In this document: positions 1 through 64,000 of the stretch, piece by piece
How the letters are laid out: every line of letters begins with the position of its first letter
Numbering within the stretch: the stretch's first letter is position 1
Translations under genes and position numbers: made by a program
The notes under the pieces: model-generated
What the model saw: the letters and a program-made list of their open reading frames with translations, nothing else
The model's database searches: none
Told to the model about the DNA's origin: nothing
From: Bugula neritina
Taxonomy: Eukaryota; Animalia; Bryozoa
Length of the DNA stretch: 64,000 bases
Direction of reading: 5' to 3'
Assembly: GCA_964035545.1 (NCBI GenBank)
Contig: OZ037771.1
Location: 8,363,408 to 8,427,407 of the forward strand

Positions 1-1193
1 TAAAATTAATGCTCAAGTTTAGTGGTGAAATTTGAAAGTTTAAGACTGCAAGTCCTGCTTTCATTCTCTTAACAATTGGTTACTAATACTTAACACTTGA
101 TGTAATGTAACTCTTAAAGTTAAACTAATAATAATCATAATTGTTTATGAAACTGGTGTTAGAGTCACAGTGTAAGTAAGAGTTAGAATGAGTCTGAAAT
201 CAAGGGCCGACTAAAAGACTAATCTTATATATAAGTAATAAATTTTAAATCCTATCAAATATTTTTGTTTTCTTTCCCAATTCCAAGTCAATTCCAAAAT
301 TTTACAATGGCAATGAATAATTTAAAATCTTTAATTATTCTCAAAACTATTATTTTAATTCGTTCTCATTGTAAATGCTAATATTGATGTTATATCTGTT
401 GTGGTATTTTAATACTAATAGACATTAAGAATTCTTGATATTAGGCTACTAATGTTAATAACATTGCAATTATAGTTATATATTCACAACTTGACAAATT
501 AATAAAATAATGCTAATACTATGGGTATAGTTTAGAGCATAATTTATTAATAAAGGCTGCTATGTCATAAGAAGACTGTGAAAAAAGTTTTGGCAAAAGG
601 GTTTGAAAAAAAATTAATTGCATGTTAAATATAAATTAACTAAAAACCATTATTGTGATTTTTTTATTGTAGTTCTTATTATTTAGTAGTGCTTATTGTT
701 GGCAGCAGCCAATAATGTCCTCCTACAGATTGGCAAATATTTGGCTATCTGTAGGTGAACATTAATTACTGTTCCCTATGTTGTTATCATTAGTCAACAC
801 TTTTAATCTTGACCCTCCAGCTAACTACCTTCAAGTATACAAAGGTGCAGGGACCATACTATGATATTGTGCTCAGTCAAACCTTAAACACTTGTGCTCT
901 ATTACGGTAACACTGAATGCATCTTCATGTTTTCACCTAAAACCAACAGTTGTGAGAACTAAAATTATTACAATGACAACATAAGCATCTTTTTTACTGT
1001 GAGTAATACCAAGTTACCATATTTAATAGGACTTCTACAATAAAATTAATTTAAATATTGTTTAAATTTGAGGACATTGGGTTATTTGATATTGTTAGCG
1101 TGTCCACTTTTTGATAATTTTATGTTTTATATTTTTAATACTATTTTTGTAGACAAAGATTTAATATTCTAGATTTTCTGATATAATTTCTTC

Positions 1194-4100
1194 ATGGATG
1201 GTGGATTGAAGACTACATTTTTACCATCAGAGGTGGCCAGGCTTGTACTGGGTATGCTACTCATTTTATAAAGATGTATCTTAGTGTGAGGCTGGTCTAT
1301 ATGATAGAATGGTATAAAACTGGTAGAAGTCTGTAGTGTGCTGGTTTAAAATTATCATTATATTATTAGATAAATCTCGCTCACTAGTGTCACAACAGAG
1401 TAGAAGAATTGTAGTGGTACATTGTATAGCTGTAGTGATCTGATGTAGAGCTGTAGTGATGTTATGTAGAACTGGGGTGTAATAAAAGAGTGTAGGTATG
1501 TATTTCGTTACATTCTTATATCACAGTAACTCACGTCTAGGGTATCTGAAGGAACAGCTGTGCACCAAAGCTGCGGAGTCGTTCCTCCGAGACTGCATTC
1601 ATTTGGCAGAGTACCGAAGCATGTTGGCTCAAGGGTTTTCCGCCCCTCTCACTATTGGTGGCAATGGCTTGGTTGAAATGCTCTGCCACTGTGACATCTA
1701 TTCATGTAAGTGTGATTTGTTCCTGCTTTTCTACAGAGCACAGGTTTACTCCTGCATGCAATTTCTTTTCTATGAAACCAGTTGGAATGTCTATTTCCTT
1801 TTTAAAAATATTTAGGTGATCCATTCAACTGAACATTTCATATGTTCTGTATAATATTATTTTCTGCAAGTTTTAAAAGGAGTACAATTAATAGTGATTT
1901 GCTAGAAATCTTAAACTTCAATTGGTATTTTGAGAAAAAACTTTAGTTAGATTAGCTATTCTGTAATTTAGAATTAATATTACCTTCAAAAAGTCTAGCC
2001 GTAGGTTAAGTAACATAAGGCATTAGGGAAATAGTTGAATATAATTTTCATCTCTAGCTTCAATCACTAATAAACCAAAGAATAAGGAGGTGGCTGACTT
2101 ATGGACAAAGTTGGAGCAAATTCTGTCACAATTAAAGAGTTTCTCGGCGTCTGTGCTGCCGTCTACTAGTGGTCAGCAGCAGAGTGAGATTAGCAGACGT
2201 AAACTACCCAACACTAAGGCCATGCGAATACTCCAAACCGGTAAATGCTAAATTCACTTCTCATCATCAATGTTTTAAACTGTAGTGTTTTGAATTTTTG
2301 AAATGACATTTTCACTGTTACTTGTTAGGGTTGGTGCAGCAAGCTCCCGATCTTCCTACCAGAGATGAGTCTGGACCACAGTCTAAGCAGGTTTCTGCAG
2401 CAGAACTTGAGGGTTCTGTTGAGGCTGAGACTGAACCTAAATCTAAAGCCAGAGGCGGATCTCGTAAAAAGAAGCAAGTGAGGTGGAGCTCATCAACTGA
2501 CAGCAGAACTATCTCAGACTCTTCTCTTTCCACGCCGTCGGCTGCTGCTGCGTCAGCGTTGTTGGCCATTTCAAACTCATCCTCTGCTGCTCTATCGGGA
2601 GTCTCAGATGTCTCGTATTCTGATATCGAGGTCACTGATCTCAAGGTATTCTGTTATATTACTATTCATAGTAGATATTATATACTGTATTCTGTCATAT
2701 TACTAGTCATAGTAGATATTATATACTGTATTCTGTTATATTACTATTCATAGTAGATATGATATACTGTATTCTGTCATATTACTAGCCATAGTAGATA
2801 TGATATACTGTATTCTGTCATATTACTAGTCATAGTAGATATGATATACTGTATTCTGTCATATTACTATTCATAGTAGATATAATTTACTGTATTCTGT
2901 CATATTACTAGTCATAGTAGATATAATATACTGTATTCTGTCATATTACTAGTCATAGTAGATATTATATACTGTATTCTGTGATATTACTAGTCATAGT
3001 AGATATAATATACTGTATTCTGTCATATTACTAGTCATAGTAGATATGATATACTGTATTCTGTCATAGACATCATTATAGACATACTTTTATATTGTTT
3101 ATTGCTATGCTATGGCTTTTAAGCTCTCAATAGATTACTCTAAAATACCCTAGTTTATTAAGGAGATAATAATCTAAGATTTTTTTATTTTAAAATTAAA
3201 ATGCTCCTTTTTAATTGAATAATTTCTCTAACTTAGTGGATTGTTCTTGATAATACAGTAAAATATTGTAAACTATGGAGTGATTTTAACTTCTATAAAC
3301 CTGCTTGATCCTCATAAAGTTTTAAGGAATCTCTATATTGATTTATGGGAGTTGTTATTCATATGTTCTCTTTTTAGGACCCGAAAATAGCGCCAATTCT
3401 AAAGTCCCCATTGAAAGGTATTTTCCAGTATATTTAGATATATTCAGGTTTTTAACATATGTATGTATGAGTGTGTGTATGTATGAGTGTGTGTATGTAT
3501 GAGTGTGTGCAAGCCTGCTGTGGCTGTGACCGGACTACATTCCTCATTATTTCCAATGTGGTTAAATTGGAAAATTAGACTATACTTGTAAGGTATAAGT
3601 CACTGTTTTGTATTTCTGCTCTGTAAATCGTGCTGTTTGAAGACAAATAGTAAGATATGGTCTGCATGCTATTCTTACCTATTCACTGCAGGGTTCTTAT
3701 TGTTAACACTGTGGTAACAGTTGTCCGAATGTGCCATTGTCTTGACAATCATAACTCTACTTGAATTTATATTTCATTATGATGTAACTTCCTCCTGGAG
3801 GTCGACCAGCCAATCATGTGATATATCTGGTCTGTGTGTGTGTGTGCGGAGGCTTGTGATTGGTTAAACAAACCTGTATATTGTTGTTATGTTGAAGGGA
3901 ATTGTAGCACTTTAACTAGCAGAAAGCTTTTCACTGAACAATCTAAGCATTCCGAGCTCCACCCTGTTACTACAGCCACATTACCTACAGCTCCCTTATT
4001 ATCTACAGCCCCCTTGCCAAAGGCTGTTGATCTGTATATACCCAGCTCTACTTCTACTACACTCAATGTAAGTTGTTCATATGCATCAGACGTTATAGCA

Positions 4101-5488
4101 AAACTTGAAAATATGATATTTTTTCTTCTAATCTTTGAACATTGCAACAAATTTGAACCAAACTGTTGGACGGGGGTCTATTGATGATTCAAATTTCATT
4201 CAGTTGTTGATATTTATTTGGTGTTGTCTACACTTGCTGCTTTGCTGTTGCCTGTGCTGTAGGCCACCATTGCTTTACCCAGTTAGTTTTGTATGCTTGA
4301 TAATATCAGTCTGACTATTCTGTTGACTTTGATACGCTGTCTTCCACAAGGTGGATGGAGTCGCCTCCTCGGCTCACCAAAACAACATCAGTCCTGGTTT
4401 GTCACAACCAGAAAAGCTTTTGGAGCGATCACCACTCAAAGTCACCAAAAACAGGTGTGTGTCCTCTATTCATTGTATAGTCATGTCACTGGGGCACACG
4501 GGCATGTGTTCAGGTCAGGCTACATTTAAATGTCACGCGAGGGAAAGTCGAGCTATTGAAACCACACTACTAGGCATTAAATGACCGACACTTTGAAACT
4601 GCAAACTGAAATCCTAAACTCACTTTTTTGCTTGAAAAACATGTGCATTTATTCACATCAAAAATGTTTACAGTTCATTTTGTCAACCTATGTTAACAGC
4701 AAGTCTAGTAGAGAAATGTGTCTGCCTGAGTATACATGGTTGCCTAGCTGCTCTTTCTATCAGCGTACTCTGTTCGCACATGTCTATTTAGCCACATGTT
4801 TAAATGTGCAAATTGCATTGTTTTTAAAATGGTAGAAAGCATAAGGTTTTTTTAACGGTGAACAATTTCTACTGCTTATGATTGGAGTCATAAATATTCT
4901 GATAGTAGCTTCCGACATTTTGTTTGTCAAACGTGTTTTTTCATTTCTTTAGGAGAAAAGAACAAGTAGTATGCAATGATATTGATAGAGAAGTTAGCAT
5001 GCTGTTAAATGAGCTTTTTCCCATGGAGGTATGTATGTAATTCATTGTAACACCTCACTTCCTTACTTACTTACTTGTCTACTTACTTACTCACTTACTT
5101 ACTCACTTACTTACTTGCCTACTTACTTACTCACTTACTTACTTACTTACTCACTTACTTACTCACTTACTCACTTACTTACTTACTTACTCACTTACTT
5201 ACTTACTTACTCACTTACTCACTTACTTACTCACTTACTCACTTACTTACTTACTTACTCACTTACTCACTTACTTACCTACTCACTTACCTACTTACTT
5301 ACTTACTCACTTACTTACTCACTTACTTACTCACTTACTCACTTACTCACTTACTTACTCACTTACTCACTTACTTACTCACTTACTTACTCACTTACTC
5401 ACTTACTTACTTACTTACTTACTCACTTACTTACTTACTTACTTACTCACTTACTTACTTACTTACTTACTTACTCACTTACTTACTC

Positions 5489-5519
<31 letters not shown>

Positions 5520-8500
5520 CACTTACTTACTCACTTACTTACTTACTTACTTACTACTAACACTAATTTCTCTAATGAACTTTCTGGGGAATGTGTCCCA
5601 ACTCTTTGTAGAATGTGTCCCAACTCTTTGTAGACTATGGCCCAATTCTTTCTAGATTGTGTCTCAACTCTTTGTAGAATGTGTCCCAACTCTTTGTAGA
5701 CTATGGCCCAATTCTTTCTAGATTGTGTCTCAACTCTTTTTAGAATGTGTCCCAACTATTTGTAGAATGTGTCCCAACTATTTGTAGAATGTGTCCCAAC
5801 TCTTTGTAGAATGTAGTAGAGAAGCTGGTGCACGACGACACGTGGGCACAAGATCTCGCCGATTCTATCAACCAGAGAAAAGATGAGACGGAGCATCTGG
5901 CTGTAGAGAAGATTCCGGAAGTTCTGGATATAACCAAAGCTGACCCAACATTTGATGAGTTTCACCAACTTATAGGTGAGTTGAGTCATGACTCCTATAC
6001 TTCATCTCCTAAACACCTACAGTATTCACAGTGTCCTACCTACAGTGTATTGTGGTGAGTTATACCAGTACTGTGTGTTTAATTGACTCAGTTTTTGTGT
6101 GAGTTGATGCATCCACACTTACCATTTGCCTCGTATTTAATGACTGCAAGTTTAGTCAATTCAAACTGTTGCTATGTTGCGAAAATAAAACTTTTCTTTG
6201 ATTATGACTTCAATATATAGTATCCAACAGCTAGCACCCTAAGACCTAGATAACAGACAGGGCTGTAGAGGATGTTGCCGGTTAGAAGTTTTTCTCTCTC
6301 TGTATGAATTAATTGTATCTAACCTTAGTGTACTTAGAACTTGTTGTAGGTACATCTGGATTACACGTATTAGATAAAGCACACATCCGCAATGATGCAT
6401 ACAATGCAGTATACACATGTAGCCTGTGTGACTGTAGGACTTTTCTTTTGCAGAAACTAAGAATAAAAGGAAAGGAAAGCCTACTAAAAGAGACACACCA
6501 GAGAAGATCACACCTCCAAGTGAGGCTCAACTTTTGAATGCTCCAGAGGATTCTGGGTTCCGTCAGCTGCTAGAAGATCACTCTCAGCTGCCGGCTTCAC
6601 ATGATGCCGTAGAGGTCAAGACTTCTGCCAGGTCGAGGAGGAACATGCAGCCGGTTGTGAAGGGTTTGAAAGCTCGTAACCTGTATGACGGCACGTCAAC
6701 TGATGCCGCAGGTGTGCTGCAGGTAGAGACTCCCCACAAACAGCAGAGACTGGCACAGGGGAAAGGAAAGAGAAAAATATGCTCTCTTACCACCACCACA
6801 CCTAACAAAACTTCCCTGCATCCAGAGAAAATCTCTGTTTCCGGTAAAACTTTAAATTGAATGATTTAAAAATATTAGTTGAGTTGTTGTGTTGCACTCA
6901 ACAATAGCATGTAGAGGTTATGTCACTGGGACCTGGTTTATAAAAAATATGTTTGTTTACATGTATGTAATTTAGTTGATTTATATTTTTAGGTAAAGCT
7001 GAATCCATTTATAACTTTGTGAAAATATTTGCAGATCTTGTACCTGGATCCAAAAACAAAAGTAAGAAAGATGCTAGTTTAACATTTCCATCCATAGCCT
7101 CAGCTTTCTCCCAGTCCACTGCTGCAGAGAATATTGCGGGGGTTACAAACACTGCCCTGTACTCACAGTCTACGCTGCTGATGTCTCAAACTGTGCTGCC
7201 CGTCGCGACACCCGCCTACTACTTTGTAGCCCCCTCTTCCCAACAGACGCCGTATATTGTAACTCAATCTGCTCCGTCCGCTAACCCAGCACTTCTCTCC
7301 AACTCCCTGGTGAATCCCGGACTTGGCCAGCCGACGCCTTCTAAGTCTATGGGTATTGAGGAGACTACAGCTCTTCTCTTCAATGTTCCCTCTGTGCCAC
7401 AAGAAACACACGCTAGCTTAACCAATAGTAACGCACTACACACTGCGTCAACCAATAGTAACACACTACACACTGCGTCAATCAATAGTAACGCACTACA
7501 CACTGCATCAATCAATAGTAACGCACTATACACTTCATCAACCAATAGTTATGCACTACACAATGCGTCAACCAATAGTAACGCACTACACACTGTGCCA
7601 ACCAATAGTAACACTTTACTCACTGCGTCAACCAATAGTAACACTTTACTCACTGCGTCAACCAATAGTAACACATTACACACTGCGTCAACCAATAGTA
7701 GCACTGAACTAAATTCATCAACCAATAGTAACACTCAAGTCACTGTATCAACCAATAGTAGCACTGGACTTACTGATTCATCCAAAGCTGGTGCTTCGCT
7801 TGATAGTTCTGCTACCACAGCTGGTGCACACCAAAAAACTGGCTTAGCCAAGGAATTGTAAGTTACTCAGCATGACTACTTTGTTAAATTTAGATTTTAA
7901 ATGCATTTAATTATTTTCAGTTTAAATGTTACATTTCTGTGTGCCATGTCAAGTCAGTTCTCTTACTTTGTTATTTCTGTCGGCAGGAAAAACAATAATC
8001 AGGAAAATTTCACAAATTTCAAAGGCAAAACACAGCCACTTGCAAAATCTAGTGAAGATAAAAGCAGCATTGTAACAGCTAAATGGTCTCCCTGTGAGTA
8101 TCTCACTCACTCTCTTCCGCTAAACACTAACTTCACTATCACTAGCCTCACTATCACTAGCTTCACTAACACTAACTTCACTAACACTAACTTCACCATC
8201 ACTAACTTCACTATTGCTAACTTCACTATTTCTAGCTTCACTATCACAAACTTCACTAACACTAACTTCACTAACACTAACTTCACTAACACTAACTTCA
8301 CTAACACTAACTTCACTATCACTAGCCTCACTATCACTAGCCTCACTAACAGCAGCTATTTACTGTTTCATTTTTCTTCACCTTTACTTGATTTTACTTT
8401 TTTTTATTCGCTATTGTTACTAATCAGCATTTCTTCTCATTATTTGTACCTTTGTTCTGATTATCCTTTGTATGTTTAAGTTCTGTCTGAGATAGGTAAT

Positions 8501-11275
8501 AGAATTGTGTTTAATGGCTGTGTGTTTTCAGCCCTAGTCAAGCTGGTTGAGAAGGTTTCTCCTGAGAGGCGCCCAGCTTCCAGAAGGACTTCACACATCA
8601 GACATCTCAGGTTTTCCCCAAAGTCCTCTAAAGTCAAAAGGTCACCCTTTAGAGCCACTCCACCGGTGAGTCATTTCCAAATCAGAAATACTATGTCATG
8701 TGTCTTGTTGACACTTTTTACTTTAGTCGTATCAGTTGGTATTAGTTACACTGGTGTTAGTTGTACTGGTGTTCGTAGTATTGTTAATAATTGTATTTGT
8801 GATTCTGTCCAATGCTTTACTCAATGAAATCAATGGTTTGGATTATTAGGAAATTTCTCAATGGTAAGTTATTCAGCTGTGTTGAATGGTCACAGGTGTC
8901 TTTAGACTATGTCCGTGAACGCAGTGTGAAGAAGATGTGTCGAATTAGCCAATGAGTTTTCAAGTTATTCCTTACATTAAAAATATGAGCAGCAATCATA
9001 TTGGTTAAAATATAACTTCACAACCAATAAATGTAACAGTTACATTAACAAGGAAGTCGAGTAATTGTTCAGCAATTAATTAATTTTGTTTGAAAATGTT
9101 AACCAGGTTGTCAGAAGTTCGAAACTGTTTTGTTTGGTAACCTTATCTTTTCCAGCTCGAGAAAATCTCTCAAAAAAACAATTTCAGGAGGCGTCAATAG
9201 GTTTTACATATGTTAGCAAACACACCAAATGCTGAGTTGTATCATTGGAATATTTTGATATGAAGACATCACTATTCAATGTCCACTCAAATAATTCTCT
9301 GCTGCTTACATAATTTCTTTGACACTAATGTTGTTTTCAGCAGCACCTTTAACGCTACTCGTGTATTCTTCTGTAGGCAAAGTCAGCATATGCTCGAAGT
9401 AATCCCAATACACCCAGTCCCGGTCTTTATATAGACTTGCCTTCAACCCCAGGAATAGCCTCTAGTTCTCATTCAGTTCCAGACACGGGTGCTACCGAGT
9501 CCAACACGCAACAACAGTCCCAGGATCCTAGGCTGCCTTTTCAACAGACGTCTGCTTCTCCACATCTCCTCATGTCTGATATCAGTTCTCCACCTTCTGT
9601 GGGTGGTGAGTTTACACTATATAATATAACAATACGTGGTATAACAATACATAATATAACAATACATAATATAACAATACATAATATAACAATACATGGT
9701 ACAACAATACATAGTATAGCAATACATAGTATAGCAATACATAACATAATGCTACATGGTATAACACCAAGCAATGTAGCATCAAGTAATGTAACATAAT
9801 GTGTGTCTGATATTATATTGCAGTTGTAGATGCATACTATAATTAATAATCGGTTAAACCTGCTGATAAAGCAGAAAGTATTATAATATAATTGTAACAG
9901 GCACGAAACATTATTGAGTTTCTATTTTTATTCAATATTTAGTAAATACATATTTCTTGCACTAACTCCGTACTTGTATGGTTTAAATGTGTGGTGCATT
10001 GTCATATGATGATTAATTGTACAATGTCTTGTATGCTCTAAAACACGGTGCTAACTATGTTTATAAAGCTCGGCCTAACAACCTATGTTTTATTATGTTA
10101 ATATTTTCAGGTCCATTATATGCTGCCTCACCAATGGTCACCCCACCTCGCAATGCTGGCACCCCAACTTCTCTGTTACGAGACGCTAGTGGGACCCCCT
10201 CATCACTGCATGCTAAATCTCAGGCTATGCCTGCCCTGAGGCGATCTCCAAGAGGTTTGTTTTTGTTAGCAGAAACTCGCTTTCCTGTCCCCAGAAGTAT
10301 TTCTCCCAGAAATCATGGTTTTGAGAGAGATTCTTGAGTGTCACTGCTTTGTGGTAACATGATCTTAACAGCAGTTGAGTTTCTAGTAACAGCTAATGCT
10401 TGAAACACAACAACGGCTGTGGTAGCAGCCAATTGTGGTCAATGCCATATAATAAGCTGAATTCAATGTACACGAGACAGTATCTCAATGCCATCACCTG
10501 CTTTCCATTTCATGATTTGCTTGGAAAGTGCTGAAGAAATGTTCTTTTACTCAGACTCAAGTGGCTTTCTGGAATTTTCCCAGATTATTTTTCAGACAGT
10601 TTTGCTGATGTCTGTTTTATTGCTTGTTTGAAGACTAAAATTTGAAAACAAACATCACTTAGTATGCTACCATGTAACACTACTACATGGTAACACTACT
10701 ACATGGTAACACTGCTACATGGTAACACTGCTACATGGTAACACTACTACATGGTAACACTACTACATCGTAACACTACTACATCGTGACACTGTTACAT
10801 AGTAACACTACTACATGGTAACACTAATACACAGTAATAGATAGAACTTCCTGTTATACTTTCAGTCGCCAAATCTACTCCCTCTAGCAGAGCTCCTACG
10901 GGTAGAAGAGTTGTTCCTGCAGCCCGGAAGGGAAGTTCTATGTGGACGGGTAGAAGCACTCCGTCCAAGAGAGCCTCTCCTTCCGTGGTGATGGCTGGCT
11001 CAGGTGGCAGCATCACCAGCATTACTGTTGCCGAGGTAACGTATACAATATATACAATGTTGTCAGTTGTTACTAACATGTTTCAAATGTAGTCCAATTG
11101 TATGTGTTTGTTTGAACAGCGTGGATACTTTTTCTAGAGTTTAGAAATGTAATTGAGATGATTCAAACCATTTCCGTCTCTCTCCCCCTCCCCCTCTCTC
11201 TCTGTATATTCAACTCTAAGCCATCTCCAAGTAGCCTATCTGTCTATTTGTATAGTCAACTTTAAACCATATTCA

Positions 11276-11306
<31 letters not shown>

Positions 11307-14300
11307 ATAGTCGACTCCAAAAGGAAAGAACAGCACACCTACTCTGATCTCAAGTCCGGAGTTACGAAGAGCTGTGGGAGCCATTTTAGACCAAGGTTCT
11401 GAGTATTTGATGGGTGCCGTAGAGGGCTGTGACCCTGGTGTTCATTATCAGGAGCTTCCTCCTGTTATGGAAATTGTTGAAGCCAGTGGTCAATCAACAA
11501 ATATTAACACTCAGGGTATTCAAGGTCAAGTTGATGTCGCAGAAGACTCTAAGCTGTCTGCAGATACTGTGGGCGTAGCTGAAGCACTAGTGGAGCTGGC
11601 AGGTGGAGGTAACTTATCCGTGTTCACACCTTAGTCTTTCTTAATGATAGTAAACTTCTCAGTTGAAACTACTGGGTACTAGAAACAGACATAGCCTTTG
11701 TGCAGCTTTACTCTGGCATCCAAACACTTCCTGTTGCTTACTTTTATCTCTCAATTTAGAGGCTCATTCAACAAAATGTCTGTTTTTCAGTAATGATGTT
11801 TTTTGAAATAGAACCCAACTTTTTAAAGTAACGATGAAAGTGTGGAAAACAAAAATTCTTTTGATATTGATATTTTCCTTATAAATTAAGCATTCATTAT
11901 CAATGTTATTGAATAGAACTCCTTATAGGTTGAATGAGTTTATTCAATTACAATGTTGATAAAAAACTTAAATTTTTTTTGATTATCAATTTTCACTGCT
12001 ATGGAAACTTTCCATGATGCAATTCAAAGCAGAGTTGAAAAATATTACAAGTGTAAAGTTCACCAGCACTTTGGTATTCTGGTGCCATATAGATCCTTGC
12101 TGTAGCCACAAGTCTATTTGAATGTTAAAACAGTGAAAGTAGGTGCAGTAATCGAGAAATTGAGAAAAAGCCTGTGTTTTAGAAGAGAGAAATTTATGGT
12201 CTTGCAATATTTTCAACCCTCTTTCTAAAACCAAAATTGTTGATAAATTTACAGAATTTAGGCTATTGAAATGTTTCTGTTGTTGCACCAAAATGGTGGC
12301 CTGCAAAAGAGTAAATACTTTCTTGCAAAACCCTCATTTTTAAAATATTTGAAAGAAAAATTATGGTGAAGTTTCGGCATCATTTATACATTCTCTGCAG
12401 CTTTTCAATTGATTACTACCAAAAAATCTTGTTGGTTGTAATTGGCCAATAAATAAGTTAGCTGGTTACGAGTGCACTGCATGATGCATTGTGTTTGTGC
12501 ATTCTATTTTTATTGCTATTTACTGAAAGAAAAATTTAAAAATCAATTTATTTCAGACAGTTTATCTGTATATATAGATGAATAGTCTTCAGTTGTTAAT
12601 GATTTGTGGTGCAATCGATGAATTTACCAAATTTCAGGCATTTATTGATAAATTCAATAATCAAAGTTAATGTCATTGCTACGCTGCAGCCAATATTCTA
12701 ACACTTGACATGGGGCTCTTCATTTGATTAAAAAGATGTCAAATTAAAGAATATTACATTGGTATTTATATGCGTTATTGACAACATTATTAAACAAATA
12801 GTTACATAAATTTATATTCTACCAAATTCTGGCCTACTAAAACAGGATTGCATTTTATTCCATAGAAGTCCTATTAAACTCAAGCAATTCTTTAAGAAAT
12901 CTCTGACGCATTACATTTATGCAGTATTATCTGATAATCAAGATAGACAAGAGTAATTTAATACTGCTTAAATGTTGTGCATCAGAGAGTCTTTAAAAAA
13001 AATCAAAATAATTTCTCTCAAGCCTAGCATCACCTAATCTCTAAACTCAATCAGCCGATTGGGTATAAACACCCACATTTGATGATGTTATCTGTAATTT
13101 CAAGCATAATATAAAGAAACATAGCTTCGCCTGTTCATGTTTCACTCACTTTTAGCGCATCATATGTTGACAGAATTCTTTTCAAATTTTTTTATTTTCG
13201 GTGATTTTCATATTAACAATGAAAAGTTTGCAAATCTTAATGTCTTCCTACCAAAACACTAATAGATTGCAACCTGTTATTGTTTAGGAGTTGTCTTTTC
13301 TCTGTGTGTAGCTAGGGTGTGGCCTTATTCGGTACAATGCACAAAAAGTGTGCTTCTAAAATTTTTTTTGATTGAGTCAGGAATTAAAATGGGTTATTCA
13401 TATTTGTAGTATTGGGTTATTTAGTTACAAGGTAAAAGAGCTGCATATTAAATTCTATTTATAGATAGTCCAATGAAATGTGCCAATAGTCAGCTGGCGC
13501 CCCTCTCTACTCCCCATAGTATACCTTCAACAGCTGTATCCACCACTGTGACCTCTCCATCTACCTCTACAAACAGTGGCAAAAGGAAAGCCAAATCGAC
13601 TAGCCAGAAAGTTGGTTATTTTTGCTCAATTAATAATGTGCTAATTTAATTCATAACAGTAATACAATATAGCAATGAGCACACAGCAATGGTGAAATTA
13701 TTTGGCCATTGCTGCTGCCGCCGGGAAAAGCATGTTTGTGTAGCAAGATTTCTTCAATTTCATGGAATTGATTTCTTGGAATGTGAAATTATAGCCTATA
13801 ATATGTGTGTACTTGATAATATCTTGTGTATAGTATGGTCTATACGTTTTCAGTATATTCATCATTTAATATCATGTAATTGAGTATTTTTTTGTAATGT
13901 AAGTCTATCATTGCCATTCATATTGCATTACTCAGTCTGTTAATATTAGGAAGTTCAATTGCCTTATTAATAGATGAGAATGAGCCAACTTATAGCCTAA
14001 GATTTATAGAACAAGTGTTACGTTTATACTACGCCATGCAGTCTACCTTCGTGTCTATAGCATTCTTACTATAACCATTCTTTTGTAAGTTATGTGTGTA
14101 TATAGTAGTTATATCAATATGCATTCATGGGGCTCCAAAGTATTTTAAAGTTTCATTCAATATGCATTCAGTGTTATTTGATATGGATTTCAACATAAGC
14201 TATGTTAAGTAGATATTTAGCTACTTGCTGAACACTTTCTAAGATCTTACGCTAATGGGTAGTGCACTATCCCCTCAACTGGTTATTCTACTGCGTGGAA

Positions 14301-14949
14301 CTGGGCTACACTGTGCAAATACTGTATTAGTTATAACTTAGTAGCTAGATGTCACTTGGCAGATTGTTTATAGCACTACATTATCTACAATATTTTATAG
14401 AAAACCCTGCAATGCATGTTGGGTAAAACGCATACTTAAGTGATGCTAATGCATACGCTGCTAGTAAAGTCTCAGAGAAAATCTAACTTCTTTTTACTCA
14501 AACAACACAGGTTCATAATAATGAGAAATGTTATGTTAGAATAGGTTCTAAGTTAAATTGTTTTTTTAGCATGTTATGAGCTGTAGCTATGTTGCTTTGT
14601 TAATTAATATTGTCATTTCAGTCACAGTTGAAACACTTACCTACACAATGTTGTGTTGTTCTTTCTTTCAGAGCAAAAAATTCAAGAAGGACTCCAAATC
14701 TAAAGTGACAGTGGTGGGTGTTTTTATTGCGTGGGCCCATAGCATACAGTTTTGGTAGCATGAATTCTAACAATACACCTTTTGTAACTTGATACTTGAC
14801 TATTCATATATTACTGAAACAGGTTATTCAAATCTTACATCAATGGCGTAGCACTACTCTACTGTTTCACACATACGATATTCTTCTTTCAGAATGAGAA
14901 ACTAAAAAACATGAGTGTCAAGTCACTCCTAGACATGATTCATCAGTAA
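1194..14949 (+). CDS. NPAT: NPAT / Mxc-like histone locus body scaffold protein (multi-exon, about 19 exons)
   Basis: Exon 1194-1251 spliced to 1541 gives MDGGLKTTFLPSEVARLVLGYLKEQLC, matching the NPAT LisH N-terminus (LLPSDVARLVLGYL). Exons ending 5028 and starting 5810 give FPMENVVEKLVHDDTWAQDLADSINQ (cf. NPAT FPRMVIENAREKIL..QEKLAENINK). HIRHLRF at about 8595 resembles NPAT HRRVLCF. Many S/TP-x-K/R CDK sites. Terminal exons 13465-13610, 14672-14704 and 14893-14949 are phase-compatible and give SKKFKKDSKSKNEKLKNMSVKSLLDMIHQ* (cf. NPAT KKIKKKK..GMDVDKFLLSLHY). Confidence 0.85.
2646..3068. repeat. 41-bp minisatellite, about 10 copies, starting at a splice donor
   Basis: Unit gtattctgtcatattactagtcatagtagatattatatact; the first copy begins at the aag|gtattc donor. 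Confidence 0.9.
5055..5557. repeat. (TTAC/TCAC)n tetranucleotide microsatellite
   Basis: About 500 bp of acttacttactcactt; it produces the spurious LTY ORFs 5031-5633 and 5075-5560. Confidence 0.95.
5590..5814. repeat. About 22-bp minisatellite that reiterates the downstream splice acceptor
   Basis: Unit aatgtgtcccaactctttgtag; the last copy supplies tttgtag|aatgta, where the exon starts at 5810. Confidence 0.85.
7410..7775 (+). repeat. Coding 30-bp tandem repeat (TNSNALHTAS, about 12 copies) inside an NPAT exon
   Basis: Unit accaatagtaacgcactacacactgcgtca, in frame within ORF 7019-7861. Confidence 0.85.
8123..8350. repeat. 15-bp intronic minisatellite
   Basis: Unit actaacttcactaac/actaacttcactatc. 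Confidence 0.85.
9620..9795. repeat. 15-bp intronic minisatellite
   Basis: Unit ataacaatacataat, just after the donor at about 9605. Confidence 0.8.
10665..10826. repeat. 15-bp intronic minisatellite
   Basis: Unit ctacatggtaacact(a/g). Confidence 0.85.
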
Positions 14950-17806
14950 CTTCAAGTCATCTTCAGGTTGAAGACGCTCCTCATACACCCTTTATTCTGT
15001 TCAACCTGGAACTCGGCTACAATATTTCACACCTTATTATCTGATTGTTAACATTTTCTTACAAATATTTATTTATCAATTTTTTTAAAAAGTGAAAATA
15101 TATGTTGAGATGCTCTATGAACATTCTATTGTCTAGAAAATTCTGAGTGTGTGTATTAGAGCAGATTATAGCTGGCGGATATAGTACCAGTCACCTTGAC
15201 AAAATTTGGTTATAATGAGGACGTTATGAGTTGCTAGAAAGAGGTAGCTGTGATCCTATAATAATGTGATAGTGTGACAGCAGCTTGCACTGTATAATAC
15301 TGCCACTATAAAAACTACTTTGTTGTAAATAAAGCTTTTAAATCACCTCACAAAACACTAAGTCTTCTAAAGTGAAACTGCTGCAAATAAAGCATTGCAG
15401 AAAAGTTCAGCCGTCCACCTGGACTTACGAGTAATATGAAATGCTGTTGTAACCAGGAGAGCAATATATTCTAAAATTGATTCAAATTATTCGTTCTATA
15501 TTACATAAAAACCTTATATTGGCGAAAAATAGGTGAGAACTAATAATATATTGACTATGGGTCCATGTACACACAGACGCCACAGCTTTATCAAACTTAT
15601 CAGAAAATTCGTTTCCTTGTGCATGCTGATATTGCATGATATACTTTAAAAACTGATATGCATTAAAAACCATGCTTTGTTATAATAGAGGAGCTTTATC
15701 TGAACATAATAAAGTTGAGTAGTGAATGTATGTATTTCAGTAATTTATGGCCCTTATAGAGGCTAAAGTGGATGTCGTCATCCCCTAAATTGTTTTATCA
15801 TTTCAAGTTCTTTGTAGGTCAACTAATGAATTTGTTTATTATTTATTGTATGATGAGAACCTGTCAAGGTAAGTACATACATACCCTGAATCTTATATTT
15901 CTGTAGTCACTGCCTATTGTATAATTTTGAACTTGTGTAATTTAAGGCGTTGTAATCTTACGTGAAATGCTATATTTTTTGTTTCAACAATAACAGTTTT
16001 GGTGTGTTTTTGAAATTTGAATGTGTAACTTGGAGCATATATAGTGTCAGTTAATGTATGTGTCTATAAAAACTACAAAAGGACATTTCAGTATCCTTAC
16101 AGCACTTGCAGGAGTTGTGGTCCTTTGACTGCAGTACCTACTAATCCATAAACATGTCTATAACGTAGCTTAACCTGGAGTCTTAGTGACCGTTCATTGT
16201 TCAGTCCTTTTTTGAAGGTTAAATGTAGTAATATGCATTTACTACATATAATGATGATACTGGATGCTAGAATCTTGATAATATCAAATAATTGTCTTTA
16301 AAATTGTGCAAGCTATGTCAAATTTAAGTGGTATACAGGAGCATACAGCAACATAACCTCCCTAAACAAAGGACAACACAACGTCTGGCAGACGTGAAAA
16401 CTGGAGATATTATATGTCTAATCACTCCCTCCACTACATTTCTGCCATTTTGATTTAAAAACTTGGATGATTAGTAAACAAAAATCTGCCATCAACAAAT
16501 AAACACAAGATTAGACAAGTTATTTCTTACACTTTTGCTTTCAATATCAATTAATTGCATGTGTTGATTTTTGGTAAAGTTCTGCCTGCAGCTCAGCATG
16601 CTTCAGCACCTTCAAAATAATGTTTTAGATAATTGCTGATTCTCTTAACTTCTACCTAATTGGAGCTCTAGAAACAATAAAATGAATAGACATGCATTAA
16701 TATTGACAGCACAATATTCTGCATGTATAGGCTCAATAGTTTCATAACATAGAAGGGTCAAACAACTTTCTTTTATTATACAAAGGGCCGGCATTAACTG
16801 CTTCTGCCTGAATGCACAATGCAGCTTCTACTCATTATCTTATTGACTGCACAGGTATGCAGGGGGTTATTGACTTAAAGCAAAATTATATCAGGGTTTT
16901 GTACACCCTCGCAGACTGGCAACGAATGGCAATACTGTAAAGTTAATTAAGCAAGAAAATTGCCTTTTCACTTTTGACTTTTATAACCGGTAGTAAACAG
17001 TACTATAATGCTTAGCTGGTTTCAGGTTTTCAATAAACAAAGTAGATAAAGTTTTTTGACTCTCAGAAACCATAAGCTAAGTAGCGCTGTGTAGCATGAT
17101 TGTGCCAAATATTGGTTGTTTTACTATTTTTTTCAAAATCTAAACTCAGTTTTATTATTCATCAAGCATGGCTGACATAATGCTTAAATGCGGTCTCTAT
17201 ACCTTATCTCTTTGTGCATAAAGTAATATGGTATGACTGTAAACTAGTGACTAGCATTGAAGTTGCAGCATACACGGGCAATGCTTTATTTGTCTCATGC
17301 AAACTCATTGATTTGCAGCCAATAGAATAATAGAGCCATCAACACAATCCAACTTCAAATATGTAAACTTATGCAAACACTCTACTCAAAGCATTGTATT
17401 GTAAAAGAAAGACCCCACTTTTTCCCTAGCTAGTGGTAAACTTATAATATATCGAACATCAATACTAGCAGATTTGTATCAAAGTGTATAGCATCTATAT
17501 GCATATCATAGTCTATACTGTGAAAGTTCCATAGCACCGCCTTACCACTGCACATCACATTTCTTTCCAATGTTTAAAAGCATGGTGTTTTTTTCTTTCA
17601 AATCCAAGAAAAACAAAGATAACAATACACAAAAAAGTAATGAATCTCACCAAATAAAATCTCATAAAATAGCTGTGATCGGAAAGTTTATAGTATTACA
17701 CAGTAAAAATATTATGCATTGCACATTACACATGCCTACCTGCAACTACAGATGATAATATATGTACTTGTAAACAGTTTCTACTCTCAATGTTTACTGG
17801 TTGCAG

Positions 17807-19001
17807 ATGTCTACAGCAAATAAGAAGTTAAATGTAGAAGAGATAAACTCTAAAAAGGAAATGGCGGAATCAAATCAGCTGACATCTGCTTCAGAGGTGA
17901 AAATTTGATGAAGTTTACAAGTTTCAATGCTGACTACATTTTTTTTAATTTGAGTCTCTACAGCCATATTGGATATTGGATTAGAAACTTGTATCAGCAG
18001 TCACAGCCATTGAGCTGGTTGTCTTAAACCCCCAGTTGTTTTGTTAAAACTCACCCAAGTTTATAGTCACCACCCTTGTGACAAACCTCTGGTGGAAAGG
18101 ATCTTTGTTAAGCAAGGCTAAGGATTTTTTCAGATAGGGCACAGGAGTAATTATGACTGGAGCTCTTCCTAACATCACTAATGGCCTTTGTGAGGGCTTG
18201 AACCCTTGACTTCATGCTTACTAGGCAAACGCTTTAACCCCTAGACTACGGCTGCTCCCCCCACCTTTATTCTGTTAGATATGGCTATATAGGGTTTTAG
18301 TAATCAGTGTTACTTTCAAATATATTCAGAAAGATGAGAATCTCTTTCCACTTCAAACTGTTAGTAACTTGGAGCTTTTTACCAGATGTTGTTTGACCTT
18401 CAAATTTACAGAAGTTGGTGCCATAGAGCTGTATGGTCTATTGTCAGCTCTTTAGGTTTTTGGTAAACAAATGTTTCCCCCATTCATGTTCAATGACTCA
18501 CTGATATAAATAGGGCCTTGAAATTTACTTCAACATTTTTGTTGAGCTGTTCTAACAAATATGAGTTTTTTTACAGTGTTGAACTGCTATTAGATTTCTT
18601 TATGTATCTGAGTCTAGTTTTTTTCTAAATATTTATAGGAGTCATCAAGCTGTAAAAGACTTGCTCCCACCTCAATAGATTCAGAGAATGGTTCTCGTAA
18701 GCAGAAAAGGCGTTTGGCAACACCAAATTTGTTCTATGAAGAAGAAACATTGGCTATTGATTATGCAATGGCACCGGCTACAAAGTCACGTTTCAAAAGG
18801 CTAATATCAAGAAAGCAAGAGAAGAATATTATAGGGGTGTGTGATTTGGACGTTGTCAAGCATAACATGCCCAAACTGTTGGACAGGAGGAATGGTTCAG
18901 ATGACATAGTGAAGCTGACACATGATAAGGTGCAGCAACAGTATGAAACTCTGACACAAGCTAAAGTCAATGAGCCAACTAGAATAAGTACTCACCTGTA
19001 G
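17807..19001 (+). CDS. Hypothetical 150-aa basic protein (exons 17807-17896 and 18639-19001)
   Basis: ttgcag|ATG MSTANKKLNVEEINSKKEMAESNQLTSASE|gtgaaa joins in phase 0 to ttatag|ESSSCKRLAPTSIDSENGSRKQKRRLATPNLFYEEE...STHL*. AATAAA at about 19135. No recognisable domain; RKQKRR is NLS-like. Confidence 0.55.
18040..18260 (-). mobile_element. tRNA-derived SINE, copy 1
   Basis: The reverse complement (ggagcagccgtagtctaggggttaaagcgtttgcctagtaagcatgaagtcaagggttcaagccc...gatgttaggaagagctccagtcataattactcctgtgcc) closely matches the copy at 54909. Confidence 0.85.
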
Positions 19002-21331
19002 CATTTATATAACAGCTTCAATCACACAAACAATCAATTTTCTAAAAAGAGATATACAAACAAATAACTCTCTAAACAGAAATCAATGTTTTAAAATTAA
19101 TTTTCTTACAAGTTTTCATATGAATGCTCTTAATAATAAAACTGTACCTTATAAAGGCAGAAGCTTACTTTTCAGTAGTTATGAGTTAACTTCTAATGAG
19201 CTGAAACATGCTGTGAAAGAAGATATTGCTATGCTGAACTCTTGTATATGTTAGAGCAGGTACCACAATCTCTTTTTAAACCTTCGATATTTCAAATTCT
19301 TAAATCAAAACCTTGAACCATTGAAATATAACTTTTAGTTAACATTTAATATAAGTTTCAATTCAGTGCCTTCAACTGTGAATAAAGGTTTTTAGATTTT
19401 CTGGTGGTACTTATTTTTAGACCAGAATTATGGCTTTTGGTTTGGAGCATATAAATTCTCTAAACCTCAATTGATGGCTAGAATACAGAATTTCTCAAAT
19501 ATATTCAAACTTTTACGTAATTCACAAGTATTCAGTTATATATGCTACTTATACTAACCAGCCCTATACGAGACATAACTTTATAAAGTATAAAGAATAG
19601 CTAAATATAAAACCCTGTCCACAAACAAGTTGCATTTCTGAAACTATTGTAGACAGCTGACACCTGTTAACACTTTGGCAAGTCAGAAAGAGTTGACAAG
19701 TAACTAATATTGTATTTAGGTCAACAAATATGGTGCTGTCAAGTAAATTAGCCCATGAGCGGCTTAAGGGGTTTTATAGTTAGTAATCTTGGTATAGCTG
19801 AGTACATGTAGTACACATGAGAGCATCTACAATGTATATGCAATATACATGCAATACACTACAGGCTCTCTAAGAATATAAAAGAAATCACAGCAATTTA
19901 TTGATTTAGGAGAGTAATAGGTTTGAGAAAGTCATTTCTAATATTATAGAGTCTGGAAACTCAGGTCAATGTCCTGGCGTTACGTCTTACTAAAACTCCT
20001 AGTATATCCCACTAGAACTCCTAGTATATCACACTAAAACCCCTAGTATATCACACTAGAACTCCTAGTATATCACACTAGAACTTTCTGTTTGCAGTAG
20101 TAAGTTAGCACAATAATGTAAGTGTACTTTAGGTTAGCATAATAACATAAATGTACTGTAAGTTCACACAGTAGTGTAGATGTACTCTAATTTAATGCAG
20201 TAGTTAAGATGTAGTGTAAGTTAATACAGCAGTGTAAGTGTATTGTAGGTAAATGCTATACCCCTAGTGTAAATGTACTGTCAGTTAACATAGTAGTACA
20301 AATGTACTGTAAGTTAGCAAAGTAGTGTAGGTGTACTCTAAGTGAACACAGTAGTTGAGATGTAATGTAAGTAAATACCATAATGTAGGTGTAATGTAAG
20401 TAAATACCATAATGTAGACAACATAAAATTTACACAATGGTATTACATCATAGCCTTCCATCTCCAAATTCATTACAAGTATAGGCTGATTTTTGTCAGA
20501 CCTTGCAAACTGTCCTGTCTATATATCTCCTGTATTTAATCGTTCAGCAAATAAAACAATTCATTGGATGCCATTCAGGTGCAGTGGTAGAGAAATTTCA
20601 ATAGGCCTTGATTTTTTAATTTTCTTGATAAGTTTTGGTTTAGAACTAAAATGTAAATTCTTTTGAGTACATAATTTTTTCCTACACTTTTTTATCTAGA
20701 ACTCCATTTTTTCATTTCCGTGTGTACACTTTTAATTCATTACACCTACGTATTATTCGAATAAATGGTAAAGCTGATGAACTTGCACTATTGTAAACAA
20801 TGTAAATGATGTTTAACCATTATCTTTACCTACTCATTATTTAATTGTTTTGTTTCCTAATTATTGCAGCTTACTAGTAAACATCATTGTTTGTGCTTAA
20901 ACCATCACAATAATAGCTAATTAGTGCCTGTTCTGACTTGTGTCCTTTTGTTTTGTATTCTGGTAAATTTTAATCACTTGCAGAAAATTCCCAAAACTTG
21001 CTGGTCAGCTATGAGCTAACGCAGAGCAAATGTTATGCTGCCTTACACCATATCTTATTGTGCATTACATGAATACATTTAAATGAAATATGGGTTAAAC
21101 CGGCTCCATAATACGGCTACATTGTTCATATGCAAATGAGATTCTATTGTGCCATCCTAATAACTGCTTCTACTCAAGCCGGTTGCTTATTTGACTGTAA
21201 GTCATCTTAAGGGCGTTGCAACCTGCATTCAGTCACCTGAAGCTTCTGGCAGTTGGTTGCAGGTGGTTTGGTCATTCTATTTTTAAACGAAAGCTGAACT
21301 GAAGGCATCATCTCTGAGCTGAGCAGTTAAA

Positions 21332-24300
21332 ATGAAGGTTTGCTATTTGGTGGCTCTGCTGGCCAGTGTTCTCACTTCAAGCTGTAAGTCTTTTTTTATT
21401 TTAAATTTTTTTATCAAACTTGTCAAAAAAAAATAAAATGCTGTACAATATTTTTAAGAACTTAAAGCATGCTAATTAGGCTGCTTTGCCTTGTACCGAG
21501 ACATAGTATAAGTTATATACTATTGCAGCTTTTTGTGAACCAAAGGGTATTGCATCAATTGATGTACAAAATTTGTTTTCCTGTTTACTTGATTTTTAAT
21601 TTATGAGGTTTGAAGTAAAAATTATGCATGATGAATTTTGTATTTTGTATTGATGTTTATATATACTTGAAAAAATAACATCTTATTTGAAGTTTTGTTT
21701 ATTAAAGTGCAAACTTTACATTCTATTATGGTTGCCGTTGATCATATTCACATTTATTATGACTATATGAATATTATTATGATATGGTTGTAGTGATTTC
21801 TATCATAATTGTTACTATGTTAATCATGCAATCACAGCAACGCAGGCATTTTAAAACTCATCAAACGAAAGCTGATAATTGAACTGTTAATACAAACTGG
21901 GCAGTATGTTTTTAATATGATATATGCAAAGTCAGTTAACTTGTTTTACTAGCAGTTAATACAAAATTTGTTTTAGATTTACTTAATGCTTGATGTGCAT
22001 ACATTATAAGGCTAAGTAGTGCATAAGGCAATGCGGTTCATGTCTAACAGATACAGTAATTATGCATGAATGTGAATACATGAGAGTTACTCAGAAAAAT
22101 GTCAGTTTCCTTAGTATAGCAAGGCACTGTATTTTATTGCACTATTAATAGTATAATATTGCATAGCATGCAGTTGGTGCTGTGCATCATAGTATCATGA
22201 CATGACATGTTATCATGTCATTTCATTATATATTACATGATATATTATACTATATTATGTGTGATACGTCATATTGTATTACATTTGTAACATGGCCTGT
22301 GACAGTACATAAGCTTCTTTTACACAAAACAAGTATTTTTATAGGCTTATTCATAAGTTTCAATGCAATGGTTTTGCATATGCATACTTCACTAAATAAG
22401 ATAATGTATAATTGAAATTTAATTCAATGCTTGTCAGTGATTGGTTGATCAAGTAGCTGATACCAGGGTGTCCATTCCTGTTGCTTTTTCAACCTGAATG
22501 GGTGTTGTCCTGCAGTCTAATTAAAAATGACTTTTAAGCTTCTATCGCTAACAGTATAAATAAATAAAATAAACTAGTACATCGGCATTTTAACCATCCA
22601 CCAGATAGAATAGTGGTCATCATGCGTAAGGATTTAAATCTGTTGCTGTGTCTGGAACAATGCAATGACACTTCAAGTTTGTGAATTTAAGATGAAAGTA
22701 GAATCAAATTACTTTAAGACCATATTGATAGACAATACATCTAGAGAAGACAACTCTATTATGTTGTCAACATACTTTACCTGACTTACCTTATTTTATA
22801 TCTTAAAAGTGCTTTTTGTAGTTATAGTTTTTATCAATACACACATTGCAACACATTGCATAACATAACACGTGTTAGTGCTAAAAGGGCTACAAATTGC
22901 TGCAAGTGCCTGAAAAAGCAGTTTTGAATTTATAAATAATGATATACTCTTAACAAAGAAATGGTCCAGCTGAGGTGATTTAAATACAATACTATATTTT
23001 ACACTGTATAAAACATGATTATTTTCACAGCGTACCAGAAGGATTGAAAAGACTATAGATTTTAACTTTCAGTTACACAGTATAGAAGCAGTTTTATGAG
23101 GAACAGCAATAAATACTGTTCAACATAATACTGCTTCTATCTTATGACAATTACAGTACTACCCCATATAACTGCTTCTATGTTACAGTACATAGTGCTA
23201 TATGCTAGATTACATCATGTGGCAAACTCATTCAATGTTTTCTGATCAGTCTTTGACTTTATTGTTTTGTCACCCCAACTTTATGCTGTCACTATGCCAT
23301 TATTTTTGCATAAATATGGTTTCGAATTGTTTACAGTTTGATGTAAAGCTTTCCCAAATAGTTTATTGTTCAACAAATTATTATTGATAGGTTTGAGAAT
23401 ACGAGTAGATAATAAAATAGGAGTAATCTACTCTCGTCTTCATCTAACATTTAACTTTTTCGTTACAGAATATTCAACAAGGAATCTGTCAAATTCCTTA
23501 GTAAATCTGAAGTAGTATTTAGCACCAGATTTTTTTAAGAGAAGTAAAGAGTTTAAGGGGTGTTTTGATGGTCTCCGTATAAAAGTGGCTCTATATAATA
23601 TTGTAGATGGAAACACGGCTGGAAGGACTTTTCATTTGGTGTTTTTGGAGAACACTGTTGAAGCTCCAAGAGACAACCCCTTAGAAGTACATGTTTCCAA
23701 TCTTAATAGCTTGTCAGCTACTGTAACCGTATCATCACCGATGACATCTTGCGGGGAAGAGACGAAAGTGGTCCCAGCCAGTAAGTGACGTATTCCTTTG
23801 CCTCTTGTACTACAGAACTAACTTTCTTGTAGGAGATTTTCTATTTTTTAATTTTGATTGCTATTGTTGTAAATAAAGTGGGACATATAGCAGCACCATG
23901 TGATTGAATAAGGCACCAATATGCCACATGTAAGGATGAGACTTACAGTCTATAAAGACTATATTATAGTCAACATGAACTGCGGTCACTGTTACTTACA
24001 AGCTAAAGTATCTAGAGACTTTCACTGAGCAAAAGGAGATGACTGATTGCACTCAGTGAGTAGGCAAACTAGTAGTTATGGCGAGTAGTGACTGAGAGTG
24101 ACTGTACGCAATGTGAAGTCATCAAAATTTTAATATATACAAAATAAAATATAATAAGTATCTTCTAATTGAAATTTTACTGCCAATAAGATTTGAACAG
24201 CGGTATACACGCTGTAGCTATAAGGGTTGAGAATTGAAATAATTAAATAAATTGCGTACAGTTTTGAGCCTGATGCCTCAATCTAACATTTGGTACAGTT

Positions 24301-27300
24301 TTTAGATTGGCATTAGCAAGCCTGCTCACCAAATTACAAAACATTATTTTTTATTCATTGTATGGACTAAACTAAAGCTAACAGTGGTCTGGTAGCACAA
24401 GAAAAATGAAAATTAGTTTTATAGAAAATCCAATGATGAAAGCAATTTTGTTTCCTGATTTTGTTAGTAGATTGTGTGAGTAATAATTACCTTGTTCTGC
24501 TTGTCTACAGTCAGTGTAGATAGTGTTTAATTTATCTTGTCCGTCATTGATGTTACTTTAGTATGTTTATAGATGTAGCAGTGTTCACCTTATTCTACCC
24601 ATATACAGTGTCAGGAAGATTTACCTTGTTTTCATTACAGATAGTGTTGTGAAGTTTGACGTCTGCTGGTGGATGAGGTTGGTGCCCACAGACTATTGGC
24701 CGACCCGTAAGACAGTACTGGTCGAGTCAAACAGAGATGTCATGGTAAACATTTGATAAAACTATTACACAATTTCATATCACATAAACAATAGTTTAAA
24801 CAGTACATAATATCCTAGTTAATTTTACAATTTTCTGCCCTTTGTTGTAGCTTAATTATGTTTCATTTGTTGGGAAAATTCACAATGAATGTATAACCTG
24901 AGTAAAGCAACCTTTTCAGATAGAATTGAAAGCTAATAAAGCCAACCATCCACTTAATATTCACAGGTTTATGGATTCAACAAGGAGCTGTTTTCGGCTG
25001 ATGGCTTCTTTGTTGTTCCAACTGACGAACTTGCATTTTCTTATGTCTTGGCCGCCTATGATGAAGCCAACATTGCTACTCAGTTCGCCATTTCTGCTTT
25101 GGAAGATACCAATGTGCAAATCACATTGCCTTCTAATCGTAAGGAAATTTTCTGCTACCCTGTCTTGTCATATGACATAAAGCACTTCTCTGTATGATTT
25201 ACTTTCTATATTGATGGTTATATAAATTATATTTTTAACAAACATATTATTTTCCGTTAAACTTGTATTATAAAGTTCAATTCAACAAATTCAACCGTAC
25301 AATACATGCTAGTTTAGACAGAGTGAATAATTCAAATTGCATCATTCTAAATTCATTACATATCTTATATTAGTAAATAACTTCTTTTACAGCTGATTTG
25401 ACTGTGCAAATAAACTACAGGGGTCTGATCTACACCAACGGAGACACTTTCACCATTGTGCTAGGACAATACGAGACCTATCTTGGCCAGAGCAGAGGAG
25501 ACTTAACTGGAGCTTTTATTGTAGCAGATAAACCGGTACGTATGTTTGCATCACAGAGATGTCTGATACAGTCCAGCACTTTTAACTATTCTAACCAGCT
25601 GAAACAGTTATTCTACATATACTAATACTTCTACACTGAGTACTACATATACTAGTACTTCTACACTGAGTACTACATATACTAGTACTTCTACACTGAG
25701 TACTACATATACTAGTACTTCTACACTGAGTACTACATATACTAGTACTTCTACACTGAGTACTACATATACTAATACTTCTACACTGAGTATTACATAT
25801 ACTAGTACTTCTACACTGAGTACTACATATACTAATACTTCTACACTGAGTACTACGTATACTAATACTTCTACTGAGTACTACATATACTAATACTTCT
25901 ACACTGAGTACTACGTATACTAATACTTCTACTGAGTACTACATATACTAATACTTCTACACTGAGTACTACATATACTAGTACTTCTACACTGAGTACT
26001 ACATATACTAGTACTTCTACACTGAGTACTACATATACTCTACAGATTGCTGTGTTTTCCGGAAATGTGAGAAACAAAGCTTCAGCTGGATCAAGAGATC
26101 ATCTTGTGGCTCAACTTCTTCCAACCGGAGATTTCGGTACAAAGTTTGCCCTTTCGCCTGTTCCAAGGACGGAAAACTATGGTGACAATGCTCGGATTAT
26201 AGGTAATGTTATATTCAGTGCTAATATATAGGTAATGTTATACTCAGTGGTAATATATAGGTAATGTTATATACAGTGATAATATATAGGTAATGTAATA
26301 TACAGTGGTAATATATAGGTAATGTTATATACAGTGGTAATATATAGGTAATGTTATATTCAGTGGTAATATATAGGTAATGTTATATACAGTGGTAATA
26401 TATAGGTAATGTAATATACAGTGGTAATATATAGGTAATGTTATATTCAGTGGTAATATATAGGGAATGTTATATTCAGTGCTAATATATAGGTAATGTT
26501 ATACTCAGTGGTAATATATAGGTAATGTTATATACAGTGATAATATATAGGTAATGTAATATACAGTGGTAATATATAGGTAATGTTATATACAGTGGTA
26601 ATATATAGGTAATGTTATATTCAGTGGTAATATATAGGTAATGTAATATACAGTGGTAATATATAGGTAATGTTATATTCAGTGGTAATATATAGGTAAT
26701 GTTATATTCAGTGGTAATATATAGGTAATGTTATACTCAGCGGTAATATATAGGTAATGTTATATACAGTGATAATATATAGGTAATGTAATATACAGTG
26801 GTAATATATAGGTAATGTTATATACAGTGGTAATATATAGGTAATGTTATATTCAGTGGTAATATATAGGTAATGTTATATACAGTGGTAATATATAGGT
26901 AATGTAATATACAGTGGTAATATATAGGTAATGTTATATTCAGTGGTAATATATAGGTAATGTTATATTCAGTGGTAATATATAGGTAATGTTATATACA
27001 GTGGTAATATATAGGTAATGTTATATTCAGTGGTAATATATAGGTAATGTAATATACAGTGGTAATATATAGGTAATGTTATATTCAGTGCTAATATATA
27101 GGTAATGTTATATTCAGTGGTAATATATAGGTAATGTTATATTCAGTGGTAATATATAGGTAATGTTATATACAGTGATAATATATAGGTAATGTAATAT
27201 ACAGTGGTAATATATAGGTAATGTTATATACAGTGGTAATATATAGGTAATGTTATATTCAGTGGTAATATATAGGTAATGTAATATACAGTGGTAATAT

Positions 27301-30300
27301 ATAGGTAATGTTATATTCAGTGGTAATATATAGGTAATGTTATATTCAGTGCTAATATATAGGTAATGTTATACTCAGTGGTAATATATAGGTAATGTTA
27401 TATACAGTGATAATATATAGGTAATGTAATATACAGTGGTAATATATAGGTAATGTTATATACAGTGGTAATATATAGGTAATGTTATATTCAGTGGTAA
27501 TATATAGGTAATGTTATATACAGTGGTAATATATAGGTAATGTAATATACAGTGGTAATATATAGGTAATGTTATATTCAGTGCTAATATATAGGTTATG
27601 TTATACTCAGTGGTAATATATAGGTAATGTTATATTCAGTGGTAATATATAGGTAATGTAATATACAGTGCTAATATATAGGGAATGTTATATATACAAT
27701 ATTGATATAATATACATGTAGGTAATATATGCGGTAAGATATGCAATGCTAATTATATAATATATGTAGGTGTAAGTAATATATGTACATGTATGTTGTT
27801 AATATGCTCCACAAATGAGTATAGGCTAAGTTTTGATTGATACTACCTGCACACACATTTGTGCAAGAAATGTATGCATGTTATATCGTAGCCTCCAAAG
27901 CAAACACTGATTACACCATCAGAAGTGAGTCTGGTATAGAGATACAAGGCACTCTGCAGAATCCTGGCGACTACTACGGATTTTCTGTTCAGAGATCTAT
28001 TGTGATTACAACTAGTGAGGATGTGGAGGTGAGTTCAAGGTCACACATGTTTCACGACACTTCCTAAGTTATAAATATTTTAAACCTATCGGCAGGCTTG
28101 CTACAGTCAACGCCTCAACTGTATTGAGCATGTCTTAACTTCCTTTTAGTTGCCAACATCTGTTTAGGCTAAGCTGCTAGAGTTCTCATTGCATGTGTTA
28201 CTGGTCAAAGCTATGAGGTAACAATTTCCAACGTAACTTTTACAGGTCATACAAATGGTGAGGTCTCAAGCCGCCCCGAGGATATCAGACGTTGCTGATC
28301 CTGCTATGTTCTTATTGGTCAGTGAAAGTCAGTGGCTGAATGAGTACAGGTCACCAGCCTTGACCTCAGAGGTTGGCAATGGGGCTGCTTACCAAAAGAA
28401 CTTTGCTTTCCTTGCTATTGCCGTAAGTTCAACAACTACTCTAAAGTATTATCAGAAATCCAACTGGTTATTTTGCATATAGATAGATAGGTATTACATG
28501 TGTACATGCGCAAGCATACTTCGCATACATACCACATAACATGCATGTGTGTATACACATACATGCATATATACTAACTTAATATACTTAATATACAAAT
28601 TCAACTCATTAAGATTCAAAATATCTTATCAGAATAGATACTCCTAATTCAAGATTTAAATTTATAAGAGTTTTTGTTGCTTTTTATTGAAATTCGGCCT
28701 CACTTTCATTTTATATTTGTAAAGGAGCATAACTCCTGCAGTATTCCAGTACACTTTCTGATAATCTTCATGGGACAAATTATTTGAAGGTGGATTTCAA
28801 AATATTCTTGTGATCAAGATGTTAAACTTAACTGCAATAAAGTGAATACTAATAAGAAATTTTAATTTCATCTTTTATTTTATAGAGTGGCAACCAAAAC
28901 GGACTTCGAATCAACGGTGGCTCCTTTAGTGCAACCTGGGACGTTATTGACGGAATCGCAATGTCGTGGGTGACTGTTAGTTCAAGCAGTCAGCGGTTTA
29001 CCCACGTATCCAATGTAGACTTCGGTGTGATGGTGTACGGCGCTTCAGATAGAGAGAGCTACGCCTTTGCTCTAGGTGCTGACCTTAGCAACAGCAAAGT
29101 AAGACAAAACACTATATTGTAAGTTACGACATCTGATTAGGTAAACAATATTTGTTTGTTTGAGGAATAAACCAGTTTATTAAATTCATTTGGGTAGTGC
29201 AGTATAGAATAATTCTAATAGCCTAAGTCTTTTAACTGTCTTTATGAATTTTGGCTTGGGACGTGGGTTGAAACTTCTTCAAGGACATAGCTGTTTTCTA
29301 TACTGCTTACCTTATAGAACAGAGACCTATTTTCAGTTTTTCTATTACTACACATCTTATTGTTGTAAAATGTATTGCTGAGCATTTGGAGGAACATTTA
29401 ATTATTTTCTACAGTAGGTTATAGACATCATTGCAAATTGCTATTTCTATTTGAGCTCATTGGTATGAATAAAATTGATATCGTTCAATTGAGCTCATAT
29501 TTACATGAAAATTCACACATGCAGGAGGAGATAAAATATGGTGGGGAAACTCTGAGTAAAACTGTATTTAATAATGGTGGTAGTGTAAGTAGAAGTTGTT
29601 TTCCCTATTGTACTCCTTCTTGTCACCTGTAACTGCATGCATGCCTCCATCCTCTCTAAACACTGTAGCTCATTCCTTGTCCACCCTTTACACATGTTCT
29701 TACAGTTGTAACTCACCCAGTAAGCTTTAATTGGAAGTTAGTACTAAATTAATTGAGGTCATTAAAAGGTATTGAAAATATAACAAGCTAGCCTTCAGCA
29801 CCTTTTTGTATAGTGTTAGGATACACAGCTATTTGTCTGCATGTCTACCTGTCTGTTTTTTTGACTACTTGTATGCATGTTTGTCTGTCTGTCTACCAAA
29901 TATTTTTATAAGCAAGAATTTATCTTTAACAGAAGATTGCTTTTACATCTCCATCACAGAGGAGATTAGTATGCTGTATAAATATAACCATGGCTGATTT
30001 GTTACGTATATACAGCGATAGATATAACCCCAGCGTATCTAAATCATACAACAACTACATAAATTGCCGTAAGCAAAAAATATGTAGATACGAGCAACAC
30101 ACCTGGGATACTGAGATTGACATCTTTAGTTTGGTCTGTGGACTATACTATCTTTATTCTTTAACACCTATGTAAGCATCTGAGTGTACGCTGACTCAAA
30201 TTTTATAGTGCCAGGCTTCATTCATGGTCAGAAGTGATGGGGTCGATAATGACTGTGATGGTCAGGTTGACGAAGAGTCCTGCAACTCTGTTGATGATGA

Positions 30301-31738
30301 TGGTGATGGAAGAATTGACGAAGACTGCGTCCAATCATCCACTGAAGCTTTTGGAAATGAATATGTGATCATGTTTATGGAAAATAATGTTGATGACAAT
30401 CCCAATGCTCAATCCTTTCTTGAGGTAATGTCTGTTGCAGCACAGCTAGCTTATCACAGCTGGATGTTTTTCAATTAAAAATAAACTCATTCAATTGGCT
30501 GTTGTTTAATTCCATGAGAAAACATAAAACACATTCTATAATAGTTGAGCTAAATCACCTTTTAAAAAGTTTTGCGACTGTTTAGACTGAATTAATGCAA
30601 ATAGATGAAATATAAAGTACTAGTATTATTTGTTACTTTTAAACTTGTCACTATAATAAAAACAACCAAAAAAACTTTGTTTTTTTATATATAATATCAC
30701 TTGAAAAATTGTTCTCTGATAGTTGAATATTGAATATTTTAAATATATTTTTAGATTTACGTTTCTGCCGTGGACAGCACTGCGACTGTAACTTATACTC
30801 TTACCAATGAACTTGGAGTATCGACTCGTACAATTGCACCCGGAGAAGTAGATATTTTCACTGACCTTCCAGTGTCCTTGAGACATACAGGCAGCGGAAT
30901 TGACACCAAATCTATTCACATTGTAGCCAGTGAAGATATTGTAGTTTATGGTATCAACAAACAGACTTGGTCTACGGATGGTTTCCTAGCGTTGCCAGTT
31001 GATGTTGTTGGCACCGAGTACTATACGGCTCATTTCCATCCGGGTTAGCTGTAGTCATACTGTTAAATCATAAGTGTACCTAGTTCATCATATAAACTAC
31101 ACTCACACAGATTATTGTTTCATAAAAGATATACTTATTCTATTATATATAAAATGATCATTAAAGTTTATTGACAAAAATGATGAAGTTCAGCTCAATA
31201 ATTGTAAATAATGTTTGCTTGATGACTCAAGGGTTTCTTACATTGATTAGCAGAATTGGTGAAATTGTAATTGACTCCAACCCTGTTGGTTAGCTGTTCT
31301 TCCTATTCAGAGAAATTTTTTATATTTATGGTACTTAACTATCCAACTAGACTCACTTAATAACTTGTATGTCACAAATAGGTTCGGATCTAAACGAGTT
31401 TGCCTTCACTCCAGTCCTTGATGATGGTTCAGCTACTCGAGTTACAATCACCATGCCTAATCGAGATATCACTGCCAGCTTTGGTGGAGTCTCGATAGGC
31501 AATGGCCAGTCCTACACAGTTGATGTGGAATTTGGACAAACAGCACAATTTCAGGCCGCCAACAACAATGACAATCTTAATGGAGTTCATATTGCATCTA
31601 CAAAACCGATAGCAGTTTTCTCTGGTGCGTTTTAGTTTATCATTGTTAAAAGTGTTTTACATAAAAATAATCAGTGTTGCGCAAGTTGTAATAATTTTTT
31701 TATTTCTTTAGATTCCACATTGCATTTAAGATGTTTAA

Positions 31739-31770
<32 letters not shown>

Positions 31771-31783
31771 TGCGTGCAGGTGT

Positions 31784-31814
<31 letters not shown>

Positions 31815-34800
31815 GGCGCGCCCATGCCGTGTGTCTTAATTTAATAAATTTACACAAATGGCTAAAATATGTATAAAATAAAGCTATTTATTTACTAATA
31901 GTTTCGCACAAAAAAGTCAAGTTGTGTTTAAATATTAAAGGATATTATGTGTTTGGTCGGGCATTTGGTGCTAATGTAGTTTATGCAATTTGTTATGAAT
32001 GTAAAAATAAATGTTATAGGAAACGTGAGAGCTCGTGTGGATCCTACTACAGCCAGCTCTAGAGATCATTTAGTTCAACAACTTGCGCCAGTCTCCACAT
32101 GGGGTACTGAGTTTATCACCTTACCAGTTCCGAGACAGGATGACCGAGGAGATTTCTTCTACATCACCGCCTCTACTGCCGGCACTAGTTTTGATGTTGC
32201 CATCAAAAACAATAATGGAGGAGCTGTCTCAGATACAACATACACTCTAGCTCAGCCAGGTGGGTACTTCTTCAATGACTGCAGTAAAACTTGCTAAAAT
32301 AAAACTTAAAATAGTAAGGAAGTTCCTATACAGGACAAAATTAGACATTTGGTCCGTCCGGTTCATAAAACTATATTTATATATTATACATGTTTAACTT
32401 CTCTAAGGCACTAATTCTGGTGGAAGATACTGCCTTTTAATAAATTTTCTTGCATAAAACTATACATTGCTATGGTTTGGTTGTGGAAACTTATGGTCCA
32501 ATCAGAGGGTTGTAGGTTGTAAACTTGTGGAGCATGTGTAGGAACCTTATGACTCATTAGAGTGTACCTGACATACATTACCCATCAACATCTGATTGCC
32601 ACTGTCTAAAATGCAGAGTTAGGAAAGATAGGCCTTGCCAATGTTTTTTTGTTATGAAATACAAATTGTCCTGCAAACAAAATTAAAATACCTCAAGAAT
32701 TATTTATGGCACAAACTTAAAAAGATAACATAAGACAAGCTTTAAGCTAATAAGCTATGCCTTGTGTTATTTTAACCAAAATAGAAAGTTCTAGCTTGCC
32801 ATACCACACACATGGTTATCATAACATCCTATAGCTGCATACATCCTATAGAATGTGATAAGGGTAGGTTATGTTGGCCAGTGATTCCTTAATATTCATA
32901 AATTTTTATTTTTGCCAAAAAGGAGGAAACGTATTAAAAATTCTTCTGTTATGTTAAGTTAAGCAAACAAATTACAATTATTTGGCTATTCATAGGGGAT
33001 TTCCAGCAAATCGAAGTTGGTAGTTTTCAATACAGCCATATTCAGTCTACTCGCCCTGTCCAAGTGTTCCAGTATGTAAAGACAACAGCTAACAAGGATT
33101 CTGACAATGCTGACCCAGCAATGATGGTAAGAGTTTCCTTTCCTTTTCTTTTATTGCTTGTGAGAGCCATCATGATACAGTGGTGTACAGTGGTGTACAG
33201 CGGTGTACAGCGGTGTACAGCGGTGTACAGCGGTGTACAGCGGTGTACAGCGGTGTACAGCGGTGTACAGCGGTGTGCAGCGGTGTACATGGTACAGTGT
33301 GTTTGAGAATATGAAATACACTAAGTGGTAGTTGTGAGATAAGCTCTCAATCAAAGACTACTAAGATTCATGAGTAGTCAACAACGGAACTTGCATAAGT
33401 TTTCTGGCTTTTACAGCTGATACCTCCAGTAGAACAATGGTCAAGGAACTACCAATTTGTTACGCCACGAACAGGGCAAGAGATCCCAGGGGGTGGTGGC
33501 TTTGAGCCCTTCCAAACTTTTGTCATGATTGCCATTGCTAGAAATGATAGAGACGGACTACGGTTAGATGGTGCTCCACTAAACAACCCTGCTTGGGTAC
33601 CCCTTACAGGTATATATGAAAAGTATACGTTTTAATTAGTGACCTTATTGCATACATATTATTAGCAATGCTATCATATGATCTTCTGCATAAAAATCTT
33701 AGTTGTTAATTGAATGAAATGCAATTGTTTATTTTACAATTTAGAAAGCTTAGTGTATATCTAACTGTATTTAATTTTTTTCTATTTTAAAATAAAGCGA
33801 CAGGTGAGTTAGGTTCAATATAATTGCTACCAACAGTTGCAGACTAGTGTGCAAGGGTCAAGGTCTAACTTTCGCTTTGTGCTCCTAAATTTTGGCCTCA
33901 AGCCATAATAACCAGGAACCTTAGTCTATTTCTTGAACTCAATTTTTTCATTGGGGGCCTGCATGCATGTATTGCAAGAAAAACTTTAAACCTTCAATTG
34001 GGCTGAGCTGAAGGTCTCTTTGTACTGTATTTATTACTGAGTTATATGAAATTGGACTATGCTACAACTGTTGAAAATCACTAGCTTACTATTGGTCATT
34101 GTTGTGTTCACATGCTATACTAACTCCATTTTTATTGGCTAAACTGCTTTGAGCATCATTACTAAATGTTGTTTACCACTGGTAGTTATACAGTTACAAT
34201 ACTTTTGCTACATATACTTTAACTCGCCAAAATGCTGCTTTATTATTTTGCTTGTAATGCCATTTGCTAGTAGCGGATTTACCCCTATGCTCACACCACT
34301 ACTGTTCTGCTAGTAGAGTGTTTGTCCCCCCTTGCTCTTAATTTACTGACTAATGCTGCTGCACTGCACGCTGACTATGAGTCTGCTACAAGGTGGCACT
34401 TGACTGGAACACATTCATTGAGCATAGAGTATTACTTGCTATAGTTTACTGTTTCAGAGAACGTAACTTACTGATGACAAAGGAAAGTTGGTTTGTGTAG
34501 TTTTAGGCTATAAAGTTAAAATGATCGTACATAGCTACAATTTTCACACAGACACCCACTGTATAAATATGGAGTAAGATAATGTAGAAAAATATGCCAA
34601 CTTAAAATTAAGATCTCTGGTTATGCTTACTGTGAGTGATCAACTGGGTGCTTATAATTTCCAGGAATAGCAATTTCTGCGACTCAAATTGAAATTGGGA
34701 CTGTTGGCAGACACAGTCTTACTCACATCGACGAAGGTGTCTACTTCCAGGCGCTTATGTATGGCCGAGCTGACAGGGAATCCTACGCCCTTCCTCTGGG

Positions 34801-37800
34801 TCAGTAGCAATATAAGATACTACTATACAGTATAATATACTACTATACAGTATAATATACTACTATACAGTATAATATACTACTATACAGTATAATATAC
34901 TACTATACAGTATAATATACTACTATACAGTATAATATACTACTATACAGTATAATATACTACTTCACAGTGTAATATACAATTATACAGTGTAACATAC
35001 ACTACAGTATAATATACTATACAGTGTAATATACTATGCAGTGTAATATACTATACGGTGTAATATACTACTATGCTGTGTAATATGCTATACAGTGTAA
35101 TATACTATACAGTGTAATATACTATACAGTGTAATATACTATACAGTATATTATACTATACAGTGTAATATACTATACAGTGTAATATACTATACAGTGT
35201 AATATACTATACAGTACAATATACAATACAGTGTAATATACAATACAGTATAATATACTATACAGTGTAATATACTGTACATTATACTATACTATACAGT
35301 ATACTATACTATACAGTGTAATATACTATACAGTATAATATACTATACAGTATAATATACTACTATACGGTGTAATATACTATACAGTGTAATATACTAT
35401 ACAGTATAATATACTATACAGTATAATATACTATACAGTGTAATATACTATAGAGTGTTGTCAAACAGGTATGAGACTGGTGGCTCAAGGCTGTGTGCCT
35501 ACCACACAGACTGATGGTGATAATATTGACAATGATTGTGACGGGTCAATTGATGAGGAGGTGTGTAATGGAATTGACGATGATATCGACGGGGTAGTAG
35601 ATGAAGATTGTGGTGGTAAGACATCATCTGGAAATAAACTAAATAGAATAATTGACTCAAAATTTCTGCATCTTATAGGCTGTGATCCTGCTATCAATAA
35701 AGTGCTGATTCAGTTGCCAAAGTTTACAAATAGAAACTGTCTAACACAAGTAGGCATAGAGATTTCTGAGGTACAAAACCAGGCACAGTATTTGTATCAA
35801 CATTACTTGCAGTAGAATGACTTCTATAGTATGTGGGTATGCAAACAATCGTCTTATAGTTATAACGTGACTGCTTGTAGATGGTGATGCATCCGGCACT
35901 GAGTTTTACGTAACTTACATGGAGAACACGGTCGAGTATCCACAAGACTTGGATCTTGAGCTTTACATCGCCGTGGTTGGATCAGAGAGGGCGACAGTAA
36001 CTGTAAGGGTGCCTCTATTTGACAACCCTAACTACGACATGACAACTATGGTTGAACCTGGTGTAGTTCAAGGCTATGGTTTAACCCATCGCTTGAGGAA
36101 TGTCAATCAAGGCATAACTGGCAATACGGTTTATGTGAGGTACGAATGCTATTTTATACTGAATAAAATACAAGTTTCAATGTATGACTGGCTTATGGGA
36201 ATGGTTAGAATAATTTCCTTCTTTGTGCTGGTTTTCGGTTCAACTATGCAGAACATGTTTGCTGATAGTTATATAACAGTAATGGTTCACTTGCTGACAT
36301 GCTTAACTTTATTTGCTGCAATTGCTATTTCGAGTGAAAGCCTGTTAAATACTTGTATTTTACAGAGCAAGTTCAGATGTTGTGGTGTATGGAGTAAACA
36401 AGGAGAAGTTTTCTAATGATGCCTTCCTGGTGTACCCCCAGAGTGCCCTTGGTACAAACTACTACACTTGTTCCTGGGCCCCTTCAACTTTAGACACTGA
36501 GTTTGCTGTTGTAGCCACTGCAGATAGTACTACGGTATGATGCCATATATATGTGCGTGCGTGCGTGTGTGTATGCGTGTGTGCGTGTGTGTGTAGTCTT
36601 TTTAAATTTAAATTTTTCAAAATTGTAAACAGCTATAAAATGGTGTTGTACTTATACTTTAGGTTACCATAACACTACCAAACAACAGAGCCAACCTACA
36701 AGTTGAGGCAAATGGAAATGTTTACTCTAGTGGGCAGAGCTTCACAGTTACACTTGACAGGTTCCAGGTGTATCAGGGCCAGAGTGAGGGGGATCTGACG
36801 GGCACCCGAGTGCAAGCTAATCGTGGAGTTGCAGTCTACTCAGGAAATGTGAGAACACTTATTGAGTACTCTGCCTCCAGAGATCATTTAGTCCAACAGA
36901 TGCTCCCTACTGGTAAGTCTTACTCTATGTAGCCTCAGTAAATCTGTCCCCAGTATATAAGCCTTTTTACAAGCAATACACAAAACTAGGTATAACAATA
37001 ATATAAATTATATAATTATTTAAGTGTAAACTAGCTCTTTTTAAAAAACCTAACACGTTTTGTGCTCTGATTAAAACTGCTCGCTAATTTACAATAATAC
37101 AAAGCAACAGAAACATGCAGTTTAAATTATACCAATATCAGTTAAAATGCCCGTGATTTCTGCACAGGTGCATATGGCACAACTTTCCAAGTGGTTCCTT
37201 TCCCTGACAGAACTGTTGGTGATAGCTTAAAGATTGTTGCTAGCACTTCAAACACTGAAGTGTCTGTCAATGGAATCCGCATAGACACACTGGGAGCTGG
37301 AGAGTTCGCTTCATACCCACTGAGGTAATATTGAATGACGTAATATTATACAATACTGTGACTAATTAAAGTTGCTTTATTTATATTTTATTATAAATTG
37401 TATAATTGAACAGCAAAAATCTTTAATAATACATTAATTAGTGCATTTAAAAATTCCTCATTATACAATTATAATTTCCTGATTGTGTTGAGAAGACAAC
37501 TCTAATACTCTGATAATGGTCTATATTCAAGATTAAATCATTCTGTAGTATACTTTAATATGCTGTGATTCGCGACAAAACTCTTGCTCCATAACCGTCC
37601 CTTATATTTTTGCAGAAGATTAAAAATGAGATGTTTTTGACATAATTAATTTTAGCTCTTCAAGCAGCGTTACCCTGACTGCAAGCAACCCAGTTATGGT
37701 TGTCCAGTTTGTCAAATCTCAAAATGGCCGTGACAACACTGAGAAAGCCGATCCTTCTATGTTCATCGTACCTTCAGTAGACAACTACGTAACCAGTGCT

Positions 37801-38736
37801 ACCTTCGCCACCCCAGTGTACACTGGAGGTAGAGATCCCGACGAAGACTACATCAACTTTGTCACCCTCATCATTCTAAATGGACAGCAAGGTTAGCTTT
37901 GAGCCCAATACTGCATAGATCTAATAATACTCAAGTATTCTATAAATCATCATCTTGATACATGTGTGCTAACTACATATATTCAACCGATACTAAACAC
38001 AAATGAACACATACTAAATGTCATCTACATGTAGAGTCCAGGCTGTCCAACAGGCGGCCCCAGCCCCCAGCCTACATTTATGTGGCCTTCAAGGGCATAA
38101 CAAATAAAATTATTTTTCGCACAATTAATAATTAGATGAAAAAATCACTTCCTAAATGTCTTATTTATATGCATGTTATAACAAATGCAGCCTGCAGTAA
38201 CCATTATGACTTAATAATGTAACGATTCATAAGAATTTAGAATAAAGTATTTTGAAAGTTTTGATGCTGTGGCCTTCAGCTCAAACTAACTTTTACAATG
38301 TGGCCCTCACCACTGGAATATTCCCCCTCAGTGGCCCGCAGTGTGAAAAGATTGGACACCCCTGATTATGTAGACTATAAAATCATTGGTTAAAAACTGC
38401 AATGGATATCAAGATTGGTATTAACGATTAACAAAAAATAGAACCATCTTTTGGTCTTAGTAGTATTTTAGAGTTTATTTTATGCTGATAGAAAGTTCTT
38501 TTAGTAAACAAACTCAATTTTAATATATTCCAGGTAATGTGAGGGTTAATGGGAACAGCCTGGTGAATCCGGACTGGCAGCGAGCAGGCAACTCTAACTA
38601 CTTCACCACCACCTTTACAGTAGAAAGTGGACGAAGCCACACTGTAACTACCACCTCCGGGGCTAGTTTCTACGGCAGACTATATGGACGTGCCGACAGA
38701 GAGTCTTATGCCTTCCCTATCGGCTTTAGGTTTTAG
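21332..38736 (+). CDS. Secreted protein: signal peptide + 3 IgGFc-binding (FCGBP N-terminal-like) domains separated by paired DNDCDG-x-x-DE acidic metal-binding motifs (about 22 exons)
   Basis: Exon 21332-21383 (MKVCYLVALLASVLTSS) splices in phase to 23607 (YGNTAGRTFHLVFLEN). Three repeats each show G-x-x-F/Y-x-x-x-F/Y-M/L-EN, VYGxNK..SxDG/AF, DL/NLxG..AVF/YSGNVR..SRDHLVxQ, ADPA/SM and YGxxDRESYA. Linkers are DGVDNDCDGQVDEESCNSVDDDGDGRIDEDC (about 30236) and DNIDNDCDGSIDEEVCNGIDDDIDGVVDEDC (about 35520). Stop at 38734-38736. Confidence 0.88.
25612..26040. repeat. 30-bp minisatellite, about 14 copies, ending at a splice acceptor
   Basis: Unit actagtacttctacactgagtactacatat; the array runs into ctctacag|ATTGCT. 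Confidence 0.9.
26198..27695. repeat. 29-bp minisatellite, about 50 copies, each containing the splice donor atag|gtaatg
   Basis: Unit ggtaatgttatattcagtggtaatatata; the first copy is the true exon end (attatag|gtaatg at about 26202). Confidence 0.95.
31738..31814. repeat. (TG)n/(TGCG)n microsatellite
   Basis: Seen directly. Confidence 0.9.
33175..33300. repeat. 10-bp tandem repeat (cggtgtacag)n
   Basis: About 12 copies in an intron. Confidence 0.9.
34815..35455. repeat. 17/20-bp minisatellite filling nearly the whole intron
   Basis: Units tactatacagtataatatac and tatactatacagtgtaa, between the donor at about 34800 and the acceptor at 35468. Confidence 0.9.
38039..38364. mobile_element. 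Non-autonomous hAT/Charlie-like MITE
   Basis: Imperfect TIRs caggctgtccaa ... ttggacacccctg, with subterminal gcggccc/gtggccc motifs typical of hAT elements. No clear target-site duplication. Confidence 0.65.
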
Positions 38737-39607
38737 TTTGTTCCAAGTTGACACTTGTAAGATATCAGTAATGACTTTTGAAAAGTAAGAAATTTATCAC
38801 AGATTATTATTTTTACTATATCATGGTGAATAACATAGAGTTGTTTAGAACTCAATCAGCTAAAATAAGTTTTAGGGAAGAATCTTCATTGTCACTTTAG
38901 TTTCATGGGTATATAAGGATGTACATATCTTGAAGCATGGTTTATATACGCATGTGGATACATACCTGCATACTTATGTAATTAGCAGCTCATTGTATAT
39001 TACAACCATATACTAAATCACATTCTTTAACATCTGTGAATTTCTATATAATCTTATTTTATAATTTTTTGGCTTTTAGATATTATGATCACTGGTTTTA
39101 CTATAGATAAATTATATTTACATACGGTTAATAATTAGCAGTTTTGATAATTAGGTAGATTTTACAACTCTATATTTTCATTTTCCAATTAGTGAGCTAT
39201 GCTGTTTACAAACATTTTATCTCAAGACTTGGCTATAATTTTACACATGCTTTTATGGGAAGATAATTTTATTCATGACATTGCTATTGGCTGGTAAATT
39301 ACCCTTTACTGTCGCATTACAACAGTGCTCTAGGTAGCATGAAGACATGAGTTTTGAATTATTGCAAATAGATGGATGATTTTAATAAAGTTTGAAAAGC
39401 TGTGCTGAGATTTGACTCAAGAAGTTGTTTAAACAAACTACAAGGCTAGATAACTTGTTAGTTTCAGCTAATTATATTTTATACTTGCACATAACTTATA
39501 ACATAATACCAATCAATTGTGAATGTAAGACATAAATTTTTTAAACACCTTGTTGCTCATAAAAATGTCAATTATAATGAACTCAAGCTTGGGTAAATGA
39601 AACATCA

Positions 39608-42600
39608 TTAGCGCTGGAGAGATTCTTCTTTCATGCTGGTAATTCGACTCAATGATGGTGACTTCATCAATTCGTTGAAAAGAGTTTTTTCACTGGAATT
39701 CAACGCCATCAGAGGTCTAAGACTAGACAATAAACTCTTGAATAGATCAGGAAACATAATCTCTTGACTGGCCAGCAACTGCTTAACCCTGTGTCGTTCC
39801 TAAAACACAAGAGAAAATGTCAACTACACCAATACAGCCAGCCAATGTAAAACCTTTGTCCACTGTAGAAAATATTACAATTGTAATAGCTGTTAAATGC
39901 AGGAGACTTTCCATGAACTTAGTCACAAATCTTTGCAGAAAGGTAAACAGTTTAGAAAAGAATAAGCATTTTTAAACACTCAATTTTTGAATAGAACAAA
40001 ATTTATATCTTGGGATTCATTCATCAATAAATACCTTAGGTTGTTCAAAGCAAGCTGGACAGTTTTCGGCAATAATAGGCAGCTTTTGCGTTTCCGCAAA
40101 ATCTCGGAGACTCTTTTCTCTTAGATATACAAGTGGCCGGATGACTCTTAAGTCACCTTCAGCGACTGTATAATGGGCTTTCATTGTTCTGAGTAATCCA
40201 TTGTGAAATACCGACATCAGAAAACTGGCAAAAATACCAACAAGCATATAAATTCCTTTTTATGTGATGGACAATTTACCTAATAAAATTTTACCTTAAA
40301 GTATTTTCTGAGAATATTTACAGGTATTTTGATGGTTCATTGAATACAGCCATATCATATAGCAAAAGTAACGTCTTTTTTACGTTTTATTATGAAAAGA
40401 TTGAAAATACTGGAAATGTACAGTTCGAGGTAAAAGGTGCAGTAATAGAGAAATTGAAAAAAGCCTGGGTTCTAGATTAGAGTTATAGCAACAAAAATGA
40501 TGTTCTCATGATACCTTCAACCTGAGCTCCAATCAAAAATATATTAAAAACATTAAAAATCATGGGCCAATAAAATTTCCCTATTACTGCACAGTTTAAG
40601 GCTTTAAGCTATATCTTTAGCAATCTCTTGTTGTGTAGTCTAGTAGCTGATTGGTAGGAATATGGCTACGTGTCTGCAGGGCTATAGACACAGACAAGCT
40701 AGTATATCACGGAGAGGATACGATGAGCACAACAAACAGTTTAGCTAACATAATTAAACAGTGATGCCTATTGCTTATTACTCGGAGTGACAATGCACCC
40801 AACCAGTTTATGTTACACACTGCAAAACAGAGACAGAAATAAAATATTTTCAAGGATTATAATAGCTTGAAGAACAAAAATGTATATTGATCGAAATTAT
40901 TTTTTTAAACTAGAAGCAGCTGTAATTAATGCTTCTTATTATTAGCTTGATATGTTTTGGCGATTATTCAGTAATTGACAAGTAGACCAGCAAATTTCAT
41001 TACATATAATATTGTATATAATTGACAGTAATGGTGGAAGGCTAATACTTTACAAACCATATTTCAAAATGTTTTATAGCAAATAGCAAAGATGAGTATG
41101 TGTTATGAATGTTGCTTTTATTCCATTATTCCAATAGTTTAAAGATGGAGAGTGTAGCATGCTTTACGCCATGTCACATGTGGTGTCGGAAACACATATT
41201 AGACTGTTTTCAGAGTAATAAACAATTATTTTCAAACAGATGTTAATTGACTGTGATGATTAATTAATTAAAAAAGTAAATATATACTAAAGTTTTAATT
41301 ACAAAATGGTAAAATTACTTTCATATATTTCAAACAAAAACAAGTACAAAGATAAATCATGTAACAAAGTGAACTTTGTTATGAAGGACATTGAAGGAAT
41401 AGGAGTTGCTCAACAAACTCCATTTAATCGCCTTTCCATCCTCTGTCTGGTTCTCCTGGAACCACGTCTTGACCGAGATCTAGAGGATTTGCGTGACGAT
41501 TTTTTAGCTTTTCTACTTCGTGTACGTTTGCCACGTACAGAGGGTTTTTTTCTCAAGGATGAACGAGAAGTTTTCCTACCACGCTGTGATTTCTTTTTAA
41601 ATAACTTATTAATTACACTAGCACTAAAAGAATAGAAAAATAAGGCATTTTGAGTACAAAGAAAAGAAGTGGAATAAAATAATGTAATGAGTTGCGCTGT
41701 AGAAATGATACGTTAAAAGACTATACATTGAGGGAAAGCAGTATTAAGTTTAAAATACCTTATAAAGACACTTGTCAATGTGCCACACTTGTAGCAGTAG
41801 CCTCGAGCCATTGTCGCGCCATTTGGCACAACTCTAGTTTTAGTATCACACTGCATAGTCTTCTTTTCACAAGTGAAACAGTATGCACAGATTTGCACGC
41901 ATTTACTCTTTGAACGCATCTTATATTTTGCATATGACTATTAATCTAAGCTGTTCAAATGCTCCGATCCTGTTGGTGCAATTATTTAAAAACTAAAAGC
42001 TTGACCTGCAACTTCAATGATGTCATCGAAAATGTAGACTTTAAATGGCTTCCTGTTAGATTCTATCAAACCATTTATGACAAGTATACACAATGGAGAC
42101 TCATTGCTAGCTTGTTTGAAAATATCATAAATACCATTGAAATGTGAAAATCAAAAACATTTACGGCAACAAAATAATAATTATTCTGAGTATATAAAAT
42201 GAGTATTAACATAATAGTACAGCAATAAATATTGTGTGCCTATGCATTTCTATCAGCAAGCAATGTGCAAATTTGCTGTTTCAAAAAAGGCATAGATTTT
42301 AATAAATATAGCAAAGCAACAGCAGTCAATCTGTTAATATAAGTAATCAGTACTAATACTGATTACTAAGCACTAGTACTGATTATTAAGTACTAGTATT
42401 GATTACTAAGCACTAGTATTGATTACTAAGTACTAGTACTGATTACTAAGCACTAGTACTGATTATTAAGTACTAGTATTGATTACTAAGCACTAGTATT
42501 GATTACTAAGTACTAGTACTGATTACTAAGCACTAGTACTGATTACTAAGTACTAGTACTGATTACTAAGCACTAGTACTGATTACTAAGCACTAGTACT

Positions 42601-45600
42601 GATTACTAAGCACTAGTACTGATTACTAAGCACTAGTACTGATTACTAAACACTAATACTGATTACAAAACAAGGCTGTCTTATAGAAATTACAAAATAT
42701 TCTGGAGCTTTACGCAAGGCAAAAGTTCGTGACCGAAGATAAACTAAAGAAAAGTATACATGAGAACTACACTAGAACACAACAAAAGTGCATCAACAAA
42801 AGATGTATTGAATGAAAAGTAAAGAACTACTGGAGCTACTACCTTACATGATAAGAAAAAATAAACAATCAAAGACGTTGATATGCTTTAATGAACCACG
42901 ACCAGAAATACCAATTCTAACTAGGGCGTCTGGGGAAAACAGACGGAAAGGGGGGGAGGGGAAAAAGAAAAATATCATTTTGAATACAAATAGAACAAAT
43001 AATGTAGAAGGTACTTAATGCACAATTCTATATATGAAAATGTGGTATATCATTGCTGGTTCACGTGTGGATAAGGCAAATGAAATGCCTGTAAAAACTA
43101 AACATCAGACTAAAAGCATCGCGTGTAACTTTTTGTGAAAACTGCATTTTCTCCTTAAAAGTGCCCTAATTTTCATTAAATTAAAGAAAGAAAATGGACA
43201 GAAGTGCTAATAAATAAATTAAATAATTTTTTGCGCAGCATACTTCATAGAATTCATCGTGATGAAAACAACTTCTTCTCACCTTTCACCGCTATGTCCT
43301 GATCAGGTGGCAGGTGAAAACAACTCTTATGTGAAAGTAAAATATGCCGAGGCAGTAGCCACTCATTACTTCATCATCTACTAACCTTTCAGCAAGGTCA
43401 TCCAGGTGTTGACCCAATGCCAGAACATTATAGCCATTATCCCGAGCACACTTGTAGATTCTTCCTCGTTTCATACGACTACAGAAACTGCATATGGAAT
43501 CACATCCACCTTCCAGCTCTCCTGCCTGCTTCATGATACCTGGAAGTGACATGTATTCAGTCAGACATTTGGTTCTCCAACAATACAATCAGCTTCTTAA
43601 CATAAATTGGTGTGGGTTTCTGAATATAGTTGGTTAGTGGTTTCTATCAGACTGATAAATCTATGGAACTACGACTAGAAGCTTTTATTAATTGAACTAT
43701 TACCACAATGAGATGAGGGGTTTAGCAAATGAGATTTTTCTGTGACTACTGACTTAAAAAAACAGTGCAACTGGCTAGTGTAAAATTTATCTTTCAAGTA
43801 TGAAATGGCACTTAAAGGGGTGATAAATTAAATGCAATTTAGCATATTGCCAATTTTAATTAGCACAAAGTTGGCCAAAAATTGCAGTTCTTTTTGTGAG
43901 CTTTTTGCTGAATACAGTTTTAATCAATGATGTTTAGTTCCATAGCAAAGGATATAAGAAGTAAAATAGTTTCTATTTAGACAATAATTTTTAGATAGCA
44001 ATATAAAAAAACATAATTCATTCAAAATTATTTCAACTTGACCGAAAATAAATGGTAATGGTTAGCATGATGGTATATTACAATCAGAAACAAAAGCATA
44101 ACACACTTTCTTAAAGGAGCATTATATTTAAAAATATTATTTAAAATTCTCAAAAAAAAAATCAAAATTATAAATAATTACCTGATGACCATGATGATTT
44201 CAAAGCATAATTTTAGAAAATACACCGATATACCCGAAATCGTTTTTCCTCGAATAGCAGGAACAATGAGTTAATAAAGAAATGATGATGGTATGATGAA
44301 GTTATATAAACTCATAGGAGATGAGTTCAGGAATAAATGAACTAGTTTTTAGGCAAAGAAGAAATAACAAAGGGACAGTGACATAACTTAGGGCAGAGTT
44401 TTAATATCACTACTCTTACAGCCAGAACTGACAAAGCCATTGAAGCAGCCTACCTTGCTCTTCGTAGAAATAAGGAAGATTTAGTTGAGCCAAGTATGGT
44501 ATAAGAGGTCGGGGGTCATAGGCACTGGAACCAGGATCTACTGTGACAGCACCGAGGGAAAACTCAACACCCTGTAGATACCATAAAGTCACTCTTATTA
44601 TCAGTTATAAATGATCAACAACCCGATACACTATAATGTCTTAATACATACGTATATAAATTTCACGGACACCTTTTTGAAAAAATATGCTCTGGAGCTC
44701 TGGAAAACTGTAGGACTCCCTGAAACTTGATACGTTATGAAGCAGTCAATAACACTCTTGGTACAAATTGATTCGCACGCATAACATAATAGCATCAGCA
44801 GTTGGTTGATTGTGGCAATAGGAAATATACTCCAATAAAAATAATTATCATGTCACAATGTCGTTACGTCACAATATCATTATGCTATGTCATCATGTCA
44901 CAATATCGTTATGTCACAATGCAGTCATATCACAATATCATAATGATGCCAGTCATACTTTGCTTTTTGCCACAAACTGATACTGTTTCATGGCATGTAG
45001 AAGAGATAGAGAGTCCTTGCCACCAGACAGGCATATCAGAATCTTGTCACCATTATTTATCATCTTGAAGTCATCTATAGTCTGAAAAAGTAAATATCTC
45101 ATGTATATGTACTTTATTACCATTGCATAACGCATCAGTAGATGCAATTATTAGATGCCAGAACAAAGTAAGTTGCCAATTACTTACTACCAAAGCAACA
45201 CAATAATATGATCTCGCAATGAAATCTACCCTTTATTAAAAACATGTTTAAAAACGCCTATTTCATTTCATTCCATTATACATTACCCACACAATTGCTT
45301 CTCAAAGCATGTTAAAATGCTACTGTGAGTTACATTTGAAGTTGAGTTTCACAGTACATAATGTCGATCACCAATATTTCAGAGAGAAAATATAGAACAT
45401 TACTTTATGCTCTTTGAGCCTAGTGTTTGCCTTTAAGATGAAATCCCACTTGAAGAAATCATAAAAACTTTATGTATTGAAATGTATCTCTTCCACATAA
45501 ATTATATTCATACATCCTAAACACAGCAACTGCAGGCAGACATTACATCCATGTTAAGTTGCTACTCAAAGCATTATCAAAGATTTATTTCTGAGTTGAT

Positions 45601-47169
45601 GATGAAATAATAAAGCAGCTTTACGTATAGCTTTGATTCAAATTGACTGCTGAAACAGCTGGTGTACTAGGCAAAGTAACCTTTATGCAACATTATGCAA
45701 TAAAACAATAGAACAGCCAGCAATTTGCTGTGACATGTTTAACTGTAATGAGTGTTTAGGATGCCATGAGTGTCTCACACCTTGATTAGCACACTGATGA
45801 TGTATTTAGGAACTTTCTTCCAGGGAGACGGCATCCGGGTGGCAGCCAATTTCTCATCTTCATCTTTGGTGTTGAGAGAGGTGACTGAAGAGGATGTTGT
45901 AGCTAGCTTGACTTCTTGTGCATTCGTAGAGCTAAGAGCGCCTGATGATGTCGTATTGGTTGGCAGGAATAAATCGAGCCCAGCCTGTGAACTGGGCAGG
46001 TCCGACTCAAGGATCCGAGGGGAGGGCCGTCTAGAGGCTCTAATGACTGATTGCTCATCTACAAATTTTACCATTATTTACAACCTCTTCAAATTAGCAG
46101 TCAGTATGAAAACTGTAGACTATAATAGTTAATACACTGAAACATTAAAAACTGCCCAAACCAAGTAGACACTACATTACCACTAATAAGAAGATAAGTA
46201 GTTAAGTGCGTGTCAACCAGATAACAAGTTAGCAGTACACCTCACCTTTTACCGGCAATCTGTAAGCCGGTGGTTCAAACACAGGCTTGTCTATGAGAGG
46301 CAAACTCAGGGTTCCGAGAAGAAGTTCTGTAGCTTCACTCGGCAAGAGAAACCATAGCAGTTGTGTATCGGCAAACATAACTCGTTGGTCGGAGGTAGGA
46401 ACAGCTTTCTGCCGGAACACAGATAGAGAGTAAGTAGAGAGATACAGAGTAAGTAGAGAGTAAGTAGAGATACAGTAGAGTACACCAGCAGACTAGTAAC
46501 TACCTTAGCAGCAGACAGCATGATTTCTTGAGCCTCTTCAAGTGTTTGCTGATAGCTGGGGGCTGGAGTGTCGCTGTGGTTTTTGTAGGAGAAAGACATT
46601 TTACCAGACGTATACGAGATGGCACCTAGCCACTTCCTGTCCTCAAACACTTCATGGTGTCTCACTTTCCACTCCCCAGTTGTTGGATTAAATAAGTACC
46701 TGACAACAGAGTCAAATCAAATGCGTGCCTTATATAGGCTACAATCTGCTCAAATATAGTTATAAATTCAATCCCCACTAACTGACAAGCTCTTCTGCAG
46801 GTGTTGACTGCATTGAGAAATATGGTATTATGATAAAGAAAAGGAGGTGTTTGATGATAATACAAGAAAGATGTTGTAAGTTCCAGTCCATGGCACCTTT
46901 AAAGAATTGAATGACCAGACCACTTGGGATGTGGAGAAATAAAAAGTAGTACCTGGGCAACAGCTTCCACCCGTCAGCTGCCACCATATTGACGGCAGCA
47001 ATCACAAAGTCCACTTCCTCATCAGTCATGAAATAAGGCAGGTTGAGTCTAACAAACCCTGGTCTGTAATAGAAATACGTATAACTGGTAACACTGTTGA
47101 GATATAGTTATACTGCTAGACACAGAGTTTTACCTGCATACATATGATACTAGATATATAATATTACCA

Positions 47170-47200
<31 letters not shown>

Positions 47201-47227
47201 CGTATATATATACATATAATGTATATA

Positions 47228-47276
<49 letters not shown>

Positions 47277-47306
47277 ATATATATATATATATACATATAT
47301 ATATAC

Positions 47307-47378
<72 letters not shown>

Positions 47379-50300
47379 CGCTAGATATAATACAACAAAC
47401 AATATTAACTTTACATTTAAGGGACACTTACTATTACAAATAGCTTAGTTTAGTCTGGAAATTGGGCCCTATTTTGTAAAACATTTGTAACAACTGCTGT
47501 TTTTAACATGAGATTGTAATAGTAAGTGTCCCTTAAATGCAAATTGATGATGGAGTGTGTGTCTAATGAATAAACATTAGATGTGCTACAAAGTAATACA
47601 AAACAAAAAGTTATCTTCCATGCAACAAACCTCAATATCTCTTTATCAGAGAATTCTTGTGTGCGCCGAAGATGGGTTCTGTCTAGCCGACTGTCTTCAA
47701 TCAGCGTCTCCTCAAATACCACAGCCAGTTCTTCGTTGATTCCCAGCAGGTTGTGCGCATAGGGCCCGGCGCACGCACACCCTCCCCTCGACTGGATGCC
47801 AAATACATCGTCCAATAGCGCAGCAGCATAGTTGTGGTGTAGAAACTAAGAGTTACAAAGTAGTGGATTAAAACCTTCTATAGCCAACACAAATAAAACG
47901 TTACAGTTGATCTCTAGCTTGTTGAGCCACTGCTACTATGAAATGGCTGAAATAACAGAATAATTCAAAACAAAGAATACAAGTCACTTAATTACCAGAT
48001 AAAACTGCTTAAGAAAACGTGTCACCTTAAAGCATTCCATTTGGAAAGAATGCAAGCAAAGAGTGCATATAACAGGCAATGTGAAAAACTATTGATATTC
48101 TCAAAGACTACATCTACTTGAGAGGAAAGTAGATTATATACCCGAGAAACTTACCTTGTTGCCCTTTCTAAACATCATACTAAAGACAGGTAACCTGTCA
48201 GCTGATCGACTGCCCAGTATCACCAGACCTTCCACATCCTTCCACGCAGCCAGAGCTTTCCTACAACATCCAACGCAAGCTAAACATATATAAGAACTGA
48301 AGTATCAGTCTCAGTGGATATCCCAGCACACTTGACCAAACAAGTTTAAAGGAGATTATTATAGTACAATGTGAGAGGACGTGGTATAGAAAGTGGAGGG
48401 GTTTAACAGCTAAATAGCGTCATAAAAAGTAGATGTGCTCCGACAACTACATAAACGATGTTATAGGGAGTGGTGTCAGAAGGTGGGCGTAGTCTAGCGG
48501 TTATATGGAGTCAGAAGGTGGACGTAGTCTAGTGGTTATATAGAGTCCTAGTAACTAACGGTACTGTTACGCTGCGCTATCAAATAAAACTCTAGCAAGG
48601 CCAGTGGTAAGGCCAAAAAGAGCCTGTAGTTACAAATACGCTGCAGCACTTAGAAAGCACCAAAGTCATGTGACGATGACTTCATGTAAAAACTATATTT
48701 ATCCTAAAAACCATTGCCTTGGCTTTCATAATTATTGAAATAGGAATTTGGTTTGTTATATAACAATACATAGGCACTTACAATATGTACATACTCATTT
48801 CTTGGTTAAAAAAACTTTATGACGGAAATGATCTAACTTTGACATGAAATTTTACAATATTTAACCTTTTCATTGACAATGTATAACAATACAGGCACAG
48901 AAATAGTTAGTCTGTAGTCAGTATTGGTGGCTCTTGTGGACTGTGCTTACTACAGAACTATTGAGCTGTAGCCAATACTTACGCATATAAATATTTCTCC
49001 CTGTTAACTATGTTAGAGACACCGACAGATCGTTTTAGTTGGAATACTAGGCCAGCTCGGATAGACCCAATGATGTCGGGGGTCCCGCCCTCCTCCCGCA
49101 CTTCAATCTACAAGGTGTAGTAAAACTTGTAAGTCTACGCTGATCAGAAGACAACTCCATGAAAGGAACTTATATCAATATAAATATGGTCATAAGCAAA
49201 ATACACTCATCGATAAAAACCTATATATACACAATTGGTGTCCAGTAAAAATGACACAGGTAATAATGGCACAGGTAATAATGGCACAAATGGCAAAGTA
49301 GGTAAAAATGGCACATTTTCAATATTAGTGTTTGGGGATGGAGGTTTGGAATGGGGAGGTTTAGGTTTGGGGTGGGAGTTTGGGTTTGGGAAAATTCAAC
49401 ATCAGCGTGCCATTTTTACCTACTTTGCCATTTGTGCCATTATTACCTGTGCCAGTTTTACCTAAAACCTATGCAAGTACCTAAATTTGTCTAGAAATAG
49501 ATTTACCTCAGTAGAAAAATTTGCATAATTATTAGTGAAGTTACTATCCTAAACAGCAAGCCAAAGAAAAATAAAGTTTACTGAAAATGGAACTTATACA
49601 ACACCCATCACACACATCTATAGCTGCACCACATATAATAACATATAGCAATAAATCGTGCCAGTTCAACAGTGAGATTCCATTGAGGGACATTTGGATC
49701 ATTGTGAGTGTAAAGTAGAGCTAGCAGAGGTATGACTATACCATGACTGATCACTGCACAATCTGATTGACTGATGATCTGTAAACTGGTTTACCGTAAG
49801 AACAAATCTCACAAAATAGATTGTAGCCTAAGAACTCAACTCACAAGAACACATATAATACTGGCACACCCCCCTGTAAACAGTACCAAATAAACAGCTG
49901 AACTGACTGACACCTACCTCCTTCAAGTATGTGTGATGCTCTCTCCTGACGTAGAATACGGTACCACCACCAGCGTGTGACGGTACCGGGTTGGTGAAGA
50001 GCTCCTTCTTAGCCACTAGTATTCCAGGAGTTGACGGCCCACCAATAAACTTATGGGTTGATATGAACATGGCATCTTTGTATATGTACTGTTGGTCATC
50101 CCTATAGAGATGTCACAATAGTATACAGTCATACCGTATATTTAGTCATACTGTATATTCAGTTGTGCCGTATATTCAGTCGTACCGTACATTCAATCAT
50201 ACCGTATATTCAGCCATACTGTATATTCAGGTGTACCGAATATTCAGTCACAGCATGTATTCAGTCATAGTGGTTAGACAGTTAGCTTATTGGTGCCAGT

Positions 50301-53300
50301 ATAATTTCTGGCATCGTTTCATATACTGTATTTAATATTGATTATAACTACTAAAATAATAACAGATTTCAATGACATAAGCATTTAATTCAGTTGTTAA
50401 AAAAAACAATTATGAAATATGCTGAGCTAGCAAGACCCAAATTACTCTCATAAACCTACTGAGCTGAACAAGTCACACGTCATATTATAATGCTTCATAT
50501 ACCACTAGTATACAGATAAACACGCCGTATTAAAATTTCTAATAAATGAAGGAATAAACTATTCAACCACACAAGTAACAAAATATTTCTAACATTGAAA
50601 CTATGACATTGAGCAAAATGATAGGAGCAGTGCATATCTTACCCAACTACGCTAAAACGAATGAAATATAGCATTAGTGAATGCGTGTGTCTGCTATGAC
50701 CTAACACGGCACCAAAACTAGGTAACTGCTAAGAAAATGCGGCCGAGTTCTCACAACTAATGAAGAAGAAATTGAGAGCCAGACTCTTAAGAAGTTTCTA
50801 TTTTGAGGCAACTTTTAAAATGTTGGATAAAATCAGCAACCAGGAATACACTTTCAGATTTTAGAAACTTACTACTGCCATTCCTTTAGTATTGTAGCCT
50901 CACATTTGAGTAATATTGAGCAATTCAGTTCAACCAGTTGACCACTATATTTTGGAACTTTCTGCATATCATAAAACTTAGAATTAAATGTAAAGAGGCA
51001 GTATAAAAGGGACTCGTATATTACCAGAAATAGACTGGCCTCATGTTTGAACTATCTTTGATGGCTCAGTAATTAATATACAAAACTCCATGAAAATTAT
51101 AAACTAGCGTAGAACATTTGGTAGTATATTTGTGTATATCAATAGATCAAACATAGATACTCATTTGGCCATCTTAATGAATCCAAGTGGTTCTCATCAC
51201 ATAAATTGACCATTTTAAGCACGGCAAGCTAAGCTTACTGTTGATAAAAAAGTTTTTAAAAGTAATTTTCAACTCTGCCTTTCTCCAAATGATTCAAAAA
51301 TTTATTGAGGATATTTATAGTTGCATTCTTTTCTATGGCCTTGCATTCCTTTTCATCGCGAAATGCTAGTAAAGCATATTTATTTAAATTAATATAAATA
51401 GTTACTGCAGTCTGATCAACACACTTTATTATATTCAGAATATAACTCTACATTAGGACTTACCCTCCCCTGAAGGGATTCATATTAAGCTCGACATAAG
51501 GCGCTGCCATAGCATAATCCCAGAAGACGAGAGCACCTGCTTTGTGTAGGCAAATGGTGATGTCATCGACTGGCAGCATGTTGCCAGTGATATTAGAGGC
51601 AGCAGACATGCAGCCTATGAGCTTCCGGTCAGTTCCTGAAAGTTTCTGTAAGCACAATGCTAGAGTTGATTATCACAAGAACAATAAAACACAGGAGGGG
51701 GGGGGGCAAGAAACGTATGTAAAAACGTGATTAGCCATAGAGGGGAAAGTTACTCAATAGCCTATTCAGTAATGTTAGTCAATAGCAAAGATACACACCA
51801 TATAGATAATACACTGTGTTTCCATTGCTTTGCGCTATGCGGATGGATGCATATGGATGCTCATACGGATGAATTTGTGGTTGCGGTTTGTATGAACCTA
51901 TGGTTCTGGTGTGATTCGATGCAACTGTTTCCAAATATGAAAAACTCATTCACATAATGCAAAGCTTGGAAACGCAGTGATGGTGCAATACCACTAACAA
52001 CATGGCTGTAAATTTGAATCCTGTTAAATGAATTATAACTAAAATAGAGTAAACTTAATAGTCCGTAAATGTAGCCTGTATATCTGTACAACAAGTTGAT
52101 GGATGGAGGAAGGAATAAAGACACACCTTCAGTACACTGTGTAGTTCTCCCATGTCAAAACTGCCTTCTTCAGTGACACCAATTTGGTAAACCTGCAGCA
52201 ATATGAATCATATACTACACAGTAGACTATTATCACATATATCAAATTACAATTTTCAATGTAATGTACCATTTACATCAGCCCTGACACGTAATATTAT
52301 CTCTAGTTATAAAGGTACACTGAAAACCAACTGATACTAAGAGTTCTAAACAACTCTGGCATTCTCAGTACTTCAAACTAAATTGAAAGACTGCTAGGCC
52401 TGGCCCAGCTCTTCCTGTACAGACAAGTAAAAACGAGAAGGGTACTATTTATAGCAACATTATGAACATAAACTAGTCAGAGAGATCACGGCCATCTCCC
52501 AAGTTTACTAGAACATTGATTCTGGGATACTTGACTAGATCTTTGACAGTCTCTCTCAATCTCTAGTCATTAGAAAGCTGAGTCTACTATTAATATAAGT
52601 ATATGTACTGTAGAAGTACCAATATTAAATTCTATATTGACCAGTTATTATGTCACCTAAATGCATTATAGGTAATGTTACGTAATATCTTGATAATAAT
52701 GCATGAAAGTCCTTATGTTTCAGAACAGATTTTTACGGAGTAAAAACACATAGTTGGTCAGAATGACCAACTCACAAGCTTTCTAATGATACAGAAACAG
52801 AAAGACTCCAAGAACTGTCTTGGGTGTTAAAATACACAACATACAGCATGTAATTATCACATAGAGATGTGTATTGACTGGCACACAAACACTGGACTTA
52901 CTTCTGATGCAATCTCTCTCCATGGAAGCAAGGTAGAATGGTGATCATATGGTCCAGCTATGACTATAGGACTTTCATCTACTGGGCTGAGAGTCAGCGA
53001 GTTAATGAGAAGGTGCACAGCACCAGTGCATCCGCTGCCGGCGAATATCACGGCATCATGCTCTCCTGCATTCACGCAGTCTCGTATAATAGACCTGTAA
53101 GAAGCAGACTGAATATTTGTGTGCAAATATATTGATCTGGTGAGCAATGAATGGTGCTCTTTATATTCTCTGGAGAGTTGGTGTCATGGGATTCAAACCT
53201 ACCACACCAAAAGTTCATTCAACATGTTAAGGCAAACACACTAAGACTCACAAAATGAACAGAAAAACACCTCTATTTCTGGTAATGAACTGTTTTATAG

Positions 53301-56300
53301 TAAATTGCATGTTAGGAAACCTTAGCCTGCTGTTTATTTGTAGAGCACTAGTTCCAAGATAAATCACTCTATACATAATATTTGTTCTTTACCTGGCCTC
53401 ATGCCTGAAAAGTGTTGTTTGTAGACCAGTAACGGAGGTTGTAGTGTGCGTGTTGGCATACGCCGGTAAAACTTCATCTCTTATGTAATCTTCAATAAAC
53501 TTCAATGCCCTAAGAAATGCACATAGAATAGTTTAATTTATAGCAATCGAAAAATCCTATAAGTGAATGAATCCTAAAAATTCATGTAAAGAATAGATAT
53601 AACAAATTGCTTTATCACTGAGTTAATCTATAGAAACATGAATTATTTCTTGAAGTTTTGAGCCTAAAACATTAACAGTGGCATTAAGTAAAGCGCGAAG
53701 GTCATGGCGAATAAGAAACTTGCACCATGCCCCCATTTCCCTTTGAAAATCATAGTGTGATGCAGGTTTTACTTGTTAACCTCAATTTATGTTTATATAT
53801 TTTGGAAAAGACCGAAAATTAAACGTATAGACAGAGAAACTTGTAAAGTGTACGTACCTTCCCGAAGCCACATAATCGCAGTACAAAACTAAAACAAAAA
53901 CCAAATTAAACATGATTACACTTCGATATTGTGTCACTTTTAAAAAATATATTTAGTAATCAGCAAGCTACGGACGAAAATTACATCTGCATAAATTCTT
54001 GATTCTCTAAAACCCATGAATTGCACACAACTGCTAGTGAATTATCTAAGCCACATGGTCATGTCTTATTTTATATTTCCCCAGTGCTAGCTTTCTACAT
54101 TCCCTGAATATATGCATCCCAGTTTTGTATCACATTTCACATCCTGCACTTCTTGCTGTCTTCTTCTTTAATTATGGCCGCCTGGTAAAGCATTGTCTTT
54201 ATATGCATCATTTCTCACTGCAGCATTATTTAGTTTTACTGCAGTTTTAGTCATTTATAAAATTATTCAGTGTGGTGTCTTCATACACACATGCTCTCTT
54301 ATGTAATGTAACCAGCTGCATCATTCAACTGACATCATTCCGCCACCTTTCATTCTGCTAACATGCAGCCTGCCCACACCTGCTCTTGGGTGGAGTACAC
54401 GCTTCATAGCCATAAGCCCCCTTGTCTTTTTTTTCTATCTTCTCTTAAGTGGAGTGCACTCATTAACAGCCAAGACCCATATTCCAGCTGTGTTATACAT
54501 TGCTGCCCATGACCCATGTATTTATTGTTCTCATGATACTCCCTCCATTCAAATTTGAGTCCACAGTTTTTTCTCATTTATAGTAGTCCTTTTGATCTTA
54601 TTTGTCATTTTTTCTTTTTTTTATTCTGTCTCTCTCAAGAATTGTAATTATAAGTAGTAGTAGCAGTAGTAGTATAGTAATAGCAATATAAATAACTATA
54701 CTCCCAACTAATACTAGACCGAAATCTAACACTATTAGAAATGGTAATACTGTGTTAGTAATACTAAGACTAGTAGTAATACCCTTTCGAAATTAAGAGG
54801 AAGAGTGAATCACATATTTTAAATTAATAATATGAGTCACTAGGAATAGTTTACCAATGTAATAAATTTAAATAATTATTGTACTAACTCAATAGAGTCT
54901 AGACACAAGGAGCAGCAGTGGTCTAGGGGTTAGAGCGTTCGCCTAGTAAACACGAGGTCATGGGTTCGAGCCCCGGACAAAGGCCATTGGTGATGTTAGG
55001 AAGAGCATCCAGTCATAATTGCTCCTGTGCCTCATTTAAATAAGTCCTTAGCCCACTTCAACAAAAACCTTTTCTATCAGGGGTTTCTCACAGGGATAGC
55101 GACTATAAACTTGTGTGAGTATTTTTAGAGTTTAGACACATTCACCAAAAATAAATAATGGAGTAGAAGTCTAACATTAGCTCTTAATCTAAGCATTACT
55201 ACTACTATGGACTTGCAATACCTCTTGCTGTGTACGATTGGCCAGAAAAACTTCTACCTCCTACACTGGATAGAATTTCTGACCAATCGTACACCATAAG
55301 TGATGTTGCAGGGCCATCCTTTGGACCCATCACTCGTAAACCTAGATGTGCACAAGGATCAGTTTTACGACTAATACCTTTCTTCATTTTTATCAATGAT
55401 TTACCGTACGCAGTAACTACTTTGCGGATGACACTCTTGTCTATCAGAAAGCCTCATTAGCTGACTGTAAAAGATTCTAACAAAACCCTAACTCATCAAA
55501 TCAGAAAAGTGGGGTATGTCATTGAATATCTCTTGAAGCAAAATAACAAGCTTCAACTCTATAGGCAATACTCTTAAGTGTATGTTGAATAGAGCAGTCT
55601 AGGATCATCAGATACCCATGTGTTACACTGCAGGTTTAATAAACATATATTAAAGAAGGTACTAGAGTCTAAAAGAAAATTGGGTATAATTGAAAGAGCT
55701 CTCTACTAGGCCCTAAAACAATGTGTCTACCACACCTTGAGTATGCTAGGACAGCTTGGGACTCAACCTGCAAGAAGGGTAATTCGGGAGAGGATGCAAG
55801 TGGACGCTGTATACTTCATAACCATTATCAAAGGCTGTGAAGATATGGAGAACGCTATAAAGAAGCTGTACCTACAGCTTTTCGAACAGAGAAGACAAAG
55901 ATTCTGAACAAACAAAAAAAATATCTGGCTTTCAGCTTTACCTTCAATGATCCGCTGACCAAACAACTGTAAGCACTGTACAGATTTGTTCCCTACACTA
56001 CTGATTAGTGGAGCTAATGGCACGGAGTACCGAACAGGTTTCTCCCAAGGACTATAAGGGACTGAAGATTGGACATAATCAAGCCAATAGTGTGGAGTGC
56101 TCCAGAACTGCTAACACTGCGTAGACAGAATTGAATTTAAAGCCCCTGTCCAGTTAATAAAGCTCAACTAGTAATTATTGGCTAGTGAGTGTGACGGCTC
56201 AACATAGTAAACATATAAGGGACACCCCCTTTTTTTCAGGTTGGCCCACCATGATGATCACTCGGTTACGTTTGAGTATTATATTTAGTATGACTATAAG

Positions 56301-58598
56301 TATTACTATGTACTGTAATATTGGTCTATTATTAATAGAGTAATAGCGCTACTATTAGTATTATTAATATTAATACTATTAGTATTAGACTTAGTATTAC
56401 TATTGAGTGATGTTACAAAATGACATTCAAATTAAAAAGTATTATAAGATACAGTACTATTAATAAATTATCAATATGAATATCAATATTCACTAAATAA
56501 AAAATTTATCATTATCATTATGATTATGAGATCGAATTTAATAATATTTATAGTATTATTACTATTAGTATTAGTATTACTATTAGTGACCATCAAAGGG
56601 AAACAGAAATTGGCATTATTGTTATGAATACAACTTCACTTACAGCTTATAAAAGATTATCATTATGATTACCTCAGTTTATTACCTCAGTTGAGGTAGG
56701 ACTTCCGCAGCACCTGGAAAGTTTATAGGGAAGCCTCTAGTGACAACTTACATCAGACCAGGGTTAGCACTAGTTACAGCATTTGTCGTTTTGTAATTAG
56801 TTATTATATTCTCGGCGTATTTCACGAATTGTTCGTGGTAGAAAACTAGTGTGGAATATGTTTTTCCTAAATGATATAGAGATAAGCTCTCCTCTGGCAG
56901 CCGCTCGAGTGGTTACAGTTACAAATTTCCTGTCTTTAATTATTTTGTCATAGGCTCTGGATAGAGATTGGTGTTGTTCCTTGTTTTGAAGAATTCGGGT
57001 CAATAAACACAGTCGATGATTTTTCGTCTGTCTTCCAGCGACCGGAGTCCTAACTCATCCCTCTATATCATGCACCTTACTTCCAGCCGCAGGAAGGGGT
57101 ACCTCAGGGATCAGTTCTCGGGCCTGTGCTTTTCCTGATATTTATCAATGACCTTCCAAACGAGGTAGATTGCCCAGTCGCCCTATTTGCAGACGACACC
57201 TTAATGTACCAGACCATCACAAGCCAGCAGGACACAGCCCGTTTTCAGCACAACCTGAACTCTTTGGACTCCTGGGCATGTAGGATGGGTATGTCTTTCA
57301 ATGTGAAAAAAGCAAGATCATCATCTTCAGTAACAAGAAATTCACACATAACTATCCACTTGGAGGCCAGACTCTCGCAGTTGTTGACCACGCGTTGTAT
57401 CTTGGTGTCACAATACAATCAGACCTGAAGTTCGACATGCATATCCAGCAGAAATTACTCACAGCAAAACGACAACTCGGGATGATTAAAAGGGCACTGT
57501 ATTGGGCACCAGAAAAGGTGAAGTTAATAGCATACAAAGCCCTGTGTCGTCCTCACCTAGAATATGCTGCTGCTGTGTGGGACCCTAGCTCCAAGAAGGC
57601 TGTAGTAGATATTGAGCAAGTGCAAGAGCAGACTGTGAGATTTGTGGCAGGTATTAAAGGCAGGGGTGACTCAGATGAGGCAAGATCTAGGCTTGGATTA
57701 ACCCCCCTGCAAAACAGGCGCAAAGACCTACGACTTAGTCTCTTGATGCGGATCCTGGCCAAAGAGGAATATCATCCTTCACTCTCAAAATCGTATGAAC
57801 ACCTCATCGACCAGCCCACTACATCAGTTACCACCAGGTCCCAGTCAAATGACATGCCCACCACTTTTAGGACTAACACCTCACTATTTCATGCCAGCTT
57901 CCTACCCAGAACAATACGTGATATGAAAATAACATCAAAATGCTGCTCACAGACAGGCCTCATAAGGCCCTGTACTGGCACCAAAGTCTTAAAACAGAAC
58001 TGTACTCATGTAATAAAAGTATTAACTACATTTAATAATTCTGTTCACCAAACGAGGCACGTCGCTTACACTAATCTAGTGGTCTAACGTGATTGCGTCT
58101 TCAAGTAAGTATCCCAAACCACATCCGCATAATCGAGTATAGGCCTGATAATATTAATTATATATTGATATATTATTATTATATTTATTGTAAGTGTAAG
58201 TATAACTATGTCTATAGTTTGTACCTATGAGTATAAGTTTATAATAATTATAATAATATTAATAATATATTATTATAATTATAATAATATTTATTTATTT
58301 TTAAATGTTAATGTAATATTTAATTTTATATTGATAATTATAATATTACTATTATTGATACTTCACCTTTACGCAGGCCAAAGGGACCACGGAACTTGTA
58401 ATCATATCCAATGATGTTAGACCTAATATAATTTATTAGCTCAATAGACCCTTTATCTATAGATAGATCAGACGTTGCTAGCAGGTGATGCAAATTTTCA
58501 TCAACAAATTCAAAGTCGTAAAACTTTCTGTGGCCATGCACGTCTACTTCACTCCGAGTCCGTGTACTTAAACTTACTCTTACGCCTTCTGGGAGCAT
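39608..58598 (-). CDS. Fusion protein: SufS-type (class V PLP aminotransferase) cysteine desulfurase + TtcA-like tRNA 2-thiocytidine sulfurtransferase (about 19 exons)
   Basis: Starts 58598 (..[17 protein letters not shown]). N-terminal half: [11 protein letters not shown] (about 53860), [43 protein letters not shown]-lysine motif [10 protein letters not shown] (about 50050), [10 protein letters not shown], catalytic-loop [10 protein letters not shown] (about 47770), PGFVRLNL. C-terminal half: PP-loop [12 protein letters not shown] (about 45020), [31 protein letters not shown]. The last exon ends ...EESLQR* with TAA at 39608-39610. Confidence 0.9.
40437..40593. mobile_element. Small inverted-repeat element (MITE-like); related ends at about 12140 and 20578
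   Basis: gtgcagtaatagagaaatt ... aatttccctattactgcac; the same left end appears as ggtgcagtaatcgagaaattgagaaaagcctg at about 12142. Confidence 0.55.
41410..41919 (-). CDS. Nested two-exon gene, 124 aa: DUF5679-like CxxC..CxxC zinc ribbon + protamine-like R/K/S-rich tail
   Basis: Exon 1 is 41919-41759 ([53 protein letters not shown]), donor ag|gtattt. A 135-nt intron ends in tttttctattcttttag. Exon 2, 41623-41410, is in phase: (S)[70 protein letters not shown]. Minus-strand AATAAA at about 41117-41122. Confidence 0.8.
42345..42666. repeat. 20-bp minisatellite, about 16 copies
   Basis: Unit gattactaagcactagtact. Confidence 0.9.
47171..47378. repeat. (TA)n microsatellite
   Basis: Seen directly; it produces the spurious IYIY ORFs. 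Confidence 0.95.
47410..47543. mobile_element. Short foldback element with 30-bp inverted repeats and TTAA|GG..CC|TTAA ends (Kolobok-like MITE)
   Basis: tttacatttaagggacacttactattacaa ... ttgtaatagtaagtgtcccttaaatgcaaa. Confidence 0.6.
49237..49469. mobile_element. MITE/foldback with long, internally repeated inverted arms and a G-rich core
   Basis: ggcacaggtaataatggcacaaatggcaaagtaggtaaaaatggcac ... gtgccatttttacctactttgccatttgtgccattattacctgtgcc is a perfect inversion of about 47 bp. Confidence 0.8.
50120..50270. repeat. 17-bp degenerate minisatellite next to a minus-strand acceptor
   Basis: Unit gtcataccgtatattca. Confidence 0.75.
54030..54620 (-). mobile_element. Degenerate R4/Dong-like non-LTR retrotransposon remnant
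   Basis: Minus-strand translations [19 protein letters not shown] and [34 protein letters not shown] resemble the post-RT region of R4-clade elements (LNGxNxIxAINTWA; LHPKxDVDRLYxxRxEGGRGL). Stops and frameshifts present. Confidence 0.65.
54909..55135 (+). mobile_element. tRNA-derived SINE, copy 2
   Basis: Head has an A-box-like tggtctaggggttaga and B box ggttcgagcccc, followed by a tRNA-unrelated body gatgttaggaagagcatccagtcataattgctcctgtgcc that is shared with 18040-18260. Confidence 0.85.
55340..56065 (+). mobile_element. Heavily decayed 3' fragment of a CR1/L2-like LINE
   Basis: AQGSVL...FFIFINDLP, tttgcggatgac (FADD), [11 protein letters not shown], and a terminal F-x-PRTI-like segment; many frameshifts. 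Confidence 0.75.
56770..57060 (-). mobile_element. 3' end of a related LINE, inverted
   Basis: [20 protein letters not shown]...[13 protein letters not shown] is homologous to the end of the 57075 element. Confidence 0.75.
57075..57935 (+). mobile_element. 5'-truncated CR1/L2-like LINE reverse-transcriptase fragment
   Basis: [30 protein letters not shown], a frameshift near 57305-57312, then [37 protein letters not shown]. Confidence 0.9.
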
Positions 58599-61500
58599 TT
58601 TGCGTTCACGTTGTAATTGTATTTCTTATTATAACCTTTGTCTGCCAAAGATTTAGTAAAATTTAATTTAAATTGTAATGATAAAACTTGGTACTTTGTC
58701 ACTTTTTTGGTGCGATTCAAATTTACCCTTTGCTATATTGACTATTTACTTGATTCCAATAACATAGTACTTAAAGACATCAGTTGAGTAAGGTGAAGGA
58801 TAACATAGCCTTAATTTTATTTTGAAAGCTGTTAGCGTCTCGCAATTCAACTGTTGGGCTAACAAAGCAGGAAGCATGAATATAAAATAATAACAAACTA
58901 AAACTGGTGACATTTGGAATTGTAAGTGGTAAACCTCATTCTGCGATCACTCACGATGGCTTGATTAGTTGATGCACCAGAAGGCATTTTTCACATTTGA
59001 ATTTTGAAAAAGAAAATAAAAACTATGCTGTAGAGTAAGACTAGTATCAAAATTCTAAAGTGAGTGGTTTACATAACTCTTGCTCAATAATTATAAATTG
59101 ACAGCTTGAACTTCAACTTGCAACTTTCAGTTTCTACCGTAGCCGTAGGCGTAACTCACAAAATAAATAGAAGATTTAGATTAGCGTCAAGTTTAAGACT
59201 ATCACAGTCATTAAATTCAAGACTAAGAGTAAGTGTTACATGTAACTGTAAGTGTAACGCTAAGTCATCACTCATAACTCATAAGACAAGTGTTATCAAG
59301 TGGGTAATTATAATTGAGTATTATTAAACATTACTTATTAGTTATTAGTATTAGCCTACTATAACTATTAGTACTAGTATTAATATTATCATTAATATTA
59401 GTATTATAATTAGTATCACTATCATTATTTCTAAAGTTACAGGAATCCTATGCTTAAACCTTAGTGGTTTAGGTTAAGAATAAGACTCAGTAGAGTAGCA
59501 AAAGGTAAAGTAAAATATAGGGAAATTTTTAATTTTATGTTACACTTTACGGTCAGTTCTTATCGTAACTATTTTACTTCCAGTTTCTTAGTCGTTCTGT
59601 ATACTTTTTACAATAACAATTATAGTCACAATTATAATAAAAGTCACTATTGTTATTATAGTTACTGTATAACAATAGCTATGGATTTTCCAATTTCATA
59701 TTGAAATATAAGTCTCGATTCTGATTTTCACTTTGATTTTCTCTTGCACCTAATCTTATAGTTGTAAACGAAATTTAAGTTTACACATTATAAACGGTCT
59801 AGCAGTATTTGTATTGATATATTTGAATTCCATCTTTTTATTCCTCAACAGAATGTTTAACTTAGGGCTTGTATGCATATCGAGACTTTAAATGTTAATA
59901 TAGTTCATATTTTATTAAATGTGGTTCTAAGTCACAACTAGTAAATTATTTAAGGCTAAGCAAGTCAAACTATGGTTTAGATAAGAACTTCTGAATCTGA
60001 ATAAAGTCAGCTAATGACTGCTGTCATTTACATTGTGTATTTATTTGAACAACTGTAAAGTAACTGTGGTTTTCAAAAACTAGTTGAAGTTCGCTTGCTA
60101 TAAACTCTGAAAACCAGGTCAGACAATTTGAGACTTGTTGAAAGACTGTCAGGAATTTTAGTTCAAATACGCTGCTTACAAGTGCAAGTCAATTCACTAA
60201 CTGTATTGAGACAACTTGAACGTGACTTTAACCCAACTCCGCAATTTATGTTTGTTTTTCTGCAGCTGAACCTTTGGCTATGCTTGTTAGCTCTACTTTA
60301 TGATTATATATTGCATACTTGATGTTAAATTGTACTTGTTATAATGCTTTGCATTGACTACTAGATAATTGCAATGATAAGCATGCAAGTGTCTATAAGT
60401 CAGTATAAAATCATATTATTGCTTATAAATCTAGGTTTAAAAAACTGTAACGCAAATACTGACAGTCAAACTGTGAATTACTAGTGGCATTGCAATTGTT
60501 GAAGATTAGTTAAAATTGAATACTATCAAAAATTATTACATCGAGTATTTGCAATCATTTGTTATAATAATATATCCATTTTTATAAATATAGGTATACA
60601 TTATATAGTATGTATTATATGTATACATAATATAACTTTTAATAAATATTTATAAATTTGAATAACTACTAACTTAGATTTCTAACCCAAAATGTATTGA
60701 TGTTAATCGAATTAAAATTTAGAAATGAAAATACACCATTTAGAATGAAAAAAAATGTTTTTAGATGAAAAAGGTTATATTTGCTAGTCGCTACACATTA
60801 TATATTTTTTGTAGCTATATTATTTATTTTCTGTCAAATTATGCTTTGATGACTTATTTGTAACATTTAGTATGCGCAAAATGGGATTCAGTGGAAGGTG
60901 CTTTAATCGGCAAGATATTTGTGTTTGGAAATTGGTCGTAAAATTTTCTGGACTTATATTTAAAAATATATTATGCTAATTAGGAGTTATTTAAGTTGTA
61001 TTTTTATTCATTTTAATTTGGTCTCTTGAACATTTGTTTTAAATATATTAACATTACTCATATGAATTTTCTTTCAATTTTTGCTTTGGAAAATATGTAT
61101 AGCTAACCAATTAACTTCTTTTTCATGGGGTAATTTCTTTTTTGGTTTAGAAGGCTAGGCTGTGTGGCCTTAATGTATTTGGCATATCTCTAGAAAGATA
61201 GCAATACTTGAACTCTGAAATAACTTAGATAACATGCTTTTCTAGTATTGTAATTATTTATTATTTGGAAAAACAAATATAGCCCACTACACCAGCTACT
61301 TGTCATTTTTATTGTTGATCAGATTAGATAACCAATTCTAATTGGTCAACTGTTGAGCCAATCAGAGAGTGATACACTAAACACTTCAATCTAGTTCTAT
61401 TTTAAGGGTACTAACATACTACTTTTAAGCTGTGCTTAAGTATCAATATTATCAAGCTCTCTGTGTCTTATTGATAGTTTTATTTTTATGAGTTAGAGTG

Positions 61501-61886
61501 TTAGTTTATCGTATACACATTAGCAGCTCATAAAGCTGATGTATTACAGTGACAATAACGTACGAGTTTATCATTCTATTCAATGCAGTGTTAGCCTGTA
61601 GCTTCCTCATGAAAGTTCAATGTTTACAAATATCATTGACAGAGCTCTTACTTTGTTGTATTCTCACCTTTTCACATAACCTTGATACAAGCTAGTAAAA
61701 GTTTATATGCTAGTTTGTATGAACCATTAAGTCATGTGACTACTCAAATTAGCAGCTCCTACATTAGTGACATGAAAATAGTGAGAAACAACATGCATCA
61801 TAGACTGACTTTTGTTCCTCTAACTGCTCAGCTCTGAAATAACCTGGTGGTTGTTCTGTAAATTTTTCTTCTTGTCTCAGAGTCAC

Positions 61887-64000
61887 ATGGATTGCCCTTA
61901 CTACCATGGAAATATTGATGGCGGGGAGGCTGAGAGACGTCTCTTACAGCACACGGGTAAAGACGGCACCTTCTTGTTTAGGGACAGTGGTAGTATCAAA
62001 GGAGCCTACATTCTTTGCTTACTGTAAGTCAGCATTACTGGTATGTTACTGCACGTTATATGATAATACAATATACAATAGTATAGCAGGCTAGCAATAT
62101 ACTTTGTTACCCATAATATGTAATATAGTTGAATAGTAATATACATATTACATAATATGACATGGTAAACTAGTAATATATGATAATATAATAGCAAGCT
62201 AAAAACATATTGTGTTTGCAGGCACGAACGCAAAGTATATCAATACAGAGTGCTGACAGATAAAAACAAGAAGCTTTTTATTGAGGTAAGAGGATATAAC
62301 TACCAATAGATATTCTATAAGTACCAAAATTATTATAGCTGTAGTGATAAACCTAATTGTCTTGCCTTAGTATGATTGTATATTAGCTGACTTGAGTACA
62401 AAGTTACCTGGTGGCAGTGGGTACACCTATTACGTGTCAGTTTGTTAACCTTGCAGTTGGCTGCTCTAGCTCTTGCTGCTGTATAATATTTTTTAGTCAG
62501 TAACGAACCGTTCGGCTCGCCAGATGAGCACCCTGAATGAACTGGTGGAGTTTTACCTCTCCAAAGGCATTAGCAACGGCTTGAAAACGTCCTTGGTTAG
62601 GGGGGTGCGACGAGAAGGGATGGAGTTATCTGACAGTGATGACACAGGTGTGTGTTACTCTGTATTGTACTGTATCATACATATTACATAGTGTGTACTA
62701 TATTGTATAATACATATTACATAGTATGCACTATATCGTATAATACATATTACATAGTATGCACTATATCGTATAATACATATTACATAGTATGCACTAT
62801 ATCGTATAATACATATTACATAGTATGTATTATATCGTATAATACATATTGCATAGTGTGTACTATATTATATATTACATATTACATAGTGTGCACTATA
62901 TTTTACCATAGGTATTACATAGTGTGTATAGATAATAGAGAGAACAAATATTCCTCCTAATGCAATCACTACCTGGTCTATTTATCACAGAAAGGATGTG
63001 AACAAGGGTTATCCAGACATACCTTATATAATATCATTCTAATGCCTGGTTCACTAATGATACTTTTTATTCATTCTATTTATTATCTCTGTTGGTGTGA
63101 AAGCTATTGAAACCCTTTTGATGTTTCACATAAATAATTATTGTCTGATTCACTCCATGGTTACTTTATTCTATTCTTCAATATAGCACTTGATTTACTA
63201 CAGGGTAGCATCTCAACTTAATGACTGTTTAACATTTCCCGTATGTTCTGCGAGTCTGCGTAAATGGCTGCAATCATCAGACAGACAGACAGACACCAAT
63301 CTTCGACAAGATATTTTCTTCTATTTTGCAGAAGATGACGAAGCCTATGTGGACACAAAATATATATTCGGATCAGAAAAGGACCAACCAGATTTCATCA
63401 TGTCCACCGCCCACCAGTCCCGACAAAAGAGTGTTCATATATACTCGGAGCCAACCATTGACCAGGCGGCTCCTTTGAGTCGTTCTCCTCACCTTCAGCT
63501 CATTCGTACTTATCACGATCAGCTGGCTCAAGCTGATAGGTCCAGGTAAGTCACCATTTATTCTCAACTACTGCATTTTGTGTTATAGTACAAGCTGATA
63601 GGTCCAGGTAAGTCACCATTTATTCTCAACTACTGCATTTTGTGTTATAGTACATAGCGTCATCTTCCCAGTCTTCATGTTAGCTGTTTTACGACTTTAG
63701 ATCAGTTTATAATGGTTGTCATACGAGTTGTATTCATAGGAAGTCTGACTCATTCCACATCTGGTTAGTTGCTGGTTTAAATTATGTTGTACTGTGTTTA
63801 ATATGGAAATTAAAGATTTGGGAAGGTTTGCTGCACTTGAACTTTGTTTTACGTAGCTTATTACTGTTCTAGTTTGAAACATACATATCTATTTTTAGCT
63901 CGTTGCTAGATTACTACATAGTTTCTATAAGCCTGGTAAATCTTTGGTTTGAAAGTTTATGCTGTCCGTAATTTTGCAGTAAAATTGTTTTCAATGCTGT
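61887..64000 (+). CDS. N-terminal part of a SHIP-family (INPP5D/INPPL1-like) SH2-domain protein; continues beyond the window
   Basis: Exons 61887-62023, 62222-62285, 62498-62647 and 63331-63545 give MDCPYYHGNIDGGEAERRLLQHTGKDGTFLFRDSGSIKGAYILCLLHERKVYQYRVL...LNELVEFY...GLKTSL then an acidic stretch. This matches the SHIP N-terminal SH2 (HGNITRSKAEELLSRTGKDGSFLVRASESISRAYALCVL). The phosphatase domain is not in the window. Confidence 0.7.
62655..62930. repeat. 33-bp minisatellite directly after a splice donor
   Basis: Unit tacatattacatagtatgcactatatcgtataa. Confidence 0.85.
63529..63652. repeat. 62-bp direct duplication spanning an exon end and donor
   Basis: caagctgataggtccag|gtaagtcaccatttattctcaactactgcattttgtgttatagta occurs twice. 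Confidence 0.9.

Follow-up and report, generated by a model that had tools for sequence, protein, structure and literature searches.

A nested two-exon gene with a predicted DUF5679 zinc ribbon and polycationic tail occupies the same intron of a TtcA-like gene in two species

Results

Organization of the nested gene and its host

The window (the whole 64,000-nt stretch of DNA that was analysed) carries on its minus strand a gene that the first-pass annotation had described as a desulfurase-TtcA gene. Comparison with NCBIfam agreed with this description: three host exons correspond to TtcA model positions 30-69, 121-160 and 160-218, and the exon upstream of them falls into the SufS cysteine desulfurase family. 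The intron between the exons for positions 121-160 and 160-218 encloses a second, smaller gene, read in the same direction (Table 1).

Table 1. Coordinates of the nested gene and of the adjoining parts of its host in the window (slashes mark splice sites)
Feature	Coordinates	Strand	Remarks
Host exon upstream of the nested gene, TtcA-like	43386..43552	-	5' bound is the end of the aligned part only
Host intron enclosing the nested gene	40225..43385	-	3161 nt; phase 2; GAA AG/GTTAGT ... TGCCAG/T
Nested gene, exon 1	41759..41919	-	161 nt; 53 full codons + 2 nt; phase 2
DUF5679 domain, residues 13-49	41773..41883	-	Pfam PF18930; knuckles C14-x2-C17 and C42-x2-C45
Nested gene, intron	41624..41758	-	135 nt; GT..AG; pyrimidine tract
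Nested gene, exon 2	41410..41623	-	first nt completes the split Ser codon; 70 further codons; TGA stop
Candidate polyadenylation signal ATTAAA	41294..41299	-	111 nt past the stop; motif scan
Host exon downstream of the nested gene, TtcA-like	40032..40224	-	3' bound is the end of the aligned part only

The two-exon gene proposed earlier for this intron was confirmed, with 53 + 1 + 70 codons, a GT-AG intron and fitting phases, and the exon-1 peptide quoted for it was exact. Its ATG lies at 41919-41917. Exon 1 ends in ATA AG/GTATTT at 41759, the 3' end of the intron is the pyrimidine tract CCTTATTTTTCTATTCTTTTAG, and the codon split across the junction (AG/T) encodes Ser, with exon 2 running from 41623 to a TGA at 41412-41410. 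The predicted product would comprise about 124 residues, and retention of the intron would introduce one in-frame stop. As had been pointed out, the list of open reading frames (ORFs) shows only exon 1 read through (41713..41919, 68 aa) and, on the plus strand, a 109-aa ORF antisense to exon 2 (41306..41635).

Apart from this antisense shadow, the host intron holds no ORF of at least 90 aa, and no inverted repeats flank the nested gene beyond those within a 20-nt tandem array. Rfam gave 0 families for the whole window. At present the gene does not lie within a mobile element of the Polinton/Maverick type: the locus has neither hallmark ORFs nor flanking inverted repeats beyond that array, and a second species carries the gene at the orthologous site (see below).

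The DUF5679 domain

Analysis of exon 1 against Pfam revealed a single family at E ≤ 10, DUF5679 (PF18930), with a score of 27.7 bits (E 3.1e-6), which exceeds the curated gathering cut-off of 27 by a narrow margin. The match covers model positions 1-37 of 40. The first-pass annotation had named this family from a pattern of cysteines and neighbouring residues, and the assignment proved right; an ordinary eukaryotic zinc finger, which would have contradicted it, is not supported by the Pfam result. As an independent control, an HMM was built from P0001, an unrelated protein in which the DUF5679 domain is repeated seven times. The window exon scored 23.4 bits with this model and the orthologous protein P0002 29.6 bits. 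The window score was reached by 0 of 2000 composition-type shuffles and by 0 of 2000 shuffles with fixed cysteines, the best of the latter attaining 16.3. P0002 alone gave 25.2 bits with the Pfam model, below the cut-off of 27, and its only other Pfam match was an 8-residue stretch of a ZNF451 finger (E 0.12). Thirteen positions are invariant in the window, P0002 and one P0001 repeat: Y13, C14, F15, C17, E18, K19, K20, N33, G34, G40, C42, C45 and S50.

Searches of the PDB with the single sequence and with a profile returned chance matches and no solved relative of exon 1. Exon 2 had no match in NCBIfam, and exon 1 a single one at chance level. No PHROGs family was returned for exon 1 of the window or for the tail of either species; P0002 had 4 chance-level entries (E 0.071-0.93).

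Relatives of the domain

A phmmer search with exon 1 of 1.84 billion representative proteins yielded 3 proteins at E ≤ 0.001, one of them doubtful. The sole trace of the nested gene itself in this collection was an exon-1 fragment. The only confident non-orthologous relative, P0001 (E 1.3e-14 over seven stretches), is a metagenomic protein of 1406 aa with 7 DUF5679 domains (218 bits), acidic linkers between them and an FGE-sulfatase domain; it bears no viral signature. The doubtful protein, P0003 (154 aa, E 7.9e-4), was rejected as a relative, having no Pfam family and apparently lacking the first CxxC knuckle.

A homologous-protein search gave no candidate for exon 1, only P0002 of 2 for a three-sequence profile, and none of the 25 scored for exon 2. 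A pattern scan of GTDB genomes produced 35 stretches, none of them a relative, and tblastn against 50,697 phage records found no match. Viral or Polinton relatives were thus absent from the results of every protein, profile and phage search.

The link of the family to Polinton-type elements, which the first-pass annotation had mentioned, is in print. According to the available excerpts of the two reports, over 40% of the polintovirus regions of stony corals contain a DUF5679 protein, named there as a homologue of entomopoxvirus AMEV120 (PMC11131425), and over a third of mavirus-related elements contain one as well (PMC13215967). A story of viral domestication would have as its only basis that polintoviruses are reported to carry the family. 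The literature searched contained no cellular protein combining DUF5679 with a basic tail, and nothing relevant on a zinc ribbon in the polinton or protamine literature.

An orthologous locus in a second species

A syntenic metagenome contig, L002, has the nested gene as well, and there too it lies in the corresponding intron of the TtcA-like host. The two nested exons and five segments of host exons follow the same order in the two loci. The intron of the nested gene interrupts the same codon position in phase 2; it measures 184 nt and cannot be aligned with that of the window, and its acceptor is followed by 99 in-frame codons up to a stop, encoding a basic tail of 99 residues. The second locus thus backs the two-exon model. 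A closely similar contig, L001, differs from L002 at 5 of 2737 nt, with one difference, a synonymous one, in the nested coding sequence. A Pfam match to IgGFc_binding and fragments of reverse transcriptase suggest an animal genome, and none of the contigs resembled human DNA.

Exon 1 is 54-60% identical to P0002/L002 over the aligned part, and the N-terminus M-x-x-K..K is common to window and orthologue. Local alignment of exon 1 between window and L002 scored 155, against 27 +/- 5.5 for shuffled sequences, none of which (0/500) reached the observed value. Over 52 codons pN was 0.28 and pS 0.74 (pN/pS ~0.38); for the 42-codon core the values were 0.22 and 0.68. Synonymous sites are saturated between the two species in the nested gene and host exons alike, and dN of the DUF5679 domain is 0.26-0.35 versus 0.08-0.27 for the host exons. 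L002 comes from a second, deeply diverged and distant species that keeps the nested gene at the same site, and it is the only other species in which the gene was found. The nested gene is, on these data, real and under constraint, because the same locus is found in L002, synonymous sites are saturated and pN/pS is ~0.38.

This comparison also bears on several other readings of the locus. The antisense ORF was rejected as the true gene, since its frame, free of stops in the window, has 3 in L002, whereas the sense frame of exon 2 is open in both species. A chance ORF was likewise rejected because of the synteny, the conserved intron phase and a pN well below pS. On a further reading, the sequence would be what is left of a viral or mobile-element gene in decay, or an ORF that arose by chance, and would serve no function today; this might be suggested by the frequency of DUF5679 in Polinton-type elements in the excerpts cited above (PMC11131425, PMC13215967) and by the 68-aa read-through ORF, of which the protein collection contains no exact copy. 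The synteny speaks strongly against such a reading: a second species has the orthologous gene in collinear order, and both frames and the splice signals have survived saturated synonymous change, in a host intron with no other sizeable ORF or flanking inverted repeats of the kind described above. We regard a functionless relic or chance ORF as very improbable.

A different objection is that there is no independent gene and that the exons are alternative exons of the host, exon 2 serving, for example, as the last exon of a truncated, basic-tailed TtcA-like protein. The nested exons do lie on the host strand. Host and nested introns are, moreover, in phase 2 in both species, so that a host exon would join exon 2, and exon 1 the next host exon, in frame. 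Such a match of phases has, however, a prior of about 1 in 3, and a protein cut at TtcA model position 160 would lose half of the enzyme. Exon 1 is preceded shortly by an in-frame stop, a TAG located 21 nt (window) and 33 nt (L002) upstream of the ATG; the ATG and the N-terminus are conserved in both species, and inspection of the window by eye revealed no phase-2-compatible AG between TAG and ATG. Together with a candidate polyadenylation signal within ~110 nt in both species (in L002 an AATAAA 88 nt past the stop, by motif scan), the upstream TAG and the shared N-terminus are signs of an independent unit. The alternative-exon explanation consequently appears improbable, if somewhat less so than a relic.

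The basic tail

The composition of the tail was given correctly in the first-pass annotation: of its 70 residues, 31 are Arg or Lys and 14 are Ser, with a single acidic one (R19, K12, S14, E1). Table 2 compares it with the tail encoded by L002.

Table 2. Properties of the exon-2 tail in the two species
Property	Window	L002
Length (residues)	70	99
Arg	27%	26%
Lys	17%	13%
Ser	20%	25%
Lys + Arg	44%	39%
Arg + Ser	47%	52%
RS/SR dipeptides	11	25
Acidic residues	1	0
Net charge	+30	+39

Both tails end with cysteines. Alignment of the two gave a score that was reached by 34 of 500 shuffles; they are alike in composition, and not clearly in position. A microsatellite origin of the tail was rejected, as exon 2 has no tandem DNA repeat in either species and the window tail uses all six Arg codons. 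For exon 2, Pfam returned three chance-level families at E ≤ 10 (E 0.29-4.7), all under their cut-offs and none of them a linker histone; for the L002 tail there was nothing at E ≤ 10.

Discussion

The window probably contains a real nested cellular gene whose product, joining a DUF5679 zinc ribbon to a polycationic tail, would be a nuclear, nucleic-acid-binding protein. The gene has its own start codon and lies on the same strand as the SufS-TtcA-like host, within a phase-2 intron of it. The first part of the protein would form a DUF5679-type zinc ribbon, basic and with four cysteines, and the second a polycationic tail of ~70 residues, rich in Arg, Lys and Ser and probably disordered. We infer that the protein would reside in the nucleus, bound to polyanionic nucleic acid, either DNA (in chromatin compaction) or RNA. 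The tail may provide strong electrostatic binding that is independent of sequence and tunable through phosphorylation of the RS/SR serines, and the zinc ribbon may act as a folded module for specificity or self-association. To our knowledge DUF5679 has no assigned function, and no solved relative is found by sequence; the proposed binding is for this reason deduced from charge alone.

Whether the partner would be DNA or RNA leads to two more specific proposals, one RNA-associated and of RS type, the other protamine-like, and the sequence is as compatible with the one as with the other. In the former, the product would be an RS-domain nuclear protein engaged, for example, in splicing, the nucleolus or ribosome assembly, with the zinc ribbon contacting RNA or protein. 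The density of RS/SR dipeptides and the R+S content of both tails (Table 2) are consistent with this role, and so is the moderate, housekeeping-like constraint on a gene that has been kept across saturated synonymous divergence. Neither an RRM nor any other RNA-binding family was, however, detected by Pfam at E ≤ 10, the homologous-protein searches supplied no named relative, and a high Lys content (13-17% here) is unusual in classical RS domains. A role on RNA is therefore a possibility that we hold to be rather unlikely in this specific form.

The first-pass annotation had favoured a sperm nuclear basic protein (SNBP) that would replace histones and condense sperm DNA and would represent a novel protamine-like class, with a zinc ribbon taken from a virus or Polinton as its core. 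The tail of the window, with its 44% Arg+Lys, RS/SR runs and nearly no acidic residues, is compatible with this idea, as are the terminal cysteines of both tails. Its composition is kept in L002 and its length and sequence drift, and conserved composition with drifting length and sequence is typical of sperm basic proteins. A CRE-like 10-mer is present upstream of the gene in both species (at -108/-129), a similarity that is not significant. On the other hand, Arg amounts to just 26-27% and Lys and Ser are high, a composition that RS domains fit equally well. SNBPs usually turn over fast, and dN of the domain is only at, or just over, the top of the range of the housekeeping host exons. The shared promoter motifs (TCATATGCAAA; GATGACATCA, reversed) are not significant and differ in order between the species, and the length of the longest shared upstream k-mer, an 11-mer, was reached in 36 of 300 shuffles. 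The viral side of the proposal draws on the frequency of DUF5679 in polintoviruses in the available excerpts (PMC11131425, PMC13215967), and is opposed by the lack of a viral or Polinton relative in any search. A zinc-ribbon SNBP would be new, because the known kinds, as enumerated in one abstract, are protamines, H1-type protamine-like proteins, testis histones and HMG-box proteins (PMC13148410); among the matches listed in our literature search, none described a zinc-ribbon SNBP in its title or the start of its abstract. We consider a sperm protein of this kind unlikely, and slightly more so than a role on RNA.

The DUF5679 family is otherwise known from prokaryotes, large DNA viruses and Polinton-type elements. 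It is conceivable, although still more doubtful than the sperm protein as such, that a DUF5679 module has long been fixed in marine invertebrates, gained an exon for a phosphorylatable polycationic region and now condenses germ-line chromatin. If true, this would add a further independent origin of SNBPs beside the H1-derived and HMG-box types, with a new structural class among sperm chromatin proteins, and would provide an animal counterpart of the dinoflagellate DVNPs.

The preferred reading, a nuclear nucleic-acid-binding protein in the broader sense, has implications of its own. DUF5679 is reported, in the excerpts at hand, among the commonest non-core genes of coral polintoviruses and mavirus-related elements; the present locus holds a cellular, spliced copy under purifying selection, joined to a polycationic tail at one orthologous site. 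The fusion to this tail would be the first context for DUF5679 that points to nucleic-acid binding. Short nested genes of two exons, of the kind described here, are missed by ORF-based calling, and probably by standard gene calling as well.

Comparison with known systems

Exon 1 and the bona fide DUF5679 repeats of P0001 have in common the pattern YCFxCxKK ... NG ... G-x-C-x-x-C ... S. The nested gene differs in being a spliced cellular gene of an animal-type genome whose domain is followed by a polycationic tail of 70-99 residues; in P0001 there are seven copies of the domain, set between acidic linkers, and an FGE-sulfatase domain in the same protein. The DUF5679 protein of polintoviruses and mavirus-related elements belongs to the same Pfam family, a likeness known from the family name given in the excerpts (PMC11131425, PMC13215967). 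The nested gene, in contrast, lies outside any element, by itself within an intron of the host, and the two species carry it at orthologous positions.

To DVNP and baculovirus P6.9, basic DNA-packing proteins of viral origin acting on cellular or viral genomes, the resemblance is one of concept only; neither Pfam (E ≤ 10), in a copy that may contain no DVNP model, nor PHROGs listed a sequence match. The H1-derived protamine-like proteins and the protamines have in common with the nested protein a polycationic, Ser-containing, acid-poor region whose composition is kept as its sequence drifts. True protamines have a higher Arg content than the tail described here, and, in contrast to H1-derived proteins, the nested protein contains no linker-histone or other chromatin family (Pfam, E ≤ 10).

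SR and SR-related proteins are defined by an RRM and an RS domain that spans 50 residues or more and has an RS content above 40%; the nested protein differs from SR proteins in having no RRM (Pfam, E ≤ 10). ZRANB2 and SRSF7 are nuclear proteins that combine a zinc finger with an RS domain. The nested protein departs from this group in its Lys-rich tail, in the absence of an RRM and in the type of its zinc module, which is DUF5679 and not a RanBP2-type finger or CCHC knuckle, but it shares with them the succession of a small zinc module and an RS-rich C-terminal region.

Structure of the nested gene and its host

Reading of the minus strand over 42200-41200 bore out the two-exon GT-AG model of the first-pass annotation, with a 135-nt intron, matching phases and an in-frame exon 2. 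Exon 1 comprises 53 full codons, the split codon AG/T encodes Ser, and exon 2 adds 70 further codons, whose composition (R19, K12, S14, E1) is exactly the 31 Arg/Lys, 14 Ser and one acidic residue previously counted. As had also been claimed, the ORF list over the gene shows only a 68-aa read-through of exon 1 and, on exon 2, a 109-aa antisense ORF. Neither exon has an extra copy in the 64-kb window.

The placement of the gene, on the same strand within an intron of a desulfurase-TtcA gene, was likewise verified. NCBIfam assigns 52860-53147 to the SufS cysteine desulfurase family, and 44956-45084, 43379-43552 and 40032-40223 to TtcA (positions 30-69, 121-160 and 160-218, respectively); the Pfam domains are Aminotran_5 and PP-loop. 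Judged from its sequence, the host gene (40032-53147, minus) appears to join SufS-type exons (52860-53147) and TtcA-type PP-loop exons (45084-40032), all on one strand.

Features of the nested gene and its host in the window and in L002
Feature	Window	Strand in window	L002	Details
Nested exon 1	41919 (ATG) to 41759	minus		161 nt; end ATA AG/GTATTT
Nested intron	3' end at 41624	minus		135 nt; 3' end CCTTATTTTTCTATTCTTTTAG
Nested exon 2	41623 to TGA 41412-41410	minus		
Nested exon 1 counterpart	41886-41758		4425-4553	58% over 43 residues
Nested exon 2 counterpart	41583-41446		4858-4995	
Host intron with nested gene	40225-43385	minus		phase 2, GAA AG/GTTAGT ... TGCCAG/T
Host segment	46420-46262	minus	414-572	
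Host segment	45084-44941	minus	2000-2143	
Host segment	44577-44443	minus	3209-3343	
Host segment	43552-43379	minus	3610-3783	
Host segment	40277-40032	minus	5455-5700	

The nested gene is alone in the host intron, which holds no other ORF of at least 90 aa, and no inverted repeats flank it outside a 20-nt tandem array; thus, it does not at present belong to a mobile element. The array, which is partly palindromic (42352-42666; 15.8 copies, 92% matches), lies approximately 430 nt upstream of the nested ATG and has no counterpart there in L002. Minisatellites are dense in the window (25 TRF rows at a score of at least 150, e.g. 26198-27694, 25613-26039, 34821-35458, 2646-3068 and 5057-5558), and one with a 29-nt unit (51.6 copies) coincides with the low-GC, high-GC-skew bin 26001-28000. 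Elsewhere on the plus strand, the exons at 30770-32297 belong to a gene encoding an IgGFc_binding domain (Pfam, 44.5 bits), which points to an animal genome, and two adjacent ORFs at 57126-58087 look like part of the reverse transcriptase of a non-LTR retrotransposon (RVT_1, which at 24.2 bits stays under the Pfam cut-off of 29.6).

Exon 1 encodes a DUF5679 domain

All searches were run exon by exon, each exon being a separate query. Exon 1 matched DUF5679 (PF18930; E 3.1e-6, 27.7 bits, curated cut-off 27) over residues 13-49 (model positions 1-37 of 40). At E <= 10 no second Pfam family was found on exon 1, and hence no ordinary eukaryotic zinc finger, the alternative that the first-pass annotation had named. 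Since the margin was thin, independent support was sought.

When exon 1 was run with phmmer against the full set of 1.84 billion representative proteins, three matched at E <= 0.001. The sole strong non-orthologous relative found is P0001 (1406 aa, E 1.3e-14, seven matched stretches), in which a C-terminal FGE-sulfatase domain follows seven DUF5679 domains (218 bits); this metagenome protein has an unusual architecture, with acidic linkers between its zinc ribbons. P0002 (53 aa, E 3.9e-11, 54% identity) ends exactly where exon 1 does, which suggests an exon-1 gene call of another spliced gene. The third, P0003 (154 aa, E 7.9e-4), is without a Pfam family and was dropped as a relative.

With an HMM made from the seven P0001 repeats alone, the window exon 1 obtained 23.4 bits and P0002 29.6 bits. 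Composition shuffles (2000, of which 1979 scored at all) peaked at 8.9, and shuffles with the four knuckle cysteines fixed (another 2000) peaked at 16.3, so that none attained the exon-1 score. Thirteen residues are invariant in the three-way alignment (Y13, C14, F15, C17, E18, K19, K20, N33, G34, G40, C42, C45 and S50). Taken together with the Pfam match, these results show that the DUF5679 assignment of the first-pass annotation is right. No PHROG family, phage genome or solved structure was related to exon 1 by sequence.

The locus in a second species

The exon 1/P0002 alignment, used as a pattern against JGI metagenome contigs, matched 234 stretches, two of which encode a relative: the overlapping contigs L001 (2742 nt) and L002 (6089 nt), with 99.8% identity in the overlap. 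L002 is collinear with the minus strand of the window, sharing the TtcA part of the host as well as a single segment further upstream (46420-46262), and both nested-exon counterparts sit between host segments 3610-3783 and 5455-5700. It therefore holds the nested gene in the same host intron, the kind of orthologue by which the first-pass annotation had proposed to check its model; the comparison comprises the window and this one other species.

In L002 exon 1 runs from an ATG at 4395 to CTG AA/GTAAGA, a junction that agrees with that of the window in codon position and in phase (2); a 184-nt intron (3' end TCTCTTTGTAG) and 99 further in-frame codons up to TAG follow. In blastn the exons align, whereas introns and flanks do not. 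The frame antisense to exon 2 is open in the window but interrupted by three stops in L002, and this ORF was rejected as the true gene. Two metagenome samples hold this same locus: L001 differs from L002 (3334-6070) at 5 of 2737 positions, one of them in nested exon 2 (synonymous) and none in host exons.

Over 52 aligned codons of exon 1, pN was 0.28 and pS 0.74 (0.22 and 0.68 in the 42-codon core). Four host exons gave pN 0.07-0.23 and pS > 0.75, i.e. synonymous sites are saturated and the two genomes deeply diverged; GC content is 34.9% versus 44.7%. The exon-1 protein alignment scored 155 (shuffles 27 +/- 5.5; 0/500 reached 155). For the tail the score was 85 (shuffles 72 +/- 7.4), which 34/500 shuffles reached, so its positions are barely conserved. 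Its composition is kept in the window and L002 (R 27/26%, K 17/13%, S 20/25%, acidic residues 1/0; net charge +30/+39), with 11 and 25 RS/SR dipeptides, respectively. Both species use the full set of six Arg codons, and no DNA tandem repeat overlaps the tail exon in either. The substitution values, alignment scores and kept composition show that the nested gene is real and under purifying selection; its existence and conservation are solid, and the tail is selected for composition, not sequence.

Transcription unit

In each species the host intron and the nested intron have phase 2 (junctions 43384-43387, 40224-40226, 41758-41760 and 41623-41625 in the window; 3776-3779, 4552-4554 and 4735-4737 in L002), so cross-splicing between them would be in frame. 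Exon 2 could therefore also be an alternative host exon joined to the upstream host exon, and the equal phases are a possible clue to the way in which the gene gained its tail exon. We favour the reading that the nested gene would be its own transcription unit, on account of an in-frame TAG before the ATG (21 nt upstream in the window, 33 nt in L002), a common N-terminus (M-x-x-K..K) and a poly(A) hexamer 3' of the stop (ATTAAA at 111 nt and AATAAA at 88 nt, respectively).

Upstream, both species have a CRE-like 10-mer, GATGACATCA, in reverse orientation (window ~42018-42027, -108; L002 ~4266-4275, -129) and an octamer-like TCATATGCAAA (~41927-41937, -18; ~4241-4251, -154). This likeness may be due to chance, since the order of the motifs differs and an 11-mer match arose in 36/300 shuffles.

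Possible function

The exon-1 module is basic (9 Lys/Arg versus 2 Asp/Glu in 53 residues). The nested protein is a probable generic nucleic-acid binder. The tail (+30 to +39) would bind the phosphate backbone without sequence preference, phosphorylation of its RS/SR serines would weaken this binding, as is known for protamines and RS domains, the putative zinc ribbon would contribute a contact that is folded and depends on metal, and disulfides could arise from the cysteines close to the C-terminus. The function put forward in the first-pass annotation, that of a sperm nuclear protein, is a hypothesis. The sequence is equally compatible with an RNA-associated nuclear role and with the compaction of DNA in sperm; even for a nucleic-acid binder, the sperm role seems unlikely.

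Comparison with known systems

The link of DUF5679 to Polinton-like elements, named in the first-pass annotation, is real at the family level. Passages in two reports describe a DUF5679 protein, homologous to entomopoxvirus AMEV120, in > 40% of stony-coral polintovirus regions (PMC11131425), and DUF5679 in more than one third of mavirus-related elements (PMC13215967); these passages assign it no function. The protein, PHROG and phage searches returned no polintovirus- or mavirus-type DUF5679 protein as a relative of the nested gene, so its capture from a mobile element is at most possible. The literature searched contained neither a cellular animal DUF5679 gene nor a zinc-ribbon sperm basic protein, and within the 1.84 billion representative proteins the gene is represented solely by P0002, a fragment corresponding to exon 1.

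Exon 1 belongs to DUF5679, by a narrow margin (27.7 bits against 27). In contrast, the nested gene lacks the winged helix (Pfam) that defines H1-derived protamine-like proteins and the RRM of SR proteins, and falls outside both groups. The domain is a known one, its architecture and setting in this gene are new, and the novelty of the fusion would change if element-borne DUF5679 proteins carry basic tails.
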